Shown: in pieces, positions 1 through 64,000 of the stretch
Numbering within the stretch: the first letter of the stretch is position 1
Layout: every line of letters begins with the position of its first letter
From: Thermoproteota archaeon
GTDB lineage: Archaea; Korarchaeota; Korarchaeia; Korarchaeales; Korarchaeaceae
Direction of reading: 5' to 3'
Assembly (NCBI GenBank): GCA_027491735.1
Contig: JAOZGP010000006.1
Span: forward strand, 32,001 to 96,000
DNA length: 64,000 nucleotides
The notes under the pieces: model-generated
Database searches by the model: none
Told to the model about the DNA's origin: nothing
What the model saw: the letters and a program-made list of their open reading frames with translations, nothing else
Program-made: the position numbers and the translations under genes

Positions 1-594
1 GTTCCGCTGGCCGGAGACTTCAGGATCAGGATTGCGGTCGAGACGACAGGAGGCATTGCCTACACCCAGCTCAAAGTCCACATGGGATACACCACAGGGG
101 CGAGGCTTTTACTCCTTCTACTGGTCCTCATAGTCTTCAGCCTGATATACCTGATCTACAGAACCATTAAGGGCAGAATCTCCAAGAAGAAGAGAACGAA
201 GAAGAGGATAAGCAGGGCAGAAGAACTGATAAAGAAGAGGGACAAGTACACAAAGCTCCTCAACAAACTGGAGGAGGAGAGGTCCGAAGGTAGGGTTGAC
301 GAGGAAGGATACAGAAAGCTCAGGGATGAGTACGAATCCAGGATATCTGGGGTTCAGGAGGAGCTCGAGAGGCTTCTTCCACTCTTGAACGAGGATATCA
401 AGCGTGTGACCAGCGAGGTGAGCAAGCTTGAGGACGAGGTGAGGGAGCTGAAGGCCAGGATGAGCGTGGGAGAGATCAGCAAGAGAGCAGCGATGTCCAG
501 GATAAAGCAGAAGGAGAAGATGATGAAGGAGAAAAAGAACTTTCTGTCCGAGATGAAGGTCCTGGTCAACAGGATAAGAAATGGGAGGGGATAG
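1..594 (+). CDS. 5'-truncated membrane-anchored coiled-coil protein (C-terminal part)
   Basis: Frame is open from base 1 into ORF 82..594. One hydrophobic helix (LLLLLLVLIVFSLIYLIY) is followed by an E/K/R-rich coiled coil. Confidence 0.7.
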   Translation, partial: VPLAGDFRIRIAVETTGGIAYTQLKVHMGYTTGARLLLLLLVLIVFSLIYLIYRTIKGRISKKKRTKKRISRAEELIKKRDKYTKLLNKLEEERSEGRVDEEGYRKLRDEYESRISGVQEELERLLPLLNEDIKRVTSEVSKLEDEVRELKARMSVGEISKRAAMSRIKQKEKMMKEKKNFLSEMKVLVNRIRNGRG

Positions 595-612
595 GCTGCG
601 GAAGCCCCATCC

Positions 613-1854
613 TCATATCCTCATCTTCGAGAGTATGGACGCCAGAACCTGCGGTGGATAGTCCCCCAGACCGATCACTGTGGCTCGGCTTCTCGGCCAG
701 ACAACGTCTGACTCCAGAGCTATCTCATAGTGAATGGAGAAATCGCTCGGAAGGCTGTCGACGCTTACCTCCTCTCCAGGAAACAGAACTCTGTCTATCT
801 TGATTTTATCATCCCCTCCCAGAACAACCTTCTCGACCTTTATTGGTCTGTCAGAGGAGTTCCTTATCACTCCACCCTTCTCTCCTCTGATGAGCGAGAG
901 GTGAGGCTTGAAGCTAAGCTTTCTCCCAAAGAACTGAACGATGGGCTTGGCAGAGATATCGTCATCCTTAACACTGGCCACCATCTGGAGCCTGTAGTCT
1001 ACATCAAGCACGTAGATGTATTTGTCAGAGTACTCGCCCAGGACACCCTGATACCTCTTCTCCTCTCCCTCGACATCGCTCACCTTGACGGTTACCAGTC
1101 TGCCTATGCTGTTCTCCAGAAGCGGGTCGTAGGTCTGTCCAACAATGCCTCCTATGGCCTTCGTCTGAGCCTCTTGGACAGCCTTCTGGAGGTCCTTCGG
1201 AAGGATACCTGTCAGAGTTCCAGTGGTCGACGTGAGAGTTGAGGCGAGCTTGTCCTTCACGTAGCTGAGAGCGTTGTACACCCTTCTTCTGACTCTGTGG
1301 ATGAACGCCCTCTTGTAGAGATCGACCAGCACCTTCCATCTCCTCCTCCTTTCCTCCTCGCTCATGTACTCGACGAAGCTTATCATCATCCATAGGTCCT
1401 TGAGCTCGCTTGGGTATACCTTCCTCGACACCAGGCTCGGAGGAGCCCAGGAGTTTATATCCACATCCTCAATCCTCATGTCCCTTGGGATCAGGCCGTT
1501 CTCCTTGAGAGATCTCATCAAAGATTCAGCTCTCCTCAGAAACTCCTCCTTCTTGGTCTCATGGTAGTTCTCCACAAGGAAAGCTACGAGGGACAGCGGG
1601 TTCTCGATGTCCGTTTCCATGTAGAACACCTCGAAGCCTCCCTTGCTCCTGGGTGGTATCTCCAACCGCCCGAAGTGAACCTCCCTCCCTATGAAGACAA
1701 ATGCCCTGTGCCCTCTGACGAGCTTGAGAACTCTGTCCACAGAGAAAAGATCAATCAGCGAGAATATGAGGGAGATAACAGCACCTATGATCACGAGATA
1801 GACCACGGGCAGGAGAGGTCTAAGGTCCTGCTCCAGGGAGGCTAGATCCATCAA
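613..1854 (-). CDS. hypothetical protein with N-terminal transmembrane helix
   Basis: 413-aa ORF with host-like codon usage, GGAGGG RBS and TTTAAAT upstream. No family recognised. Confidence 0.75.
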   Translation of the reverse strand: MMDLASLEQDLRPLLPVVYLVIIGAVISLIFSLIDLFSVDRVLKLVRGHRAFVFIGREVHFGRLEIPPRSKGGFEVFYMETDIENPLSLVAFLVENYHETKKEEFLRRAESLMRSLKENGLIPRDMRIEDVDINSWAPPSLVSRKVYPSELKDLWMMISFVEYMSEEERRRRWKVLVDLYKRAFIHRVRRRVYNALSYVKDKLASTLTSTTGTLTGILPKDLQKAVQEAQTKAIGGIVGQTYDPLLENSIGRLVTVKVSDVEGEEKRYQGVLGEYSDKYIYVLDVDYRLQMVASVKDDDISAKPIVQFFGRKLSFKPHLSLIRGEKGGVIRNSSDRPIKVEKVVLGGDDKIKIDRVLFPGEEVSVDSLPSDFSIHYEIALESDVVWPRSRATVIGLGDYPPQVLASILSKMRI

Positions 1855-2735
1855 AATCCCTCCTTCATGTAGAGGAAATCTATTTAAATGTCTGACTTCC
1901 TCTAGAATCCTTTAGGCTGTCTGTATACCTTATGAAGAGGCTTAACGTGGGTTCTCGGGCTCCAATCCCCATCCGAGCTTCCCAACACTCTTCACGACTG
2001 GACCTTTTAAACAGTACCTCCTCCGACGGACATCCTCCTCGCTGAGCCTTTGCCTGAGGCTCTCATGCGGACTATACGAAGAAGCTCCTCTACCACATCT
2101 GCTTTTCTCCCGAGATCCTCTGCTGTATCCAGTGAAATAGAGCCTTCCTCCTCAGATAACCCAACAACTCCGCGAGAATCCTCTCGGGGGTGGTTCTCCC
2201 CTAACTCCTAACTTCCCCTCGCTCACCTGAGCCCATGAAATTCATGCATATATAAGTTTTTGTTTACGAACGACGCGTTCCTCCGAAAGCTTCCTTTGCT
2301 GATCGCCTTTTTTGGGATCCTCAAGTCGGCACTGACTTACGATAGGCTGAAGAGGGCGCCGTGATCTCCGGAGGACCTTCATGGCCTCGAGAGCTTGGAC
2401 CACACCAGGGTGGTCACTCTCAACAAATCCCAGACGGAACCCCAACGGCGAGTCAGAGGACTTCTCAAGGATAGATGCATCTCAACCTCCCCAACTCCTC
2501 CGAAACGACCACGACATCTGTACAGTTGAGGTCGGTGAGCCCCCGTCATGGAACAAAGAACGTGGACCTCGAGATCCGGCCTCTCTCTGAACGTGGTTCT
2601 TCAAGCACCCATCGGAGATCTGGATGAGGAGGATGGCGAGCGCCTGTGTTGCAGACGCAACAGATCTCATCGATTTTGAATTATTAATTACAAAAATATT
2701 ATATATTGGATCCAGAACTGGGCTCAGGTGGTTCG

Positions 2736-3929
2736 ATGAGGGTCGTGCTCGCCTACTCCGGTGGTCTGGACACATCAGTCATGCTCAAGATGATCCAGGA
2801 GAGGCTCGGCGCTGAGGTGATCACGGTCACAGTCGACGTCGGGCAGAAAGATGACTTTGAGGCGATAGAGGAAAAAGCCCTCAAGCTGGGTGCTGTGAAA
2901 CACTACTTCTTCGAAGCGAAGAGGGAGTTCGTGGAGGGATATGTGTTCAAGGCCGTGAGGGCAAACGCCCTGTATGACGGCGCCTATCCCCTCTCATCGG
3001 CTCTAGCAAGGCCCCTGATAGTTGAAAAACTTGTTGAGGTCGCTAAGAAGGAGGACGCTGATGCCATAGCCCATGGCTGCACGGGAAAGGGGAACGATCA
3101 GGTCAGGTTCGACCTCGGGATAAAGTCCCTTCACCCGAAGATCAAGGTCCTGGCTCCCGTCAGGGAGTGGGGACTGACCAGGGACTGGGAGATGGAGTAC
3201 GCGAGGAAGCACGGGATACCTGTGAGGGATAAGATATACAGCATAGACGAGAACCTCTGGGGGAGGTCCATAGAAGGGGGATCCTTGGAGGATCCAGCAG
3301 CAGAGCCCCCGGAGGAGGTCTTCGAGTGGACTGTCCAGCCAGAGGTGGCACCAGATGAGGCGGAATACCTGGAGATCGAGTTCAAGGAGGGGGTTCCCGT
3401 GGGGATAAACGGGGAGAGGATGGATCCGGTGAGGACCATAGAGATGCTGAACTTGATCGGCGGCAAGCATGGGGTCGGGAGGATAGATCACATGGAGAAC
3501 AGAGTGGTTGGAATAAAGAGCAGGGAGGTCTACGAGGCTCCGGCAGCCATCCTGACGATAGAAGCACACAAGGATCTGGAGAAACTCGTGCTCACAAAGT
3601 GGACAACCAAGTTCAAGGAGATAGCCGATCTCGAGTGGGCATGGCTAGTCTACAGCGGCCTCTGGTTCGAACCCTTGAGGAAATCCCTGGATGTCTTCAT
3701 GGAAGAGGTGGAGAGGGTTGTCAGCGGGACCGTCAGGGTCAAACTGTACAGGGGAGGATTCATCGTGGTGGGGAGGAGCTCGGACAACTCCCTGTACGAT
3801 CTCGACATGGCCTCCTACGAGAGCTTCAGCAGGTTCGATCAAAAACTGGCTCTGGGCTTCATAGAGCTCTTTGGGGCCCAGAGCGTTGCTGCTTTCAGAA
3901 CACTGAAACCCATAAAGGTCAGCGCGTAG
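2736..3929 (+). CDS. argG: argininosuccinate synthase
   Basis: Motifs VLAYSGGLDTS, AHGCTGKGNDQVRF, YSIDENLWGRSIEG, GIKSREVYEAP. ATG at 2736 preferred over 2706. Confidence 0.97.
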   Translation: MRVVLAYSGGLDTSVMLKMIQERLGAEVITVTVDVGQKDDFEAIEEKALKLGAVKHYFFEAKREFVEGYVFKAVRANALYDGAYPLSSALARPLIVEKLVEVAKKEDADAIAHGCTGKGNDQVRFDLGIKSLHPKIKVLAPVREWGLTRDWEMEYARKHGIPVRDKIYSIDENLWGRSIEGGSLEDPAAEPPEEVFEWTVQPEVAPDEAEYLEIEFKEGVPVGINGERMDPVRTIEMLNLIGGKHGVGRIDHMENRVVGIKSREVYEAPAAILTIEAHKDLEKLVLTKWTTKFKEIADLEWAWLVYSGLWFEPLRKSLDVFMEEVERVVSGTVRVKLYRGGFIVVGRSSDNSLYDLDMASYESFSRFDQKLALGFIELFGAQSVAAFRTLKPIKVSA

Positions 3930-3939
3930 CGGTGGTTGG

Positions 3940-5325
3940 ATGTACAGGAGGGCCCTTCTCGGCGGGGAGGACCTTGAGATCCAGGAGTACATATCCTCAA
4001 TTGATGGGGACAAGGAGATTGCTGAAGAGGTCCTCCGCTGCCTCATGAACCACGTGAGAGCTCTAATGGATTGCGGACTGGCTCCAAAGGAGAAATGCAT
4101 CAGAATCCTCGATGAACTTGAGAAACTCATCAGGGATCCGAGCCCTGTCCTCTCCATCAAAGCTGAGGACATACACGAGGCCCTGGAGATGTACCTGAGG
4201 AGGAGGATCGGCGATGACGAGGGATACCTTGCTCTGGGGAGGAGCAGGAATGATCATGTTTCGTGCGCACTTAGGCTGAAGACGAGGAAGCTTCTGATAA
4301 ACCAGATAAAGGAGATCGTGAACCTCAGGAGGATAATCCTTGACAGAGCTGAGGAGCACCTGAACACCTTGATGCCGGCCTTCACCCACCTCAGGCCCGC
4401 CCAGCTCTCAACATTCGCTCACTACCTCTGTTATCTGGCGGAGACACTGTCGGACTACACGAGCTTCCTGATGCTGGCCCTCAAGATAACCGATAGATCC
4501 CCCCTAGGTGGAGGAGCAGTCTCTGGGACGAGGGTCCCCCTCGACAGGAGGCTCATGGCAAGAGGGCTCTTCAAGAAGGTCCTACATAGCTCCATCAGGG
4601 CGTCGAGCGGGAGGGACTTCATGGCCCTCACTTCGTCAATCGACGCCTGCCTTTCGGTGTTCCTCTCCAGGGTGGCCGAGGACCTGATAGTGCTCTCCTC
4701 CCCCAACTTCGGCTACCTGATCCTTCCGGACGAACATCTCTCCACAAGCAGCATGATGCCTCAGAAGAGAAATCCGGTTACGATGGAGGTTGCCAGGGCA
4801 TGGGGGTCCGAGAGCGTAGGCCATCTGGTGGCAATCCTCGGTATCCTGAAGGCCCTCCCATCTGGCTACAACCTGGACATGCAGGAGGCGAACGGCCATC
4901 ATCTGAGAGTAGTGAAGGGAACTACAGAAGCCCTCAGGATCTTCTCGAAGATCTTCAGCGGGCTCAGGGTGAACGAGGAGAGGGTGCTTGATGACCTGAA
5001 CTCGATCCCGATCCTGGCCACCGATCTGGCCGAGGAGATCTCGATGAGGACGGGTGAACCTTACAGAAAGGTCCATGAGGATATAGCTAAGATCCTGAGG
5101 GAATCCAAAGGGACTGAGGAGTTCTACTCGGAGGTCGAGGATAGGTACGGGGTCAGGATGTCCCCCGAGGAGTGCATAAGGAGGCCTGTGATCGGGTCAC
5201 CTAATCCGGATCATGTCAAGAGGTGCATTGAGGTCGAGAGGGGCAACCTGAAGAGGGATCTCATCACACTGAAGGACATGGGTTTCGATCTGGGTGAAAG
5301 TGAGGAACATGAGGGAAGCGGATGA
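3940..5325 (+). CDS. argH: argininosuccinate lyase
   Basis: Motifs GRSRNDH, MPAFTHL, SSMMPQKRNP, LPSGYNLDMQE; follows argG. Confidence 0.95.
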   Translation: MYRRALLGGEDLEIQEYISSIDGDKEIAEEVLRCLMNHVRALMDCGLAPKEKCIRILDELEKLIRDPSPVLSIKAEDIHEALEMYLRRRIGDDEGYLALGRSRNDHVSCALRLKTRKLLINQIKEIVNLRRIILDRAEEHLNTLMPAFTHLRPAQLSTFAHYLCYLAETLSDYTSFLMLALKITDRSPLGGGAVSGTRVPLDRRLMARGLFKKVLHSSIRASSGRDFMALTSSIDACLSVFLSRVAEDLIVLSSPNFGYLILPDEHLSTSSMMPQKRNPVTMEVARAWGSESVGHLVAILGILKALPSGYNLDMQEANGHHLRVVKGTTEALRIFSKIFSGLRVNEERVLDDLNSIPILATDLAEEISMRTGEPYRKVHEDIAKILRESKGTEEFYSEVEDRYGVRMSPEECIRRPVIGSPNPDHVKRCIEVERGNLKRDLITLKDMGFDLGESEEHEGSG

Positions 5326-6442
5326 CTCAGACAAAAAGGCGTTTCTCGTGCTGGAGGACGGAACCATCCTGAGGGGGAGGGGGTTTGGAGCCGAGGGATT
5401 GGTGTACGGGGAGGTGGTGTTCACAACAGCCATGACGGGCTACACGAAGTCCCTCACAGATCCCTCCTACGAGGGACAGATTCTGATCATGAGCTACCCC
5501 CTGATAGGGAACTATGGGGTTCCAAGCGAGGAGCTCACGGAGTTCGGTATTCCGATCCATAGGGAGTCGGAGAGGATACACGTCAAGGGGCTCGTCATCT
5601 CCAAACTCATGAGGGGTAGCCATTGGTCGAGCTGCATGAGCCTGGACAAGTGGCTCAGGATGGAGGGAGTTCCCGGAATCGAGGGAATCGACACGAGAGC
5701 CCTTGTGAAGAGGATAAGGGAGAGGGGAGTGATGATGGGAGCTCTGTCCTTCGGAGGTCCTGATCCGGGGGAGGTCCTCCAGAAGGTGAGAAGGATGAGC
5801 TACGAGGAGATGAACCTCGTCGAGAGGGTGACCCCGAGAAGGGTGATAGTTCACAGGACAGGAAGCAAGCTCAGGGCTGTTGTGGTGGACTGCGGGGTGA
5901 AGTACGGGATAGTAAGGGAGCTTCTGAGGAGGGGGGTAGAGGTCGTCAGAACGCCCTGCTGGTATGATCCAGTGGACGCTCTCGAGAGGTTCGGGGCTAG
6001 GGGGGTTGTCCTGAGCAACGGACCTGGGAACCCCTCCCTCCTTGAAGATCTCGTGCGCAGGGCCAGGACGCTGGTGGAGGAGGGCATCCCGACCCTGGGG
6101 ATATGCCTAGGCAACCAGATACTCGCTCTCGCTGATGGAGGAGAGGTTTTCAAGCTGAAGTACGGACATAGAGGGGTGAACAAACCTGTCAGAGACTTAA
6201 AGAGCGGTAAGGCGTTTGTCACAGCTCAGAACCATGGATACGCCGTCTCACCCGAGAGCTTGGGGGAATTCCGGGTGTGGATGATCAACATCGATGACGG
6301 GAGCGTTGAGGGGATATGCCATCCCGAGAAGCCCCTCATGGCTGTTCAGTTCCATCCCGAGGGGTCTCCAGGACCGCTGGACTCGACCTGGATATTCGAT
6401 CTCTTCTCAAGAGTGATGAGGGATAATGGTGAAGCCATCTAA
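5294..6442 (+). CDS. carA: carbamoyl-phosphate synthase small subunit
   Basis: Motifs GEVVFTTAMTGY, SNGPGNP, GICLGNQ, QNHGY, VQFHPE. Start may be ATG 5309. Confidence 0.96.
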   Translation: MKVRNMREADDSDKKAFLVLEDGTILRGRGFGAEGLVYGEVVFTTAMTGYTKSLTDPSYEGQILIMSYPLIGNYGVPSEELTEFGIPIHRESERIHVKGLVISKLMRGSHWSSCMSLDKWLRMEGVPGIEGIDTRALVKRIRERGVMMGALSFGGPDPGEVLQKVRRMSYEEMNLVERVTPRRVIVHRTGSKLRAVVVDCGVKYGIVRELLRRGVEVVRTPCWYDPVDALERFGARGVVLSNGPGNPSLLEDLVRRARTLVEEGIPTLGICLGNQILALADGGEVFKLKYGHRGVNKPVRDLKSGKAFVTAQNHGYAVSPESLGEFRVWMINIDDGSVEGICHPEKPLMAVQFHPEGSPGPLDSTWIFDLFSRVMRDNGEAI

Positions 6443-9400
6443 GGTCCTCATGATAGGCTCGGGGGCCATAAAGGTCGGGGAGGCAGCCGAGTTCGACTAC
6501 AGCGGGAGTCAGGCTCTGAAGGCCATGAAGGAAGAGGGCATAGAGACTGTCCTGGTGAACCCGAATGTGGCAACGATTCAGACAAGCCCGGAGATGGCTG
6601 ATAGAGTTTATTTAGTTCCTCTAAACGTAAAGTTCGTCGAAAAGGTCATCGAGAGAGAGGAACCGGATGGGCTGCTGCTCGGCTTTGGGGGACAGAGCGC
6701 CCTGTCCCTGGGGGTCCTCCTCCATGATCTGGGGATTCTCAAGGAGCACTGTGTTGAGGTGCTCGGAACTCCTGTGGATGGGATAAGAAGGGCGCTGGAC
6801 AGGGAGATGTTCAAGGAGACTATGAGATCCGCTGGGATACCTGTGCCGAGGAGCATGGCTGCTACAAACATGGATGACGCCGTCAGGGCCGCTGAGGAGG
6901 TGGGCTTCCCTGTCATAGTGAGAGTCAGCTTCAACCTCGGCGGGAGAGGCTCCTTCATAGCCTGGAACATGGAGGAGTTCAGAAGGGGAGTGAGGAGGGC
7001 CTTCGCACACAGCGAGATAGGGAAGATCCTGGTGGAGAGGTCCTTGAGGGGATGGAAGGAGGTGGAGTTCGAGGTTGTGAGGGACTCCGATGGGAACTCA
7101 GTCGCCGTGGCCTGTCTGGAGAACGTGGATCCAATGGGGGTTCACACGGGGGATTCGGTGGTGGTCGCCCCATCTCAGACCCTGACGGATAGGGAGTATC
7201 AGATCCTCAGAAGCACCTCCCTGAGGGTTGCCGAGGCGATAGGTCTCGTTGGGGAGTGTAACGTCCAGTTCGCGCTGAGCCCTGGATCAGAGGAGTTCTA
7301 TGTGATAGAGGTCAACCCAAGGATGAGCAGAAGCAGCGCCCTCGCCAGCAAGGCGACCGGCTACCCCCTGGCCTACATATCGGCCAAGCTTGCCCTGGGG
7401 CACCGTCTGGATGAGCTGATGAACGGGGTGACAGGAGCAACGACGGCAGCTTTCGAGCCAAGCCTGGATTATGTGGTCGTCAAGGTGCCGAGATGGGACC
7501 TTGAGAAGTTCGAGATGGCTGAAAGGGTCGTTGGCTCCGAGATGAGGAGTATAGGGGAGGTCATGGCCATAGGGAGGAACATCCACGAAGCCCTTCAGAA
7601 GGCGTTCAGGATGGTGGACATGGGGGATGAGCTCATAGGAAACTACTACGAGAAGGACGAGCCACTGGATAAAGTTCTGGAGAGGATAAGGTCCTACAGA
7701 CCGTATGTGCTGATGCACGTGGCCAAGGCCCTGAGGCTCGGAGCCAGCGTGGAGGAGGTGAACGAGATCACTGGGATAGACAGGTTCTACCTCTACGTCA
7801 TCGAGGACCTCGTCAGGATAGCTGAAAAGCTCAGATCTGGCAATACTGATGTCGTTGAGGAAGCTAGGAGGCTTGGTTTCAGTGATGAACAGATAAGAAA
7901 GCTTACCGGTGGAAAAAGCGTTCCTGGAGGATTTAGCGTGAAGCAGATAGACACACTGGCTGGCGAGGTTCCTGCGAGAACCAACTACCTCTATCTGACG
8001 AGGGATGCATGTGAGCATGACGTCTCGAGCTCGAGCAGGCCGAAGGTGATGGTCCTCGGTGCGGGGGTGTTCAGGATCGGCGTGAGCGTTGAGTTCGACT
8101 GGGCCGTCGTCAACTTCGCCAGGGCTGCGAGGAGAAGGGGCTACGAGGTTTTGGTTCTAAACTACAATCCTGAGACGGTCTCGACGGACTGGGACGTCAA
8201 CGACAAGCTTTACTTCGATGAGATATCCCTTGAGAGGGTCCTGGAGATATACGATTTCGAGAGACCAGAGGGGGTCGTTGTGTTCGCTGGCGGTCAGCTC
8301 GCCAACTCCCTGGCTAAGAGGCTTGAGGAGAAAGGAGTCATCCTTCTGGGAAGCTGCGGGATCAGCGTGGACTCAGCTGAGGATAGGTCCAAGTTCTCAA
8401 AGCTTCTTGAGAGCCTCGGGATAAGACAACCTCCCTGGATCGAGGCGAGGAGCGTGAAGGAGGTCCTGGAATTTGCCGAGGAGGTCGGATATCCTGTGAT
8501 GGTCAGGCCAAGCTATGTGCTGAGTGGGACGGCGATGAAGGTAGCGAGCAACGAGGAGGAGCTGAGGGACTACCTTATGAGGGCTGCGAAGGTATCTCAG
8601 GAGCACCTAGTAGTGGTCTCGAAGTTTCTGGACGCATTGGAGGCGGAGCTCGATGCTGTCTCGGATGGAAGGAGCGTCGTGGGGGTCACCCTGGAGCACA
8701 TTGAGAGGGCTGGGATCCACAGCGGGGACTCGACCATGGTCACCCCCTGCAGGATCTTGAAGCCGGAGAGCCTGAGGAAGATGCATGAGATAGCCCTGGA
8801 ACTTGCCACAAACCTGGAGATAAGGGGTCCCTTCAACCTTCAGTTCCTGATTAACAAGGAGGTTCAGGTTCTCGAGCTGAACCTCAGGGCCAGCAGATCT
8901 ATGCCCTTCTCCAGCAAGTCAAGAGGTGTGAACCTGATGGAGCTGTCGGCCCAGGCGGTTCTGGATGGAAAGCTCTCAATTGGGATTGATGGAGAATACG
9001 TGGAGGTTCCAGCTAGGGATTTTGCTGTTAAGACCCCCCAGTTCTCCTGGTCTCAGATGAAGGGAGCATATCCATGCCTGGGCCCGGAGATGAGGTCCAC
9101 CGGCGAGGTTGCAGCGCTCGGCAGGTCATTTGAGGAGGCTCTGCTCAAGAGTTGGCTCTCGGCCAGGCCGAACAGGATGCCGGAAAGACGCGTGCTCATA
9201 TACGGCTATGAGGACAGGGATCTCCTCCAGGAGGTTGCCGAGGGGATCAGCTTTGCGGAGGTGATCACAGTCGACAGCTCCCTCGACATCCCGTCGGTCG
9301 ATCAGAAGACCGCCAGGAGGATGATGAGGGACGGGGCCATAGACCTCGTGGCCACATCCGGTCACAGCATATCCAGGGACTACTGGCTAAGGAGGACTGC

Positions 9401-9560
9401 GGCGGACCTCAACATCCCACTGGTCCTGGACGCAAGGCTGGCCTCGGAGCTCTTCAGGGCGATGGGGATGTTCATGGAGAAGGAGCTCGATGTAAGGGAG
9501 CTCACGGAGCACTGGCCAGTCCTCGAGACGAGCAGGAGTTGCGCATGGCACAAAATTTAG
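6426..9560 (+). CDS. carB: carbamoyl-phosphate synthase large subunit
   Basis: Motifs GEAAEFDYSG, IEVNPRMSRSSALASKATGYP, NPETVSTD, RPSYVLSG, LGPEMRSTGEV. Confidence 0.97.
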   Translation: MVKPSKVLMIGSGAIKVGEAAEFDYSGSQALKAMKEEGIETVLVNPNVATIQTSPEMADRVYLVPLNVKFVEKVIEREEPDGLLLGFGGQSALSLGVLLHDLGILKEHCVEVLGTPVDGIRRALDREMFKETMRSAGIPVPRSMAATNMDDAVRAAEEVGFPVIVRVSFNLGGRGSFIAWNMEEFRRGVRRAFAHSEIGKILVERSLRGWKEVEFEVVRDSDGNSVAVACLENVDPMGVHTGDSVVVAPSQTLTDREYQILRSTSLRVAEAIGLVGECNVQFALSPGSEEFYVIEVNPRMSRSSALASKATGYPLAYISAKLALGHRLDELMNGVTGATTAAFEPSLDYVVVKVPRWDLEKFEMAERVVGSEMRSIGEVMAIGRNIHEALQKAFRMVDMGDELIGNYYEKDEPLDKVLERIRSYRPYVLMHVAKALRLGASVEEVNEITGIDRFYLYVIEDLVRIAEKLRSGNTDVVEEARRLGFSDEQIRKLTGGKSVPGGFSVKQIDTLAGEVPARTNYLYLTRDACEHDVSSSSRPKVMVLGAGVFRIGVSVEFDWAVVNFARAARRRGYEVLVLNYNPETVSTDWDVNDKLYFDEISLERVLEIYDFERPEGVVVFAGGQLANSLAKRLEEKGVILLGSCGISVDSAEDRSKFSKLLESLGIRQPPWIEARSVKEVLEFAEEVGYPVMVRPSYVLSGTAMKVASNEEELRDYLMRAAKVSQEHLVVVSKFLDALEAELDAVSDGRSVVGVTLEHIERAGIHSGDSTMVTPCRILKPESLRKMHEIALELATNLEIRGPFNLQFLINKEVQVLELNLRASRSMPFSSKSRGVNLMELSAQAVLDGKLSIGIDGEYVEVPARDFAVKTPQFSWSQMKGAYPCLGPEMRSTGEVAALGRSFEEALLKSWLSARPNRMPERRVLIYGYEDRDLLQEVAEGISFAEVITVDSSLDIPSVDQKTARRMMRDGAIDLVATSGHSISRDYWLRRTAADLNIPLVLDARLASELFRAMGMFMEKELDVRELTEHWPVLETSRSCAWHKI

Positions 9561-9634
9561 TTTTCTGAAGCAGATGATACGAAAGAATTAAATTTCCTCT
9601 TTGGGCTTTTGAGAATCGCTGGTGAGGTGGTCGC

Positions 9635-9796
9635 ATGGCCGAATGTCCCGTGTGCGGATTCAGGATAGACCTAAATGAGGTTCAGGTTCATGAGGTGGTC
9701 GAATGTCCCGCGTGCGGATCTGAGCTTGAGATTGTCTCCATAGATCCAATGGTCCTCGAGGAACTCCCTGAGATAGAGGAGGACTGGGGAGAGTAG
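9635..9796 (+). CDS. lysW: amino-group carrier protein LysW (not in ORF track)
   Basis: Manual translation gives MAECPVCG...ECPACG...EIEEDWGE*, 53 aa: two CxxC motifs and the diagnostic C-terminal EDWGE. RBS GAGGTG. Confidence 0.96.
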   Translation: MAECPVCGFRIDLNEVQVHEVVECPACGSELEIVSIDPMVLEELPEIEEDWGE

Positions 9797-9824
9797 CAGA
9801 CAGCCGGGAAGGAGGAACCTCCAG

Positions 9825-10661
9825 ATGAGGATAGGAATAGTTTACACGATCCTGAGGCAGGAGGAGATGATGCTGAAGGAGAGGGCCAATGACCTCGGGG
9901 ACGCAGTCATGATAAACGACAGGGAGGTGATCCTCCCGAGAGGCCGGGCGAACCCTGACCTCGATCTTGATCTGGCCATAATGAGAAGCGTGAGCCATTT
10001 CAAGGGCCTCTACCTCGCCAGGCTGTTTGAGGAGCTTGGAGTCACCACTCTGAACCCCTTTTGGATCATGCTTGAGGCCGGAGACAAGTTGCTCTCGACC
10101 CTCAGGCTCAGAAGGAAAGTCCCGGTTCCGAGGTGGAGCGTGGCATTCGACAAGGGGTCGGCCATGAGGGCTGTAGAGAACATCGGGTATCCGGCGGTGA
10201 TGAAGCCCGTCTTCAGCAGTTGGGGGAGGATGGTGAGCAAGGTCAACGACAGGGATGCGGCGGAGGCCCTGATAGAGCACAGGTCTTGGATGGGAAACCC
10301 ACTTCACAAGATCTACTACATTCAGGAGTACGTCGAGAAGCCTGGGAGAGACATAAGGAGTCATGTGATAGGAGGGGATTTCATAACGGCCATATACAGG
10401 TGCTCCGACCACTGGATAACCAACACCGCGAGAGGAGGGAGGGCAGTTCCGTGTGACGATGAGGAGGTGAGGGAGATCTCTGTGAAGGCCTGGGAGGCGT
10501 TCGGCGAGGGAGCCCTGGCCTTCGACATATTCGAAGGAAGAGGTGGCCTCCTGGTGAACGAGGTGAACCCAGCGATGGAGTTCAAGAACGTTGTGAGGGT
10601 GACCGGTGTGGACATAGCCGGTAAGATAGTTGAGTACGCCGTCAGCATAGCAAGGAGGTGA
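9825..10661 (+). CDS. lysX: LysW-amino acid ligase LysX/ArgX (RimK-type ATP-grasp)
   Basis: Motifs KPVFSSWGR, YIQEYVEKPGRDIR, WITNTARGG, NEVNPAMEFKN; adjacent to lysW. Confidence 0.93.
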   Translation: MRIGIVYTILRQEEMMLKERANDLGDAVMINDREVILPRGRANPDLDLDLAIMRSVSHFKGLYLARLFEELGVTTLNPFWIMLEAGDKLLSTLRLRRKVPVPRWSVAFDKGSAMRAVENIGYPAVMKPVFSSWGRMVSKVNDRDAAEALIEHRSWMGNPLHKIYYIQEYVEKPGRDIRSHVIGGDFITAIYRCSDHWITNTARGGRAVPCDDEEVREISVKAWEAFGEGALAFDIFEGRGGLLVNEVNPAMEFKNVVRVTGVDIAGKIVEYAVSIARR

Positions 10662-10676
10662 GGAGGGTGAAGGAGC

Positions 10677-11669
10677 ATGATAAAGGCAGCGGTTGTTGGA
10701 GCAAGCGGATATATAGGAGGGGAACTCATAAGGCTCCTCTGGGAGCACCCGGAGGCGGAGATAACAGCCCTCGTGTCGAGGAGGTATGAAGGGGAGAAGG
10801 TTCACAGGGTGCATCCAAACCTGAGGGGCCTCAACCTGAGGTTCACCGGCCCCAAGGAGCTCGACGCCGATGTGATATTCCTATCGGTCCCTCACGGCAC
10901 CTCCATGAGGATCATAGATGATTACGCTGGAAGCTCAAAGGTGATAGATATGAGCGCTGACTTCAGGGTTCCTCTGGAGCTCTACAGAGAATACTACGGG
11001 GAGCATCTCAGACCGGAGCTCTTAGAGGAGTTCGTCTATGGGCTTCCCGAGCTGCACAGGGACGAGATAAGGAGAGCCGAGCTCATAGCCAATCCCGGAT
11101 GCAACTCGACGGCGGTCATACTGGCGCTTCATCCTTTCAGGGACCTCGTCGATGAGGCCACGGTCGACCTGAAGGTCGGATCGAGTGCTGGGGGAAGGAA
11201 AGGTGGTCTTCCGAGGATGCATCCCGAGAGGAGCAACGCTGTGAGGGTGTACAGAACACATCACCACAGGCATGAGGCGGAGATACTAAATGAGACCGGC
11301 GTAAGGGCCCATCTGACGGTCCACTCGGTCGACCTGGTCAGGGGGCTCATGGCGACGATGTACCTCAGGATCGAATCTGACAGGAGGGAGATCTACAGAA
11401 GGCTCCTCGGATACCTGAAGGAACCATTTGTGAGGATTGTGAAGGATAGAAGGGGAATCCAGAGGCTTCCCGATCCAAAGTACCTGATCGGGAGCAACTT
11501 CGTCGATATAGGATTTGAGTGCGATGAGAACAACGGGAGGGTTATCCTCTTCTCAGCCCTGGACAATCTGATGAAGGGAGGGGCTGGTCAGGCGGTCCAG
11601 AACATGAACCTGACCTTCAGCCTTGAGGAGACCACGGGGCTGAGGAGGCTTCCGATATATCCCGTCTAG
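10677..11669 (+). CDS. lysY: LysW-gamma-aminoacyl-phosphate reductase (ArgC-like)
   Basis: Motifs GASGYIGGE, DMSADFR, YGLPE, ANPGCNST, DNLMKGGAGQAVQN. Confidence 0.93.
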   Translation: MIKAAVVGASGYIGGELIRLLWEHPEAEITALVSRRYEGEKVHRVHPNLRGLNLRFTGPKELDADVIFLSVPHGTSMRIIDDYAGSSKVIDMSADFRVPLELYREYYGEHLRPELLEEFVYGLPELHRDEIRRAELIANPGCNSTAVILALHPFRDLVDEATVDLKVGSSAGGRKGGLPRMHPERSNAVRVYRTHHHRHEAEILNETGVRAHLTVHSVDLVRGLMATMYLRIESDRREIYRRLLGYLKEPFVRIVKDRRGIQRLPDPKYLIGSNFVDIGFECDENNGRVILFSALDNLMKGGAGQAVQNMNLTFSLEETTGLRRLPIYPV

Positions 11670-11677
11670 GTGATCCC

Positions 11678-12400
11678 ATGAGGGTCCTCAAAATAGGGGG
11701 TGGTGTTGCCAGAAGACTTGACCTCTTGGACCTGGACGGGGATGTGATAGTGCACGGGGCATCGGACCAGGTGGATGAGCTGTGCAAGAGGCTCGGGATC
11801 GAGATAAGGAGGCTCGTCAGCCCATCTGGAGTTGAGTTCAGGCACACACCCGACGAAGTCCTTGAGGTGTACCTGATGGCAGCGATGAAGCTCAACAAGG
11901 AGATAGTGGCCCACCTTCAGGGCAGGGGGATGAAGGCGATCGGGGTGAGCGGGATGGATCTAGGGATTGTGAGGGCTAGAAGGAAGAGGTTCGTAAAGGC
12001 CGTTGTTGACGGAAGGAAGTTCGTCCTGAGGGATGACAACTCGGGCATCATAGAGGAGGTTGACTCAAGGAGGATAAGGGGGCTCATGAATCTCGGCATT
12101 CCGGTAATCGCCCCCATAGCGATCAGTGAGGAGAACAGGCCTCTCAACATAGATGGGGACAGGATGGCAACGGAGATCGCTGTAAGTCTCAGTGCCGATG
12201 AGCTGGTGTTCCTGAGCGATCTACCATTTCTTGTGGACGGGAGGGCCGTCGATAGGTTGAGCTCCAGCGAGGTCCGTGGCCTCCTGATGCATGCGAGAGG
12301 TGGGATGAGGAGGAAGCTCATGATGGCCGAGGAGGCCCTGAGGAGGGGAGTCGGAATGGTCGTGATAAGGGGATTGGATGGAGAGACGGTGATAGTTTGA
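11678..12400 (+). CDS. lysZ: LysW-aminoadipate/glutamate kinase (ArgB-like)
   Basis: Motifs VLKIGG, VIVHG, LNIDGD, GGMRRKL; operon position. Confidence 0.9.
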
Positions 12401-13506
12401 GGGAGCTAAACCTCTACAGGAGGAGGCTCAGGATAGTCAGGGGAAAGGGGGTTTACATCTGGGACGACGAGGGGAGGAGGTACCTGGACGCTATAGCTGG
12501 GATAGGGGTTGCAGTCCTCGGTCACACGCATGAGGAGTTCAGCTCGGCTATGAGAGAGCAGATGGACAAGCTCGTTGTCGCTGGACCGATGTTCAACCAT
12601 GAGGAGAAGGATCAGGCGATCGAGGAGCTCTCAAGGTTCTCGAAGTTCGAGCACGTCTACTTCTGCAACTCCGGAACGGAGGCCGTCGAGGCGGCCCTCA
12701 AGTTCGCCAGGCTGGAGACCGGAAAGAAGGAGGTGGTTGCGATGACCGGGGCCTTTCATGGGAGAACTTTCGGCTCCCTGAGTGCTACATGGAGGAGGAG
12801 GTACAGGGAGGGCTTCGAGCCCCTCGTCCCGGGGTTCAGGCACATCCCCTTCAACGACGTGGAGGCCGCCAAGGAGGGCATCACTGGGGAGACAGCTGCG
12901 GTGATCCTCGAGCCGATACAGGGTGAGGGGGGCGTGATCCCAGCAAGGGAGGAGTTCGTCAGAACCCTGAGGGATGTCACGGAGGATAAGGGGGTCCTAC
13001 TCATAGCCGATGAAGTGCAGAGCGGGCTCAGGACAGGTAAGTTCATGGCCCTCGAACACTACGGGGTGCAGGCGGACATAGTCGCCATGGGGAAGGGAAT
13101 AGCGAACGGGGTGCCAATCGGTCTTACCCTCCTCAACTTCGACGTCCCGAGGAGCAAGCACGGCTCAACGTTCGGAGGAAATCCCCTATCCTGCAGGGCT
13201 CTGGCGACGACCCTGAGGATACTGAGGAGGGATGGACTGATGGAGAAGGCCCTGGACAAGTGGATAGATGTTCAGGGCCGAGATGTCATCCTAACCAGGG
13301 GCAGAGGGCTGATGATCGGCGTTCTGCTGAGGAAGGATGCCTGGAGCTACGTCCTCAAGCTTCAGCAAAGGGGGCTCCTGGTCAACACAGCTGGGAGGAG
13401 GGTGATAAGGCTCCTTCCTCCCTTGATAATAACGAAGGAGCAGATGAGCTGGATCAAGGGGTTGATGGAGGATGTCCTTCAGGAGGACGAGGAACGGAGG
13501 AGCTGA
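12397..13506 (+). CDS. lysJ: LysW-semialdehyde aminotransferase (ArgD-like, class III PLP)
   Basis: Motifs [40 protein letters not shown]. Confidence 0.92.
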
Positions 13507-14500
13507 GGAGAAGGTTGAGTTCCTGGAGGAGCTCCTGAGGATCTACAGCCCAAACGGGAGAGAGAAGGAAGTGGCTGAGCTCATCCTTGATGAGCTCAAA
13601 AGGTGCGGGGCTCATGCCTGGATCGATGACGTCGGAAACGTCCTGGCGGAGAAGGAGGGGAATGGGCCATCGATCCTCTTAGCCGGTCACATGGACACCG
13701 TGGCTGGCTTCATACCCGTCAGGATCGAGAACGGATACATCTGGGGAAGGGGGAGTGTGGATGCAAAGGGACCCCTCTCAGCCCTCCTCTTCTCCTTCCT
13801 CGAGTCCGATGGCAACCTGATGTTCGCTGGGCTTGTGGATGAGGAGGGATCATCCAGAGGTGCTAGAAACCTCGAGCTCCCGAGGAGGCCGAATTACATA
13901 ATAGTTGGGGAGCCTAGTGGTCACGACTGTGTCACGATAGGCTACAAGGGGAGCTTGACAGCGAGGTTCAGGGTCGAGGTCGAGAGGTTTCACGAGAGCT
14001 CCTGCATGAAGGGAGCCGCGGAGCTCCTGATCGAGAGGTGGGTGGAGATCAGCAGGGAGTTCGGTGATGGCTTCTACGGACTGAGCGGGAGAATATTGAG
14101 CTTCAATACCTCGGAGGACGAGTTCCACTTCCTTGGGGAGATGGTGGTGAACCTCAGAACTCCTCCAGGCTACAGGCCCCCGGAGGAGTGGGAGATAATC
14201 AGCTTCACGCCTGCCTACGAGGTCTCCCCGAGGAGCGTGCTGGTCAGGACATTTGTGAGGGCCATAAGAAGGATCGGAGCCACTCCCAGATTGAAGAGGA
14301 AGAGCGGGACCGCCGACATGAACATACTCGGCCCAGCCTTCAGTGCTGATTCCGTTGCGTACGGACCGGGCGACTCCAGGCTTGATCACACGCCCCATGA
14401 GCACCTGAGCATAGAGGAGTACCTCATGTCCGTGGATGTGTTGAAGCTTGTCATCGAGGAGCTCTCAAGGGCCCCATCTCAGGCTCAGGCTGTTCACTAG
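13472..14500 (+). CDS. lysK: LysW-lysine/ornithine carboxypeptidase (ArgE-like M20)
   Basis: Motifs [37 protein letters not shown]. Confidence 0.92.
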
Positions 14501-15305
14501 CAGCTCTCCTGGCGAGCAGGGAGTTCGCGGCGTACCTGGAGACCGCCGCCACAGCGAGCACGATCACGGAGGACACCGTTATACAGGCCCCAACAGGCCA
14601 GTCGAGTAGATAACTCAGCATCAGACCTGAAAGCGATGAGGAGGATCCTATAATCGGCGATAAGATCATCTGGATGTTTGCTCTCTTGGATACAACCATG
14701 GAGGCTGCCATTGGGTTGTAAAGGAGGGAGAAGACGAGGAAGCCTCCGGTCAGCTTTAAGGTGAGCGCTATGGCCGCCCCGACGAAAAGGAGGATCGCCA
14801 GGATGTGGACCCTGACATCTATCCCCTCAGCCTCAGCGAGCTTCTTGTCGAACAGAATGGCTTCCAGCTGCTCCTTGAAGGAGGTTGTGTAGAGAAGAAA
14901 CGCCGCCAGGACGGATATCATGATGGCCAGCTTCAGGGGGGTCGTAACTAGGACGCTCCCCCAGAGCACAGACGATATCGAGGCTGTGGCCAGGACGGTG
15001 GTGTTCGAGATGTATATCATGAGCAGCGCGATCGCGTTGAATGCTGAGAAGAAGGCCATCGACGCAAGCTCCCTCATCCTGGTGAGACTTCTGAGGGCCA
15101 ATCCCATGAGGAAAGCAAGGCATACCGAAAAGGATGCGGCCGTTAGCGTCATGTCCGTTCCGAGAATCATCGCCAAGGCCGCCCCAGCCAGGGCTGCGTG
15201 GGCCACACTGAAGCAGAGGGTCACCACGCCGAGCCTCTCGACATAATACCCAAGGGTCCCGCACAGGACTCCGGCCAGGATCGAGGCAACTACTGAGAGG
15301 ATCAT
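14451..15305 (-). CDS. metal ABC transporter permease (ZnuB/ABC-3 family)
   Basis: Multiple transmembrane helices; HAALAG and FDKKLAEAEG motifs. Confidence 0.9.
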   Translation of the reverse strand: MILSVVASILAGVLCGTLGYYVERLGVVTLCFSVAHAALAGAALAMILGTDMTLTAASFSVCLAFLMGLALRSLTRMRELASMAFFSAFNAIALLMIYISNTTVLATASISSVLWGSVLVTTPLKLAIMISVLAAFLLYTTSFKEQLEAILFDKKLAEAEGIDVRVHILAILLFVGAAIALTLKLTGGFLVFSLLYNPMAASMVVSKRANIQMILSPIIGSSSSLSGLMLSYLLDWPVGACITVSSVIVLAVAAVSRYAANSLLARRAASEQPEPEMGPLRAPR

Positions 15306-15997
15306 CCCAAGCCTTCCACACGATCTAAGCTTTTAACTCTCCCGTCGCTCATCAGGACAACCCTGTCAGCAAGATCCCTCACCGGGGAGGTGTCGTGACT
15401 CACCATGACAACAGCGGTGTAGCTCTCATCGACCTCGCTCCTCAGCATCTCAGCTATCCTCCTCCTGAATCCTTCATCAAGGCTTGAGAAGGGCTCGTCG
15501 AGGAAGAGAACCCTTGGCTTCCTTATCAGGGCCCTGGCCAGGAAGACCCTCTGCTGTTGTCCTCCACTCAGCGTCCCAATGGGCCTCTTCAGCAGGCGAT
15601 CTATCTCGAGCTCCCTTGTCACCTCTTCAATCACCTCTCGGGGTGGCTGCTCTTTCAGGGATGCCAGGCCAAACCTAATCACCTGCTCGGCCGTGTAGTA
15701 ATCATGAGGAGGTCTCATGAAGTCCTGGGGGACGTAGCTACACTCCTTTCTTGCAGTCATGATCCTCCTGCTGCAGGTGTCCACGCCCAGAAGAAGAGCT
15801 CTCCCCCTGAGGGGCCTGAGAATTCCGAGGCAGGTCTCCACCAGGGTCGTCTTTCCAGCCCCGTTTGGTCCGGTTATCAGGACGAACTCCCTCTTCCTCA
15901 CGGAAAGGAATGCATCTACTATAGCAGGCCTTCCAGACCCGGAGTAAGATACCCAAACCCCGCTCAGAGATACTGCCTCTCCTCCAGGAGGTTCCAA
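15302..15997 (-). CDS. metal ABC transporter ATP-binding protein
   Basis: Walker A GPNGAGKT, signature LSGGQQQR, Walker B LFLDEP, SHD. Confidence 0.93.
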   Translation of the reverse strand: MEPPGGEAVSLSGVWVSYSGSGRPAIVDAFLSVRKREFVLITGPNGAGKTTLVETCLGILRPLRGRALLLGVDTCSRRIMTARKECSYVPQDFMRPPHDYYTAEQVIRFGLASLKEQPPREVIEEVTRELEIDRLLKRPIGTLSGGQQQRVFLARALIRKPRVLFLDEPFSSLDEGFRRRIAEMLRSEVDESYTAVVMVSHDTSPVRDLADRVVLMSDGRVKSLDRVEGLG

Positions 15998-16392
15998 AGG
16001 TCCTCCTCCTCCACGGACCTGGCGGCTTCGTCCATGCCCTCTGCCGCCGAAACCTCCTCTATCCTCCCGGCCACTCCCTTCCTTATCCTCACCTCAAGCT
16101 TCCTCCCATCCCTTCTGTCCTCAAATATGAACTTCATATCCTCAGAGCTTCCATCGATCAGCTTTATGGAGAGCTTGCCGAGGGTGCAGCCCGATGAGCA
16201 TTGTATCCCGTCCAGGGAGCATGTGTAAGGGGTTTTCGCTGGGAGGTAGGCCGTGCAGATCAGGTCGTGCTCGGAAGAAGGTCTGAGGACCTCTCTGGCC
16301 CTCATGCCTATTCTGTACCCAAGGACGAGCCATGGTCCCTTATGTCCATGGAGTCTGGCAGCCTCGTCTAGAGAGAGGCCAAAATTCCCCAG
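15964..16392 (-). CDS. FmdE-family protein, probable CTG start
   Basis: The in-frame extension upstream of ATG 16305 contains the FmdE motif LHGHKGPWLVLGYRIG; CSLDGIQCSSGCTLGK lies downstream. Confidence 0.82.
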   Translation of the reverse strand: MGNFGLSLDEAARLHGHKGPWLVLGYRIGMRAREVLRPSSEHDLICTAYLPAKTPYTCSLDGIQCSSGCTLGKLSIKLIDGSSEDMKFIFEDRRDGRKLEVRIRKGVAGRIEEVSAAEGMDEAARSVEEEDLWNLLEERQYL

Positions 16393-16398
16393 AAGAGC

Positions 16399-17373
16399 TC
16401 ACCTCCTCCTTATCAACAGGGCTATGAGCAGCATCACTGCTATCGCCAATGAGATCAGTGCCACAGATCTCCAGATCTCGACCTCATGCCTGAGCTTCAA
16501 GGTGGACTTCACGTAGGACGCCCTTTGAAGACCCCTGGCCAGGAGCTTCGAGTTGTACTTCATGACCTGTGTCATGTTGTTGAGCCCCGGTGCTGTCCCC
16601 GGGAAGTTCGTCATGGCGACCTCGACAGCGCCAACCTCGTCGGCCATCCTCACACCGAGATCGGTCCCGCTCTGGAGGTTGTCTATCACCAGAAGTGCAT
16701 TCTCCTTGGTGGCGTTCTTCACCACCTCTCTGTACTCCTTGGCGGAGACCATCTCAGGAGGCCTGAAGGTCCCCACAACCCTGAACCCCATGTACCTGAC
16801 GAAGGGCTTCTGCCAGATCATGCAGACAACAGGCTTCCCGACAAATCCGTTGCTCCTCGAGTAGTTCTTGAGCCAGGAGCCGGTCTCATCTATGCTCTTG
16901 AGACATCTGCTCAGTCTCAAGCTCAGGTCAACACCGAGCTCCTTCTCAATTACACCAGCAACTCTCTCATACAGGGACTTGAGGTCCTCCGGGGTCGACC
17001 AGGAGCCCTTAACCCTGATCACAGCGGCTTTGGACCCAGACGCCTCCTTAAGATCCTTAATCCAGGGCTCAAAGCCGTGCATCAATATCAGGTCTGCTCT
17101 GCCGAAGATCTCCACATCGCTCGGCCTTATATCGTAGTGCGCTGGGCACACAGACGGGCTGGCGATCACGTACACGTCCACATAGTCTCCGGCCAAGTCC
17201 TCAACCACGCTTCCGAGGACCGTGGTGGTGCACACCACGAGCGGCCTCTTCGGCTCAGCGGACGCTGGCACCAAGGTTCCTGAGGTGAGGATCACCAGGA
17301 CCACTGAGGTCACGAGGACTGTGAGCGCTCCCCTTCTCACGGACATCACCATCGACGGATGATCAATTTCCAT
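16399..17373 (-). CDS. metal ABC transporter substrate-binding protein (ZnuA/TroA family) with C-terminal membrane anchor
   Basis: Signal peptide, VVCTTTVL, CPAHYDIRPSD, HGFEPW, C-terminal TM helix ending in RRR. Start is probably ATG 17346. Confidence 0.88.
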   Translation of the reverse strand: MEIDHPSMVMSVRRGALTVLVTSVVLVILTSGTLVPASAEPKRPLVVCTTTVLGSVVEDLAGDYVDVYVIASPSVCPAHYDIRPSDVEIFGRADLILMHGFEPWIKDLKEASGSKAAVIRVKGSWSTPEDLKSLYERVAGVIEKELGVDLSLRLSRCLKSIDETGSWLKNYSRSNGFVGKPVVCMIWQKPFVRYMGFRVVGTFRPPEMVSAKEYREVVKNATKENALLVIDNLQSGTDLGVRMADEVGAVEVAMTNFPGTAPGLNNMTQVMKYNSKLLARGLQRASYVKSTLKLRHEVEIWRSVALISLAIAVMLLIALLIRRR

Positions 17374-17387
17374 CCGTTAAGATTTAA

Positions 17388-17414
17388 GTGTTACTTCTTA
17401 TTACATCATAATAC
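17388..17414. promoter_or_regulatory. NikR-like operator GTGTTA-N15-TAATAC
   Basis: Imperfect inverted half-sites next to a TTTAAG box, just upstream of the metal ABC/FmdE operon. Confidence 0.45.
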
Positions 17415-17519
17415 AGTCTTGAGAGCTCAATTCCTAGAGGATTGATGGAGGAAGCTCATCAGCGGAGCACCTGCGCGTCAGCTTCACTGTCAGATCACCA
17501 AGTAGCCTCAGATCGTTCC

Positions 17520-17700
17520 AGAACCGGAATTAACTCAAGGGGTCGCTGAGCTGGAAGCTGTGTTGAATAACGCCTGTAAGGAGGTTCCTGTAGACAACTC
17601 AGTGGGCTGTGGTGGTAGGGGCGGATGTCATAAAAATGGAGTGATCAGGTTTGTCCTCACTCGTAAAAGGACAGAAGGAGAAGAAGGAGAAAGAAGCTGA
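17520..17700 (+). pseudogene. possible degraded Hsp20 remnant
   Basis: Fragments VAELEAV and HKNGVIRFVLTRKRTEGEEGERS resemble the Hsp20 VAELPGV and YKNGVL motifs; frames are broken. Confidence 0.3.
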
Positions 17701-17904
17701 AGATGGATTATGTGTTCGCTGTCTATCTCATCTCGAGCTTCTGAACAGCTCCATGATCTCCTTAAGCCGTCGATCCCCCTTTCAATCCTCTTTACATTGA
17801 GACACTGGTTTTCTACAGACTTCATGCAAGCCAACCTTCTCTACACCTTCATCGGAACTGTTCTTTTGATCATAGCTGCTCTCTTCTTTGGGAAGGGAAT
17901 CGGG

Positions 17905-17930
17905 AATAAATAAAAATAAAAATAAAAAAG
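17905..17930 (-). terminator. oligo-T archaeal-type terminator after the array-embedded gene
   Basis: The - strand reads as repeated T runs (TTTTTT/TTTTT separated by A) immediately after the stop at 17933. Confidence 0.5.
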
Positions 17931-17932
17931 GA

Positions 17933-18247
17933 TTAAAAGATCCTCCAAGCTTCCTCTTCTGCTTCTTCCTCTTCTTCGTCCTCTTCAAAGAACCTCCATG
18001 TTCCCTTCCGCTCCCACGGAAGGGGCTTCGACTTATTTGATCCATCAGGCTCCGATGCGATCCCCGGCAACAAGCCTCCTCTCTCTGCGTAGTTTCTATA
18101 ACATTCAAAGGAGCAGAAGTGGCTCTCGTCTATGTCTCCGAGGGCACCTCTTCCCTCTCTCACTATTATTACCCTGTCCGGCTCTATCCCGGCTCCACAG
18201 TTGTCGCACACGTACCAGGTCTCTCCAGATATGGTGCGCTTTCCCAT
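17933..18247 (-). CDS. small Zn-finger (CxxC...CxxxC, TRASH/YHS-like) acidic-tail protein inside the CRISPR array
   Basis: 104 aa: YVCDNCG, HFCSFEC, EEDEEEEEAEEE tail. AATATAAG box and GGGGAG upstream; T-rich tract downstream. Confidence 0.75.
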   Translation of the reverse strand: MGKRTISGETWYVCDNCGAGIEPDRVIIVREGRGALGDIDESHFCSFECYRNYAERGGLLPGIASEPDGSNKSKPLPWERKGTWRFFEEDEEEEEAEEEAWRIF

Positions 18248-21200
18248 CTTCTCTCCCCCAACTTATATTCTTGTGGTCAACTTTACTTCCCAACATAGAT
18301 CCTTTCAATCCTCTTTACATTGAGACAAATAAGCTTTTAAAGAGTATAAAAGTATTTCGCAAGTATCTTTCAATCCTCTTTACATTGAGACTTTGTCTGG
18401 CTTTGTTAACCCCCTTCAACTAGGCATGTCTTTCAATCCTCTTTACATTGAGACCTGAAGATCGACGGCGTTGATACAGGCGCCGTTGTCAACTTTCAAT
18501 CCTCTTTACATTGAGACTTGGAGGAGGTGAAACAGCCAGATGACATCCAATTTTGACTTTCAATCCTCTTTACATTGAGACGACATCGTCAAGCCACTTC
18601 AACAGGCTCTCGGCTGGGTCTCTTTCAATCCTCTTTACATTGAGACTAGCACTTCTCCACGAGCTTTTTGGGGAAACATTGGATTTCTTTCAATCCTCTT
18701 TACATTGAGACGAAGATGCTTACCTTCCACGTGGGTGGAAGGTAAGCTACTTTCAATCCTCTTTACATTGAGACCTACCGTTTACAGCGACGTGGATGGA
18801 ACCTTATACGTCTTTCAATCCTCTTTACATTGAGACCTCCGTGGGTTTTACCCTGGACGAGCTCTTTCCAATCTTTCAATCCTCTTTACATTGAGACGCA
18901 GCTAAGGTCCAGCAGGCCATTTCGAAGAAGAGAAGGACTTTCAATCCTCTTTACATTGAGACTTAGCAGTGAAAGACCGAGTTATACAACGTGCATCTCT
19001 CACCTTTCAATCCTCTTTACATTGAGACCGGGAACGAGCTGGAAGTTGATTGAACTTAGACCCTACACCTTTCAATCCTCTTTACATTGAGACAGCGGGC
19101 CCAATTCCCTTTTCCTGTTCAAAAGGGCTGTCTTTCAATCCTCTTTACATTGAGACCCATTGACAACAGGGTTAAGCCTGTCGTAGCGGCCTTAGCTTTC
19201 AATCCTCTTTACATTGAGACCTAGACCATGTCACATTAGCATATATCGTATCTATTGGACTTTCAATCCTCTTTACATTGAGACTACATTTATAGTATTC
19301 TTTCTAATAACAGATTATATGATCTTTCAATCCTCTTTACATTGAGACGATATCTGCATCCTTCTCTTTCTCTTCTTCTACAACTATAAACTTTCAATCC
19401 TCTTTACATTGAGACTTTGATCCAAGGAGCGATTTTCCGTGCTATGCTGTCATCCTTTCAATCCTCTTTACATTGAGACCGAGTTCCGCAGCAGGTACCC
19501 AACAGCGAGTGAAGCAACTTTCAATCCTCTTTACATTGAGACATGTTGTTGTACCTCCGCAGGGTGGCCTCCATGCGGTAACTTTCAATCCTCTTTACAT
19601 TGAGACCCAGCTCTTGGCATGAACTAAACAACAAGGTAGAAAGCTTTCAATCCTCTTTACATTGAGACAAACTCCAGAGGAGGAGGAGAAGGAGAGGAGG
19701 AGAACTTTCAATCCTCTTTACATTGAGACTTTCAGAGAATAAACTGTCTTACTATGAAGTAGAGTCAACTTTCAATCCTCTTTACATTGAGACCGTTCTC
19801 GCTGCTAGAACCATACCTTAAAGCACTCTCCGCTTTCAATCCTCTTTACATTGAGACAGCTTGGATGCAGTGAGAGTCAAGCGAGGAATCTTCTTCTTTC
19901 AATCCTCTTTACATTGAGACTTGGAGACCATATCAGGCAGCAAAGCTTGTCCTATTAAGCACTTTCAATCCTCTTTACATTGAGACGAGCAACCTGGCGC
20001 CGAACCCGGCTCTCAGCTCTATCCCTTTCAATCCTCTTTACATTGAGACATTGAGACAGTGGTTATACCGCGAAACTATACCTGCTGGCACTTTCAATCC
20101 TCTTTACATTGAGACCTGCTGAAGGAGATACTGCCTTCTCCTCTTTTTCATCTCTTTCAATCCTCTTTACATTGAGACTCAAAGTCGAAGCCATTGTGCC
20201 ACACGGGATCCACTTCTCCTTTCAATCCTCTTTACATTGAGACAGAGAGAGGAGCTATTCTGTCTCAGGAAAGGACTGGAACTTTCAATCCTCTTTACAT
20301 TGAGACTCTCGACAGCTTGCCTGTCCACCTCGGCTGTTGCGTTGCCTTTCAATCCTCTTTACATTGAGACCATGGGACTCACTGACTTCGACATCTTCCA
20401 AATAGACTTCTTTCAATCCTCTTTACATTGAGACATTTAAGTGTGTGCATAAAATAGTAGGGTGAGAAAATGGCTTTCAATCCTCTTTACATTGAGACCT
20501 AGGAACTTAGCACGGAATTCTACTAGAACCGGTAAAGCTTTCAATCCTCTTTACATTGAGACCTCCTGATAGCCAACCAACCACACCCTTGTATACATCC
20601 TCTTTCAATCCTCTTTACATTGAGACTTCGAACCCAATCACTATGGACCTCAATAAAGCCGAAATCCCTTTCAATCCTCTTTACATTGAGACAACAATGT
20701 CTACCGGTGGAAGGATGGGGACGCACATAAACTTTCAATCCTCTTTACATTGAGACCCAGTCCTCGAGCTCCATCTTCACCTCCTTGATCTTTTCTTTCA
20801 ATCCTCTTTACATTGAGACAGACTGGCACAATGGCTTCGACTTTGAGACCTGACTCTCCTTTCAATCCTCTTTACATTGAGACCTGCGTGGAGATGAACT
20901 CCTCGAGGATGCCCGGCTTCCGGCCGGGTGGAATGTGCTTTCAATCCTCTTTACATTGAGACCAGAAATGGGGAAATAAAACTTGAGTTTCATGAAGGCA
21001 ACTTTCAATCCTCTTTACATTGAGACATAAAATAGAGGAGAGATCATTTTCAGAAGAAGATATAAGACTTTCAATCCTCTTTACATTGAGACTTACGAAA
21101 AAAAGGATATAGATTTACTCTACGAAAGCGGCTTTCAATCCTCTTTACATTGAGACTAATTACGCTAATGTAAAAGGAAAGGAGCTTGCTCTTACCTTTC

Positions 21201-24200
21201 AATCCTCTTTACATTGAGACTGGGGTACTTATGACCCCGAGACCTCTTGTCGTTTTAGCTTTCAATCCTCTTTACATTGAGACGTATGTTAAGAAGAATC
21301 TGGTAGTCTGCTAAGTTCAGGTCTTTCAATCCTCTTTACATTGAGACTTTTGTTATAATACATCTTTTAAACAACTATTACTGGATCTTTCAATCCTCTT
21401 TACATTGAGACCTCTCAGCGTGGAGATTTCGTTTATCTCCGCAATTTCAGCTTTCAATCCTCTTTACATTGAGACCTATGCTTGGATGAGATCTCTCCCA
21501 AAAAGAGGGATTTTCTTTCAATCCTCTTTACATTGAGACTTAGAACTGGCGGCTTAAGTAAGTTTAAGAGATCAAATCTTTCAATCCTCTTTACATTGAG
21601 ACCCGTGGGCGCCTGGTCGAGGTAGTGTGGGAGGACTATGAACTTTCAATCCTCTTTACATTGAGACTTCAACGAGCCATATTTCTGTATCGAGCTGCCT
21701 GCTATCTTTCAATCCTCTTTACATTGAGACCATGAAGAAATCCAGGCATAATCACGCTCCAACATTTAGCTTTCAATCCTCTTTACATTGAGACTTAAAG
21801 TTTGGAGGGATGGCGATGACTGAGGAAAACTTCCCTTTCAATCCTCTTTACATTGAGACAAAACATTATACTACATCGGAGGCGCTGAGGGAGTTATAGC
21901 TTTCAATCCTCTTTACATTGAGACTGAACTACTACTACAGGGAGATCATGGCTAAAGGGTCTTTCCTTTCAATCCTCTTTACATTGAGACCTTCCATTCC
22001 TGAGCACCAGAACGAGTACATTCAGGATCTTTCAATCCTCTTTACATTGAGACCTAAACACCCTGCTGTGGTCAGGAGATGGGAGCTATTCCTTTCAATC
22101 CTCTTTACATTGAGACCAAAGAGGTAAGATGGGCCCCATGACGGAGAGTATATTCTTTCAATCCTCTTTACATTGAGACTGAAGGTGTGTCCCCGATGCG
22201 AAAAAGTCTACAGTTACATCTTTCAATCCTCTTTACATTGAGACAGACTGAAGGTACTCGCTGTAGTATCTTGCCTTCTTTTCCCTTTCAATCCTCTTTA
22301 CATTGAGACGGACATAACCGACTTCATCCAGAACCTGCCCTCCGAGATCTTTCAATCCTCTTTACATTGAGACTACCTCTAACAGTAATGGCCATAGTCC
22401 TCGGTATTATCGCTTTCAATCCTCTTTACATTGAGACATTACGTTTACATCGCTCAAATTGAAAACACCATATAACTTTCAATCCTCTTTACATTGAGAC
22501 CTCTAATTTCAACATCAGTAAGACCATACGACGAGAACTTTCAATCCTCTTTACATTGAGACGGCCACAGCACCTCCACTATTTTGCCAAACAGAGCGTT
22601 TCTTTCAATCCTCTTTACATTGAGACCAGACCAACTCACCGTATTCAGGCACCGGGGGATCGCACTTTCAATCCTCTTTACATTGAGACGGTGAGAAGCT
22701 GTGGTCCGATTGGGGCCAGCCAATGCGCTTTCAATCCTCTTTACATTGAGACATAAGTCCCTTGGAGAGAGGTCAGGTTGAACCATACATCTTTCAATCC
22801 TCTTTACATTGAGACATGGCACTATACATGATTGTAATGCTCTTTGCTATTTACTCTTTCAATCCTCTTTACATTGAGACCTTAAAAACATAGTGCTTGA
22901 TAACATACGAGAAATAGACTTTCAATCCTCTTTACATTGAGACATTCTCCGCAAGGCCCTGACGAAGGGCCTACCACAGCCCTTTCAATCCTCTTTACAT
23001 TGAGACTTTCCCTTACTGTTGGGATCTCGACGGGGAAGACATCCCCTTTCAATCCTCTTTACATTGAGACAAATCTTAGGGGAAAGAGTGAGCGCTAGCT
23101 GGGGGGTATACTTTCAATCCTCTTTACATTGAGACGAGATGTCACGGGTTCTGTTCAAAGAACCCAGAGCGTTCCCTTTCAATCCTCTTTACATTGAGAC
23201 ACACTAGTTTCCTTCCCTTGTGCGTCATTAAAGAACGTTCTTTCAATCCTCTTTACATTGAGACAGATCGACATCGAGCCAGTTACCTTTTCTGTCCCCC
23301 CTTTCAATCCTCTTTACATTGAGACAAGGAGCCAGTGAGGATATGGCTTGAAAAGAACATTATCTTTCAATCCTCTTTACATTGAGACGCACCGTTTTTC
23401 GAAACTTCAGACATAGTCGATCTTATCTTTCAATCCTCTTTACATTGAGACCTACCTGTGGGTCGGTAGGAGGGAATAGTCCCGAGGACCTTTCAATCCT
23501 CTTTACATTGAGACTAATGTACTGTATTGGAACGCTACCGTTCACGAGAGCGTTCTTTCAATCCTCTTTACATTGAGACTCGACCCCCTCGTTAAGCTGA
23601 GGAGGGGGTGGCTCGTCAACTTTCAATCCTCTTTACATTGAGACTAGTGGAACATGGGGTAGCTATGATCCCGAAACCGACACTTTCAATCCTCTTTACA
23701 TTGAGACTTACTTCCCGCGGGGAAGTGAATACCTTTCATGTCGCATTCTTTCAATCCTCTTTACATTGAGACGTGCCCTACAGGGGGAAAGCTGGCGTAG
23801 AAGTGAGCAAAGCTTTCAATCCTCTTTACATTGAGACTCATTTTGAGGTAATGCAAGCACTTGCCCCTAGGCCACTCTTTCAATCCTCTTTACATTGAGA
23901 CATACCGTGAAATTGAGAACAAATACAAACAGCTCTATTTCTTTCAATCCTCTTTACATTGAGACTCCGGGGAGCTTGCTGAGGTTGTCTGGGAGGACTA
24001 TAACTTTCAATCCTCTTTACATTGAGACGTTAACTTCGTCCCAGCTTTTGGCCGAGATGTGAGTTTCCCTTTCAATCCTCTTTACATTGAGACCAATGTT
24101 GCTATTAGATATTATGTAGTCTATTGCTTTAGATCTTTCAATCCTCTTTACATTGAGACAGAAACAAGATGCCACTCTGCCGTGGACACCGCTAAGATCT

Positions 24201-26909
24201 TTCAATCCTCTTTACATTGAGACGGGTACATACGGTTCCTCCTGGCAAGGCTCAGCTCTCTGCTCTTTCAATCCTCTTTACATTGAGACTAGCGTATCCC
24301 CTTCTTATACTAAAGGCGGTGGAGGATGACTTTCAATCCTCTTTACATTGAGACTAGCACATCTTCCCAGTTTATGCTATCCATCTTCTCACTACTTTCA
24401 ATCCTCTTTACATTGAGACAAAGTACAAGATTGGCCTTTTAACATTACAGGAAGCTGTCTTTCAATCCTCTTTACATTGAGACACCACATATGGCAATTC
24501 GTGTGGGGGCAGCAGGTTCGTCTTTCAATCCTCTTTACATTGAGACGTTTTGACTTTGACCATCGTCAATCGCTTAAAATAGCCTTTCAATCCTCTTTAC
24601 ATTGAGACTTTTAGATTATAGGCTTCAGATCCTCCTTCTTTATCTCCTTTCAATCCTCTTTACATTGAGACGAAGAAATAAAAAACAAAACGGCCGTTGG
24701 GGGCTTCCCAATCTTTCAATCCTCTTTACATTGAGACATGTCCCTCTTCCAATCCTCCAAAGTATAAGCTGAAAGTCTTTCAATCCTCTTTACATTGAGA
24801 CTTGAGGAGAGCCTACGTAAGGGGGCTAAAGGACATTAACTTTCAATCCTCTTTACATTGAGACAAACGGCCAACCCGCCGTATTCAGGCGGTAGAAGAA
24901 AAACTTTCAATCCTCTTTACATTGAGACAAGAGGAGATCAGCTCGTCTTTTGTGTAGTTAGAAATTCTTTCAATCCTCTTTACATTGAGACCGAGGATGC
25001 CCGTCTCCCGAGAGGCTGGAACATAGGGTACTTTCAATCCTCTTTACATTGAGACAAAATAAGTAAAAAGATATATGAGACTAGCGAAAAAGGAAACTTT
25101 CAATCCTCTTTACATTGAGACGTAAGATTTATATATGGCCAAAACACTAATATACTATTGGCTTTCAATCCTCTTTACATTGAGACTTCCAATAAAATAC
25201 ATTGAAGAGCTCACAGAGTATTTTAACTTTCAATCCTCTTTACATTGAGACGTTGCTCCACCTTCCTTATATAACAGCTTCGCTATTAACTTTCAATCCT
25301 CTTTACATTGAGACTAAGTGTGTGCATAAAATAAGTAGGTGGTGAAAACATGACTTTCAATCCTCTTTACATTGAGACTTACTGGCAGGGCTTTCTCTTT
25401 AGGGAGGGGAAGTGAAAACTTTCAATCCTCTTTACATTGAGACCTCCAGCTTATACCCCTTAGCTCAAGGCAAAAGCAGGACTGCTTTCAATCCTCTTTA
25501 CATTGAGACATAAAACCCAAGAAGCTCTGATCTAATTTTTTATTTTTCTTTCAATCCTCTTTACATTGAGACTGAACAAATATATTAAATCGGACACACT
25601 AAACTACATCTTTCAATCCTCTTTACATTGAGACCAGTTACCTTTTCTGTCCCCCGCTCCGCGGGGGTAGAGACTTTCAATCCTCTTTACATTGAGACAC
25701 CTCCATTTACTGCCCACAGCCTGTCATGGGAAGGAGCCTTTCAATCCTCTTTACATTGAGACTCGCTGAAGTGCCTAATGTACTTCAGCCAAGTTAAGAG
25801 CCTTTCAATCCTCTTTACATTGAGACCCAACGAAACTATCTGGATTTACAAAGATATCTTTTACACTTTCAATCCTCTTTACATTGAGACAATTGGAGAG
25901 GAAATAAAATACCTTAAGGACCTCTTCACTTTCAATCCTCTTTACATTGAGACATTCGTTTTGTTGAGAAAGAAATAGGAGAGGAAGAAGGCTTTCAATC
26001 CTCTTTACATTGAGACCGACATTTAAGGTAGGAGACATAGACCCGCTCTCGATATCTTTCAATCCTCTTTACATTGAGACAGGTCCCATAGCCGGCATCA
26101 ATGGATCAACATTGCTGGCTTTCAATCCTCTTTACATTGAGACTTCCATAAGTATAGTGCATTAGGCCAAAGATCGCTGAAGCTTTCAATCCTCTTTACA
26201 TTGAGACAAAAATAAGCGAAGGAAGAAAAGTATTTTCTAAAACACTCTTTCAATCCTCTTTACATTGAGACAGACGATGACTGAGCAAAACTCTTCTTCT
26301 CCTTTTTCTTTCTTTCAATCCTCTTTACATTGAGACATACTCTACCTTCACGGAAAAACAAAAGATGTTTGGGGTCTTTCAATCCTCTTTACATTGAGAC
26401 CTGAGGATTGAGGCAGGACTGGACTCAAACACTTTGGGCTTTCAATCCTCTTTACATTGAGACCGTAGCAATTCTTCCCCTTGAGGACGAGAGGTTCAAA
26501 TCCCTTTCAATCCTCTTTACATTGAGACAAAATTTTGAAATGCCATGCAACTAATTTACCCACTGCACTTTCAATCCTCTTTACATTGAGACAAAAAGTA
26601 AACTTCTTATTTCTCCTGCCTCCTTTTTTCTTTCAATCCTCTTTACATTGAGACTGAAGAACAAGGTTCAGAGCTTCTTAAGGGAAATACACTTTCAATC
26701 CTCTTTACATTGAGACTAAGATGAAGACACAAAAGCACGGGTGAAAAAATGGGAGCTTTCAATCCTCTTTACATTGAGACATCTCTATGAGTGGTGGCCA
26801 GGACAATACCTCATATACGCTTTCAATCCTCTTTACATTGAGACTTAGAGCATAACCCAGAAAGGGTTAGTAAAGGACATGCAGCTTTCAATCCTCTTTA
26901 CATTGAGAC

Positions 26910-27190
26910 ATATAGTACTCTAACAATTATCAAGCTGATTTCATGACTCTTCTGTCCCTTTACTCTTACATCGAAACTAACAAAAACTTTACGTAGAAAG
27001 ACTTATTTGTGATTAGCTGTTTGTTCGAGTAAAAACTTTTGTATGACCAAATCATCTACTTCGAAAGAGGGAAAAGATGCTTAGGATGTTCGAGTCTAAT
27101 TCATCACATAATACTTTATTTTTGGTAAATACACACGTCAGGAGCCCACAAATTTCATTAAAAGATTCGTCCTTCAGTTGGTGGGAGCTG
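26910..27190 (-). promoter_or_regulatory. CRISPR leader / divergent cas1 promoter region
   Basis: AT-rich non-coding stretch between the first repeat and cas1; AAAAACTTT occurs twice. Confidence 0.75.
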
Positions 27191-27193
27191 TCT

Positions 27194-29373
<2,180 letters not shown>

Positions 29374-29399
<26 letters not shown>

Positions 29400-29916
29400 A
29401 GAGGTTGAGGAATACTTCTTCTGCCCGATGCTATTCTACTACAAAAACTTTCTCGGAATGGAGAGGCCTAAGGGCCTCTGGTCCGATCTCGGCAGAGAGA
29501 TACAGGAAGAGATCTCGAAGTTTGTTAGGAGCAAGTTCAAGGTTGTGGACAGTCAGGTACTCCTCAAGAGCGAGAGACTTGGCGTTGTCGGTAAAGTAGA
29601 CTTCCTAGTTGAGGTTGATGGTAAGGTGCTCCCTCTGGAGATCAAGTACAGCAGAAGGATGAGACCCTGGTGGAGGTACACACTGGTCCTCTACGGGATG
29701 CTTCTCGAGGATCTGATAAAGAGACCCGTGAAGTCCGGTTTCCTTCTCCTGAAGAAAAGGATCCTCAGAATCGACTTCAGAGATGAAGACAGGAGGTATG
29801 TCACGCAAGCAATAGAGAAGTGCAGGAGGATAATGAATGGTGACGTTCTACGATCCTTCACCTCTAGGAGCTGTGAGAACTGTGACTTCAGGTCAATGTG
29901 CCTCGATATCAGCTGA
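29374..29916 (+). CDS. cas4: Cas4 exonuclease
   Basis: Motifs EYFFCP, GKVD, PLEIK, CENCDFRSMC (Fe-S cysteines). Confidence 0.93.
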
Positions 29917-30820
29917 CAACCTTGTACCACCCAAAGCCAAAGCTACTCCTCTTTCCCACATGAGATAACTGACAGAAGGCCAGAGATTTCCTGATCCATG
30001 AGGTGGGTGCTCCAGAGCAGACCATATCTCCCAAGAGAAAAACTTGTTCTTCCCCCTTATACCTGAACCGTACCTCCCTTAACGAGCTCTCGATGATCTT
30101 GATCCTCTCAGCGCTCTTGAGAACCTCCTCAGCGTTAAACCCCGGCTCTTTCATGAGGTACTGATGATATATTGCTGAGAGCTTCCTCGACATGAAGGAC
30201 ATCAGATCTCTGAAGCTTGGATCTCTTAGAAGCCGCCCTTCTCTGATTAACCTGAAGGGAGTCAGGAACCTCAACATGAACATCCTTCCAATTCTGATCG
30301 AGAGATCTCTCTCTGAGATCCAGCTCCTCGTTTTGTACATTTTTCCATTTTCATAAAATATTTCTCTCTCTCGTCTGAATGGGTTCTCAACAGCAACTCT
30401 CCTCAGGACAAGCCTCCCCTTCTTCCCCTTCACACCAAGACCATGCCTGCACATGTCCTTCACGGCCATGAACAGGGGGTTCTCGAAGGAGACAGCATCT
30501 CCAAAGAGAACTAGGGAGAAGGTGAGTGAATCTCCCTCGGAGAAGTCCATCTCTGATGTGAGAGGGGGTTTTATCACGTAAGGTTTTGTAAAACCACTTA
30601 TCTTCTTGAGAACCAGGCCCTTGGATGGGGTCTTATAGAGGTAGCCGTAAGGGCACCTGAAGATCATTGAACATAGATCGCACTTTCCATCCTCCCTCAG
30701 ACAGAACTTCCTCTTCAGGTGGAGTCCTATGACCCCCCTGATGAGGTTCCCCTTCCAGGGTGGGAGAGTGGCCCTCTCCTCGAACTCAATTTCGAATTTA
30801 TAAAACCTACATATCCTCAA
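29909..30820 (-). CDS. cas6: Cas6 pre-crRNA endoribonuclease
   Basis: C-terminal G-rich loop HVGKRSSFGFG, FLTPFRL, N-terminal Cys cluster. Confidence 0.9.
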   Translation of the reverse strand: MRICRFYKFEIEFEERATLPPWKGNLIRGVIGLHLKRKFCLREDGKCDLCSMIFRCPYGYLYKTPSKGLVLKKISGFTKPYVIKPPLTSEMDFSEGDSLTFSLVLFGDAVSFENPLFMAVKDMCRHGLGVKGKKGRLVLRRVAVENPFRREREIFYENGKMYKTRSWISERDLSIRIGRMFMLRFLTPFRLIREGRLLRDPSFRDLMSFMSRKLSAIYHQYLMKEPGFNAEEVLKSAERIKIIESSLREVRFRYKGEEQVFLLGDMVCSGAPTSWIRKSLAFCQLSHVGKRSSFGFGWYKVVS

Positions 30821-30910
30821 GTCCCCACCCTGCTCAGTTCTGAATCAGGATCTTAAATAATTACATGATGCCCTGTGGACCATCTGTTTCTATGTCTTGG
30901 ATACCAATTC

Positions 30911-31624
30911 TCAGGCTTGTGTGTCAGCTATGATGTCTGAGCAGTGAGTCCGTGCGCAGATAAGAACCTTGAGGAAGTCCTCCACAACACTACCGAAAAC
31001 TGTATGAGTACTTCGATTTTTTGAACCTTCATAATCACAAATAACTGCTATGAGCAGGAGTCGTAGGGCTTTCTTGGCAAAACTTCCATGAAATGCATGC
31101 CAAATCTCGCTAATTATATCTTTTACCTTTTCTGCTGCAGCATTCATGTCAAGATTTTTTAGCACATCGACAACGTTTAACACGCATCTCTTATCAGCAT
31201 AATTTTCTAGGATTTCAGCTAATTCGTGCAGAACTTCATCGTTTATTCTTATTTGGATTTTCTTAAGCTTTTCCAATCTATTTTTCATTTTCATCGCGTG
31301 ATGATGAAATATTATTGGAAATAAATATAGCAATTCTTGCTCCTGCACTCTCTTTTCATAAACATTGATGAATTCTTCCTCAAACACCTTCCAGAAAACG
31401 TAGGCTGATACAAATTCATGTCCCGGGAAGCTAAGCTCATCGCTATCTTTCTGATAGACTACTTTTCCTATATCGTGAAAGACTATAACCCTCTCAACGA
31501 ACACTTCATCGAATTCATCGAGCCATAGCTTAGTTTTCTTAATCTCACTCAATGCCTTCAAGCATTCATCTATATGCTCCTCAAGTGTCTGACTTTTATC
31601 ACCTTTCTTAAAGGCGTAGATCAT
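30911..31624 (-). CDS. cas3'': Cas3'' HD nuclease
   Basis: Motifs TLEEH, FHDIGK, GHEF, FHHHAM, CDY. Confidence 0.92.
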   Translation of the reverse strand: MIYAFKKGDKSQTLEEHIDECLKALSEIKKTKLWLDEFDEVFVERVIVFHDIGKVVYQKDSDELSFPGHEFVSAYVFWKVFEEEFINVYEKRVQEQELLYLFPIIFHHHAMKMKNRLEKLKKIQIRINDEVLHELAEILENYADKRCVLNVVDVLKNLDMNAAAEKVKDIISEIWHAFHGSFAKKALRLLLIAVICDYEGSKNRSTHTVFGSVVEDFLKVLICARTHCSDIIADTQA

Positions 31625-33567
31625 TTCTCACACCTCAAGCCCGTTTCGCTATCGTAAGATACAGCAGCAGTAAAGGCAATCGGTGAAACAAGTCTTTTCT
31701 TATCTTCAATCCAAATTCCTCTCAAAAGCATTTTAGGGCTTAAAAAGACCTTCTTTTTCTCAAACACAACCCTATCATTTTCATCGACATAAAGAAAACC
31801 AGTAATATCTAAAGATCTCAGCATCCTTGCAGATACCGGTATGCAGAGCTTGGAAATAAGCTTGCTAAGCTCTTTCTCATTCTTTCCAACGAACTTATTA
31901 AGATGTTTTATCGGAACTATGTTAACCTGATACTCCTCTCTCACGAAGCTACCTTCAAGCCTGAGCAAAATTTCAACAGCATTCTCAGGACTTTCTAGAT
32001 GATAGTGTATTCTCAACAAATCCTCTATTGCCTGAATATTGCAGAGGTCATCTTCTGAATATACATTATCCAAGAGTTCCTTATAGCCCTTTACCTCAGC
32101 TGTTCCTTCAGGGATGTGCACGTTCAGCTTGTAGTTTCTAAGCCATTTGAGAGTTCTCCGCGTTAATTCATAGTCGTAAACTTTATACATTGGAGTAGCA
32201 ATCGTCAGTCTGTCCTTCTTCCCTTTCCACTCGTTGAGCTTCTTGAAGTTTACATGTTCAAACTTCCTTTTGAGTATTTCGACGCATCTCTCAAAGATTT
32301 CGTCACTTTTAGTGTCAATACAAATCCATTTCACGTTCCTTGCTTTTCTGTTTAGCGAAATTGACAGCTTTAAGTACTTATCCTCGGCCTCATACCAAAT
32401 CACTATTTTTCCTCTCTCCTCATTGTATCTCAAAAATCTGCCCAAACGTTGTACAAGTGAATTAGCTGGAGCAATTTCCGTTATAAAAAGATTTGAGCTT
32501 ATATCAACTCCAGCCTCTATTACTTGCGTCGCTATTATAAGATAGTTATTTCTAAACTTCTTCAGCTTTTCGCTTTTCTCTCTTCTATCGGACTCTGTAA
32601 ATCTTGAATGTATTAGGAGGATATCATCAAAAGTTCCGCAAATTTCCTCATCGCTCCTCACTACTAAGTAAAAGTTTATAGCGTCTTCCACAGTGTTGAA
32701 AACGATTAAAACTTTTCTAAGCTCATTACAGTGCTCTTTAATCAACTCCTTTAATTTTCTATATTTCTCATTCTCTCTCAGCGGGTAGATTTCTATTTCA
32801 TACTCTTTGCTCATCCTCTCCTTAACGAAATCTTCGTCGAAGTAGTTGTAAGAATTGAAGTCTGAGCTTTTCGAGAATGTTATGAATACAATCTTATCCG
32901 AATACTCCTGCAAAGAATCGATCAGGATTTTCTTAAAAGCTTTTGGAAGAGTTGCCGACATCAAAACGAGTTTTTGATCGAACCTTATAGCAATCTTAAG
33001 CAAAGCTATCAAAAAGTTTAGAGATTTGGTTGAATCTGCAAGAAGGTGAACTTCGTCCAAGATTACATTGGATAGTACAGCAGACGCCCAAGAGAACATG
33101 TAATGACCGAAACTGAAAGATATACCTTCATAAGCTCTCAAAGCCTTTTCAAAATCCTCTGGAGCTATTCCGAATAGAGTTAGTGCGAGGGTATCAACTG
33201 TTGTTAAAGTTATGGGTTTGATCAAGTATCTTGAATCAGGATGGTGCATGTATCTAACTCCTATAATTTTTTCATCGCAAATCGCATTCTTTCCTCTCTT
33301 TCTTCCGATAAAAGTGTCGTATTGATCCTCGATAAGCGTTCTCAGGGGGTAGCATACTATCGCTTTCAGCTCTTCACATGCAGAGTAAAGGGCTAAAGTG
33401 GCTGAAATGGTTGATTTTCCATAGCCTGTTGGTGCTTCGATGATGAAGATGTTTTTGTCGTTCCAGTGTTCTGTGATCTTATCTAAGGCGAACTTCACGA
33501 AGGGTCTTGGGGATTTGAAGTTCCATTGCTTACAAACTTTCCTTAGGTAGCTATTCCAATCTGCCAT
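31621..33567 (-). CDS. cas3': Cas3' helicase
   Basis: Motifs APTGYGKS, DEVH, MSAT, QVIEAGVDI, QRLGR. Confidence 0.95.
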   Translation of the reverse strand: MADWNSYLRKVCKQWNFKSPRPFVKFALDKITEHWNDKNIFIIEAPTGYGKSTISATLALYSACEELKAIVCYPLRTLIEDQYDTFIGRKRGKNAICDEKIIGVRYMHHPDSRYLIKPITLTTVDTLALTLFGIAPEDFEKALRAYEGISFSFGHYMFSWASAVLSNVILDEVHLLADSTKSLNFLIALLKIAIRFDQKLVLMSATLPKAFKKILIDSLQEYSDKIVFITFSKSSDFNSYNYFDEDFVKERMSKEYEIEIYPLRENEKYRKLKELIKEHCNELRKVLIVFNTVEDAINFYLVVRSDEEICGTFDDILLIHSRFTESDRREKSEKLKKFRNNYLIIATQVIEAGVDISSNLFITEIAPANSLVQRLGRFLRYNEERGKIVIWYEAEDKYLKLSISLNRKARNVKWICIDTKSDEIFERCVEILKRKFEHVNFKKLNEWKGKKDRLTIATPMYKVYDYELTRRTLKWLRNYKLNVHIPEGTAEVKGYKELLDNVYSEDDLCNIQAIEDLLRIHYHLESPENAVEILLRLEGSFVREEYQVNIVPIKHLNKFVGKNEKELSKLISKLCIPVSARMLRSLDITGFLYVDENDRVVFEKKKVFLSPKMLLRGIWIEDKKRLVSPIAFTAAVSYDSETGLRCEK

Positions 33568-34477
33568 ACCCCAAACCTGTTTTAGCCCCGACCCCAAATT
33601 CTCTTAAAGCTGAAATTAAAATCGATTTAGCTTTATCCAAAAGTTCCCTCCTACCATCTCTCGAAGCTACGGCGAATTGAAATTCAATACCTTTGGGGAC
33701 CGTAAGGAAGAATATAGGATTCGGCTGATGCCAGTCGCCTGGCGCTTTTTCGAGTTTTTCTCCTAGTTCTTTCTCGCTTGCGGTGTAGTATGGTTGATAG
33801 TGTGGATTTATTACGTCGAGTTCTAAAATCGGTTTTTGGCTAAGCTGCTCAGGAGTTGGAAAGACGTCAAAGAAGATTATCTCTCCTTCTTGCTTTTGAG
33901 TTCCGAAAATCCTTCTCAGAACGGTCATCTCATTAAGTATATCATCAGATACATCCAGCTTCAGCTTATCTTCAATGGTCTTTTTAACTACTACATTGTT
34001 CCTCTCATCCTTTGCTGGATTTTCCAGAGCATCTTGAATTCTTTTAGCCAACTCGAAGAAATCTACACCGCAATCCATCAATCTACCAGCCAGATTCAAT
34101 ATGGCGTAATGCTTTGCAACGCCTTTCAAAGCCGAACCGGGGATGTATGGAACCCCGTAATTTCTGTGAAGTCTTATAGATGTCTCATAAACGCTCTCAT
34201 CCCCCAAGCCGACTATTAAGCGGGATTTCGTTTTCATTGTAAACGTTTCCCCAACGCTTTCCCAGAGGTTTTTCTGAAGCTCAAAGAATCTTTCATATCG
34301 CTCAATTTCTGGCAGTTTAATCTGAAAATTGAATTCAGCTATTTTTGGCTTCTTAGTTCCGTCTCTCTCCTCAACAAATGGAGTAAACTTCTCGATCTTT
34401 AACGATAGATTATCTATCTCATCCCAATGATTTTTTATGATTTCTTTAAGATAAGCTGGAACAAAAAATTCAGTCAT
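33551..34477 (-). CDS. cmr6: type III-B RAMP Cmr6
   Basis: Motifs RLIVGLG, GVPYIPGSALKG, DVINPHY, PNPIFFLTV, GVGAKTGLGYG. Confidence 0.95.
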   Translation of the reverse strand: MTEFFVPAYLKEIIKNHWDEIDNLSLKIEKFTPFVEERDGTKKPKIAEFNFQIKLPEIERYERFFELQKNLWESVGETFTMKTKSRLIVGLGDESVYETSIRLHRNYGVPYIPGSALKGVAKHYAILNLAGRLMDCGVDFFELAKRIQDALENPAKDERNNVVVKKTIEDKLKLDVSDDILNEMTVLRRIFGTQKQEGEIIFFDVFPTPEQLSQKPILELDVINPHYQPYYTASEKELGEKLEKAPGDWHQPNPIFFLTVPKGIEFQFAVASRDGRRELLDKAKSILISALREFGVGAKTGLGYGRLE

Positions 34478-34977
34478 TCTTCTTCCTCCTTTTCGAGCAT
34501 AGCATCTGCAAACCTCTTCATCCAATTAAGAAGATTTATAGCTTCTCTTGTTAACTGCATCATCAATTGAACGTTCGCCTCATCACATATGAATTTAAGA
34601 GGATCCCTTCCCTTTGTAAGACCTCTCCCATTATTCGCTTTCTTAGCGAGCCAGTCCGAGATTTGGTAGAACAGATATGCGTAGGCTATTCGTTCAGCTT
34701 TATTTTCAAATGCTTTTTCTCCTCTCTCAAGCCTTTTTAGTTCTTCTCCAACCTTTGTGTATTCAGTCTCCCTTATCTTCATCTTTGAGAGATAAAACGC
34801 CAACGCATTCGGCAAACCATTGGTGAGGATTAGCACGGGCGCACTCTTAACGTATGAAGCATATTTTCTTTGAATTTCTTTTTTGTTCATGAAATCACTG
34901 ACCTCCTTAACCTTTGCAACCGCCTCGTATGCGAACTTGGCTCTATCCTGCTCAAGGCTTCTCATTTCCATCACCAA
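34474..34977 (-). CDS. cmr5: type III-B small subunit Cmr5
   Basis: Motifs RSLEQDRAKFAY, ILTNGL, WMKRFADAML. Confidence 0.93.
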   Translation of the reverse strand: MVMEMRSLEQDRAKFAYEAVAKVKEVSDFMNKKEIQRKYASYVKSAPVLILTNGLPNALAFYLSKMKIRETEYTKVGEELKRLERGEKAFENKAERIAYAYLFYQISDWLAKKANNGRGLTKGRDPLKFICDEANVQLMMQLTREAINLLNWMKRFADAMLEKEEEE

Positions 34978-35899
34978 ACCTTAGCTTAACGAAACCCTTT
35001 CCGACTGTTTCGTTTCCTCCAATTTGGATGAATTTGCTGTCAAATGCTCTTAGCCCCTGAATAACCCCATCAACAGTAGATAGCTCATCGATTTCTTTCC
35101 TCGGCTTTCCTACCGCTATGACTGAATACAGCAACGTGTCGGATGGTAAGTATTCCTCGTACCACAGAGCCCCGGGCTCAACAGTTCCCCTCTCAGTGTT
35201 TATTTTAACTCTTGCAAGTATCTCGGTAGCAGTCTGAACGAGATTAGAGAAGACATCATTCGGAATTATTACCACTCTGCTCTCATCGATTTCTATGGGA
35301 GAGATTTCTCCGATCACGCTCATAAGTTGTGAGAGATCCCTATTTTCTGCTTTCAAAACTACATCCTCTATTACCATGTTATTGTTATCTATGATTATCG
35401 AGGAGTTTTCGGATACCAAAGCTTTATCTACAATTGAACCGATGTTGTAATCAAGCTTCTTACCTATAAGCTCTAAATCTCCCTTCAGCTTATTCAAAAC
35501 TAATGGACAGGTTACATAAGCAAAAACTCCCTTCAAACTCCTAACCGGAAACAGCAGAACTTTGGCATCTCCGACGCTTATAGTCCCTGCATGCTCATGT
35601 GCTCGCTCTGTTGGAGGACCGAAAATAACGTTTGTTTTTGGCATTTCTTCTAATGCTTTTTCAAGCTCTTTCTTTTTATTATTGTCAGTCTCCTTTTCTA
35701 TTTGCTCTCTAATCTGTTTTTTCTCAAAATCTGCATAAGCTCTCCTCAAAACACCCTTCAAGCTCTGCCCCCAGATCACTGGAAAGCCCGTGTGCCTTTC
35801 CCTCTGAATCGGCAAATCTATAACGCTTAACTCCGCTCCACTTCCGGCATGCACTGGGGTTACGCTATACAAACCCAAAATCAGGGCTTTCTCAAACAT
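34952..35899 (-). CDS. cmr4: type III-B backbone RNase Cmr4
   Basis: Motifs PVHAGSG, IDLPIQRERHT (catalytic Asp present), LWYEEYLP, QIGGNETVGKG. Confidence 0.96.
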   Translation of the reverse strand: MFEKALILGLYSVTPVHAGSGAELSVIDLPIQRERHTGFPVIWGQSLKGVLRRAYADFEKKQIREQIEKETDNNKKKELEKALEEMPKTNVIFGPPTERAHEHAGTISVGDAKVLLFPVRSLKGVFAYVTCPLVLNKLKGDLELIGKKLDYNIGSIVDKALVSENSSIIIDNNNMVIEDVVLKAENRDLSQLMSVIGEISPIEIDESRVVIIPNDVFSNLVQTATEILARVKINTERGTVEPGALWYEEYLPSDTLLYSVIAVGKPRKEIDELSTVDGVIQGLRAFDSKFIQIGGNETVGKGFVKLRFGDGNEKP

Positions 35900-36236
35900 T
35901 GCTATCACCCTCAGCCTCGTCTAGCAATCTCTCAAAAATTGGTTTTATTTTCGGAGTATCCTTTTTGACTGTCAACCAAACCACCTCCAAATCCACACCA
36001 AAATAAGCACGGATTAACTTATCCCTCATTCCTGCGATAGCTTTCCACAGAATTTCGGGATGTTTCTCTTTCAGCTCCTTAGAGATGTTTTTAACTGCCT
36101 CACTGATTATTTCTAAAGCCCTAACAACTGCATATTGGGTTTTTACATCATTCAAGAATTCGTTAAAAGTCATACCTTTAACAAAGTCTTCAACCTTCTC
36201 AATAGCATCCATAACATAATTTCTGTCGCTCCTCAT
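35892..36236 (-). CDS. hepT: DUF86/HepT-like HEPN ribonuclease toxin, catalytic His replaced by Arg
   Basis: AVVRALEIISEA, W..IAGMRDKLIRAYFGVD; the family consensus is RxxxxH. Confidence 0.85.
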   Translation of the reverse strand: MRSDRNYVMDAIEKVEDFVKGMTFNEFLNDVKTQYAVVRALEIISEAVKNISKELKEKHPEILWKAIAGMRDKLIRAYFGVDLEVVWLTVKKDTPKIKPIFERLLDEAEGDSNV

Positions 36237-36252
36237 ATATAAACTACCTCTT

Positions 36253-36522
36253 TTAAGACGTTCTCTTTAATCCTTGTTTCAAAGTCTTCTTCATCACTAA
36301 ATCCACTTTAACACCCAAAATTTCTGTTAAATAGTTCTCAAGCTCTACGAATTCCAGCAGTGTAGGGGTTTCTTCAAACTCGACTAAGATGTCGATGTCG
36401 CTTCCCTCTCTCTGCTCTCCTCTCACATAAGAGCCGAATAAACCCATTTCCTTAACTTTAAATTTTTTTAATATCTCTTTGTGTTTGGCTAAAGTTTCTT
36501 TTATTTCCTCTAGGTTTTTCAT
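36253..36522 (-). CDS. mntA: minimal nucleotidyltransferase (MNT) antitoxin with C-terminal frameshift
   Basis: [19 protein letters not shown] (GSx10DxD), LGVKVDLV. Confidence 0.87.
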
Positions 36523-37748
36523 TTCAACACCTCCAATTTGGGAAATCTGCACGCCCTCAAATCCTTCTCAAAGAACTTTCCGTATATCTTTTCAACATAA
36601 CCGAGCAGATATCTGTAAAACTTCTCTGCATTATCCCCTTTAGCCATGGCCACAAATCCATGTGCTAGTATCGATTTGTTTCTTTTCGTTAGCAGATCTC
36701 TCAGTTTTTCATCGTTTTTCATTTCGATTGCCAGATCTATGCCTAACTCAGAAAGTAACTCAAGTTTACTCATAACCCCCAATCTGAGCACAATCTTTCC
36801 ATCTTTAAATTCGGCAAATTTCTCAAACTTCCTTAAGATCTCTCTGCGTTTGCTGTCATCTTCTGATAGAACGATCGGATCGTCGTATCCTCTCTCTTTC
36901 AGCATTATCTGAGCTATAACCTCAGTTGCCCTGTAGAGTCTCGCAACCGCATCATCGTAAAGTCCTGTCTCTATCCTCCTTTTCGCATTTTCCATTAAAT
37001 CGAGAAGCTTCATTTTATAGTACTCGACCGTGGCCTTCTCCTTACTCTTAAGTCTTCCGAGAAATTCGATATTGGATTTTACGTGATTTTTATCGACCAA
37101 ATCTACCGACTTCCAGGATTCTTTCAGCATTTCGAAAGCCTTAAAATGGTTAAACCTATCCCAAAGTTCGTAAGCTTTTAAAAATTTTATCAGTTCATCC
37201 TTATAATCTAAAGCTCTAAGGTTTTGGGCTTCAAGTATTGCGGCATCGAAGTTATACACGTTGAACAGCTTTGCGATCTTTTCAATAGTTACCATATCTT
37301 TAAACTGATAAGGCTCGAAAATGGAAATTCTTTCAAGGCCTCTCCTAACGATTCCACCTTTTCTTTCCCCGGCGATACATATTAAGCGGGTGTTCACGAA
37401 TATGGCAGCTGAAGCCATTGCAGAACTCATCGTTTTCGTGCCATACGTGTAGTTGATGAAAAGATCTCGCTCTGAGTAATTCTTTAAAACTTCGAGCATA
37501 GTTCTAAAACATAAGTTAAAATCGTCGGGGTTGGAGATTTCTACCAATTTTGTATCTATATCGGTCTTCGATTTTATCAGATCGACCATTTCTTTCGTCT
37601 CTTTTGTGTAAAACAGAACGATCTTATCTGGCTTAATAGTTTTAACGATCTCATTTATGAAACCGTCGACCATTAATTCGAGAGTTTCTCTTCTTTCTTC
37701 TTCGGTTCTTCCTACGCCAGTTCCAGTCGTGGAAACTAAAACTCTCAT
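36519..37748 (-). CDS. CARF-HEPN cOA-activated ribonuclease (TIGR02710/Csm6-Csx1-like)
   Basis: N-terminal CARF ([16 protein letters not shown]), [11 protein letters not shown]-terminal [13 protein letters not shown] motif. Confidence 0.88.
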
Positions 37749-37750
37749 TT

Positions 37751-38794
37751 CTAAACCCCCAAGAAGCACAAACCGTAACCCAACCTCGTAAGTTCCCCGA
37801 TCTTTAGATATGGCTGATCGAGATAAATCTCTCCATCGAATTCAACGAAGTAAATGGAACCGGGAGGAATTGCGTATCTCGTCGGCTTTGGTTTATTTTC
37901 TGCATAATCCCAGCCGCTGAAGGTTAGAGGCTTTCCTATAAGTGGATAAATCGCCTTTATTCCTATTTTCAGCCTATCTTTGAGTTTATGCTCGATATCC
38001 CACATGCACTTATTCAATCTCTTAACAAGCGTGGGAGTTGCAACGTAGAGCTTAAATCTTCCACTTTCGTTTATATTTTCCAAAATTTCATCCCAAGCGT
38101 TCCTTAACTTCTCTATTGGATCTGAATTTTCGATTTCAATTCTTGCGAATCTGCTCTCCCCTCCAAGCCTTATCAGCCCATTTCTTAAATACTTCTTAAC
38201 ATTATCAGCCCCTTCACCAATCCATACGGAAATTTCAGCATTACCCCTAAGCCTGAGAAATCCCGCTTTATAGAAGAAATGCTCCTCCGTAACCTTCGCA
38301 TCGCTCAACTTTATTCCCACCCTGCTCTCTTTAACGAACATATCGTCTCTGATTATTTCTTCGAGCTCTTCCTCCTCAATCTCTCCTTTGAGATAGTCCA
38401 CGATGTTTTTGTAGCTAACAAAACCTCCAACGCTCTCGAAGTGTATGTGCTTGCCTTTGAACACGAACTGGCCATTTTGTAGCTGTAAAGGTTCAACAAG
38501 GAAGTATCCCTCTACACCTTTCGTCTTTACTATGTCGAGCGGTGTGGAGAAATATTCTTGCCCGTCGTAAAGAAAGCTACCTAATACCTGGAACTCGGGT
38601 TCGTCTTGCTTGTAACCTACCAATTTTTTAGCTTCATCGGAGAAACCCGAGCTGAAAAGTACTGCGCTCCTCAAAGCCCCCGCCACCGCTTGAGGTAAAG
38701 GCAGGGTGCTTCTCGCTAAATGTGACTCTCCAGCCGTAAAGGATTTCGATTCCCTAAACATCAGAACGTCGTTAGGCTTCAGCAATATTCTCAT
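37751..38794 (-). CDS. cmr3: type III-B Cmr3
   Basis: Motifs PNDVLMFRE, LGGESR, SGWD, PPGSIYF, GYG. Confidence 0.94.
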   Translation of the reverse strand: MRILLKPNDVLMFRESKSFTAGESHLARSTLPLPQAVAGALRSAVLFSSGFSDEAKKLVGYKQDEPEFQVLGSFLYDGQEYFSTPLDIVKTKGVEGYFLVEPLQLQNGQFVFKGKHIHFESVGGFVSYKNIVDYLKGEIEEEELEEIIRDDMFVKESRVGIKLSDAKVTEEHFFYKAGFLRLRGNAEISVWIGEGADNVKKYLRNGLIRLGGESRFARIEIENSDPIEKLRNAWDEILENINESGRFKLYVATPTLVKRLNKCMWDIEHKLKDRLKIGIKAIYPLIGKPLTFSGWDYAENKPKPTRYAIPPGSIYFVEFDGEIYLDQPYLKIGELTRLGYGLCFLGV

Positions 38795-38799
38795 GCTAA

Positions 38800-41700
38800 T
38801 CACCCGTAACAATCTCTAAGGATTTTGAGCAGGATAAACAACCCCCTAACTTGCTTCCTCAAAATTAGACCGTATAATTCCCCTCCTTTATTGCAATCGA
38901 GTTTGAACAATTCCGAAAGCCCGTCCACTGAAAGCTCATTTTTAGAAATCAGCTTGTTAATCTCTTCATTCAAACGGTTTAGCTTGACCTTGGACAGATC
39001 GATCAGACCTTCGAGATCGTTCGAACTCAGCGAAATTCTTACTCCTTTCGCGAGCTTTAGGATTTTTTCGGACAAATCTTCAGCTTTCTTTTTCTTGTTT
39101 TCTCCCTCGTAATGTCTTAACAGTTCAAACTTGAGGTAGGCTTTGATTGCGTTTTCATCTCTTGGTAGATTTTCAATGTTCTCAATAACATCGTAGATAA
39201 ATCTTCCCGAAATCCTCGGCCTTTCTTCGCTTAAAATCAATTCCACGATTTCTTCAAGCTCCGGAATTATATTCCAGTTAAAAACTACTTCGTAATAGCT
39301 ACCGCCTCTCGTTAGGTAGCCTACGGCTACAGCATTCCTACCCATTCCTTTTGCCTTTCTTTCGAGCTCCCTAACCCTATCCAACGCATCGTATAGCGGA
39401 TGCTTGTAGTGGACGATTAGGATTCCAGCGCTCATCGTCTTAGCGGGCAAAACGTTCCAGCCATCCCAATTATCGTTAAACTTCTTCTGAATTTCATTTG
39501 CACAAATCAAAGCTGAATCTATAGGCAGTAAGGCTAAAACGTCGTCTCCTCCTGCATAAATTAGCTCACCCCTATGATTTTTCACGATATCGGGAACTAT
39601 GTTTATCGAGAAATGTGCGAGAGCTCTGCTTATTGCCGAGTGGGTTGCCGGCGTAATTAGCCTGTTCACTTTTCTGATTTTTTCTCTGAGTTTGTCAGGA
39701 AGTTGATCTACAACATTGGGATGCAGATAACAGTCAACTGTTCCCATCTCATCTCCAATCAGCATTCTGCCCATGTTATCTCCGTCCATCATCAGGATTG
39801 CGTAGTATTTTTCTGGCTCACCATGTTCATCGTGTAGCTCTTTTACTATCCTCTTTGGTTCTTCAAGATCAATCTCGGAAACATCTATTCCAAAGTTCTC
39901 CTTTATATATTTTGCATTCCAATTCTCAATGTAAAGTAATTCAGGATTAACAAGATTGTTATCTCTTATGAGATATTTCAGCTTATTATGTCTTTTAAGA
40001 GTATTCACAAGCTTATTATAAAATTCTGATTCTTTGGCAAGTTTTAACCATTCGTTTTTCCTTAAAGCAACCTCTGAAACTGATTCGAACCCAGCCTCTA
40101 TATCCCAATCTTTCTTTTCTTTGAACCACTCATGATAGAACCTCTTAGCCAAACAAACCGGACAGAGGTGTTCATTACTCTTGAACATCAACGGATTTTT
40201 GCTAGCTATTTCTAACCACAGAGCTTTCATTAGTGCGTAGTTTTTACCTCCAATTGCCTCGATTTCTCCGCAAAGAGAACACTTGTAGGCGTTAGAGCCT
40301 TCAAGTTTCTCGAATTTTCTCGACTCTATTGCAATGATTTCCTCCAAAAGTTCGAACATCAGAGAATATAAGTCAAATATTCTTGCTGGATAGGCTCCAA
40401 AAGACCTCAGCAAATCCAGCCAGTCGAGGTACTTCTTCTCAACATTCTCAGGTAATCCGAGATTTTTAACGTAGCTCTCTAGCTTTTCGTAACTCTTTCT
40501 TATTCTTTCTCTCCAATCTTTCGCTTCGACCTCAAGTTCCTTTTTAGTGAAGGGAACTCTAAATATCTCAAGAGTTATATCGAAGTAATTTTCGATTAAG
40601 TTGCGGTAGTAATTTTTCAAAGTCTCGAGATTTTTCAGCTCCTCTAAGACCTTTTCGTATTTTTCATTTTCCTTGGATTTTTCCTTCAGCTCAATCAATT
40701 GGCTCTCAACATTTTTCAAGATTTCATCAATCGTTCTTTCCCAAGCGTAATCGAATAGTTCGATAATTTCATTTAAAACGGCGTTCTTAACTTTATTTCT
40801 GAGATCGTTCAAATCATCATCTACGCCGATTATCGCCAAGAACTTGTTCGGGATGTTCGCAATTTTCAATTTTTTATTCAAATTTTTCACTTTAACGGCT
40901 TCCGGCACATCTTTGAATTTGTCTTCGAACTCTTTATCGAAAAACGGCTGACCTCTGAGATGTGGAAATATTACGGCATCCGGCCCATACTCTTCAATTA
41001 TAGCTTTAATAGCTTGAAAAGTCAGATAGCTCAGCATGTGACTTCCAGCCCATAAATCTCTCTCCTTTCTCGCATTCTTTATGAAGTTTTGGACAGGCGT
41101 TAGCTTAAACATCAGTAAAGCCTGCTCATTCTTATTAATGGCTCCAAAGATGGCGGAAGTTGCATCTGCATGGTCGAATAGCGTATGATCCGGACTTAAC
41201 GTGTATGCAGTTAGGTTTAACACATCTTCAGCGATTCTTTCGCAGATTTCGTCGGATTCACAGAGTTCTTTTAATTTTTCAATCAACTTGATCTTCAAAA
41301 GCTCGGGATAAAACCTCCAGATTACGAAATACCTGTCCTTATCGTCGGCAGTAATTGAGATCAATTCGTTAAAGGTCTCTTTTTCCGCTTCAAGAATGAT
41401 CTTCAATATCCTTTCAAATTCACGTTGATATTCTTCGGATTTTTCGTCCTTTGGCAGTATATCTTTTAAATACTCATACTCCTTAATTTCGCTAGTTATC
41501 GGGTGTCTAAATACTGGTTCTCCAACAAAGATAAAATCTTCTCCGTGAATTCTGTAAAAAGTGGATGAGAGCCTTTTGCCGTTTATTATTTCAAGATCAA
41601 TTCTTTGAAGCGAGGATGCAGTTTGATCGGCTAAATGTATGTCAGGTATGCTTGGTAGTTCTCCGTAAACGTGATATAATTTTTTACTTTCATCATAAAA

Positions 41701-41898
41701 ATATTTTTTAGCTTTTTCGACGTACTTTCTCCAATTCTTTAGTTCCTTTTTTATGTTGGCATCCTTGGGAATTGGAGGATCAGAATAAAAGCTAAAATTG
41801 CCCAGTAACTCCATTCTGCGTTCCACATGATCTTGTATTCTAATGACTTTGTCGGGAGGGTCGTGGAGAAAGGCTTTAATCTTATCGCTCCAATTCAT
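38800..41898 (-). CDS. cas10: Cas10/Cmr2 large subunit
   Basis: Motifs LHDPPDK, RKERDLWAGSH, CSLCGE...CPVC, MDGDNMG, intact YAGGDD palm. Confidence 0.97.
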   Translation of the reverse strand: MNWSDKIKAFLHDPPDKVIRIQDHVERRMELLGNFSFYSDPPIPKDANIKKELKNWRKYVEKAKKYFYDESKKLYHVYGELPSIPDIHLADQTASSLQRIDLEIINGKRLSSTFYRIHGEDFIFVGEPVFRHPITSEIKEYEYLKDILPKDEKSEEYQREFERILKIILEAEKETFNELISITADDKDRYFVIWRFYPELLKIKLIEKLKELCESDEICERIAEDVLNLTAYTLSPDHTLFDHADATSAIFGAINKNEQALLMFKLTPVQNFIKNARKERDLWAGSHMLSYLTFQAIKAIIEEYGPDAVIFPHLRGQPFFDKEFEDKFKDVPEAVKVKNLNKKLKIANIPNKFLAIIGVDDDLNDLRNKVKNAVLNEIIELFDYAWERTIDEILKNVESQLIELKEKSKENEKYEKVLEELKNLETLKNYYRNLIENYFDITLEIFRVPFTKKELEVEAKDWRERIRKSYEKLESYVKNLGLPENVEKKYLDWLDLLRSFGAYPARIFDLYSLMFELLEEIIAIESRKFEKLEGSNAYKCSLCGEIEAIGGKNYALMKALWLEIASKNPLMFKSNEHLCPVCLAKRFYHEWFKEKKDWDIEAGFESVSEVALRKNEWLKLAKESEFYNKLVNTLKRHNKLKYLIRDNNLVNPELLYIENWNAKYIKENFGIDVSEIDLEEPKRIVKELHDEHGEPEKYYAILMMDGDNMGRMLIGDEMGTVDCYLHPNVVDQLPDKLREKIRKVNRLITPATHSAISRALAHFSINIVPDIVKNHRGELIYAGGDDVLALLPIDSALICANEIQKKFNDNWDGWNVLPAKTMSAGILIVHYKHPLYDALDRVRELERKAKGMGRNAVAVGYLTRGGSYYEVVFNWNIIPELEEIVELILSEERPRISGRFIYDVIENIENLPRDENAIKAYLKFELLRHYEGENKKKKAEDLSEKILKLAKGVRISLSSNDLEGLIDLSKVKLNRLNEEINKLISKNELSVDGLSELFKLDCNKGGELYGLILRKQVRGLFILLKILRDCYG

Positions 41899-42965
41899 GA
41901 AAACACCTCCAATTTTCCAAATACGATTGAATCCCTGAGATTTTCATTGAATTTCCCGATAATCGACCAAACGACTAATTCATCGATATCGGAATCTGGA
42001 TAAAACGGTTTAGTTTTGAACTTCACTATTTTAACGAAGAGTTCATTACTAATAGGAATCAAGCCAACTATCACAGGACTCGCCCTCCTTTCACTTCTAA
42101 TCTTCGGCAATCTATTTCGAATACTTTCTACACCCTTACCACCCAAGTTTATTGGTAAGCCAAAAACGATTCTTTCGGGTTTATCTATTTCGTTCCGTCT
42201 GAACTTTAGATATTCCCGCTGGAATTGAACCAAAGCTTGAATTGGGTCTCCTCTTTTTGGATCCCATAGGGTCACTACAGAAGTGTTCGGACTTAAAACG
42301 GGATAGCTAACATTGCTTACGTTGAGCTTGGATTTATTAAGAGTCTGCCCGACTAATTCTACTGCTCGCTCTATGGAATCTTTCAGCTCACCACGATTTT
42401 TAAATTCAGTTTTGAGATCAAGATCGTCAAGCACTTCCAAATCCCCACCGCAAAATCTAATGCTTCCAGCACCTCTACGAGATCTGAACCCAATACTGCC
42501 TAAGGTTACGAGGGTCCAAAACGAGGCTAAGCCAATCCTAAACGATTTCTCATCTAAAGCTTCGATTTTCAGGTGGAACTTCGTTCCCGCTGGATAATAT
42601 TCATCAAACTGATTTTTCCTTGCAAGCAAGTTCACAGAAAACCAAATGTATCTAAGCTGATTGGAGGGAGATCTTTTATCTATTACCCCCTTTTTAAATA
42701 ACACTCTTCTCTTTTCACCAACAATCTTGGAAATTTCAACGATCACCCTACTCCTCTGCTTTGTGCTTCCGAAGACAAACTCTTCGGCTCTTCTCAATCC
42801 AACAACATCATTGCCGAAGTAATTTCCAGCTAAAGCCCTGAACCACCATCTCATCAAGCCCTTTACAGATGATGCTCTGATCTCAGCTTTAGTCTGATCA
42901 GCACCCCTCATGAAAATAGGAGTTATTGCTTCAAGCTCGAATTCAGCCTTGAACATTTTAAACAC
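41895..42965 (-). CDS. cmr1: type III-B RAMP Cmr1
   Basis: Motifs ITPIFMRGA, SVKGLMRWWFRA, GSIGFRSRRGAGS, FGLPI, RRASP. Confidence 0.95.
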   Translation of the reverse strand: MFKMFKAEFELEAITPIFMRGADQTKAEIRASSVKGLMRWWFRALAGNYFGNDVVGLRRAEEFVFGSTKQRSRVIVEISKIVGEKRRVLFKKGVIDKRSPSNQLRYIWFSVNLLARKNQFDEYYPAGTKFHLKIEALDEKSFRIGLASFWTLVTLGSIGFRSRRGAGSIRFCGGDLEVLDDLDLKTEFKNRGELKDSIERAVELVGQTLNKSKLNVSNVSYPVLSPNTSVVTLWDPKRGDPIQALVQFQREYLKFRRNEIDKPERIVFGLPINLGGKGVESIRNRLPKIRSERRASPVIVGLIPISNELFVKIVKFKTKPFYPDSDIDELVVWSIIGKFNENLRDSIVFGKLEVFS

Positions 42966-44163
42966 CTTTAAACATTTTAATAACCCTCATATATTCTTTA
43001 CTCCTTCTTTTCTCGTTTGGTTTTGTGCTGTTTTCAAGCTTTCTGTATGCGTTGTTAATCTCCCTCAAAAACTCGTACCAACCATCAGCATTACCAAGCA
43101 CGACGAAGCGGTAAAGTCCATGGATAGCTTTTATGATGTTGCTCGCTTCATCGTATCTATCCACGTTTTTCAAAGCATCGAAAATAACCCCATCCGGCTT
43201 CAGAATCTCCGACAGATTCTTTAAGAACATCTCGGGATCTCTGAAGTGATTTCTAACGATTTCGTAGAACTCCTGATGTTCTCTATAGATCGTTATCGGT
43301 ATCTGTTCATAGACCTTATAGGTTTGCCCTTCAGGTGCAATCTTGAAAAGAATCGTCGAAATCTTGTCTAAATTCTCCTTTTCCATAAGCCTTCTGATTT
43401 CAACGTTCAAATACACCTCAAGCAAAATCATCTCGTTCAGTGTCGTTTTACTCAGCACTTCGTTCAAAATTTTTATTGTTCCGTTCTTCGTTCTGAACAA
43501 TTTCTTAATAAGTTCTTTGTCTTCAATGTTATTCAGCATGCTCTCTATTTCCTCAGGAGAGAAAGTCAGGAAGAAATAGTATTGCTGGTTATGCTGTCTT
43601 GCGGAAGTTACGAAAGAGGAGTATAAGCCAAGCAGGAAGATTAGCAGTATCTCCTTGGACGTGTAAATCGTTATCTGCTGTGACGTGTAACCGCTTTCCA
43701 GCGAGGATATGCCCGTATATCTGTCAACTTTAAAAAGCTGAGGAGCAGCAATCGGTTTCTTTTTTCCATTTGCATCAAACATCTCTTTCTCATCGACAAT
43801 CATATCCTTTCTTTTGAACTCAATTCCCAGCTTTATCGTGTCTTTCGTAACTATCAGCTGATCTGCATTCGGTTTGAGTTTGGAGATTAGATCGTAGTAA
43901 GTCTTTTTACTTTTTTCCGAAATTTTATATGCTTCGAAAATCGTAGCGTTGATGGTATCATTTCCTGACATTACAACTCTCAGGTTGTTCACTCCCTCAT
44001 CTTCGAGATTCTTCATCGCGGTTGCGAGGAAGTCGTTCGGTAAATCTATTGAATGACCGTCAAACCTCGCTTGAGAAAACTGGGTTGAAAAGAGCAAACC
44101 TTCATACAAGATGTTACTGAGAAAGGAGAGGTCTCTCGGCAAAGTTAAGATCACCTTGACCAT
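42958..44163 (-). CDS. cas8a: type I-A large subunit Cas8a
   Basis: 401 aa, directly downstream of cas5 in the csa5-cas7-cas5 string; PQLFKVDRYTG-like motif. Assignment rests largely on context. Confidence 0.72.
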   Translation of the reverse strand: MVKVILTLPRDLSFLSNILYEGLLFSTQFSQARFDGHSIDLPNDFLATAMKNLEDEGVNNLRVVMSGNDTINATIFEAYKISEKSKKTYYDLISKLKPNADQLIVTKDTIKLGIEFKRKDMIVDEKEMFDANGKKKPIAAPQLFKVDRYTGISSLESGYTSQQITIYTSKEILLIFLLGLYSSFVTSARQHNQQYYFFLTFSPEEIESMLNNIEDKELIKKLFRTKNGTIKILNEVLSKTTLNEMILLEVYLNVEIRRLMEKENLDKISTILFKIAPEGQTYKVYEQIPITIYREHQEFYEIVRNHFRDPEMFLKNLSEILKPDGVIFDALKNVDRYDEASNIIKAIHGLYRFVVLGNADGWYEFLREINNAYRKLENSTKPNEKRRSKEYMRVIKMFKGV

Positions 44164-44948
44164 CCGACCACCACCTCTCCATCGAATTTGTAGGCAACTT
44201 TTGTCTCAATCCAACAATGATATTCTTCCTTACTTATGTTCAAAATCGGAACTTTGAAAGGTAGCAGATTCTTTCCTTCGATGTAATCCTTTACGGGATC
44301 GCTAAAGTTGAAAGGATTTATGTAAACTTCATACACCCAATTTCTCGATGTTTCCTCTTTGATAATTTCAACGTTGCTCGCTGGAAAGCTGTAAGTCGTT
44401 TTTATCTTACCATCAATCTTTTTCGGTTCAAACGATTCAACCTCTGTAACTGAAGTTATGCTTTCCTTAGATCCGAGCCTGTGAATCTTCCAGAAAATAT
44501 CATCCTCTATTTCTATTCTCTTTCCGTTAAATTCGATGTTATCATCTTTGAACACCAAAAACCACCTGAGCTTTGGAGAATCCTGAAAGCTTGCCAGTAT
44601 GGTTTTACCTCTCGCCGGAGAATCGAAAGATTTGGCAAGATTTATCGGATTCGGATAGAGCACTCCAGAAGTTATCTTTACGGCTATAATTCTGTTCAGA
44701 TCCTCATACTTTATCGGTTTGCAGTTAACTGGCTTAACTCCTATTGCCAGCAGATTCTCGCTCAGCTTTGCGATGATCTTCCTACCTTCCTCTTCTCCTG
44801 TTTTCTTCTCCTTAGCAATGACTTCAGCTAAAGCACCCAAAAAAGTCGTTGGTGGAGGATAGTAAAAGGATGGAGAAGTCTTTGACAATCCAACTATTCT
44901 CGCCTGAAATCCCCAAACGAATTCTGTATCGACTATAAAGCCGATCAT
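44151..44948 (-). CDS. cas5: type I-A Cas5
   Basis: Motifs WGFQARIVGLSK, YPPPTTFLGALA, RLGSKES. Confidence 0.93.
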   Translation of the reverse strand: MIGFIVDTEFVWGFQARIVGLSKTSPSFYYPPPTTFLGALAEVIAKEKKTGEEEGRKIIAKLSENLLAIGVKPVNCKPIKYEDLNRIIAVKITSGVLYPNPINLAKSFDSPARGKTILASFQDSPKLRWFLVFKDDNIEFNGKRIEIEDDIFWKIHRLGSKESITSVTEVESFEPKKIDGKIKTTYSFPASNVEIIKEETSRNWVYEVYINPFNFSDPVKDYIEGKNLLPFKVPILNISKEEYHCWIETKVAYKFDGEVVVGWSR

Positions 44949-46018
44949 ATCCTCCTCTCAGCCTCTTCGATCGCACTCACAACAACTTCTTCGAATTCTC
45001 CATCATCTGGGTAGACGAAGAGCTTCGTGCCGTAGTTCACCTTCTGCATCTTCTTTTCAGCCTTCTCGATGTAGCTCTTTGCAAATGGGCTTGGAACAGT
45101 CCACACGTCATCACTGACAGCTATAGCTAAAGACTCCCATTCAACTACTGGTAGAAATCTCGTCTTCTTTGCTCCAAACAGAAATTCGATTAGGAACTTT
45201 TGTAAAGCGTCGAGAGTCGCTTCTATCCTCTTCTTCCTGTCGTTAACCACTTCTTCTCCGGCTCTATCGTAAACAAAAGTTGCTCTTCCTATGTATCTTG
45301 TATCCAGATCGAAGCTAAAGGTATAGACTGCTGAAGATAGCTCAACGTAGTATATCATCTGTCCACGAGCTTCTTCTTCTCCACGAACAAATGGAGTTCC
45401 TAAGGCATATCTTGAATGCAACTGTGGTTCAATTACCACGTTTTCAAGAGCCTCCTTCGTCGGAATCATGTAGCCAGTGTAAAAGTTGGAGGTTCTTTTG
45501 ATGTTACTAAAGATAGGTCTAGCTGAAATTTGATTTCGTTGTTTCTCTTTTGATGCTATTCCTTTCGACTCCAGAATGTCAATATCACTAATACCATTTT
45601 CAAACTGTCTTTCACTTTGAGTTTCTGGAGCGTGCAAGAAACCTCCAACATCCTCTATGAAGCAGTTCCTAATAATAAAAGCCTCTAACTCGAAATCTGA
45701 GGATACTCTACCAGTAGATTTTAATTTGTCTCTAAATTGTGATACTAATGTCGCCAAATTTGTGCTCTTTAGAAATATTCCCTTTTCACACAGCTTACAA
45801 ACTGGCAATCCATTTTCCTTAGCCTCTTCAGCCAAGACCTCCTGAAATCCATGTGCAATTGATTCACCGCTTATCGCTGGAGCAAAATAAGTAGCATAGG
45901 TTTCGGGAACTATCACAGGCACTCTTCTGTGCTTTACGTAATTTCCAACACTTTCCGTCATGTTTAAAGCCTCAACGTTGATCAAAACCCTTCCTCTAAT
46001 TGAAACGAACATATTCAT
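44945..46018 (-). CDS. cas7: type I-A Cas7 (Csa2)
   Basis: Motifs EALNMTESVGNYVKHRR, ISGESIAH, EDVGGFL, QLHSR, FGAKKTRFLP. Confidence 0.95.
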   Translation of the reverse strand: MNMFVSIRGRVLINVEALNMTESVGNYVKHRRVPVIVPETYATYFAPAISGESIAHGFQEVLAEEAKENGLPVCKLCEKGIFLKSTNLATLVSQFRDKLKSTGRVSSDFELEAFIIRNCFIEDVGGFLHAPETQSERQFENGISDIDILESKGIASKEKQRNQISARPIFSNIKRTSNFYTGYMIPTKEALENVVIEPQLHSRYALGTPFVRGEEEARGQMIYYVELSSAVYTFSFDLDTRYIGRATFVYDRAGEEVVNDRKKRIEATLDALQKFLIEFLFGAKKTRFLPVVEWESLAIAVSDDVWTVPSPFAKSYIEKAEKKMQKVNYGTKLFVYPDDGEFEEVVVSAIEEAERRI

Positions 46019-46368
46019 CCCTCCTTCATGAGAGAAGCTGAAATTGAGAGTGCTTTGGCTGAAATAAGTGCCGTAATCTCTCTCAGCTTCTTCTTATCCT
46101 TTGAATCCAACTTTGCTAACTCCTGAATGCTCCTCTCAACTCTATCGAAGTTGATTTGGTCTGCCTCCTCCTTAGCTCTGGGGTTTTCCCACCTTTGGCT
46201 GTTGATCAGCGAGTGGAGGTCCCTCAAGGCCTCCCTCACGTAATAGACAGCCAGATCCTTGGAGGGCGCGTAGCCAAGCTTATCGACGTATGTGTAATTA
46301 CCCTCTTCCGCTATAAGAATGGCTAGAACCTTCGCCAAATCCCTATCGAAGCTCATAAAATGACCCAC
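46015..46368 (-). CDS. csa5: type I-A small subunit Csa5 (Cas11)
   Basis: NYTYVDKLGYAPSKDLAVYYVREALRD; first gene of the effector operon. Confidence 0.88.
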   Translation of the reverse strand: MGHFMSFDRDLAKVLAILIAEEGNYTYVDKLGYAPSKDLAVYYVREALRDLHSLINSQRWENPRAKEEADQINFDRVERSIQELAKLDSKDKKKLREITALISAKALSISASLMKEG

Positions 46369-46383
46369 AAACTCAGATGTACA

Positions 46384-46403
46384 AAAACTTATAAAGTTTT
46401 CTC
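46384..46403 (-). promoter_or_regulatory. BRE/TATA promoter of the cas effector operon
   Basis: The - strand reads GAGAAAAC-TTTATAAG about 20-30 bp upstream of the csa5 start. Confidence 0.6.
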
Positions 46404-46565
46404 TTTAGCTATTAAGCCAGTCGATGAGATCATTTCTGAGCACTCCAATTTCTTCCAGAACGACCTGGAGCTGCTGCCTGCTTAAAAGCATCCTTGCTGG
46501 CGTGTGGATTGTGGGTAACAAAGATTTTTAAGTAATCACACCCAAGCCCTCTTCGGTGATACCGT

Positions 46566-46817
46566 TTGGGAAATCATGTTATCATAGGTGCGATCCTCCT
46601 GCTTATATGCGCTGCATCCATAGCCTACGCTTACGTGGCCTGGAGCAAGGAGTGTGAGGTCAACGACATGATCCAGAAGGCAGGGGCTTACATGGACAAG
46701 GGGGAATACGACAAGGCGATAGATCTCCTGAAGAAGGTCCTCGAACTTGATCCAAATAATCCCATTGCGTATTACGACCTGGCCAGGGTTATCCCAAGGG
46801 CTTTGGCGGGGAGCTGA
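46566..46817 (+). CDS. short membrane-anchored TPR protein, probably truncated
   Basis: TM helix followed by AGAYMDKGEYDKAIDLLKKVLELDPNNPIAYYDLA (TPR), then an early stop. Confidence 0.6.
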   Translation: MGNHVIIGAILLLICAASIAYAYVAWSKECEVNDMIQKAGAYMDKGEYDKAIDLLKKVLELDPNNPIAYYDLARVIPRALAGS

Positions 46818-46914
46818 GGTGCTGTCGTGCTCGGCATAGGCATCTCTGAGCAGATCGGTCCTCAGAGGCAATCCTCAGCCCTGGAGAGGTGCAGCTGGCA
46901 CATGGCTGCTCACC

Positions 46915-47655
46915 TCAGGGCAGGGCCTCGACGTAGTCCCTCAGGCTCTTCAGGATCTTCTCATGCTTCCTCTCGTCGTCAGCTATGCTGTCTATCAGCA
47001 GGGTCAGTATCCTGTGAGGGAGGAGCTCCTTGATCTTGTCAAGTCCCTTCGTGTGGAGCAGCCTCTCCTCCTCCAGGAGCTTGTTCAGGAGCTCCATGTC
47101 AGGCACATCTATCCTCATCTCCCCTCCTCTCTCAACGACAGACATCAGCATGAACATTATGTCGGCGTGTTTCAGACAGTCCCTGGCTATCATCCTGATG
47201 AGCATCCTCAGAGGCTGATTTCTGATCTTGGAGGCGATCCTCAGGAACTCCTCGGCTGACCTGTGCTCAACCTCGAACCTCCTCCTCAGGAGGTTGATCA
47301 GCTTTGCAGCCCTCTCCTCCTCCATTATCATAAGATCTCTTCTCTCTCCACTCACCACAGACCCTCTCTCAATCAGGGAGATTGCAGAGAGAGCTAGATC
47401 GTAAAGGGCAGGAAGGTCTATCTTTCCACCCTTGTCAACGGCCAGGTCCGTGAACCTCCTCACAAGATCCATCGCACCACTCCTCAGGAGGAGCTCAGCC
47501 AAATCCCCAGCTCTCTTACCCTCCAAGTACAGGGTTATGGCTGAAGGAGTTAGCCCCAAGATCTCCGCAGCCTTCTTCCTGCTGAAACCGTGGCGCTCAA
47601 TGAGATCCCTTGCTATGAGGGCCCTCAAACCTGGAATGACCTCCTCTGGCTTCAC
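46915..47655 (-). CDS. HTH transcription regulator (COG2522-like) fused to ferritin/rubrerythrin-like four-helix domain
   Basis: N-terminal LRALIARDL..HGFSRKKAAEILGLTPSAITLYLEGKRA; C-terminal E..DCLKH..EEE..DERKH. GTG 47655 is the probable start. Confidence 0.8.
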   Translation of the reverse strand: MKPEEVIPGLRALIARDLIERHGFSRKKAAEILGLTPSAITLYLEGKRAGDLAELLLRSGAMDLVRRFTDLAVDKGGKIDLPALYDLALSAISLIERGSVVSGERRDLMIMEEERAAKLINLLRRRFEVEHRSAEEFLRIASKIRNQPLRMLIRMIARDCLKHADIMFMLMSVVERGGEMRIDVPDMELLNKLLEEERLLHTKGLDKIKELLPHRILTLLIDSIADDERKHEKILKSLRDYVEALP

Positions 47656-47716
47656 AAGGTATTTATCAGTGTTACCTTTTTTGTTTTTCCCTGAAAGGAA
47701 TTCGAGCCATCGCACG

Positions 47717-47748
47717 AAAATTACAGAGTTAATTAACAGAGTAATTTT
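47717..47748. promoter_or_regulatory. 32-bp palindromic operator AAAATTAC-aga-GTTAATTAAC-aga-GTAATTTT overlapping the feoA TATA box
   Basis: 26 of 32 positions are palindromic; it abuts TTTATATA at about 47746-47753. Confidence 0.65.
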
Positions 47749-47777
47749 TATATACAAGCTGCCTTGCTGAGGAGCTG

Positions 47778-48041
47778 GTGAGGCGCATGAGAAAACCTCT
47801 CAGCGAACTGGAGGTTGGACAGACCGGCGTGGTGGTCGACATATCCGGTGGATCTCCAAAATTCAGAAGGAGAGTGCTGGACATGGGGATCACTAAGGGA
47901 AGGAGGGTGAAGGTGGTCAGAAAGGCACCGCTCAGGGATCCCGTGGAGTTCGAGGTGTTGGGGTACAACATATCCCTCAGGAGGGATGAGGCCAGGCACA
48001 TCCTGGTTGAGGTCGAGGAGTATGAGGGTGGGAAGAGGTGA
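47778..48041 (+). CDS. feoA: ferrous iron transport protein A
   Basis: Motifs RRVLDMGITKG, APLRDP, ISLRRDEA. Confidence 0.93.
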   Translation: MRRMRKPLSELEVGQTGVVVDISGGSPKFRRRVLDMGITKGRRVKVVRKAPLRDPVEFEVLGYNISLRRDEARHILVEVEEYEGGKR

Positions 48042-48262
48042 TGCCGCTCTCCTTTCTCGGCGAGGGAGAGTCCGGAACTGTGGTCTGGGTGAGAGCTGGA
48101 AGAGGGCTCACCGGAAAGCTCCTCTCGATGGGGATATCACCGGGCGCAAGGGTCAGGGTCCTGAAGTCAGGTCCGGGACCTCTCCTGATAGAGATCGGAC
48201 AGACAAGGATGGCGATCAGCAGGGGGGTTGCGATGAAGGTGGTCGTTAGACGGGAGGGATGA
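48038..48262 (+). CDS. feoA: ferrous iron transport protein A (second copy)
   Basis: Motifs KLLSMGISPG, GPLLI, RMAISRGVA. Confidence 0.9.
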   Translation: MMPLSFLGEGESGTVVWVRAGRGLTGKLLSMGISPGARVRVLKSGPGPLLIEIGQTRMAISRGVAMKVVVRREG

Positions 48263-50292
48263 GCGTGGCGGATCCGAAGATGATCAAGGTGGCCCTCGCA
48301 GGGAATCCGAATGTCGGCAAGTCCGTCATATTCAATAACCTGACAGGAGCTCACCAGCACGTTGGGAACTGGCCAGGGAAAACGATAGATAAGAAGGAGG
48401 GATTCCACAGGTTCGACGACAGGACCCTCTACATAATGGACCTTCCAGGGACCTACAGCCTGACCGCAATGTCTGTCGAGGAGGTCATAGCAAGGGACTA
48501 CATAATATACGAGAGGCCGGACGTGGTGGTGAACGTGGTCGACGCCATGAACCTGGAGAGGAACCTGTACCTGACGTTGCAGCTCAAGGAGCTTGGAGCG
48601 AACGTGGTGATCGCCCTCAACAAGATGGATCTTATCAAGAAGGCGGGGATGAGGATAGACGTCAGGAAGCTCGAGGAGGAGCTTGGAGTTCCTGTGGTTC
48701 CAACAATCGCTCCGAAGAGGAGAGGAATGAGGGAGCTCGTTGCAGAGGTTGTGAGATCGGCTGAGAAGCATAGGAGCTCAAGGAGCTCCGAGGAGCCTCT
48801 CTCCTACGGAGAGGCTGAGAAGTTCATAAAGGAACTCCAAGAAATTGCCTCATCGATTGAGGGGGTGAGGAAGCTCTTCAATACGAGGTGGGTTGTGATC
48901 AAGATCCTCGAGGGAGATTCGGACGTGATGAGGAAGCTCTCTGAGGTGGAAGGAGGCGAGGAGCTGGTGAGGGCAGGAGAGGAGATTAGGAAGAGGATGA
49001 GCGGGGAGCTCGGAGATCCGGAGGTCGTCATCGCCGACGCTAGGTATGCGAGAATAAGGAAGGTGATCTCCAAGGCTGTTGGTGTTCTCAAAAGGCTTCC
49101 TGCATCAGATCTACTGGACAAAGTTCTCCTCGACAGGATATTTGGCATACCGATCTTCCTGGTGATCCTGTGGTGGTGGTTCCAGATGGCCTTCATAGGA
49201 TCCACTCCCTTCTGCGACCTCCTTGGGGATGGCTTTGCTATGCTGGGTGAGGCTCTCTCAGGCCTGACGGGGAACACAGTGATGGACTACTTTCTCTTCG
49301 GAGAGTACGGGCTGATTCAGGGGTTGGGAGCAGTCCTGAGCTTCGTTCCTCTGATAATGTTCCTCTACTTCATACTATCTCTCCTCGAGGACTCGGGCTA
49401 CATGGCTAGAGTGGCCTTCGTGATGGACAGGATCATGAGGAAGGTTGGGCTCTCTGGCAGGGCGATAGTGCCCATGATAATGGGGTTCGGGTGCAACGTC
49501 CCTGCTGTCTACGCTACGAGGGTCATACCGGATGAGAAGGACAGGTTGATAGCGATATTGACGAATCCGCTCATGCTCTGTGGAGCAAGGCTTGTCTTCT
49601 TCTCAGCAATAGCAGCTGCCTTCTTCGGGATCTATGCTGGGGACGTCCTCCTCTCCCTGTACCTCCTCGGGATCTTCCTGGCGTTCATGGTCGCACTGGC
49701 TTTGAGGAGAACAGTCTTCAGGGAGGCGGTCTCCCCGTTCATCCTGGAGTTTCCAGCATACCAGAAGCCGTCGTTCAGGGTGGCATTCGTCAGGATGTGG
49801 GACAGGGGATCCATGTACCTCAGGAAGGCTCTTGGGGTTATCCTGATAGGCCTCCTGATAATAGGAGCTCTCACTGTGACGGATGCAAGCACATTCACAT
49901 TCACCACGGATCCCGAGAATAGCTTGATTGCGTCACTTGGCAGGAGTCTTCAGCCGATTTTCTCACCTCTTCACTGGAGTTGGAGGCTGGTGGTAGCCAT
50001 GGTCTTCGGGTTCGTTGCTAAGGAGATAGTTCTAGGAGCATCTGCCATGCTCTATGGGGTTGGTGAGGAGGAGATAGCCTCCAGGATGGCCGAGATGTAC
50101 AGCCCGGTGGACATGTATGGGTACATGACCTTCATCCTCATCTACATGCCCTGCATAGTGACAGTCGCCGCCATAAGGCAGGAGACGGGGTCGTGGAAGT
50201 GGACCTCGTTCTCAGTGGTCTACGGCCTCATCCTTGCGTACCTTGTGAACTTGGTCGTCGTGACTCTCGGTCACCTGATCCTCGGGTGGTGA
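48259..50292 (+). CDS. feoB: ferrous iron transporter B
   Basis: Motifs GNPNVGKS, VGNWPGKT, DLPG, NKMD, LEDSGYMAR, GFGCNVPA, YMPC. Confidence 0.97.
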   Translation: MSVADPKMIKVALAGNPNVGKSVIFNNLTGAHQHVGNWPGKTIDKKEGFHRFDDRTLYIMDLPGTYSLTAMSVEEVIARDYIIYERPDVVVNVVDAMNLERNLYLTLQLKELGANVVIALNKMDLIKKAGMRIDVRKLEEELGVPVVPTIAPKRRGMRELVAEVVRSAEKHRSSRSSEEPLSYGEAEKFIKELQEIASSIEGVRKLFNTRWVVIKILEGDSDVMRKLSEVEGGEELVRAGEEIRKRMSGELGDPEVVIADARYARIRKVISKAVGVLKRLPASDLLDKVLLDRIFGIPIFLVILWWWFQMAFIGSTPFCDLLGDGFAMLGEALSGLTGNTVMDYFLFGEYGLIQGLGAVLSFVPLIMFLYFILSLLEDSGYMARVAFVMDRIMRKVGLSGRAIVPMIMGFGCNVPAVYATRVIPDEKDRLIAILTNPLMLCGARLVFFSAIAAAFFGIYAGDVLLSLYLLGIFLAFMVALALRRTVFREAVSPFILEFPAYQKPSFRVAFVRMWDRGSMYLRKALGVILIGLLIIGALTVTDASTFTFTTDPENSLIASLGRSLQPIFSPLHWSWRLVVAMVFGFVAKEIVLGASAMLYGVGEEEIASRMAEMYSPVDMYGYMTFILIYMPCIVTVAAIRQETGSWKWTSFSVVYGLILAYLVNLVVVTLGHLILGW

Positions 50293-50298
50293 GAATAC

Positions 50299-50823
50299 AT
50301 GGAGCGGGGACATAGTGAGTGGATTGGACGTGAGCCCCACAGGTGGGCCTATACCCTGGCAGCGTTGCTGTCTGTGCTGTACGTGATCTACGGGGCTCTT
50401 CAGCTCTACAACGGCATTGCCGACTGGTGGTTTCCCTGGATGGGAGGAGGAGCACAACTTGGTTTCGGGCTCGGCGAGTCCTATGTGCCGAACGTATTCC
50501 CCGATCCCTTCTCAGGACTTGCACTGGTGGTGATAGGAGCGATCTTCGCCAGAGCATTCCTCCTCTTTGTGAGAAGGGAGGAGTCCTCGAGGGGGTTCCT
50601 CTTCGTCGGGTGGATCCTGGCCCTGATGATGTTGATCCTGAACCTGACGGTGCTCCTGGCCGACATCCTCGACACATACTATCCACTCATCTGGGGAGGA
50701 GAGGTGGAGATGTGGACCCTTGGAACGGATCCCTGGGGGATATCCCCCCATCTGGTGCTCGGAGCCATAGCAGCGCTCATTTATCCAGAGATCAGGGACG
50801 TCCTGAGGCAGCTCGTCACCTGA
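50299..50823 (+). CDS. hypothetical multi-TM membrane protein cotranscribed with feoB
   Basis: Begins 6 bp after the feoB stop; about 4 hydrophobic helices; T-tracts after its stop. Confidence 0.75.
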   Translation: MERGHSEWIGREPHRWAYTLAALLSVLYVIYGALQLYNGIADWWFPWMGGGAQLGFGLGESYVPNVFPDPFSGLALVVIGAIFARAFLLFVRREESSRGFLFVGWILALMMLILNLTVLLADILDTYYPLIWGGEVEMWTLGTDPWGISPHLVLGAIAALIYPEIRDVLRQLVT

Positions 50824-51380
50824 ACAATCTTTTTTGGGCTTACACAGGCCTTTTTCATGGATGAGGTGGATGAAGATGCACGACCACACTCTTATGGTTT
50901 AGAGAGGATCGACATAAGCGCAGAGCAAAAGCCGTTCTGGAACAGGGAAGAAGCGCTCTATGTTCACATCCTCGCGATCAACTCAATGCCCGCGGAGATC
51001 CTCAGCGGTTTCAGCGCTATCTCACAGGTCTTCGCTGGAGGGCTGACCGGTGGGCGAATTCACCTTATCAATTCAAGCAACCGTAGCAGAACTGAGGTGA
51101 GGGAAAAGAGCCCATTCTAACACAGAAGGCGCTATTCTGGTGAACATACCTGCCTATCTAACGGTCTTGAGTTCACTCACTAAAATGCTTTGTGGACGAG
51201 AGCGGAGGATCGAGCAAGTCCCAACAAACGTTTCTGCGAGGAGAAGTAGAACTGTGAGGTTCGCCCAAGGGAGCTGACCTCATCCTTGAGGTGGTGGATC
51301 ATCGCTGGGGCGTTAGCGTCCGAGTTCCATCTGGACAAGCTCTCAGCAAGCCCTCCCGTGGAGACGTCCAGCATAGGACT

Positions 51381-52201
51381 TCAGAGGTCGCAGGGAGAGC
51401 TTTGCTCTCTGATGTGAGTCGCCAGCATTGCACTATAGGGATTTCCTCCCCTGACATATCCCCAGCTTCTTCCTCCCACATATTCTCCAAGCTTCAGGGC
51501 TCTGACGATATCATCAATGTCCGTTAACCTGGTGCTCTGGACGAAATGTACTCCCTCCTCGAGCAGGGGCTGGGGATGACACCCAGCAGTGGGGCCGACG
51601 AGCACAACAATCCCGATGGAGTGAGATAGTATCAGGTCTATTGTGTCATTGAGCAGGGCTGCTCCAGTCGCTATAACCGTTTTAGCCCTCCTGAGAAGCC
51701 TGAGCTCCACAGAATCACTCAAAGCAGTGCCACAACGCATTATAGGGTTTTTCTCCGTGAAGCAGTACTCAGAATTCCCCTTTCCTCCAGCAGTCTTCTG
51801 ACCGGGGACATGTTTCCGATGACAAGCACGGGCTCCTTCAGGAACTCCAGGTACTCGAAGGGATCAACGAACTGAACGTTTCCTCTGAGCTCAAACCTCC
51901 AGAGCAGATAGGCCGATATGGCGTTAAGGAGAGCCACACCCAGGGCCCTCTCCAAGGGATTCATCGAGCTGATCAGATGTTCGATCTCCTCAACCGCAGG
52001 GGGTCTGGTCTTCTGACGAGGAGATCCAGACACGTCCTCCAGAAGGGTCGCTGCAACTCCCATCTCCCTTCCCCTAGGTCCTTCAACAACAACGTACGCA
52101 TTCCTAAGGCAGATCCCATAGTCCAGAATGGCCGGATAGTTTATCCTGAGCTCCTCGTATCTGTTCAGGACCCACCTCAGTGCTCTATCCAGGAGGAACA
52201 T
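51381..52201 (-). pseudogene. DUF364-like Rossmann-fold putative metal-chelation protein, frameshifted
   Basis: Abutting ORFs 51740..52201 (ERALGVALLNAIS, VLVIGNM) and 51381..51740 (TGAALLNDTID, VLVGPTA) together form one family member. Confidence 0.7.
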
Positions 52202-52326
52202 GGGATCACCTCACCGGAAGCGCCGGAAACAACATGGCCGCTTCAACTCCCACCATTGTGACCCGACCTGGAGCGATCTCGAACTCTGAGGTCAGCAGCC
52301 CTGTTGGTACACGAGGGTCTGCCGGA

Positions 52327-52890
52327 TCACCTCTCTCGAGCTCGGGGCAGTGCTCCCTCACCACAACAACCTCTCATCCTAGCGAACCACAGCAGAGCAG
52401 CGATGGTCTTGACGTCCACGATCTCCCCGATCATCCTGAAGGCCTCATCGACGCGGATCCTGTGGACCTCTATCCTCTCAGATGGCTCCGGGTGCATCTC
52501 CCCCCTCGAGAGGTCCGTGGCGAGGAAGAAGTGCATCCTCTCAGTTCCATATCCTGGAATTAGGTACGCCTCAAACATCTTCTCAAGCCTGCCGGCTCTG
52601 AGCCCGGTTTCTTCCTCAAGTTCTCTCCTAGCACATTCCTCGGGGCTTTCTCCCTCCTCTAAAGTTCCTGCTGGTATCTCCCACATGCATCCATCGATCG
52701 CACACCTGTACTGCCTCAGCAGGTAGATGTGGTCGTCCTCGTAGGGGAGTATTGAGACCGATCCAGGATGCCTCACAACCTCCCTCACCACCCCCTCCAC
52801 CTCCCTGACCTCCAGGGTAATAACCCTCCCTCTGTAGAGGAGCTTGAGCTCCCCCCTATCCTTCTCACGGGCTAGTGGATCTCCAGTCAT
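52327..52890 (-). CDS. Nudix hydrolase (ADP-ribose pyrophosphatase-like)
   Basis: Nudix box GTLEEGESPEECARRELEEETG; REVVRHPGSV; LRQYR. Confidence 0.92.
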   Translation of the reverse strand: MTGDPLAREKDRGELKLLYRGRVITLEVREVEGVVREVVRHPGSVSILPYEDDHIYLLRQYRCAIDGCMWEIPAGTLEEGESPEECARRELEEETGLRAGRLEKMFEAYLIPGYGTERMHFFLATDLSRGEMHPEPSERIEVHRIRVDEAFRMIGEIVDVKTIAALLWFARMRGCCGEGALPRARER

Positions 52891-53076
52891 CCTTCAAATC
52901 GGGTGACAAAAACATAAATGCTTTTTGAAAGCCCTCCACAGAGCCGCACCTTCTCCTTGCCTCTCATCCTCCACGCCTTCTGCTGATTGACATTTAAATA
53001 TCGAACCTGTGGAGCTATGGAAAAATCCATCAGTGGATTAAGGATCTCGCGAAGAATACAGTATGAAATATATCCC

Positions 53077-53328
53077 AGTTGAAGAGGAATATACGTCAAA
53101 GACATGTCCTCTTTGCGGAGAAGTCCACGAAAATGGTAGAAAACACAGAGGCTTATTCGTTTGTCCTGTTAAGAACTATGAATGCAGATTTAGTGAGCGC
53201 TTTTAATATACCCCATAACGGTGAGTCCCCGCAGGAGGGTAGCCGTAACGGGGATAAGACCGCTCCCTTAAGTCTACTCCCCGTCCTTGCAGGAACCCTC
53301 GCCCTTTAGGGCCGGGGGGGGGGGGCAG
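53077..53328 (+). mobile_element. tnpB: IS200/IS605 remnant: tnpB 3' fragment plus right end / omegaRNA region
   Basis: Across frames: EEYTSKTCPLCGEVHENGRKHRGLFVCP (Zn ribbon), MNADLVSAFNI (RuvC-III region), AGTLAL*. Ends in GGAACCCTCGCCCTTTAGGGC(G)n. Confidence 0.82.
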
Positions 53329-53381
53329 AGTGGAACACTTTTTAAGTTCTCCTCTGTGGAGGACTGTTAGCAGGACCTGAC

Positions 53382-54335
53382 ATGAATAACATCCTAGGTT
53401 GCCTTGAGAAGGTTCTAACATTGCTCGTGGAGAAGAATCTCAAGGAGATATCACCGACAATCAACTATCTGCATGGACCGGATTTTCACGAGGCCTTAGG
53501 ACTAAGTCGTGATGAATGTCCCGATCTGAGTGAGGTTCTCGAGACCCTTGTGGAGGAGGGAGTGCTCAGGAAGCACAAGGTGGGGAGCATTCCATCCTGC
53601 CCGAGTTGCGGTTCCTTCAAGCTCATGGTTAGGCTCACGTGTCCTGTATGTGGTTCCATCAACATAAGAAAAGTTGATTCAATAACGCATCTGGCTTGTG
53701 GCTTCACCGCTCCCTCTGATAAGTTCGAATACGGGGATCTGCTGAGATGTCCTAGCTGCGGGAAGACCCTTAAGGCTTTGGGCGTTGATTACGGCAGGTT
53801 CACTGATGCCATATTATGCGATGATTGTGGCAAGCTCTCCTTCTCCCCCAGGGTGATCTTTGAGTGTTCCGACTGCGGAACGGTATCAACTGAGAAGGAG
53901 CTATCTCTCAAACCTGTGTACAGATATGAAGTTGTAAGTGAGAGACTGCTTGCCAGAAGGCCTATAGCGGCAGATGTGGTGAGGCTGCTGAGGGAAAGGG
54001 GGTTTGATGTAAAAGCCCCGAAGGAGGTCATCGGTCTCTCAGGCGTGGTTCATAGGTTCTCCCTAGCCGCTCGCAGAGGTGGAAAAGAACACATCATTGA
54101 TATAGTTCGCTCTAATGAAGCTGTTGATGAATATAGAATCTTGGCGCTTTTCGGCAAGATGATGGACTCCTCGCTGAAGAAGGCCATCCTGATAGCAATA
54201 CCTAAGGCCAGCGAGAACGCTAAAACTCTCGCCGGAAGCCTCGGTATAAGAGTTATAGAGGCATCATGCCTGGATGAGGTGATTGACAAAATAACGGACA
54301 TTATGGAGGAGCTCGAAGAGAAAGAAGATCTTTAG
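53382..54335 (+). CDS. multi-Zn-ribbon TackOD1-like protein with C-terminal restriction-endonuclease-like domain
   Basis: CPSC, CPVC, HLAC, CPSC, CDDC, CSDC; C-terminal GLSGVVHRFSL. Confidence 0.72.
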   Translation: MNNILGCLEKVLTLLVEKNLKEISPTINYLHGPDFHEALGLSRDECPDLSEVLETLVEEGVLRKHKVGSIPSCPSCGSFKLMVRLTCPVCGSINIRKVDSITHLACGFTAPSDKFEYGDLLRCPSCGKTLKALGVDYGRFTDAILCDDCGKLSFSPRVIFECSDCGTVSTEKELSLKPVYRYEVVSERLLARRPIAADVVRLLRERGFDVKAPKEVIGLSGVVHRFSLAARRGGKEHIIDIVRSNEAVDEYRILALFGKMMDSSLKKAILIAIPKASENAKTLAGSLGIRVIEASCLDEVIDKITDIMEELEEKEDL

Positions 54336-54482
54336 AGGTACTAAAGCAAGACCTTCCCGTTCCATCGGAGGACATCTCAGTGAAATCACCCTTCTTAATG
54401 TGTTATTGGACACTACGGTGTTAGTTTGAATCCAAAATTAATAAGTGTGAGTGTATTCAACCGATTCATGGCATAGAATCGA

Positions 54483-55461
54483 ATGGAGATGTCCTCAGAC
54501 AGGTGGTCAAGACCAGAAGCCCTCAGGCTGCTCAATCTTATGTTGACTGGAACTCTAAGCGAGATAAAGCCTAAGTACAACCCAGTCACTGGGTATGAGT
54601 ACTGCAGTGAGCTCTCAAGAGAGGGAATACTGTCGTGTAGAGAGGCTCTTGCTTTGATAGAGAAGCTCGTTGAGATGGGAGTCCTGAGAAAGGAGCTTCA
54701 TGATACAGTTGCTTCATGCCGCAACTGCGGCTCAGAGGTCTTCATTGTCAGAGCAACATGTCCTTACTGCGGTTCGCTGAACTTCTCTAAGGGTGTAGTC
54801 ATAGAGCACCTGGTATGTGGATACATTGGTCTTGAAGAGGATTTTCATAGGGAGGGATCTGGAAAGAAAATATGTCCTAAATGCAGGAAAGAACTCAAAC
54901 AGCAGGGCATTGACTTCCTCAAGGCTGCGAAAATTTACAAGTGTAACTCATGCGGTGACTTCTTCTCTGCTCCATCCCTCATATATAGATGCCTTGGAGT
55001 GTGGGTATGAGAACAGGATGGTGGACTTGAAGCCGAAGGAGATCTACAAATACGTCGTAATTCCAGAGAATCTAAAAAGGAAGATCCCCTTGGTGGGGCT
55101 CATCAGCGCTCTCAAGGAGATGCTCGACCCCATGGGCTATGAGATCATCTGGCCGAATGCCTCCGTGAGAATCCGATCTGGTGCGAGCCTGAGGTTTGAT
55201 GCCATCATCCGTGAGAAAGGGAAAGACCACCTCATTGCTGTGCTCGAGTTCCTCATGGATGAACCTCTGGATGACGAAAGAATTATGGCCTTCATTGCAG
55301 GAGCGGTAAAAGCTGGCTCAAAACACGCGATCATGATATACCAGGGAAATCCGGATTCCTCCGTGAAGATCATCGCCTCCAGGTTTGGTATCAGGTTAAT
55401 CGGTTTGACTAGTCCGGAGAAAACCGCAGAAGAAATCCTCAGGATCTTGTCATCTGGATGA
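54483..55461 (+). pseudogene. paralogous TackOD1-like protein with +1 frameshift at ~54996
   Basis: ORFs 54483..55010 and 54817..55461 join if one G is removed from CTTGGAGTGT, giving CLECG. Confidence 0.72.
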
Positions 55462-55470
55462 GGTGGAATT

Positions 55471-56961
55471 TTGAGACGAATCTACCTCACCTTATCACTG
55501 ATATACCTGAACATGGTCGTCATAACTATCGTGATAGGAGGTCTGCTCACGTTCGTGTCCTTCCTTCTAACCGTAGCGATGGTCTCCTTCTTCCTGGTTC
55601 AAGCAGGCATATCCCTTAAATCTAGGAGGGCCAAGCTCATTGGAGAAAAACTTCTCCCTTATACTATCTTCATTTTTCCGTTCATTGTAGCCCTGTTGAC
55701 CTCCTACGAGATCCAAAACATCTATGAGAGGATCCTTCTCAGCATACTGGCATTCGGCCTCACGATAATAAGCTGGCACTACCTCTTCCTCGTTCCGTTG
55801 GCAATTTACTATAAAAATTTGGAGGAAAGGGAGAGGGAGGAGCCTCTCCTCTACAGACCTATGGTCAGCGTGATAATTCCAGCAAGAAATGAGGAGAAGG
55901 TCATAGAACATGCTATAAAATCAGTTTTGGAGTCAGATTATGAGCCCAAGGAGGTTATAATAGTTGATGACGCATCAACTGATAGAACTTTTGAGGTAGC
56001 CCTGAAGTACCAAGGATCCAAGGTGAAGGTGCTCAGAAGAGAGGTAGGGGGTCTTGGAAAAGCGAGGGCACTTAACTTTGGTCTCAGATTCTCCAAGGGA
56101 GATGTGATAATTTTTATGGATGCTGATACTCTCATAGGAAGGGATGCCATAAGGGAGCTCGTGAGAAAGCTCCAGAATCCAAGCATCTTAGCGGTATCTG
56201 GAAATGTTGTAGTAAGGAACAGAACAAATCTCCTCACAAAACTTCAAGCGATAGAGTACATAGTAAGCTTTCACCTCTTCAGAAAGGGTCTCAGTATTTT
56301 CGGCGCAGTTCCAATAATATCGGGAGCTCTTGGGGCTTTTAGAAGGGACGTAGTGGAGGTCACCGGTCTCTATGATGTTGACATAGTAACTGAGGATTTC
56401 GACATAACAGTAAAGACCTTGAAACTGGGGAGAGTGGTGCAGGCAAGCTCGTATGCAGTTGCTTACACAGAAGTTCCGGAAAGGCTGGGGGATCTATACA
56501 GGCAGAGATTGAGGTGGTACAGGGGGGCTTTCGAGGTTCTGTTCAAGCATAGGGATGTGATGTTCTATCACGGATCCTTCGGTCATCTGAGGGCTTTGGA
56601 CTTTCCGCTTATGATAATGAACAACTTGTTAATTCCAGTGATAGATGTAGCATCCATAATTTCTATAATCCTGGCAATTCTCAGGGGACTGCTGATCCCT
56701 CTGGCTGTTCAGGTCCTTCTCTTCTCTACACTTCAATTTTTGATAACACTGGCAGCCATTCAAATAGCTGGGGAGGAGAATGTTTCGCTGGCAGCGATAC
56801 CGCTTTTTGCTGTGGGATACAAACAGCTCCATGAGTTGATAATGCTAAAAAGCTTTATCGATGTCCTTTACGCCAAACTAAGAGGGAGGAGCTTTGAGTG
56901 GACTTTTATAGAGAGGAAGGGACTGAAGCAGCTCTACCTCCACCGGAGTAACTCTCAGTGA
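55471..56961 (+). CDS. processive GT2 glycosyltransferase (PgaC/cellulose synthase-like)
   Basis: Motifs DDAS, GKARALN, DAD, TED, QRLRW; N- and C-terminal TM helices. Confidence 0.92.
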   Translation: MRRIYLTLSLIYLNMVVITIVIGGLLTFVSFLLTVAMVSFFLVQAGISLKSRRAKLIGEKLLPYTIFIFPFIVALLTSYEIQNIYERILLSILAFGLTIISWHYLFLVPLAIYYKNLEEREREEPLLYRPMVSVIIPARNEEKVIEHAIKSVLESDYEPKEVIIVDDASTDRTFEVALKYQGSKVKVLRREVGGLGKARALNFGLRFSKGDVIIFMDADTLIGRDAIRELVRKLQNPSILAVSGNVVVRNRTNLLTKLQAIEYIVSFHLFRKGLSIFGAVPIISGALGAFRRDVVEVTGLYDVDIVTEDFDITVKTLKLGRVVQASSYAVAYTEVPERLGDLYRQRLRWYRGAFEVLFKHRDVMFYHGSFGHLRALDFPLMIMNNLLIPVIDVASIISIILAILRGLLIPLAVQVLLFSTLQFLITLAAIQIAGEENVSLAAIPLFAVGYKQLHELIMLKSFIDVLYAKLRGRSFEWTFIERKGLKQLYLHRSNSQ

Positions 56962-57257
56962 AGCCCTCCTTCTTCCTATCCTGATGTATCTTATCTTTCC
57001 TTAATTTTCCTTAATTTCAATCTCTCCAGATAGCTGACAGCAAAACACTCAAGCAGGCCTCGATGCCTCTTTCACCAAACACAGTCGCTCCATACCCGTC
57101 GATCTCTATCTTAATCCATCAAATGTTTAGCAGTTACGCAAGCCAGATGTTCTGGGGCTCCTGAGGCTCCACGTGGGCCTGAGCTATCTCGTTTCAGCAG
57201 TTGGCAACATCGGTTCTAGGACGGTTGGAAGGTACATCAAGGAGCAGCTGTATCGGA

Positions 57258-57570
57258 GTTGACAGGTTCAAACTCAAGCCTATGAAGGATCAGAAGAAGG
57301 ACCCGTTCAGCTCACGCGGAATGTCTACAGTTCTCTGGAATGAAATGAATTACAAGCGCGGCCAGTCTTTCTTTACAGAAGAGATCGACTGAGATACCAA
57401 AAAGGAGTACGAGGAGTTCAAGAGAATCTCAGTTCTGCAACAACACAGCAAATGATTAGGGAGAACAACGAAGCTTGGCGGAGCTTCCTGGAACTTTAAG
57501 GCTTAAACAGAACGGCAGACTATCCAAGCATGTACACAAGGTCTCATCTTCTCGCTGCTGGAAGGACAGG
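57258..57570 (+). mobile_element. tnpB: degraded tnpB 5' fragment
   Basis: RFKLKP..LWNEMNYKR.QSFF..SATTQQMIRENNEAWRSFL..KVS..WKDR, with an in-frame stop and frameshifts. Confidence 0.75.
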
Positions 57571-57981
57571 CCAACTAGCAAAGGAAAGCCAGACCCGCCC
57601 TCCTGGCCAATGAGCTCAAACTGATTCCCTGTTCGACATCTTCCCTCACAATCAATTTTCCCCTTCTCCTTTCTACCTATTCCAGATAAGCAACAACTCG
57701 TCGATGGAGGATGCCCCGATGGTCGGTTCCATCTCTTTTGCACACCAGTCTTACAAGCGAAAGCGATCTGCAGAAAGGGGTTTGAGGCATCTCTTCATCC
57801 GGCGTAGACTCCGACCTGAACGATCTCTTCAACTAGGGTATTTCATGAGCAGCCTCCACTGAACTCCGGAGCTTTGTAGACTCCGGCTCGATTTCGATCG
57901 GAACGTCGATCCGCGGTACCTCACCTTGCATCCACGATTCGGGAGTGGGAAAAGTTTTACGAGGAAAGATTTATCTTCTAC

Positions 57982-58668
57982 ATGAGGAGGGAACTTTTGA
58001 TGACCTTCAAAGAGGAGCTGTTCAATCTCCTAAACGAGGATGAGGAGTTCAGGAAGGAGCTCACCGACAAACTCGGGATCAGTGAGATCTACAAGGAGAT
58101 CAGAAATTTGAACGTGAGATTTAATGAAATGCTTGATGAAATAAGAAAGCATACCCTGATTCTGAGGGAGCATGCCCGGATAGTAAGTGAACAGTTGAAG
58201 CGCCTTGAGGAGCACGATCGCAAGTTCAACGAGATCCTTGAGGAGATAAAGAACATCAAGATCTCACAGGCAGAGATGTCCGGGAGAATAGAGGCGCTCT
58301 CGAGGACTTACTACTCGATAAGTTCCACGCTTGGGGATCTGGTTGAAGACTGGCTTCTGACCAAGTTCGAGGAGGAGCTCAGGAGGGAGGGACTGAATCT
58401 TAAGGAGATGAGAAGGATAACTGTAGATGGAAGGGAGATAGACGCTATCCTGAGGGACGACGAGGCCGTGGTGGTGGAGGTCAGCTCCACGGTCAAGGCA
58501 GCGGATGTCCTCAAGATAGATGAGGAGGCCGAGCTCATATCGAAGATGCTCAGAAGGAACGTCAGAAAGGTTATACTTGGAATGAAAGCCGATAAAAAAG
58601 CCATAGATCTGGCCAAAGGGAAGGGAGTTGAGATAAAGGTTAGGTTTGGAGTTCCAGCCTCTCCATGA
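57982..58668 (+). CDS. coiled-coil protein with C-terminal PD-(D/E)XK nuclease-like domain (COG5493/DUF3782-like)
   Basis: LLNEDEEFR N-terminus, heptad repeats, EIDAIL...VVEVSS. Confidence 0.8.
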   Translation: MRRELLMTFKEELFNLLNEDEEFRKELTDKLGISEIYKEIRNLNVRFNEMLDEIRKHTLILREHARIVSEQLKRLEEHDRKFNEILEEIKNIKISQAEMSGRIEALSRTYYSISSTLGDLVEDWLLTKFEEELRREGLNLKEMRRITVDGREIDAILRDDEAVVVEVSSTVKAADVLKIDEEAELISKMLRRNVRKVILGMKADKKAIDLAKGKGVEIKVRFGVPASP

Positions 58669-58731
58669 CACCACCATATGCCTGAAGCTCAGATCTTCTG
58701 TTTTTCACAGGATCCTGTAGAAACTTAGCCT

Positions 58732-58847
58732 TTCTGGCTACCCACCACTTTAGTAGGGGATGAAGTGGAAGCCTAAAGGGCTATGAACACAAGGACGATG
58801 GATGCCTTAGGAGGAAGAACCTCCTATTTCAGTGGGGAGGGTGTCAA
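58732..58847 (+). mobile_element. tnpB 3' end / IS605-type right end remnant
   Basis: GATGAAGTGGAAGCCTAAAGGGCTATGAAC...GAACCTCCTATTTCAGTGGGGAGGGTGTCAA: a subterminal hairpin ending in TCAA, resembling archaeal tnpB termini as I recall them. Confidence 0.62.
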
Positions 58848-60037
58848 CTCAGTGATTTCGAGATGAGCTCGGCGATGCCCTTCACATAGTCGTCATCAAC
58901 ATATCCCTCCTCCTGAAGCCTTGCTAGTTCGCCATAAACACCCTCTTCAACCTCTTCAGTCATCAAATTCGGCCCCCAGGGAATCCTCTCAATAACAACA
59001 CAGGATGAAAGGGCTTTATTGATGTCGGTCTCGTCGAACAAGGAGTCGAACCTGCCGAACAGCTTCTCCACTCTGTGCAGGACCCCTGGCCTCCTGAACC
59101 TCAGGTTCAAGACGATGAACCTCCTCCTGCTCTTGCCCCTGGTCTCCACCCGGTATATGGGGAGCGCAGTAAGATCCAGCTGAGGGGCTGATGTCAGCGT
59201 TTCAACCAGGCGCTCGTACTCCTTTGCAACATCCTTTAACCTATCTGTGGCCTCCACCATTCCCGCTCTGAGCCTGGATCTGGTGAACTCCAGCCTTCTC
59301 CTCACATCAGATCTCTTCGGAAGACGGGATATCTGCTCCCACAGAGTCATATCCAAACGATCTCCAATCTCATGAATTCTTACAATAAGATCTTCGATCT
59401 CATTAACGCTGTTTTTGAGCTCTTCCAGGTTGGGGATCCTGGAAAGCGTTCTCATCACATCGGTGTTCGGTTCTCCAGCCGGGATCTGAAGATCGACCTC
59501 ATAACAGGTGTCCTTGAGCAGGGGAAAGGCCTCGCTGGGGACTACTCCCTCAAGTCTGATTGTCAACGGGAGAAAGGATTGTCTTCCCAGAAGCTCAAGT
59601 CCTCTCGCTATCTCTATCTCATTCTCACCACCAAGAGCTGACATAACCTCAGATTTCCAAGATTTAGCACTCTCTAGTCTGTAAGATGGAGAAAAAGCCT
59701 TAAATCCATCACAGATCAGATAGAAACTGCCGATTTCAACGCCAAAGATGGGTACGAGGCTCCTCCTGATGGAAGAGATAACTTCCTCTCTTCTATCGAG
59801 AAAACTCCTTTTCTTTCTTTTCTCCTGAATCAGTGAGAGTATTGCCGTCAGCTCGGCGTTTATACCCTGTCTATGGTAATCCGAAAGGATGTTGATCACT
59901 CTCAAGGTGATCTCTGACTCAATCCTCGGGGTGGATTTAAACTTTCCCAGCGCTGCGATATAACCCCTCAAGCCATATAGACACTTCAGCATATCAACAC
60001 AGAGAACCTGAGAATCGGAAACTTCCCAATGAAACAT
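58844..60037 (-). CDS. hypothetical protein (coiled-coil central region)
   Basis: 397-aa ORF with host-like codons; start uncertain. Confidence 0.65.
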   Translation of the reverse strand: MFHWEVSDSQVLCVDMLKCLYGLRGYIAALGKFKSTPRIESEITLRVINILSDYHRQGINAELTAILSLIQEKRKKRSFLDRREEVISSIRRSLVPIFGVEIGSFYLICDGFKAFSPSYRLESAKSWKSEVMSALGGENEIEIARGLELLGRQSFLPLTIRLEGVVPSEAFPLLKDTCYEVDLQIPAGEPNTDVMRTLSRIPNLEELKNSVNEIEDLIVRIHEIGDRLDMTLWEQISRLPKRSDVRRRLEFTRSRLRAGMVEATDRLKDVAKEYERLVETLTSAPQLDLTALPIYRVETRGKSRRRFIVLNLRFRRPGVLHRVEKLFGRFDSLFDETDINKALSSCVVIERIPWGPNLMTEEVEEGVYGELARLQEEGYVDDDYVKGIAELISKSLS

Positions 60038-60785
60038 TCAAGAATGGAACTAGTCATGAACGTGAACACCCGTCTCTGATGGTGGCTTCTCCCAAGCAGC
60101 GCGCCGCAGACCATGGGTCGTTCACGATCCTGTACATCACATCTCCTAGTGGGAATGATCCTGGTGCATGCTCGCCTTGCGCAGGAGATCATCCCTTCAC
60201 CGAACTACTAGGAGCGCGATCCGCACTGAGGTTACTGGAAGGAAGTCAAAGACAGTTCAACAACCACAGGAGCCCTGCGGCGGCATCCGGGTAAATCGCA
60301 ATCTTGATCTTTCACGAATGGCGGGATTCCTCTCGTGCGGCTTGGTGGCATCGCTGGTCTGACTATGTAGAAGATGATTCGGAGGGAGTTGACAGGGGTG
60401 CATAATGGTACGGGAAGCGCACGAACAGCTAGCTGCTGAAACCCCTGTCGCGCCTCCGCCGATGTAGGGGCGGTAAGATGTATATAAATTCATCTCACCA
60501 GCGCAGGAAGGGGTCCTCTCAATCTCTGGAGAAGCTCAATTCCCTTCCGTCCCGATCACAGAGCTTTTTAAGACAACTCGAGCGAGAACAGCAGACTTCA
60601 CTCGCAGAAGTGGCTGAGGTTCCATCACCCTCAACAGGAAGATCGGTCTCCTCACTGAACCCCTCCTCCGGGCCTGATAGCCATCTTTTCCAGATGAGTG
60701 TCTCCTATCTCTCCTGAGACAGGCCATCATCATTCAAAGCTTTGCACTTAACCCTCTCAGTCAATACAAAAAAGTGGGTGGAGGA

Positions 60786-60968
60786 TCAGTCCTCCACGGT
60801 TATGGATCCAGAGGGGCAGGACGACTCGCAGGCCCTGCACCCTATACAGTCGTCTGGATTCACTACCTCAGCCCTTTCATTCACGATCTCCAAAACACTC
60901 TGAGGGCAGACAGACACGCACGTGCCGCATCCAGTGCATGCATCCTTGTCAACGACAGGTCTGGGCAT
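60786..60968 (-). CDS. 2x[4Fe-4S] ferredoxin
   Basis: CTGCGTCVSVCP and CIGCRACESSCP; GGTGAGG RBS. Confidence 0.95.
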   Translation of the reverse strand: MPRPVVDKDACTGCGTCVSVCPQSVLEIVNERAEVVNPDDCIGCRACESSCPSGSITVED

Positions 60969-61325
60969 GGCCTCACCACCCCTTCGCCCTCAAAAAGCAG
61001 ACAAAAATTAAACCATTTCTATCCGTCCTCGAGTTGGAACGACTTCTTATTGTGTCATCTGATCCTTAGCATGAACGAGGCCTTGAAAACGGCTTGTTAC
61101 ACCTCAGACTATACGTTTTAAAAATCGATAGATGTCCAGAACGTGTCTGAGCGGGACCTTAGACGTTTGATATGGCAACCTTTTATTCTCTGACTCATTG
61201 ACACAAGGAGCTATTTGGAGGTCTGCTCATAATGAACTCCGCTCGATAGTCGAGCACTATGTATCGACATCGTCTCACGCGCCTGAGTCGACTGTCCTAT
61301 CCATTTAAGTTAAATTTATGGTGAT

Positions 61326-63095
61326 GTGCAGAAAGGTGTGCTAGTGGTTCATCACACCCTCCGACGTGTGCTTCACCTCCCAGCACAGACCGAGTGGATG
61401 AAGAGATGGTTGATCATAGATCTCCTGGGAGCTCTCGCTGGGATAGCCGGCGGGCTAGGCGCCATAGTCTTCAGGATGATGATAGCGGTGAACAGGAAGC
61501 TCTTCTTCGGCTTGATCCTAGGAAAGGTATCTTTGCAGGTTCTAAATGTCAACCTCGGCTATACAATCCTCCCCATCCTGGGAGGACTTGTAGCAGGTCC
61601 TCTCATAATGAAATTCGCCCCAGAGACGAAGGGGCATGGGGTTCCTGAGGTCATGGAGGCTGTGGCATTTAAGGGAGGTCGAATAAGAAAGAGAGTAGTC
61701 TTTCTGAAGATTCTGGTCTCCTCAGTGACCATAGGATCTGGAGGGAGTGCCGGAAGGGAGGGACCCATAGCTCAGATAGGGGCGTCCATAGGATCTGCCT
61801 TGGGGGATCTGTTCAAGCTTGACTCCAGGGATGTTCGTCTGCTGGTAGTCTGTGGTCTCTCGGCCGGGATAGCCGGAACGTTCAACGCTCCCATGGGAGG
61901 GATGCTCTTCGGCCTAGAGGTTCTCTACAGAGGAGTAGGTCTCTTCGATGCCGTCCCTGTAGCGCTCGCATCCGTGATAGGGGCGGCGATTGTGTCCGCC
62001 TACTATGGACCAAAACCCTCCTTCATAGCGCCCCCTACCCTGACCTTCACTAATCCGTCAGAGCTCATCTGGTACTTCGTCCTAGGAGCTCTTATGGGAC
62101 TCACCGCCATTGTCTGGGTTAAGATCTTCTATGTCGTGGAAGACTTCTTCACAAACCTCAGGGTCAACAGCAGCTACAAATTGGCTCTAGGAGGAGCCGT
62201 CACTGGACTGATAGGGATGTTCTTTCCTGAACATGGGATAATGGGCGTTGGATATGAGGGCATAAACATGGTTCTGGCCGGAAAGCTTGGCCTCTACCTT
62301 CTGGTAGCTCTGGGGTTGCTCAAGATGATAGCTACGGCCTGTACGATAGGTTCTGGTGGAAGCGGAGGGGTGTTCGCCCCAAGCCTCTACATAGGGACCA
62401 TGCTCGGAGGGGCAATGGGTCTTCTCTTTCAGATGGTTTCGCCATCTGTGGTGAGAAGCCCTTTCACCTATTCCTTGGCTGGAATGGCTGCTCTGTTCGC
62501 CGGAGCTGCGCAGGCACCGCTGAGCGTCATGATAATGATTCCCGAGATGTCGAACGATTACTCACTCTTGCCCCCGCTGATGGTCTCCTCGGTGACGAGC
62601 TTCATAGTAGCGAGGGTGTTCCTCAAGGGTTCTTCTATCTACACACTCAAACTGGAGAGGAGAGGCATCAGGCTGAGGATGGGAAGGTCCTTCATCCTCG
62701 AGGAGGTGAAGGTAGGAGAGATAATGACCACAAACGTCGTGAGTGTGCACGAGGACGCGACTCTCTCTGAGCTGGAGCTTCTCATAGCGAAGACACATCA
62801 TCATGGATTCCCTGTGGTCGAAGATGGAAGGCTGGTGGGCATAGTGACCTTTGGAGACCTGATCAGAATCCCGGCAGAGCTTCGCAGGGGCGTCAAGGTA
62901 GGAGACATAATGCACAAGGAGGTCGTGGTGGCCTATCCAGATGAGTCGGTCCAGATGGTCCTCGACCGCATGCTGGAGAGAAGGGTAGGAAGAGTTCCCG
63001 TGGTCAGTAGATCTGATCCAACCAAGCTCTTGGGCATAATGACTCACTCCGATGTGATGAAAGCTTATGAGGTGGCTGCGAGCGAGAGGATCTGA
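61326..63095 (+). CDS. CLC chloride channel/antiporter with two CBS domains
   Basis: Motifs GHGVPEV, GREGP, GGVFAP and a C-terminal CBS pair. The start may lie a few codons downstream. Confidence 0.94.
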   Translation: MQKGVLVVHHTLRRVLHLPAQTEWMKRWLIIDLLGALAGIAGGLGAIVFRMMIAVNRKLFFGLILGKVSLQVLNVNLGYTILPILGGLVAGPLIMKFAPETKGHGVPEVMEAVAFKGGRIRKRVVFLKILVSSVTIGSGGSAGREGPIAQIGASIGSALGDLFKLDSRDVRLLVVCGLSAGIAGTFNAPMGGMLFGLEVLYRGVGLFDAVPVALASVIGAAIVSAYYGPKPSFIAPPTLTFTNPSELIWYFVLGALMGLTAIVWVKIFYVVEDFFTNLRVNSSYKLALGGAVTGLIGMFFPEHGIMGVGYEGINMVLAGKLGLYLLVALGLLKMIATACTIGSGGSGGVFAPSLYIGTMLGGAMGLLFQMVSPSVVRSPFTYSLAGMAALFAGAAQAPLSVMIMIPEMSNDYSLLPPLMVSSVTSFIVARVFLKGSSIYTLKLERRGIRLRMGRSFILEEVKVGEIMTTNVVSVHEDATLSELELLIAKTHHHGFPVVEDGRLVGIVTFGDLIRIPAELRRGVKVGDIMHKEVVVAYPDESVQMVLDRMLERRVGRVPVVSRSDPTKLLGIMTHSDVMKAYEVAASERI

Positions 63096-63434
63096 TGAGG
63101 GGCCTGAGAGGTGCATGCATTGCTCATAATCTCTTGCGGTTCGGATCCTCCGGAGGAGGAAGCACATCATCACCTTGACCCACGCTTTCCCACCCATATC
63201 CCCGTACATGTTTGCGCTTAGAGGGAAGCTCCAAAGACTTCAAATGGCTCTGATGTTATGGGAAAGCCTGAAAGGTTGGCGTGGTGATGTGGATAGGAGC
63301 TTGAACGAAGAGCTGTGTACTGCTGGAGCATATCGATCCTCGCCGGATACCTGTCACCGTTACAAGATATCATCAAAAAGCCTCTTCAGAGAGCCTGGCG
63401 TTGGAATAATTCAAAAAAGTGAAATAAAGAGAGG

Positions 63435-63791
63435 CTACCTCACCTCCACCTCAGCATGGTTCTCCCACAGTCCGTGCAGGTTGCAATAGCTCAGCACCAA
63501 CAGGGTGCATGATCTTCTGAGCTTGAGAGACAGCTCAACCTTGGGTTCTCCGTACGACGGTCCCAGATCTATTGTGGCCAGGTGTACCGGATAAAGCCTT
63601 TCCTTCTCCTGAAGGAACACCTGGATCCACTTTATGTGATGCTCCACTGTGTTGGGATGGACAACCTCCTTTCCAACGTGTATCCTAAGCTTGATCTTCT
63701 CTCCGACCTTCACGGGTGAGGGAATCTCAACGTGAGGCTTGTGCTTTGCGGCGCCCTCCTCCTCCATCCTGATGATGTCGCCGAACCTCAT
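63435..63791 (-). CDS. superoxide reductase-like (neelaredoxin / class II SORL) protein
   Basis: Motifs KHKP, HPNTVEHHIKWI, YCNLHGLW. Confidence 0.9.
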   Translation of the reverse strand: MRFGDIIRMEEEGAAKHKPHVEIPSPVKVGEKIKLRIHVGKEVVHPNTVEHHIKWIQVFLQEKERLYPVHLATIDLGPSYGEPKVELSLKLRRSCTLLVLSYCNLHGLWENHAEVEVR

Positions 63792-63800
63792 TCAAACACC

Positions 63801-64000
63801 TCAAAACTCCTTGAACCTCTCCTTAGGAGCTCCACAGATCGGACATCTGTCCGGAGCCTCACCCTCCACAGTGTAACCGCACGCCGGACAGACATAGATC
63901 TCGCCCAAGGATATGTCGGATCCCTCAGCGACGGTGGACCTGGCATCCTCATACATCTTTTCATGTATCTTCTCCGACTCCAGAGCGAACCTCATGGACC
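63801..64000 (-). CDS. rubrerythrin, C-terminal part (runs off window)
   Basis: ESEKIH followed by the rubredoxin domain YVCPACGY...CPICG; upstream of the SOR-like gene. Confidence 0.9.
   Translation of the reverse strand, partial: SMRFALESEKIHEKMYEDARSTVAEGSDISLGEIYVCPACGYTVEGEAPDRCPICGAPKERFKEF

What the first reader, a model, noticed from the sequence alone, without database searches (positions are those of the whole stretch)
17779..18326. 498-bp 'giant spacer' between two perfect CRISPR repeats carries a complete gene
Seen: perfect repeats at 17779-17803 and 18302-18326 enclose 498 bp instead of ~39 bp. The insert holds a self-contained unit in the array's transcription direction: an AATATAAG box, GGGGAG, a 104-aa CxxC/CxxxC Zn-finger protein with a poly-Glu tail (17933..18247) and an oligo-T terminator. 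It also holds the truncated 3' end of a convergent hydrophobic protein (WFSTDFMQANLLYTFIGTVLLIIAALFFGKGIGNK*, 17806-17913). Inference: this looks like a cut-out piece of a virus or plasmid genome, captured by aberrant Cas1-Cas2 integration or by spacer-protospacer recombination. The array would then act as a gene-capture and expression platform, and Cas6 cleavage would release an mRNA-sized 'crRNA'. A small acidic Zn protein is also a plausible anti-CRISPR or regulator.
Basis: partly seen in the sequence, partly recalled or inferred. Interest (0 to 1): 0.8.

Follow-up and report, generated by a model that had tools for sequence, protein, structure and literature searches.

The report
Gene-bearing oversize last CRISPR spacer
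The oldest slot of a large archaeal CRISPR array holds about 500 bases of gene-carrying DNA instead of a 39-base spacer, a rare irregularity with a published precedent and no sign of a new gene-capture system.

Summary
There are 136 identical 25-nt repeats at 17779-26909. Spacers are 36-42 nt (one of 54), and one unit is 498 bp (17804-18301). An AT-rich leader, cas1, csa1 and cas4 lie at the high-coordinate end, so the array is read on the minus strand and the 498-bp unit is the last, oldest one.

The unit carries a real 104-aa four-cysteine zinc-finger gene with an acidic tail. Only two relatives turned up in 1.84 billion representative proteins, and none in 40 related genomes. An SD-like motif precedes the gene and a strong oligo-T stop follows it. 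The "truncated" convergent ORF has no homolog and could instead be a complete 29-aa peptide.

No donor, spacer match or sequencing run was found, so neither the origin nor the assembly could be tested directly.

Related genomes, one of them closed, also have gene-bearing DNA bracketed by intact repeats at array ends (4,736 bp and 756 bp), with genes antisense to the crRNA direction. A review records an 899-bp plasmid fragment between two repeats in S. solfataricus.

Best reading (0.5): a border-precise capture of non-core, probably mobile-element DNA, tolerated at the trailer. The gene-capture/expression-platform and anti-CRISPR ideas are unsupported.

The parts
17779..17803 (-). Terminal (trailer-most) CRISPR repeat, identical to all the others. 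The crRNA sense is on the minus strand and ends in ATTGAAAG.
   Evidence: Orientation comes from the leader and cas1 at the other end and from the leader motif.
17804..18301 (.). The 498-bp unit in the last spacer slot. It is unique in the genome and has no terminal inverted repeats.
17806..17913 (+). ORF X. It is 35 codons open from the repeat border, hydrophobic, and includes its stop. An internal ATG at 17824 gives a complete 29-aa single-helix peptide. Whether it is a truncated gene, a small gene or chance is undecided.
   Evidence: no homolog; codon score 0.134 per codon, exceeded by 5.9% of open antisense windows.
17900..17932 (-). Oligo-T tract (TCC T6 A T5 A T5 A TTTATT) directly after the stop of the zinc-finger gene. 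It is a likely archaeal terminator.
   Evidence: for the sequence. Its function is inferred from general knowledge of archaeal oligo-T termination (recalled).
17933..18247 (-). Gene Y (P0001), 104 aa including its stop codon in these coordinates. It has a four-cysteine FCS/TRASH-like zinc finger (C14, C17, C45, C49) and an acidic C-terminal tail ending in W-R-I-F.
   Evidence: Cys ligands and the tail Trp are invariant in 3 sequences; DUF7576 at 23.1 bits, below the cut-off of 27.
18253..18259 (-). GGGGGAG, a Shine-Dalgarno-like motif ending 5 nt before the ATG.
   Evidence: Its function is inferred.
18263..18301 (-). A 12-codon open frame running from the repeat border to a TAA that lies inside the 'AATATAAG box'. 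It may be the 3' end of an upstream operon gene; it is too short to test.
18302..26909 (-). Regular array of 135 identical repeats and 134 spacers (36-42 nt, one of 54 nt at 20884-20937).
26910..27200 (-). AT-rich leader. Next to the first repeat it carries the lineage-conserved motif ATATAGTACTCTAACAAT. The end coordinate is approximate.
   Evidence: the motif is shared with leaders in G013, G003, G002 and G006; G019.
27077..29916 (+). Adaptation genes: cas1 (27077-28201; the true start is probably later), csa1 (28195-29130) and cas4 (29374-29916).
29909..46018 (-). cas6, a cas3-type helicase, the Cmr (III-B) genes, a Csm6-like HEPN protein and csa2/cas7 (I-A).

Best explanation
The 498-bp unit is a genuine, oversize last 'spacer' of a 135-unit array that serves type I-A and III-B effectors. 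It is a piece of non-core DNA, most likely cut from a virus or plasmid. It carries one intact small zinc-finger gene, and possibly the ends of two neighbouring genes.

It entered by an event that was exact at both repeat borders. I favour exchange between old spacers and matching protospacers on the element, so that the element's DNA replaced the oldest spacer or spacers. Integration of an over-long fragment by Cas1-Cas2 at a leader-proximal repeat early in the array's history is nearly as likely.

It persists at the trailer because there its terminator silences no downstream crRNA, and because the last unit is rarely lost by repeat-repeat recombination.

Today the gene is probably read either from a weak promoter of its own or from read-through pre-crRNA. 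In the second case Cas6 cuts the upstream repeat and the SD-like motif drives translation. Either way the transcript stops at the oligo-T tract before the terminal repeat.

Shown: the structure, the direction of the array, the reality and rarity of the gene, and its absence from relatives. Inferred: the foreign origin, the mode of entry, and expression.
For: Structure and polarity:
- 136 identical repeats; one 498-bp unit at the end opposite the leader and cas1.
- Both borders coincide exactly with repeat ends. There are no terminal inverted repeats and no transposase. This is what spacer-linked events give and what transposition or end-joining would not.

The gene:
- It is real. Three sequences at 68-82% identity keep all four Cys and the tail Trp.
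- It is extremely rare. Only these 3 sequences occur in 1.84 billion representatives and in the 5.8-billion word index, with a single query and with a profile.
- Of 40 related genomes, 39 have no match. The one match (G006) has E 7.6e-4 and 4 internal stops.
- It is not next to the orthologous znuA in 2 of 2 relatives inspected.
- The nearest Atlas clusters are small viral hypothetical and MYM/FCS zinc-finger proteins (0.92-0.93). Two PHROG families give weak hits (E about 5e-4).

Not a collapsed second array:
- The conserved leader motif sits beside 6 of the 10 repeat flanks compared and is missing from the unit.

Gene-bearing DNA between intact repeats recurs in this lineage:
- The closed genome G013 has flank-R-4,736 bp-R-leader, and both repeats share a private variant.
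- G043 has R-756 bp (a PIN-like gene pair)-R.

Literature:
- An 899-bp pNOB8-like plasmid fragment lies between two repeats of S. solfataricus locus F (PMC4390879, section 4.5, read in full).
- Trailer units are the most stable part of an array (PMC8047081, passages).
Against: - No donor was found: viral contigs, genome contigs, metagenome contigs, phages and plasmids were all blank.
- No spacer matches the unit in the own array or in the 42 other genomes of the phylum.
- Composition is host-like. The unit is 47% GC and the gene 52%, against 49.5% for the genome and 44.6% for the spacers. The gene's codon score falls at the 25th percentile of host genes.
- In G013 the genes between the two repeats are ordinary chromosomal genes. 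G010 has them in the same order without any repeat. So repeat-bracketed DNA in this lineage need not be foreign.
- The terminal repeat is perfect, whereas the terminal repeats of two relatives' arrays are degenerate. This points to a remodelled trailer, not a simple old acquisition.
- The genome is a 41-contig, 88%-complete assembly, and the junctions could not be checked against reads.
Confidence: 0.5

Rival explanations
1. Assembly chimera. The assembler joined array spacers to a co-assembled mobile-element contig through short shared sequence, so no single molecule has repeat-unit-repeat.
For: The genome is a metagenome-type assembly of 41 contigs at 87.85% completeness. No sequencing run could be listed, so the junctions are unchecked.
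Against: Both junctions fall exactly at repeat ends. A 9-kb array of 136 identical 25-nt repeats was resolved, which requires words or reads longer than the repeat, and the same evidence would then support these two junctions (inference). The identical protein is on record on 4 contigs. A closed genome of the sister genus has the same topology with 4,736 bp, so the structure exists in nature.
Confidence: 0.1
2. Native trailer DNA with a stray repeat. On this reading the zinc-finger gene is ordinary host DNA beside the array. The extra repeat at 17779 is then a remnant of a second, collapsed array or of trailer remodelling, with no import of DNA.
For: Codon use and GC are host-like. Solitary repeats are common in relatives. 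In G013 the DNA between two repeats is colinear with repeat-free G010. A zinc-finger gene lies upstream of a ZnuA-type metal transporter on the same strand.
Against: The unit lacks the leader motif that accompanies the leader-attached solitary repeats. The gene has no credible homolog in 40 relatives, nor in one genome for each of 185,579 species. The znuA orthologs in G019 and G016 have TusA-like and IscU-like genes upstream, not this gene. The DUF7576 hit is below its cut-off.
Confidence: 0.15
3. Repeat-flanked cassette moved by repeat-repeat recombination. A mobile element carrying one or two host-like solitary repeats or a mini-array recombined with array repeats and left the cassette behind.
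For: A review records the proposal that solitary repeat units on viruses could integrate into arrays by homologous recombination (PMC8616872, section 16, passages). Solitary repeats lie at odd places in relatives, for example inside a tRNA cluster in G013. A repeat-like 15-mer (13 of 15) in inverted orientation overlaps the gene's stop codon.
Against: A single crossover would insert a whole element, not 498 bp. No element with such repeats was found. The 15-mer is not significant once the choice of sub-window is allowed for: 0.0115 uncorrected, and the full-length match has P 0.36.
Confidence: 0.1
4. Dedicated gene-capture and expression platform. On this reading the array is used to acquire and express genes, and Cas6 releases an mRNA-sized crRNA. 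The protein would be an anti-CRISPR or a regulator.
For: The gene lies in the crRNA sense, with an SD-like motif but no well-placed TATA box. The TATA-like octamer is centred about 18 nt before the ATG and contains the stop of an upstream frame. That fits translation from read-through pre-crRNA.
Against: There is one such unit among 135. In the two comparable units of relatives all genes are antisense to the crRNA sense. A T6-A-T5-A-T5 tract stops transcription before the terminal repeat. The protein matches no anti-CRISPR, defence or named family.
Confidence: 0.05

Closest known systems
899-bp pNOB8-like plasmid fragment between two repeats in CRISPR locus F of Sulfolobus solfataricus (Garrett et al. 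2015 review, PMC4390879, section 4.5, citing their ref. 37; the section was read, the primary paper was not)
   Same: A crenarchaeal-type array with a several-hundred-bp piece of non-spacer DNA sitting between two repeats, in a setting where such irregular units are otherwise very rare.
   Different: There the fragment matches a known conjugative plasmid. Here no donor is known. Here the fragment is the last unit and carries an intact, conserved gene in the crRNA sense. I could not see where in locus F the 899 bp lies.
Solitary repeat units and mini-arrays on viruses and plasmids, with their proposed recombination into host arrays (PMC8616872 section 16 passages; PMC10651486 abstract only)
   Same: Host-like CRISPR repeats outside regular arrays, with repeats acting as recombination sites between elements and arrays.
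   Different: Those repeats lie on the mobile element. Here both repeats are part of, or continuous with, a chromosomal 136-repeat array, and no element is known.
Ordinary Cas1-Cas2 spacer acquisition (type I-A, Cas4-assisted)
   Same: The product has the same form: new DNA flanked by two complete copies of the repeat, with exact borders.
   Different: The length is 498 bp against 36-42 nt (one of 54), which lies far outside the ruler of the integrase. The PAM and donor cannot be checked.
Insertion sequences or MITEs in CRISPR arrays (for example ISC1359 in a matching spacer; PMC4390879, section 4.5)
   Same: An array interrupted by hundreds of bp of DNA.
   Different: There is no transposase, no terminal inverted repeats, no target duplication other than the whole repeat, and no halves of an old spacer recognisable at the ends.
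FCS/MYM/TRASH-type four-cysteine zinc fingers; Pfam DUF7576
   Same: C-x2-C ... F-C-x3-C spacing. There is a weak DUF7576 match (23.1 bits) and the nearest Atlas clusters are named MYM/FCS.
   Different: The score is below the curated cut-off. The long acidic tail with a conserved terminal Trp is not part of those families. The structure model was too poor to compare folds.

Membership tests
Regular CRISPR spacer of this array | Length within the array's range | tested here: not met
   498 bp, against 36-42 nt for 133 spacers and 54 nt for one.
Regular CRISPR spacer of this array | Flanked on both sides by complete consensus repeats with exact borders | tested here: met
   both repeats are 25/25 identical to the consensus.
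Regular CRISPR spacer of this array | Derived from a protospacer with the system's PAM on a mobile element | not testable with these tools
   No donor sequence was found.
IS element / MITE insertion | Terminal inverted repeats, short target duplication, transposase or derivative | tested here: not met
   No inverted repeat lies at the unit's ends. The ORFs encode no transposase.
Leader of a second, collapsed array | Lineage-conserved leader motif (TACTCTAACA plus a CTATTTAAC-type box) next to the repeat | tested here: not met
   The motif is present beside 6 of 10 repeat flanks compared and absent from the unit. It is also present in the G019 leader.
Pfam DUF7576 | Score at or above the gathering cut-off (27 bits) | tested here: not met
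   23.1, 18.2 and 16.5 bits for the three family members. In 41 genomes no match is over the cut-off.
C2H2 zinc fingers (hits in PDB and the representative library) | Cys2-His2 ligands within one roughly 23-residue finger | tested here: not met
   The alignments span two consecutive fingers and pair the query's two Cys pairs with the Cys pairs of different fingers; there are no His pairs in the query.
Anti-CRISPR protein | Homology to a known Acr, linkage to an Aca or anti-defence locus, or shown inhibition | not testable with these tools
   There is no named hit in Pfam, PHROGs, NCBIfam or PADLOC. No Acr library is on hand and there is no viral context.
Mobile-element fragment between two repeats (S. 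solfataricus locus F type) | Several hundred bp between two intact repeats | tested here: met
Mobile-element fragment between two repeats (S. solfataricus locus F type) | Sequence match to a known plasmid or virus | tested here: not met
   No match in IMG/VR contigs, phage records or plasmid records. There are only weak feature-level resemblances to viral small zinc-finger proteins.

The most novel reading that the evidence does not exclude
In this small archaeal phylum the type I-A adaptation machinery, or recombination at its repeats, can place hundreds to thousands of bases of DNA between two copies of a repeat. On this reading arrays repeatedly begin with, and keep at their trailer, gene-bearing units (498 bp here, 756 bp in G043, 4,736 bp in G013). 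The unit here would be a captured mobile-element gene that is expressed from the pre-crRNA after a Cas6 cut, making this a natural route of CRISPR-mediated gene capture.
Probability: 0.12. Interest if true: 0.75.

Novelty: new member of a known kind. Interest (0 to 1): 0.35.

Why it matters
If the structure is real, as seems likely, it is a clean natural case of long DNA entering a CRISPR array with repeat-exact borders. That bears on two questions: how strict the length ruler of Cas1-Cas2 is in vivo, and whether spacers serve as homology for recombination with the elements they target.

The recurrence of gene-bearing, repeat-bracketed units in three genomes of one small phylum, one of them closed, offers material for testing this by comparative genomics and in vitro integration.

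The zinc-finger protein itself is an orphan family of three sequences. Its only claim to interest is its location.

Tried and rejected
- **Sequencing runs:** none was listed for 17300-18420, and no RNA holder was listed.
- **Donor searches, all blank:**
  - IMG/VR by protein.
  - Genome contigs and metagenome contigs by profile.
  - An exact flank-plus-repeat pattern in metagenome contigs.
  - Phage and plasmid records by tblastn (the 4 plasmid hits have E 0.3-0.6).
- **Spacer matches to the unit:** none in the own array (longest exact match 12 nt). None in the 37 other genomes of the order at E<=1 beyond low-complexity hits. None in the 42 other genomes of the phylum at E<=1e-4.
- **ORF X:**
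  - A 41-aa stretch that includes 6 repeat-encoded residues found nothing among longer proteins.
- **Distant hits of P0001** to long eukaryotic proteins and to PRDM9 in PDB are C2H2 arrays and spurious.
- **Structure:**
  - Structure prediction was not ready twice.
  - The third try gave a model with mean pLDDT 45.2, so no fold search was made.
- **'Gap' in the G003:C25 array:** an apparent 3.2-kb gap came from the 3-mismatch limit; with 5 mismatches the array is continuous.
- **End-composition bias of spacers,** as a possible test for integrase processing of the unit's ends: none exists.
- **Length argument:** 498 bp is close to 8 spacers plus 7 repeats, but about three quarters of all lengths fit some whole number of units, so this says nothing.
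- **Metal-related native gene idea:** the gene is not conserved next to znuA orthologs.
- **RNA:** Rfam gave only sub-threshold CRISPR-DR45 hits on the repeats. The RNA fold of the 3' part is no more stable than shuffles.
- **Bacterial-type scan:** the promoter/terminator scan does not apply to archaea.
- **Earlier notes of this scan:** nothing for this genome or for look-alike stretches.
- **Supplementary files of papers** were not consulted.
Full report
**The observation.** The 25-nt repeat occurs 136 times without a single mismatch, always on the + strand, from 17779 to 26909; none is expected by chance. Of the 135 intervals, 133 are 36-42 nt, one is 54 nt (20884-20937) and one is 498 bp (17804-18301). 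The giant interval is bounded by complete repeats at 17779-17803 and 18302-18326.

**Direction and place in the array.**
- Beyond the last repeat at 26909 lies an AT-rich stretch, followed by cas1, csa1 and cas4 on the + strand.
- Further on lie cas6, a Cas3-type helicase, a Cmr (III-B) module, a Csm6-like protein and csa2.
- The sequence next to that last repeat carries a motif (TACTCTAACA, then a CTATTTAAC-type box in relatives). The motif recurs next to leader-side repeats in G013, G003, G002, G006 and G019.
- On the minus strand the repeat ends in ATTGAAAG, the usual 8-nt crRNA tag (that this is the usual tag is recalled).
- The array is therefore read on the minus strand from about 27000 downward, and the 498-bp unit is the last, oldest unit.
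- To its left lie 405 bp without a convincing ORF, then a ZnuA-type ABC transporter operon and arginine-biosynthesis genes, which are core chromosome.

**What the unit holds.**
- GGGGGAG, ending 5 nt before an ATG.
- A 104-aa ORF (17933-18247).
- Directly after its stop, the tract T6-A-T5-A-T5.
- On the + strand: a frame open from the other repeat border for 35 codons, encoding one hydrophobic helix. It also contains an ATG at 17824 that would give a complete 29-aa peptide.
- The unit has no terminal inverted repeats and occurs once in the genome.

**The gene is real but orphan.**
- The word-index search of 5.8 billion clusters found only two relatives, at 82% and 68% identity. Both come from metagenome assemblies.
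- Reading all 1.84 billion representatives with HMMER added nothing credible. The other 35 hits are long eukaryotic proteins. The two I scanned are KRAB/C2H2 arrays, and the PDB alignments show the query's two Cys pairs laid on two different fingers.
- A profile of the three sequences again found only those three.
- The four cysteines, the F-C motif and the Trp near the C-terminus are invariant.
- Pfam gives DUF7576 at 23.1 bits, below the cut-off of 27. PHROGs gives two unnamed families at E about 5e-4. NCBIfam and PADLOC give nothing.
- The protein-language Atlas places it nearest to small viral hypothetical proteins and MYM/FCS zinc-finger clusters at 0.92-0.93, which is a lead only.
- The structure model was too poor to use (pLDDT 45).
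- I read it as a single FCS/TRASH-like zinc finger with an acidic tail. Its function is unknown.

**Native or imported?**

*For import:*
- Of 40 related genomes, none has a credible homolog. One match has E 7.6e-4 with four stops.
- The scan of one genome for each of 185,579 species found none.
- The orthologous znuA genes of G019 and G016 have TusA-like and IscU-like genes upstream, not this gene.
- The unit lacks the leader motif, so it is not the leader of a second, collapsed array.

*Against, or neutral:*
- No donor was found in any collection.
- No spacer of this array, or of the other 42 genomes of the phylum, matches the unit.
- GC and codon use are host-like.
- ORF X scores like a weakly expressed host gene: 0.134 per codon, the 22nd percentile of real 35-codon windows, exceeded by 5.9% of open antisense windows. 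It has no homolog. 'Truncated gene' therefore remains a guess.

**Relatives show the same kind of structure.** I followed up solitary repeats listed. This is not a random sample.

*Closed genome G013:*
- It has a leader-attached single repeat and a second repeat 4,736 bp away on the trailer side. Both carry the same private variant.
- Between them lie an ABC-2 transporter, PadR, a methyltransferase and a decayed ATPase gene, all antisense to the crRNA direction.
- Its 96%-identical relative G006 keeps the first repeat. Of the second it keeps only the last 10-11 bases, next to 1.66 kb of other DNA.
- G010, at 85% identity, has the transporter genes in the same order without any repeat. Such units can therefore hold ordinary chromosomal DNA.

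*Other relatives:*
- G043:C49 has R'-756 bp-R-51 nt-R. The 756 bp hold a complete two-gene pair, whose second gene is weakly PIN-like, again antisense.
- The G019 array ends with an 80-nt spacer.

*Count:*
- Seven trailer ends could be seen whole.
  - Own genome: the main array.
  - G013: the main array, the cas1-side mini-array and the orphan unit.
  - G003:C25, G019 and G043:C49.
- Three of them have last units of 0.4 kb or more, one has 80 nt, and three are regular. G006 is not counted because it is a near-copy of G013.
- The terminal repeats of G003:C25 and of the G013 main array are degenerate. Here the terminal repeat is perfect.

**Literature.**
- The Sulfolobales review (PMC4390879, section 4.5, read in full) says that irregular units are very rare in crenarchaeal arrays. 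It records an 899-bp fragment matching a pNOB8-like plasmid between two repeats of S. solfataricus locus F.
- A general review (PMC8616872, passages) records the proposal that virus-borne solitary repeats could recombine with array repeats.
- A review of spacer dynamics (PMC8047081, passages) explains why trailer units are stable and why terminal repeats are usually polymorphic.
- My searches for 'spacer-protospacer recombination' and 'oversized spacer' with CRISPR found no paper in the held library.
- That phage-spacer recombination has been shown in staphylococci is recalled, not seen.

**Mechanism.**
- Borders exact at both repeats are the signature of events tied to the spacer-repeat structure. 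One possibility is an exchange within spacers that were themselves integrated exactly. The other is an integrase-type insertion that duplicates the repeat. Transposition or end-joining would not give this.
- I cannot separate the two from one genome. I favour exchange with a targeted element (about 0.3) slightly over integration of an over-long fragment (about 0.25). Repeat-mediated cassette transfer comes at about 0.1.
- The trailer position is best explained by survival. The unit carries a strong terminator, so anywhere else it would cut off the crRNAs downstream of it. The last unit is also the one least exposed to loss by repeat-repeat recombination.
- Because of that terminator, a transcript would rarely reach the terminal repeat. 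'Cas6 cuts on both sides' is therefore unlikely. A Cas6-made 5' end on read-through RNA, followed by SD-dependent translation, is possible but untested.
- The relatives argue against a purpose-built expression platform: only 1 of 3 units has its genes in the crRNA sense.

**Verdict.**
- The unit is a real and unusual but not unprecedented irregularity.
- I put the chance that it is a true genomic structure at about 0.85-0.9.
- I put the chance that its DNA is imported at about 0.65.
- No evidence points to a special function.

Noticed in passing
G013 locus L040:4985-9770 (G013:C1, about 419984-424769): A closed genome of the sister genus has leader-R*-4,736 bp-R*. Both repeats carry a private one-base variant, and ordinary genes lie between them (ABC-2 transporter, PadR, methyltransferase, a decayed ATPase gene). 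G006 has the second repeat cut down to its last 10-11 bases next to 1.66 kb of other DNA. G010 has the genes but no repeats.
   Followed up: partly
G043 locus L061:1782-2663: The arrangement is R' (one-base variant)-756 bp-R-51 nt-R. The 756 bp hold a complete 75-aa plus 122-aa gene pair (the second weakly PIN-like, below the Pfam cut-off), antisense to the crRNA direction. No leader motif is seen beside the last repeat.
   Followed up: partly
G013 locus L042:5818-5842: A solitary CRISPR repeat sits inside a tRNA gene cluster, between tRNA-His (5717-5789, +) and tRNA-Ala (5853-5926, -).
   Followed up: no
Leader-attached single repeats: G003:C76:12443, G002:C103:6582, G013:C1:419984, G006:C6:14139: Four 'empty arrays', each a bona fide leader motif with just one repeat. 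Three of them carry the same GAGGC end variant, although they lie in two genera.
   Followed up: partly
window 20884-20937: This is the one 54-nt spacer in an array whose other regular spacers are 36-42 nt.
   Followed up: no
window 20179-20218 vs 20820-20858, and other pairs within 20000-25700: Several spacers share 19-24 nt exact stretches with other spacers of the same array, some in opposite orientation. This suggests overlapping protospacers taken from the same targets.
   Followed up: no
window 17925-17939: On the minus strand, overlapping the zinc-finger gene's stop codon, lies a 15-mer that matches 13 of 15 bases of the start of the + strand form of the repeat; it is therefore inverted relative to the array. 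P is 0.0115 before correction for the choice of sub-window, and the full-length match is not significant.
   Followed up: yes
G019 locus L059:18481-18610: The last spacer of a 113-repeat array is 80 nt. Its second half begins with the first five bases of the repeat, as if a repeat had been partly replaced.
   Followed up: no
window 17791-17798: Read on the + strand, the repeat contains TTTACATT about 27 nt before the ATG of the possible 29-aa peptide at 17824. This is the spacing of an archaeal TATA box from a leaderless start. It is speculative.
   Followed up: no
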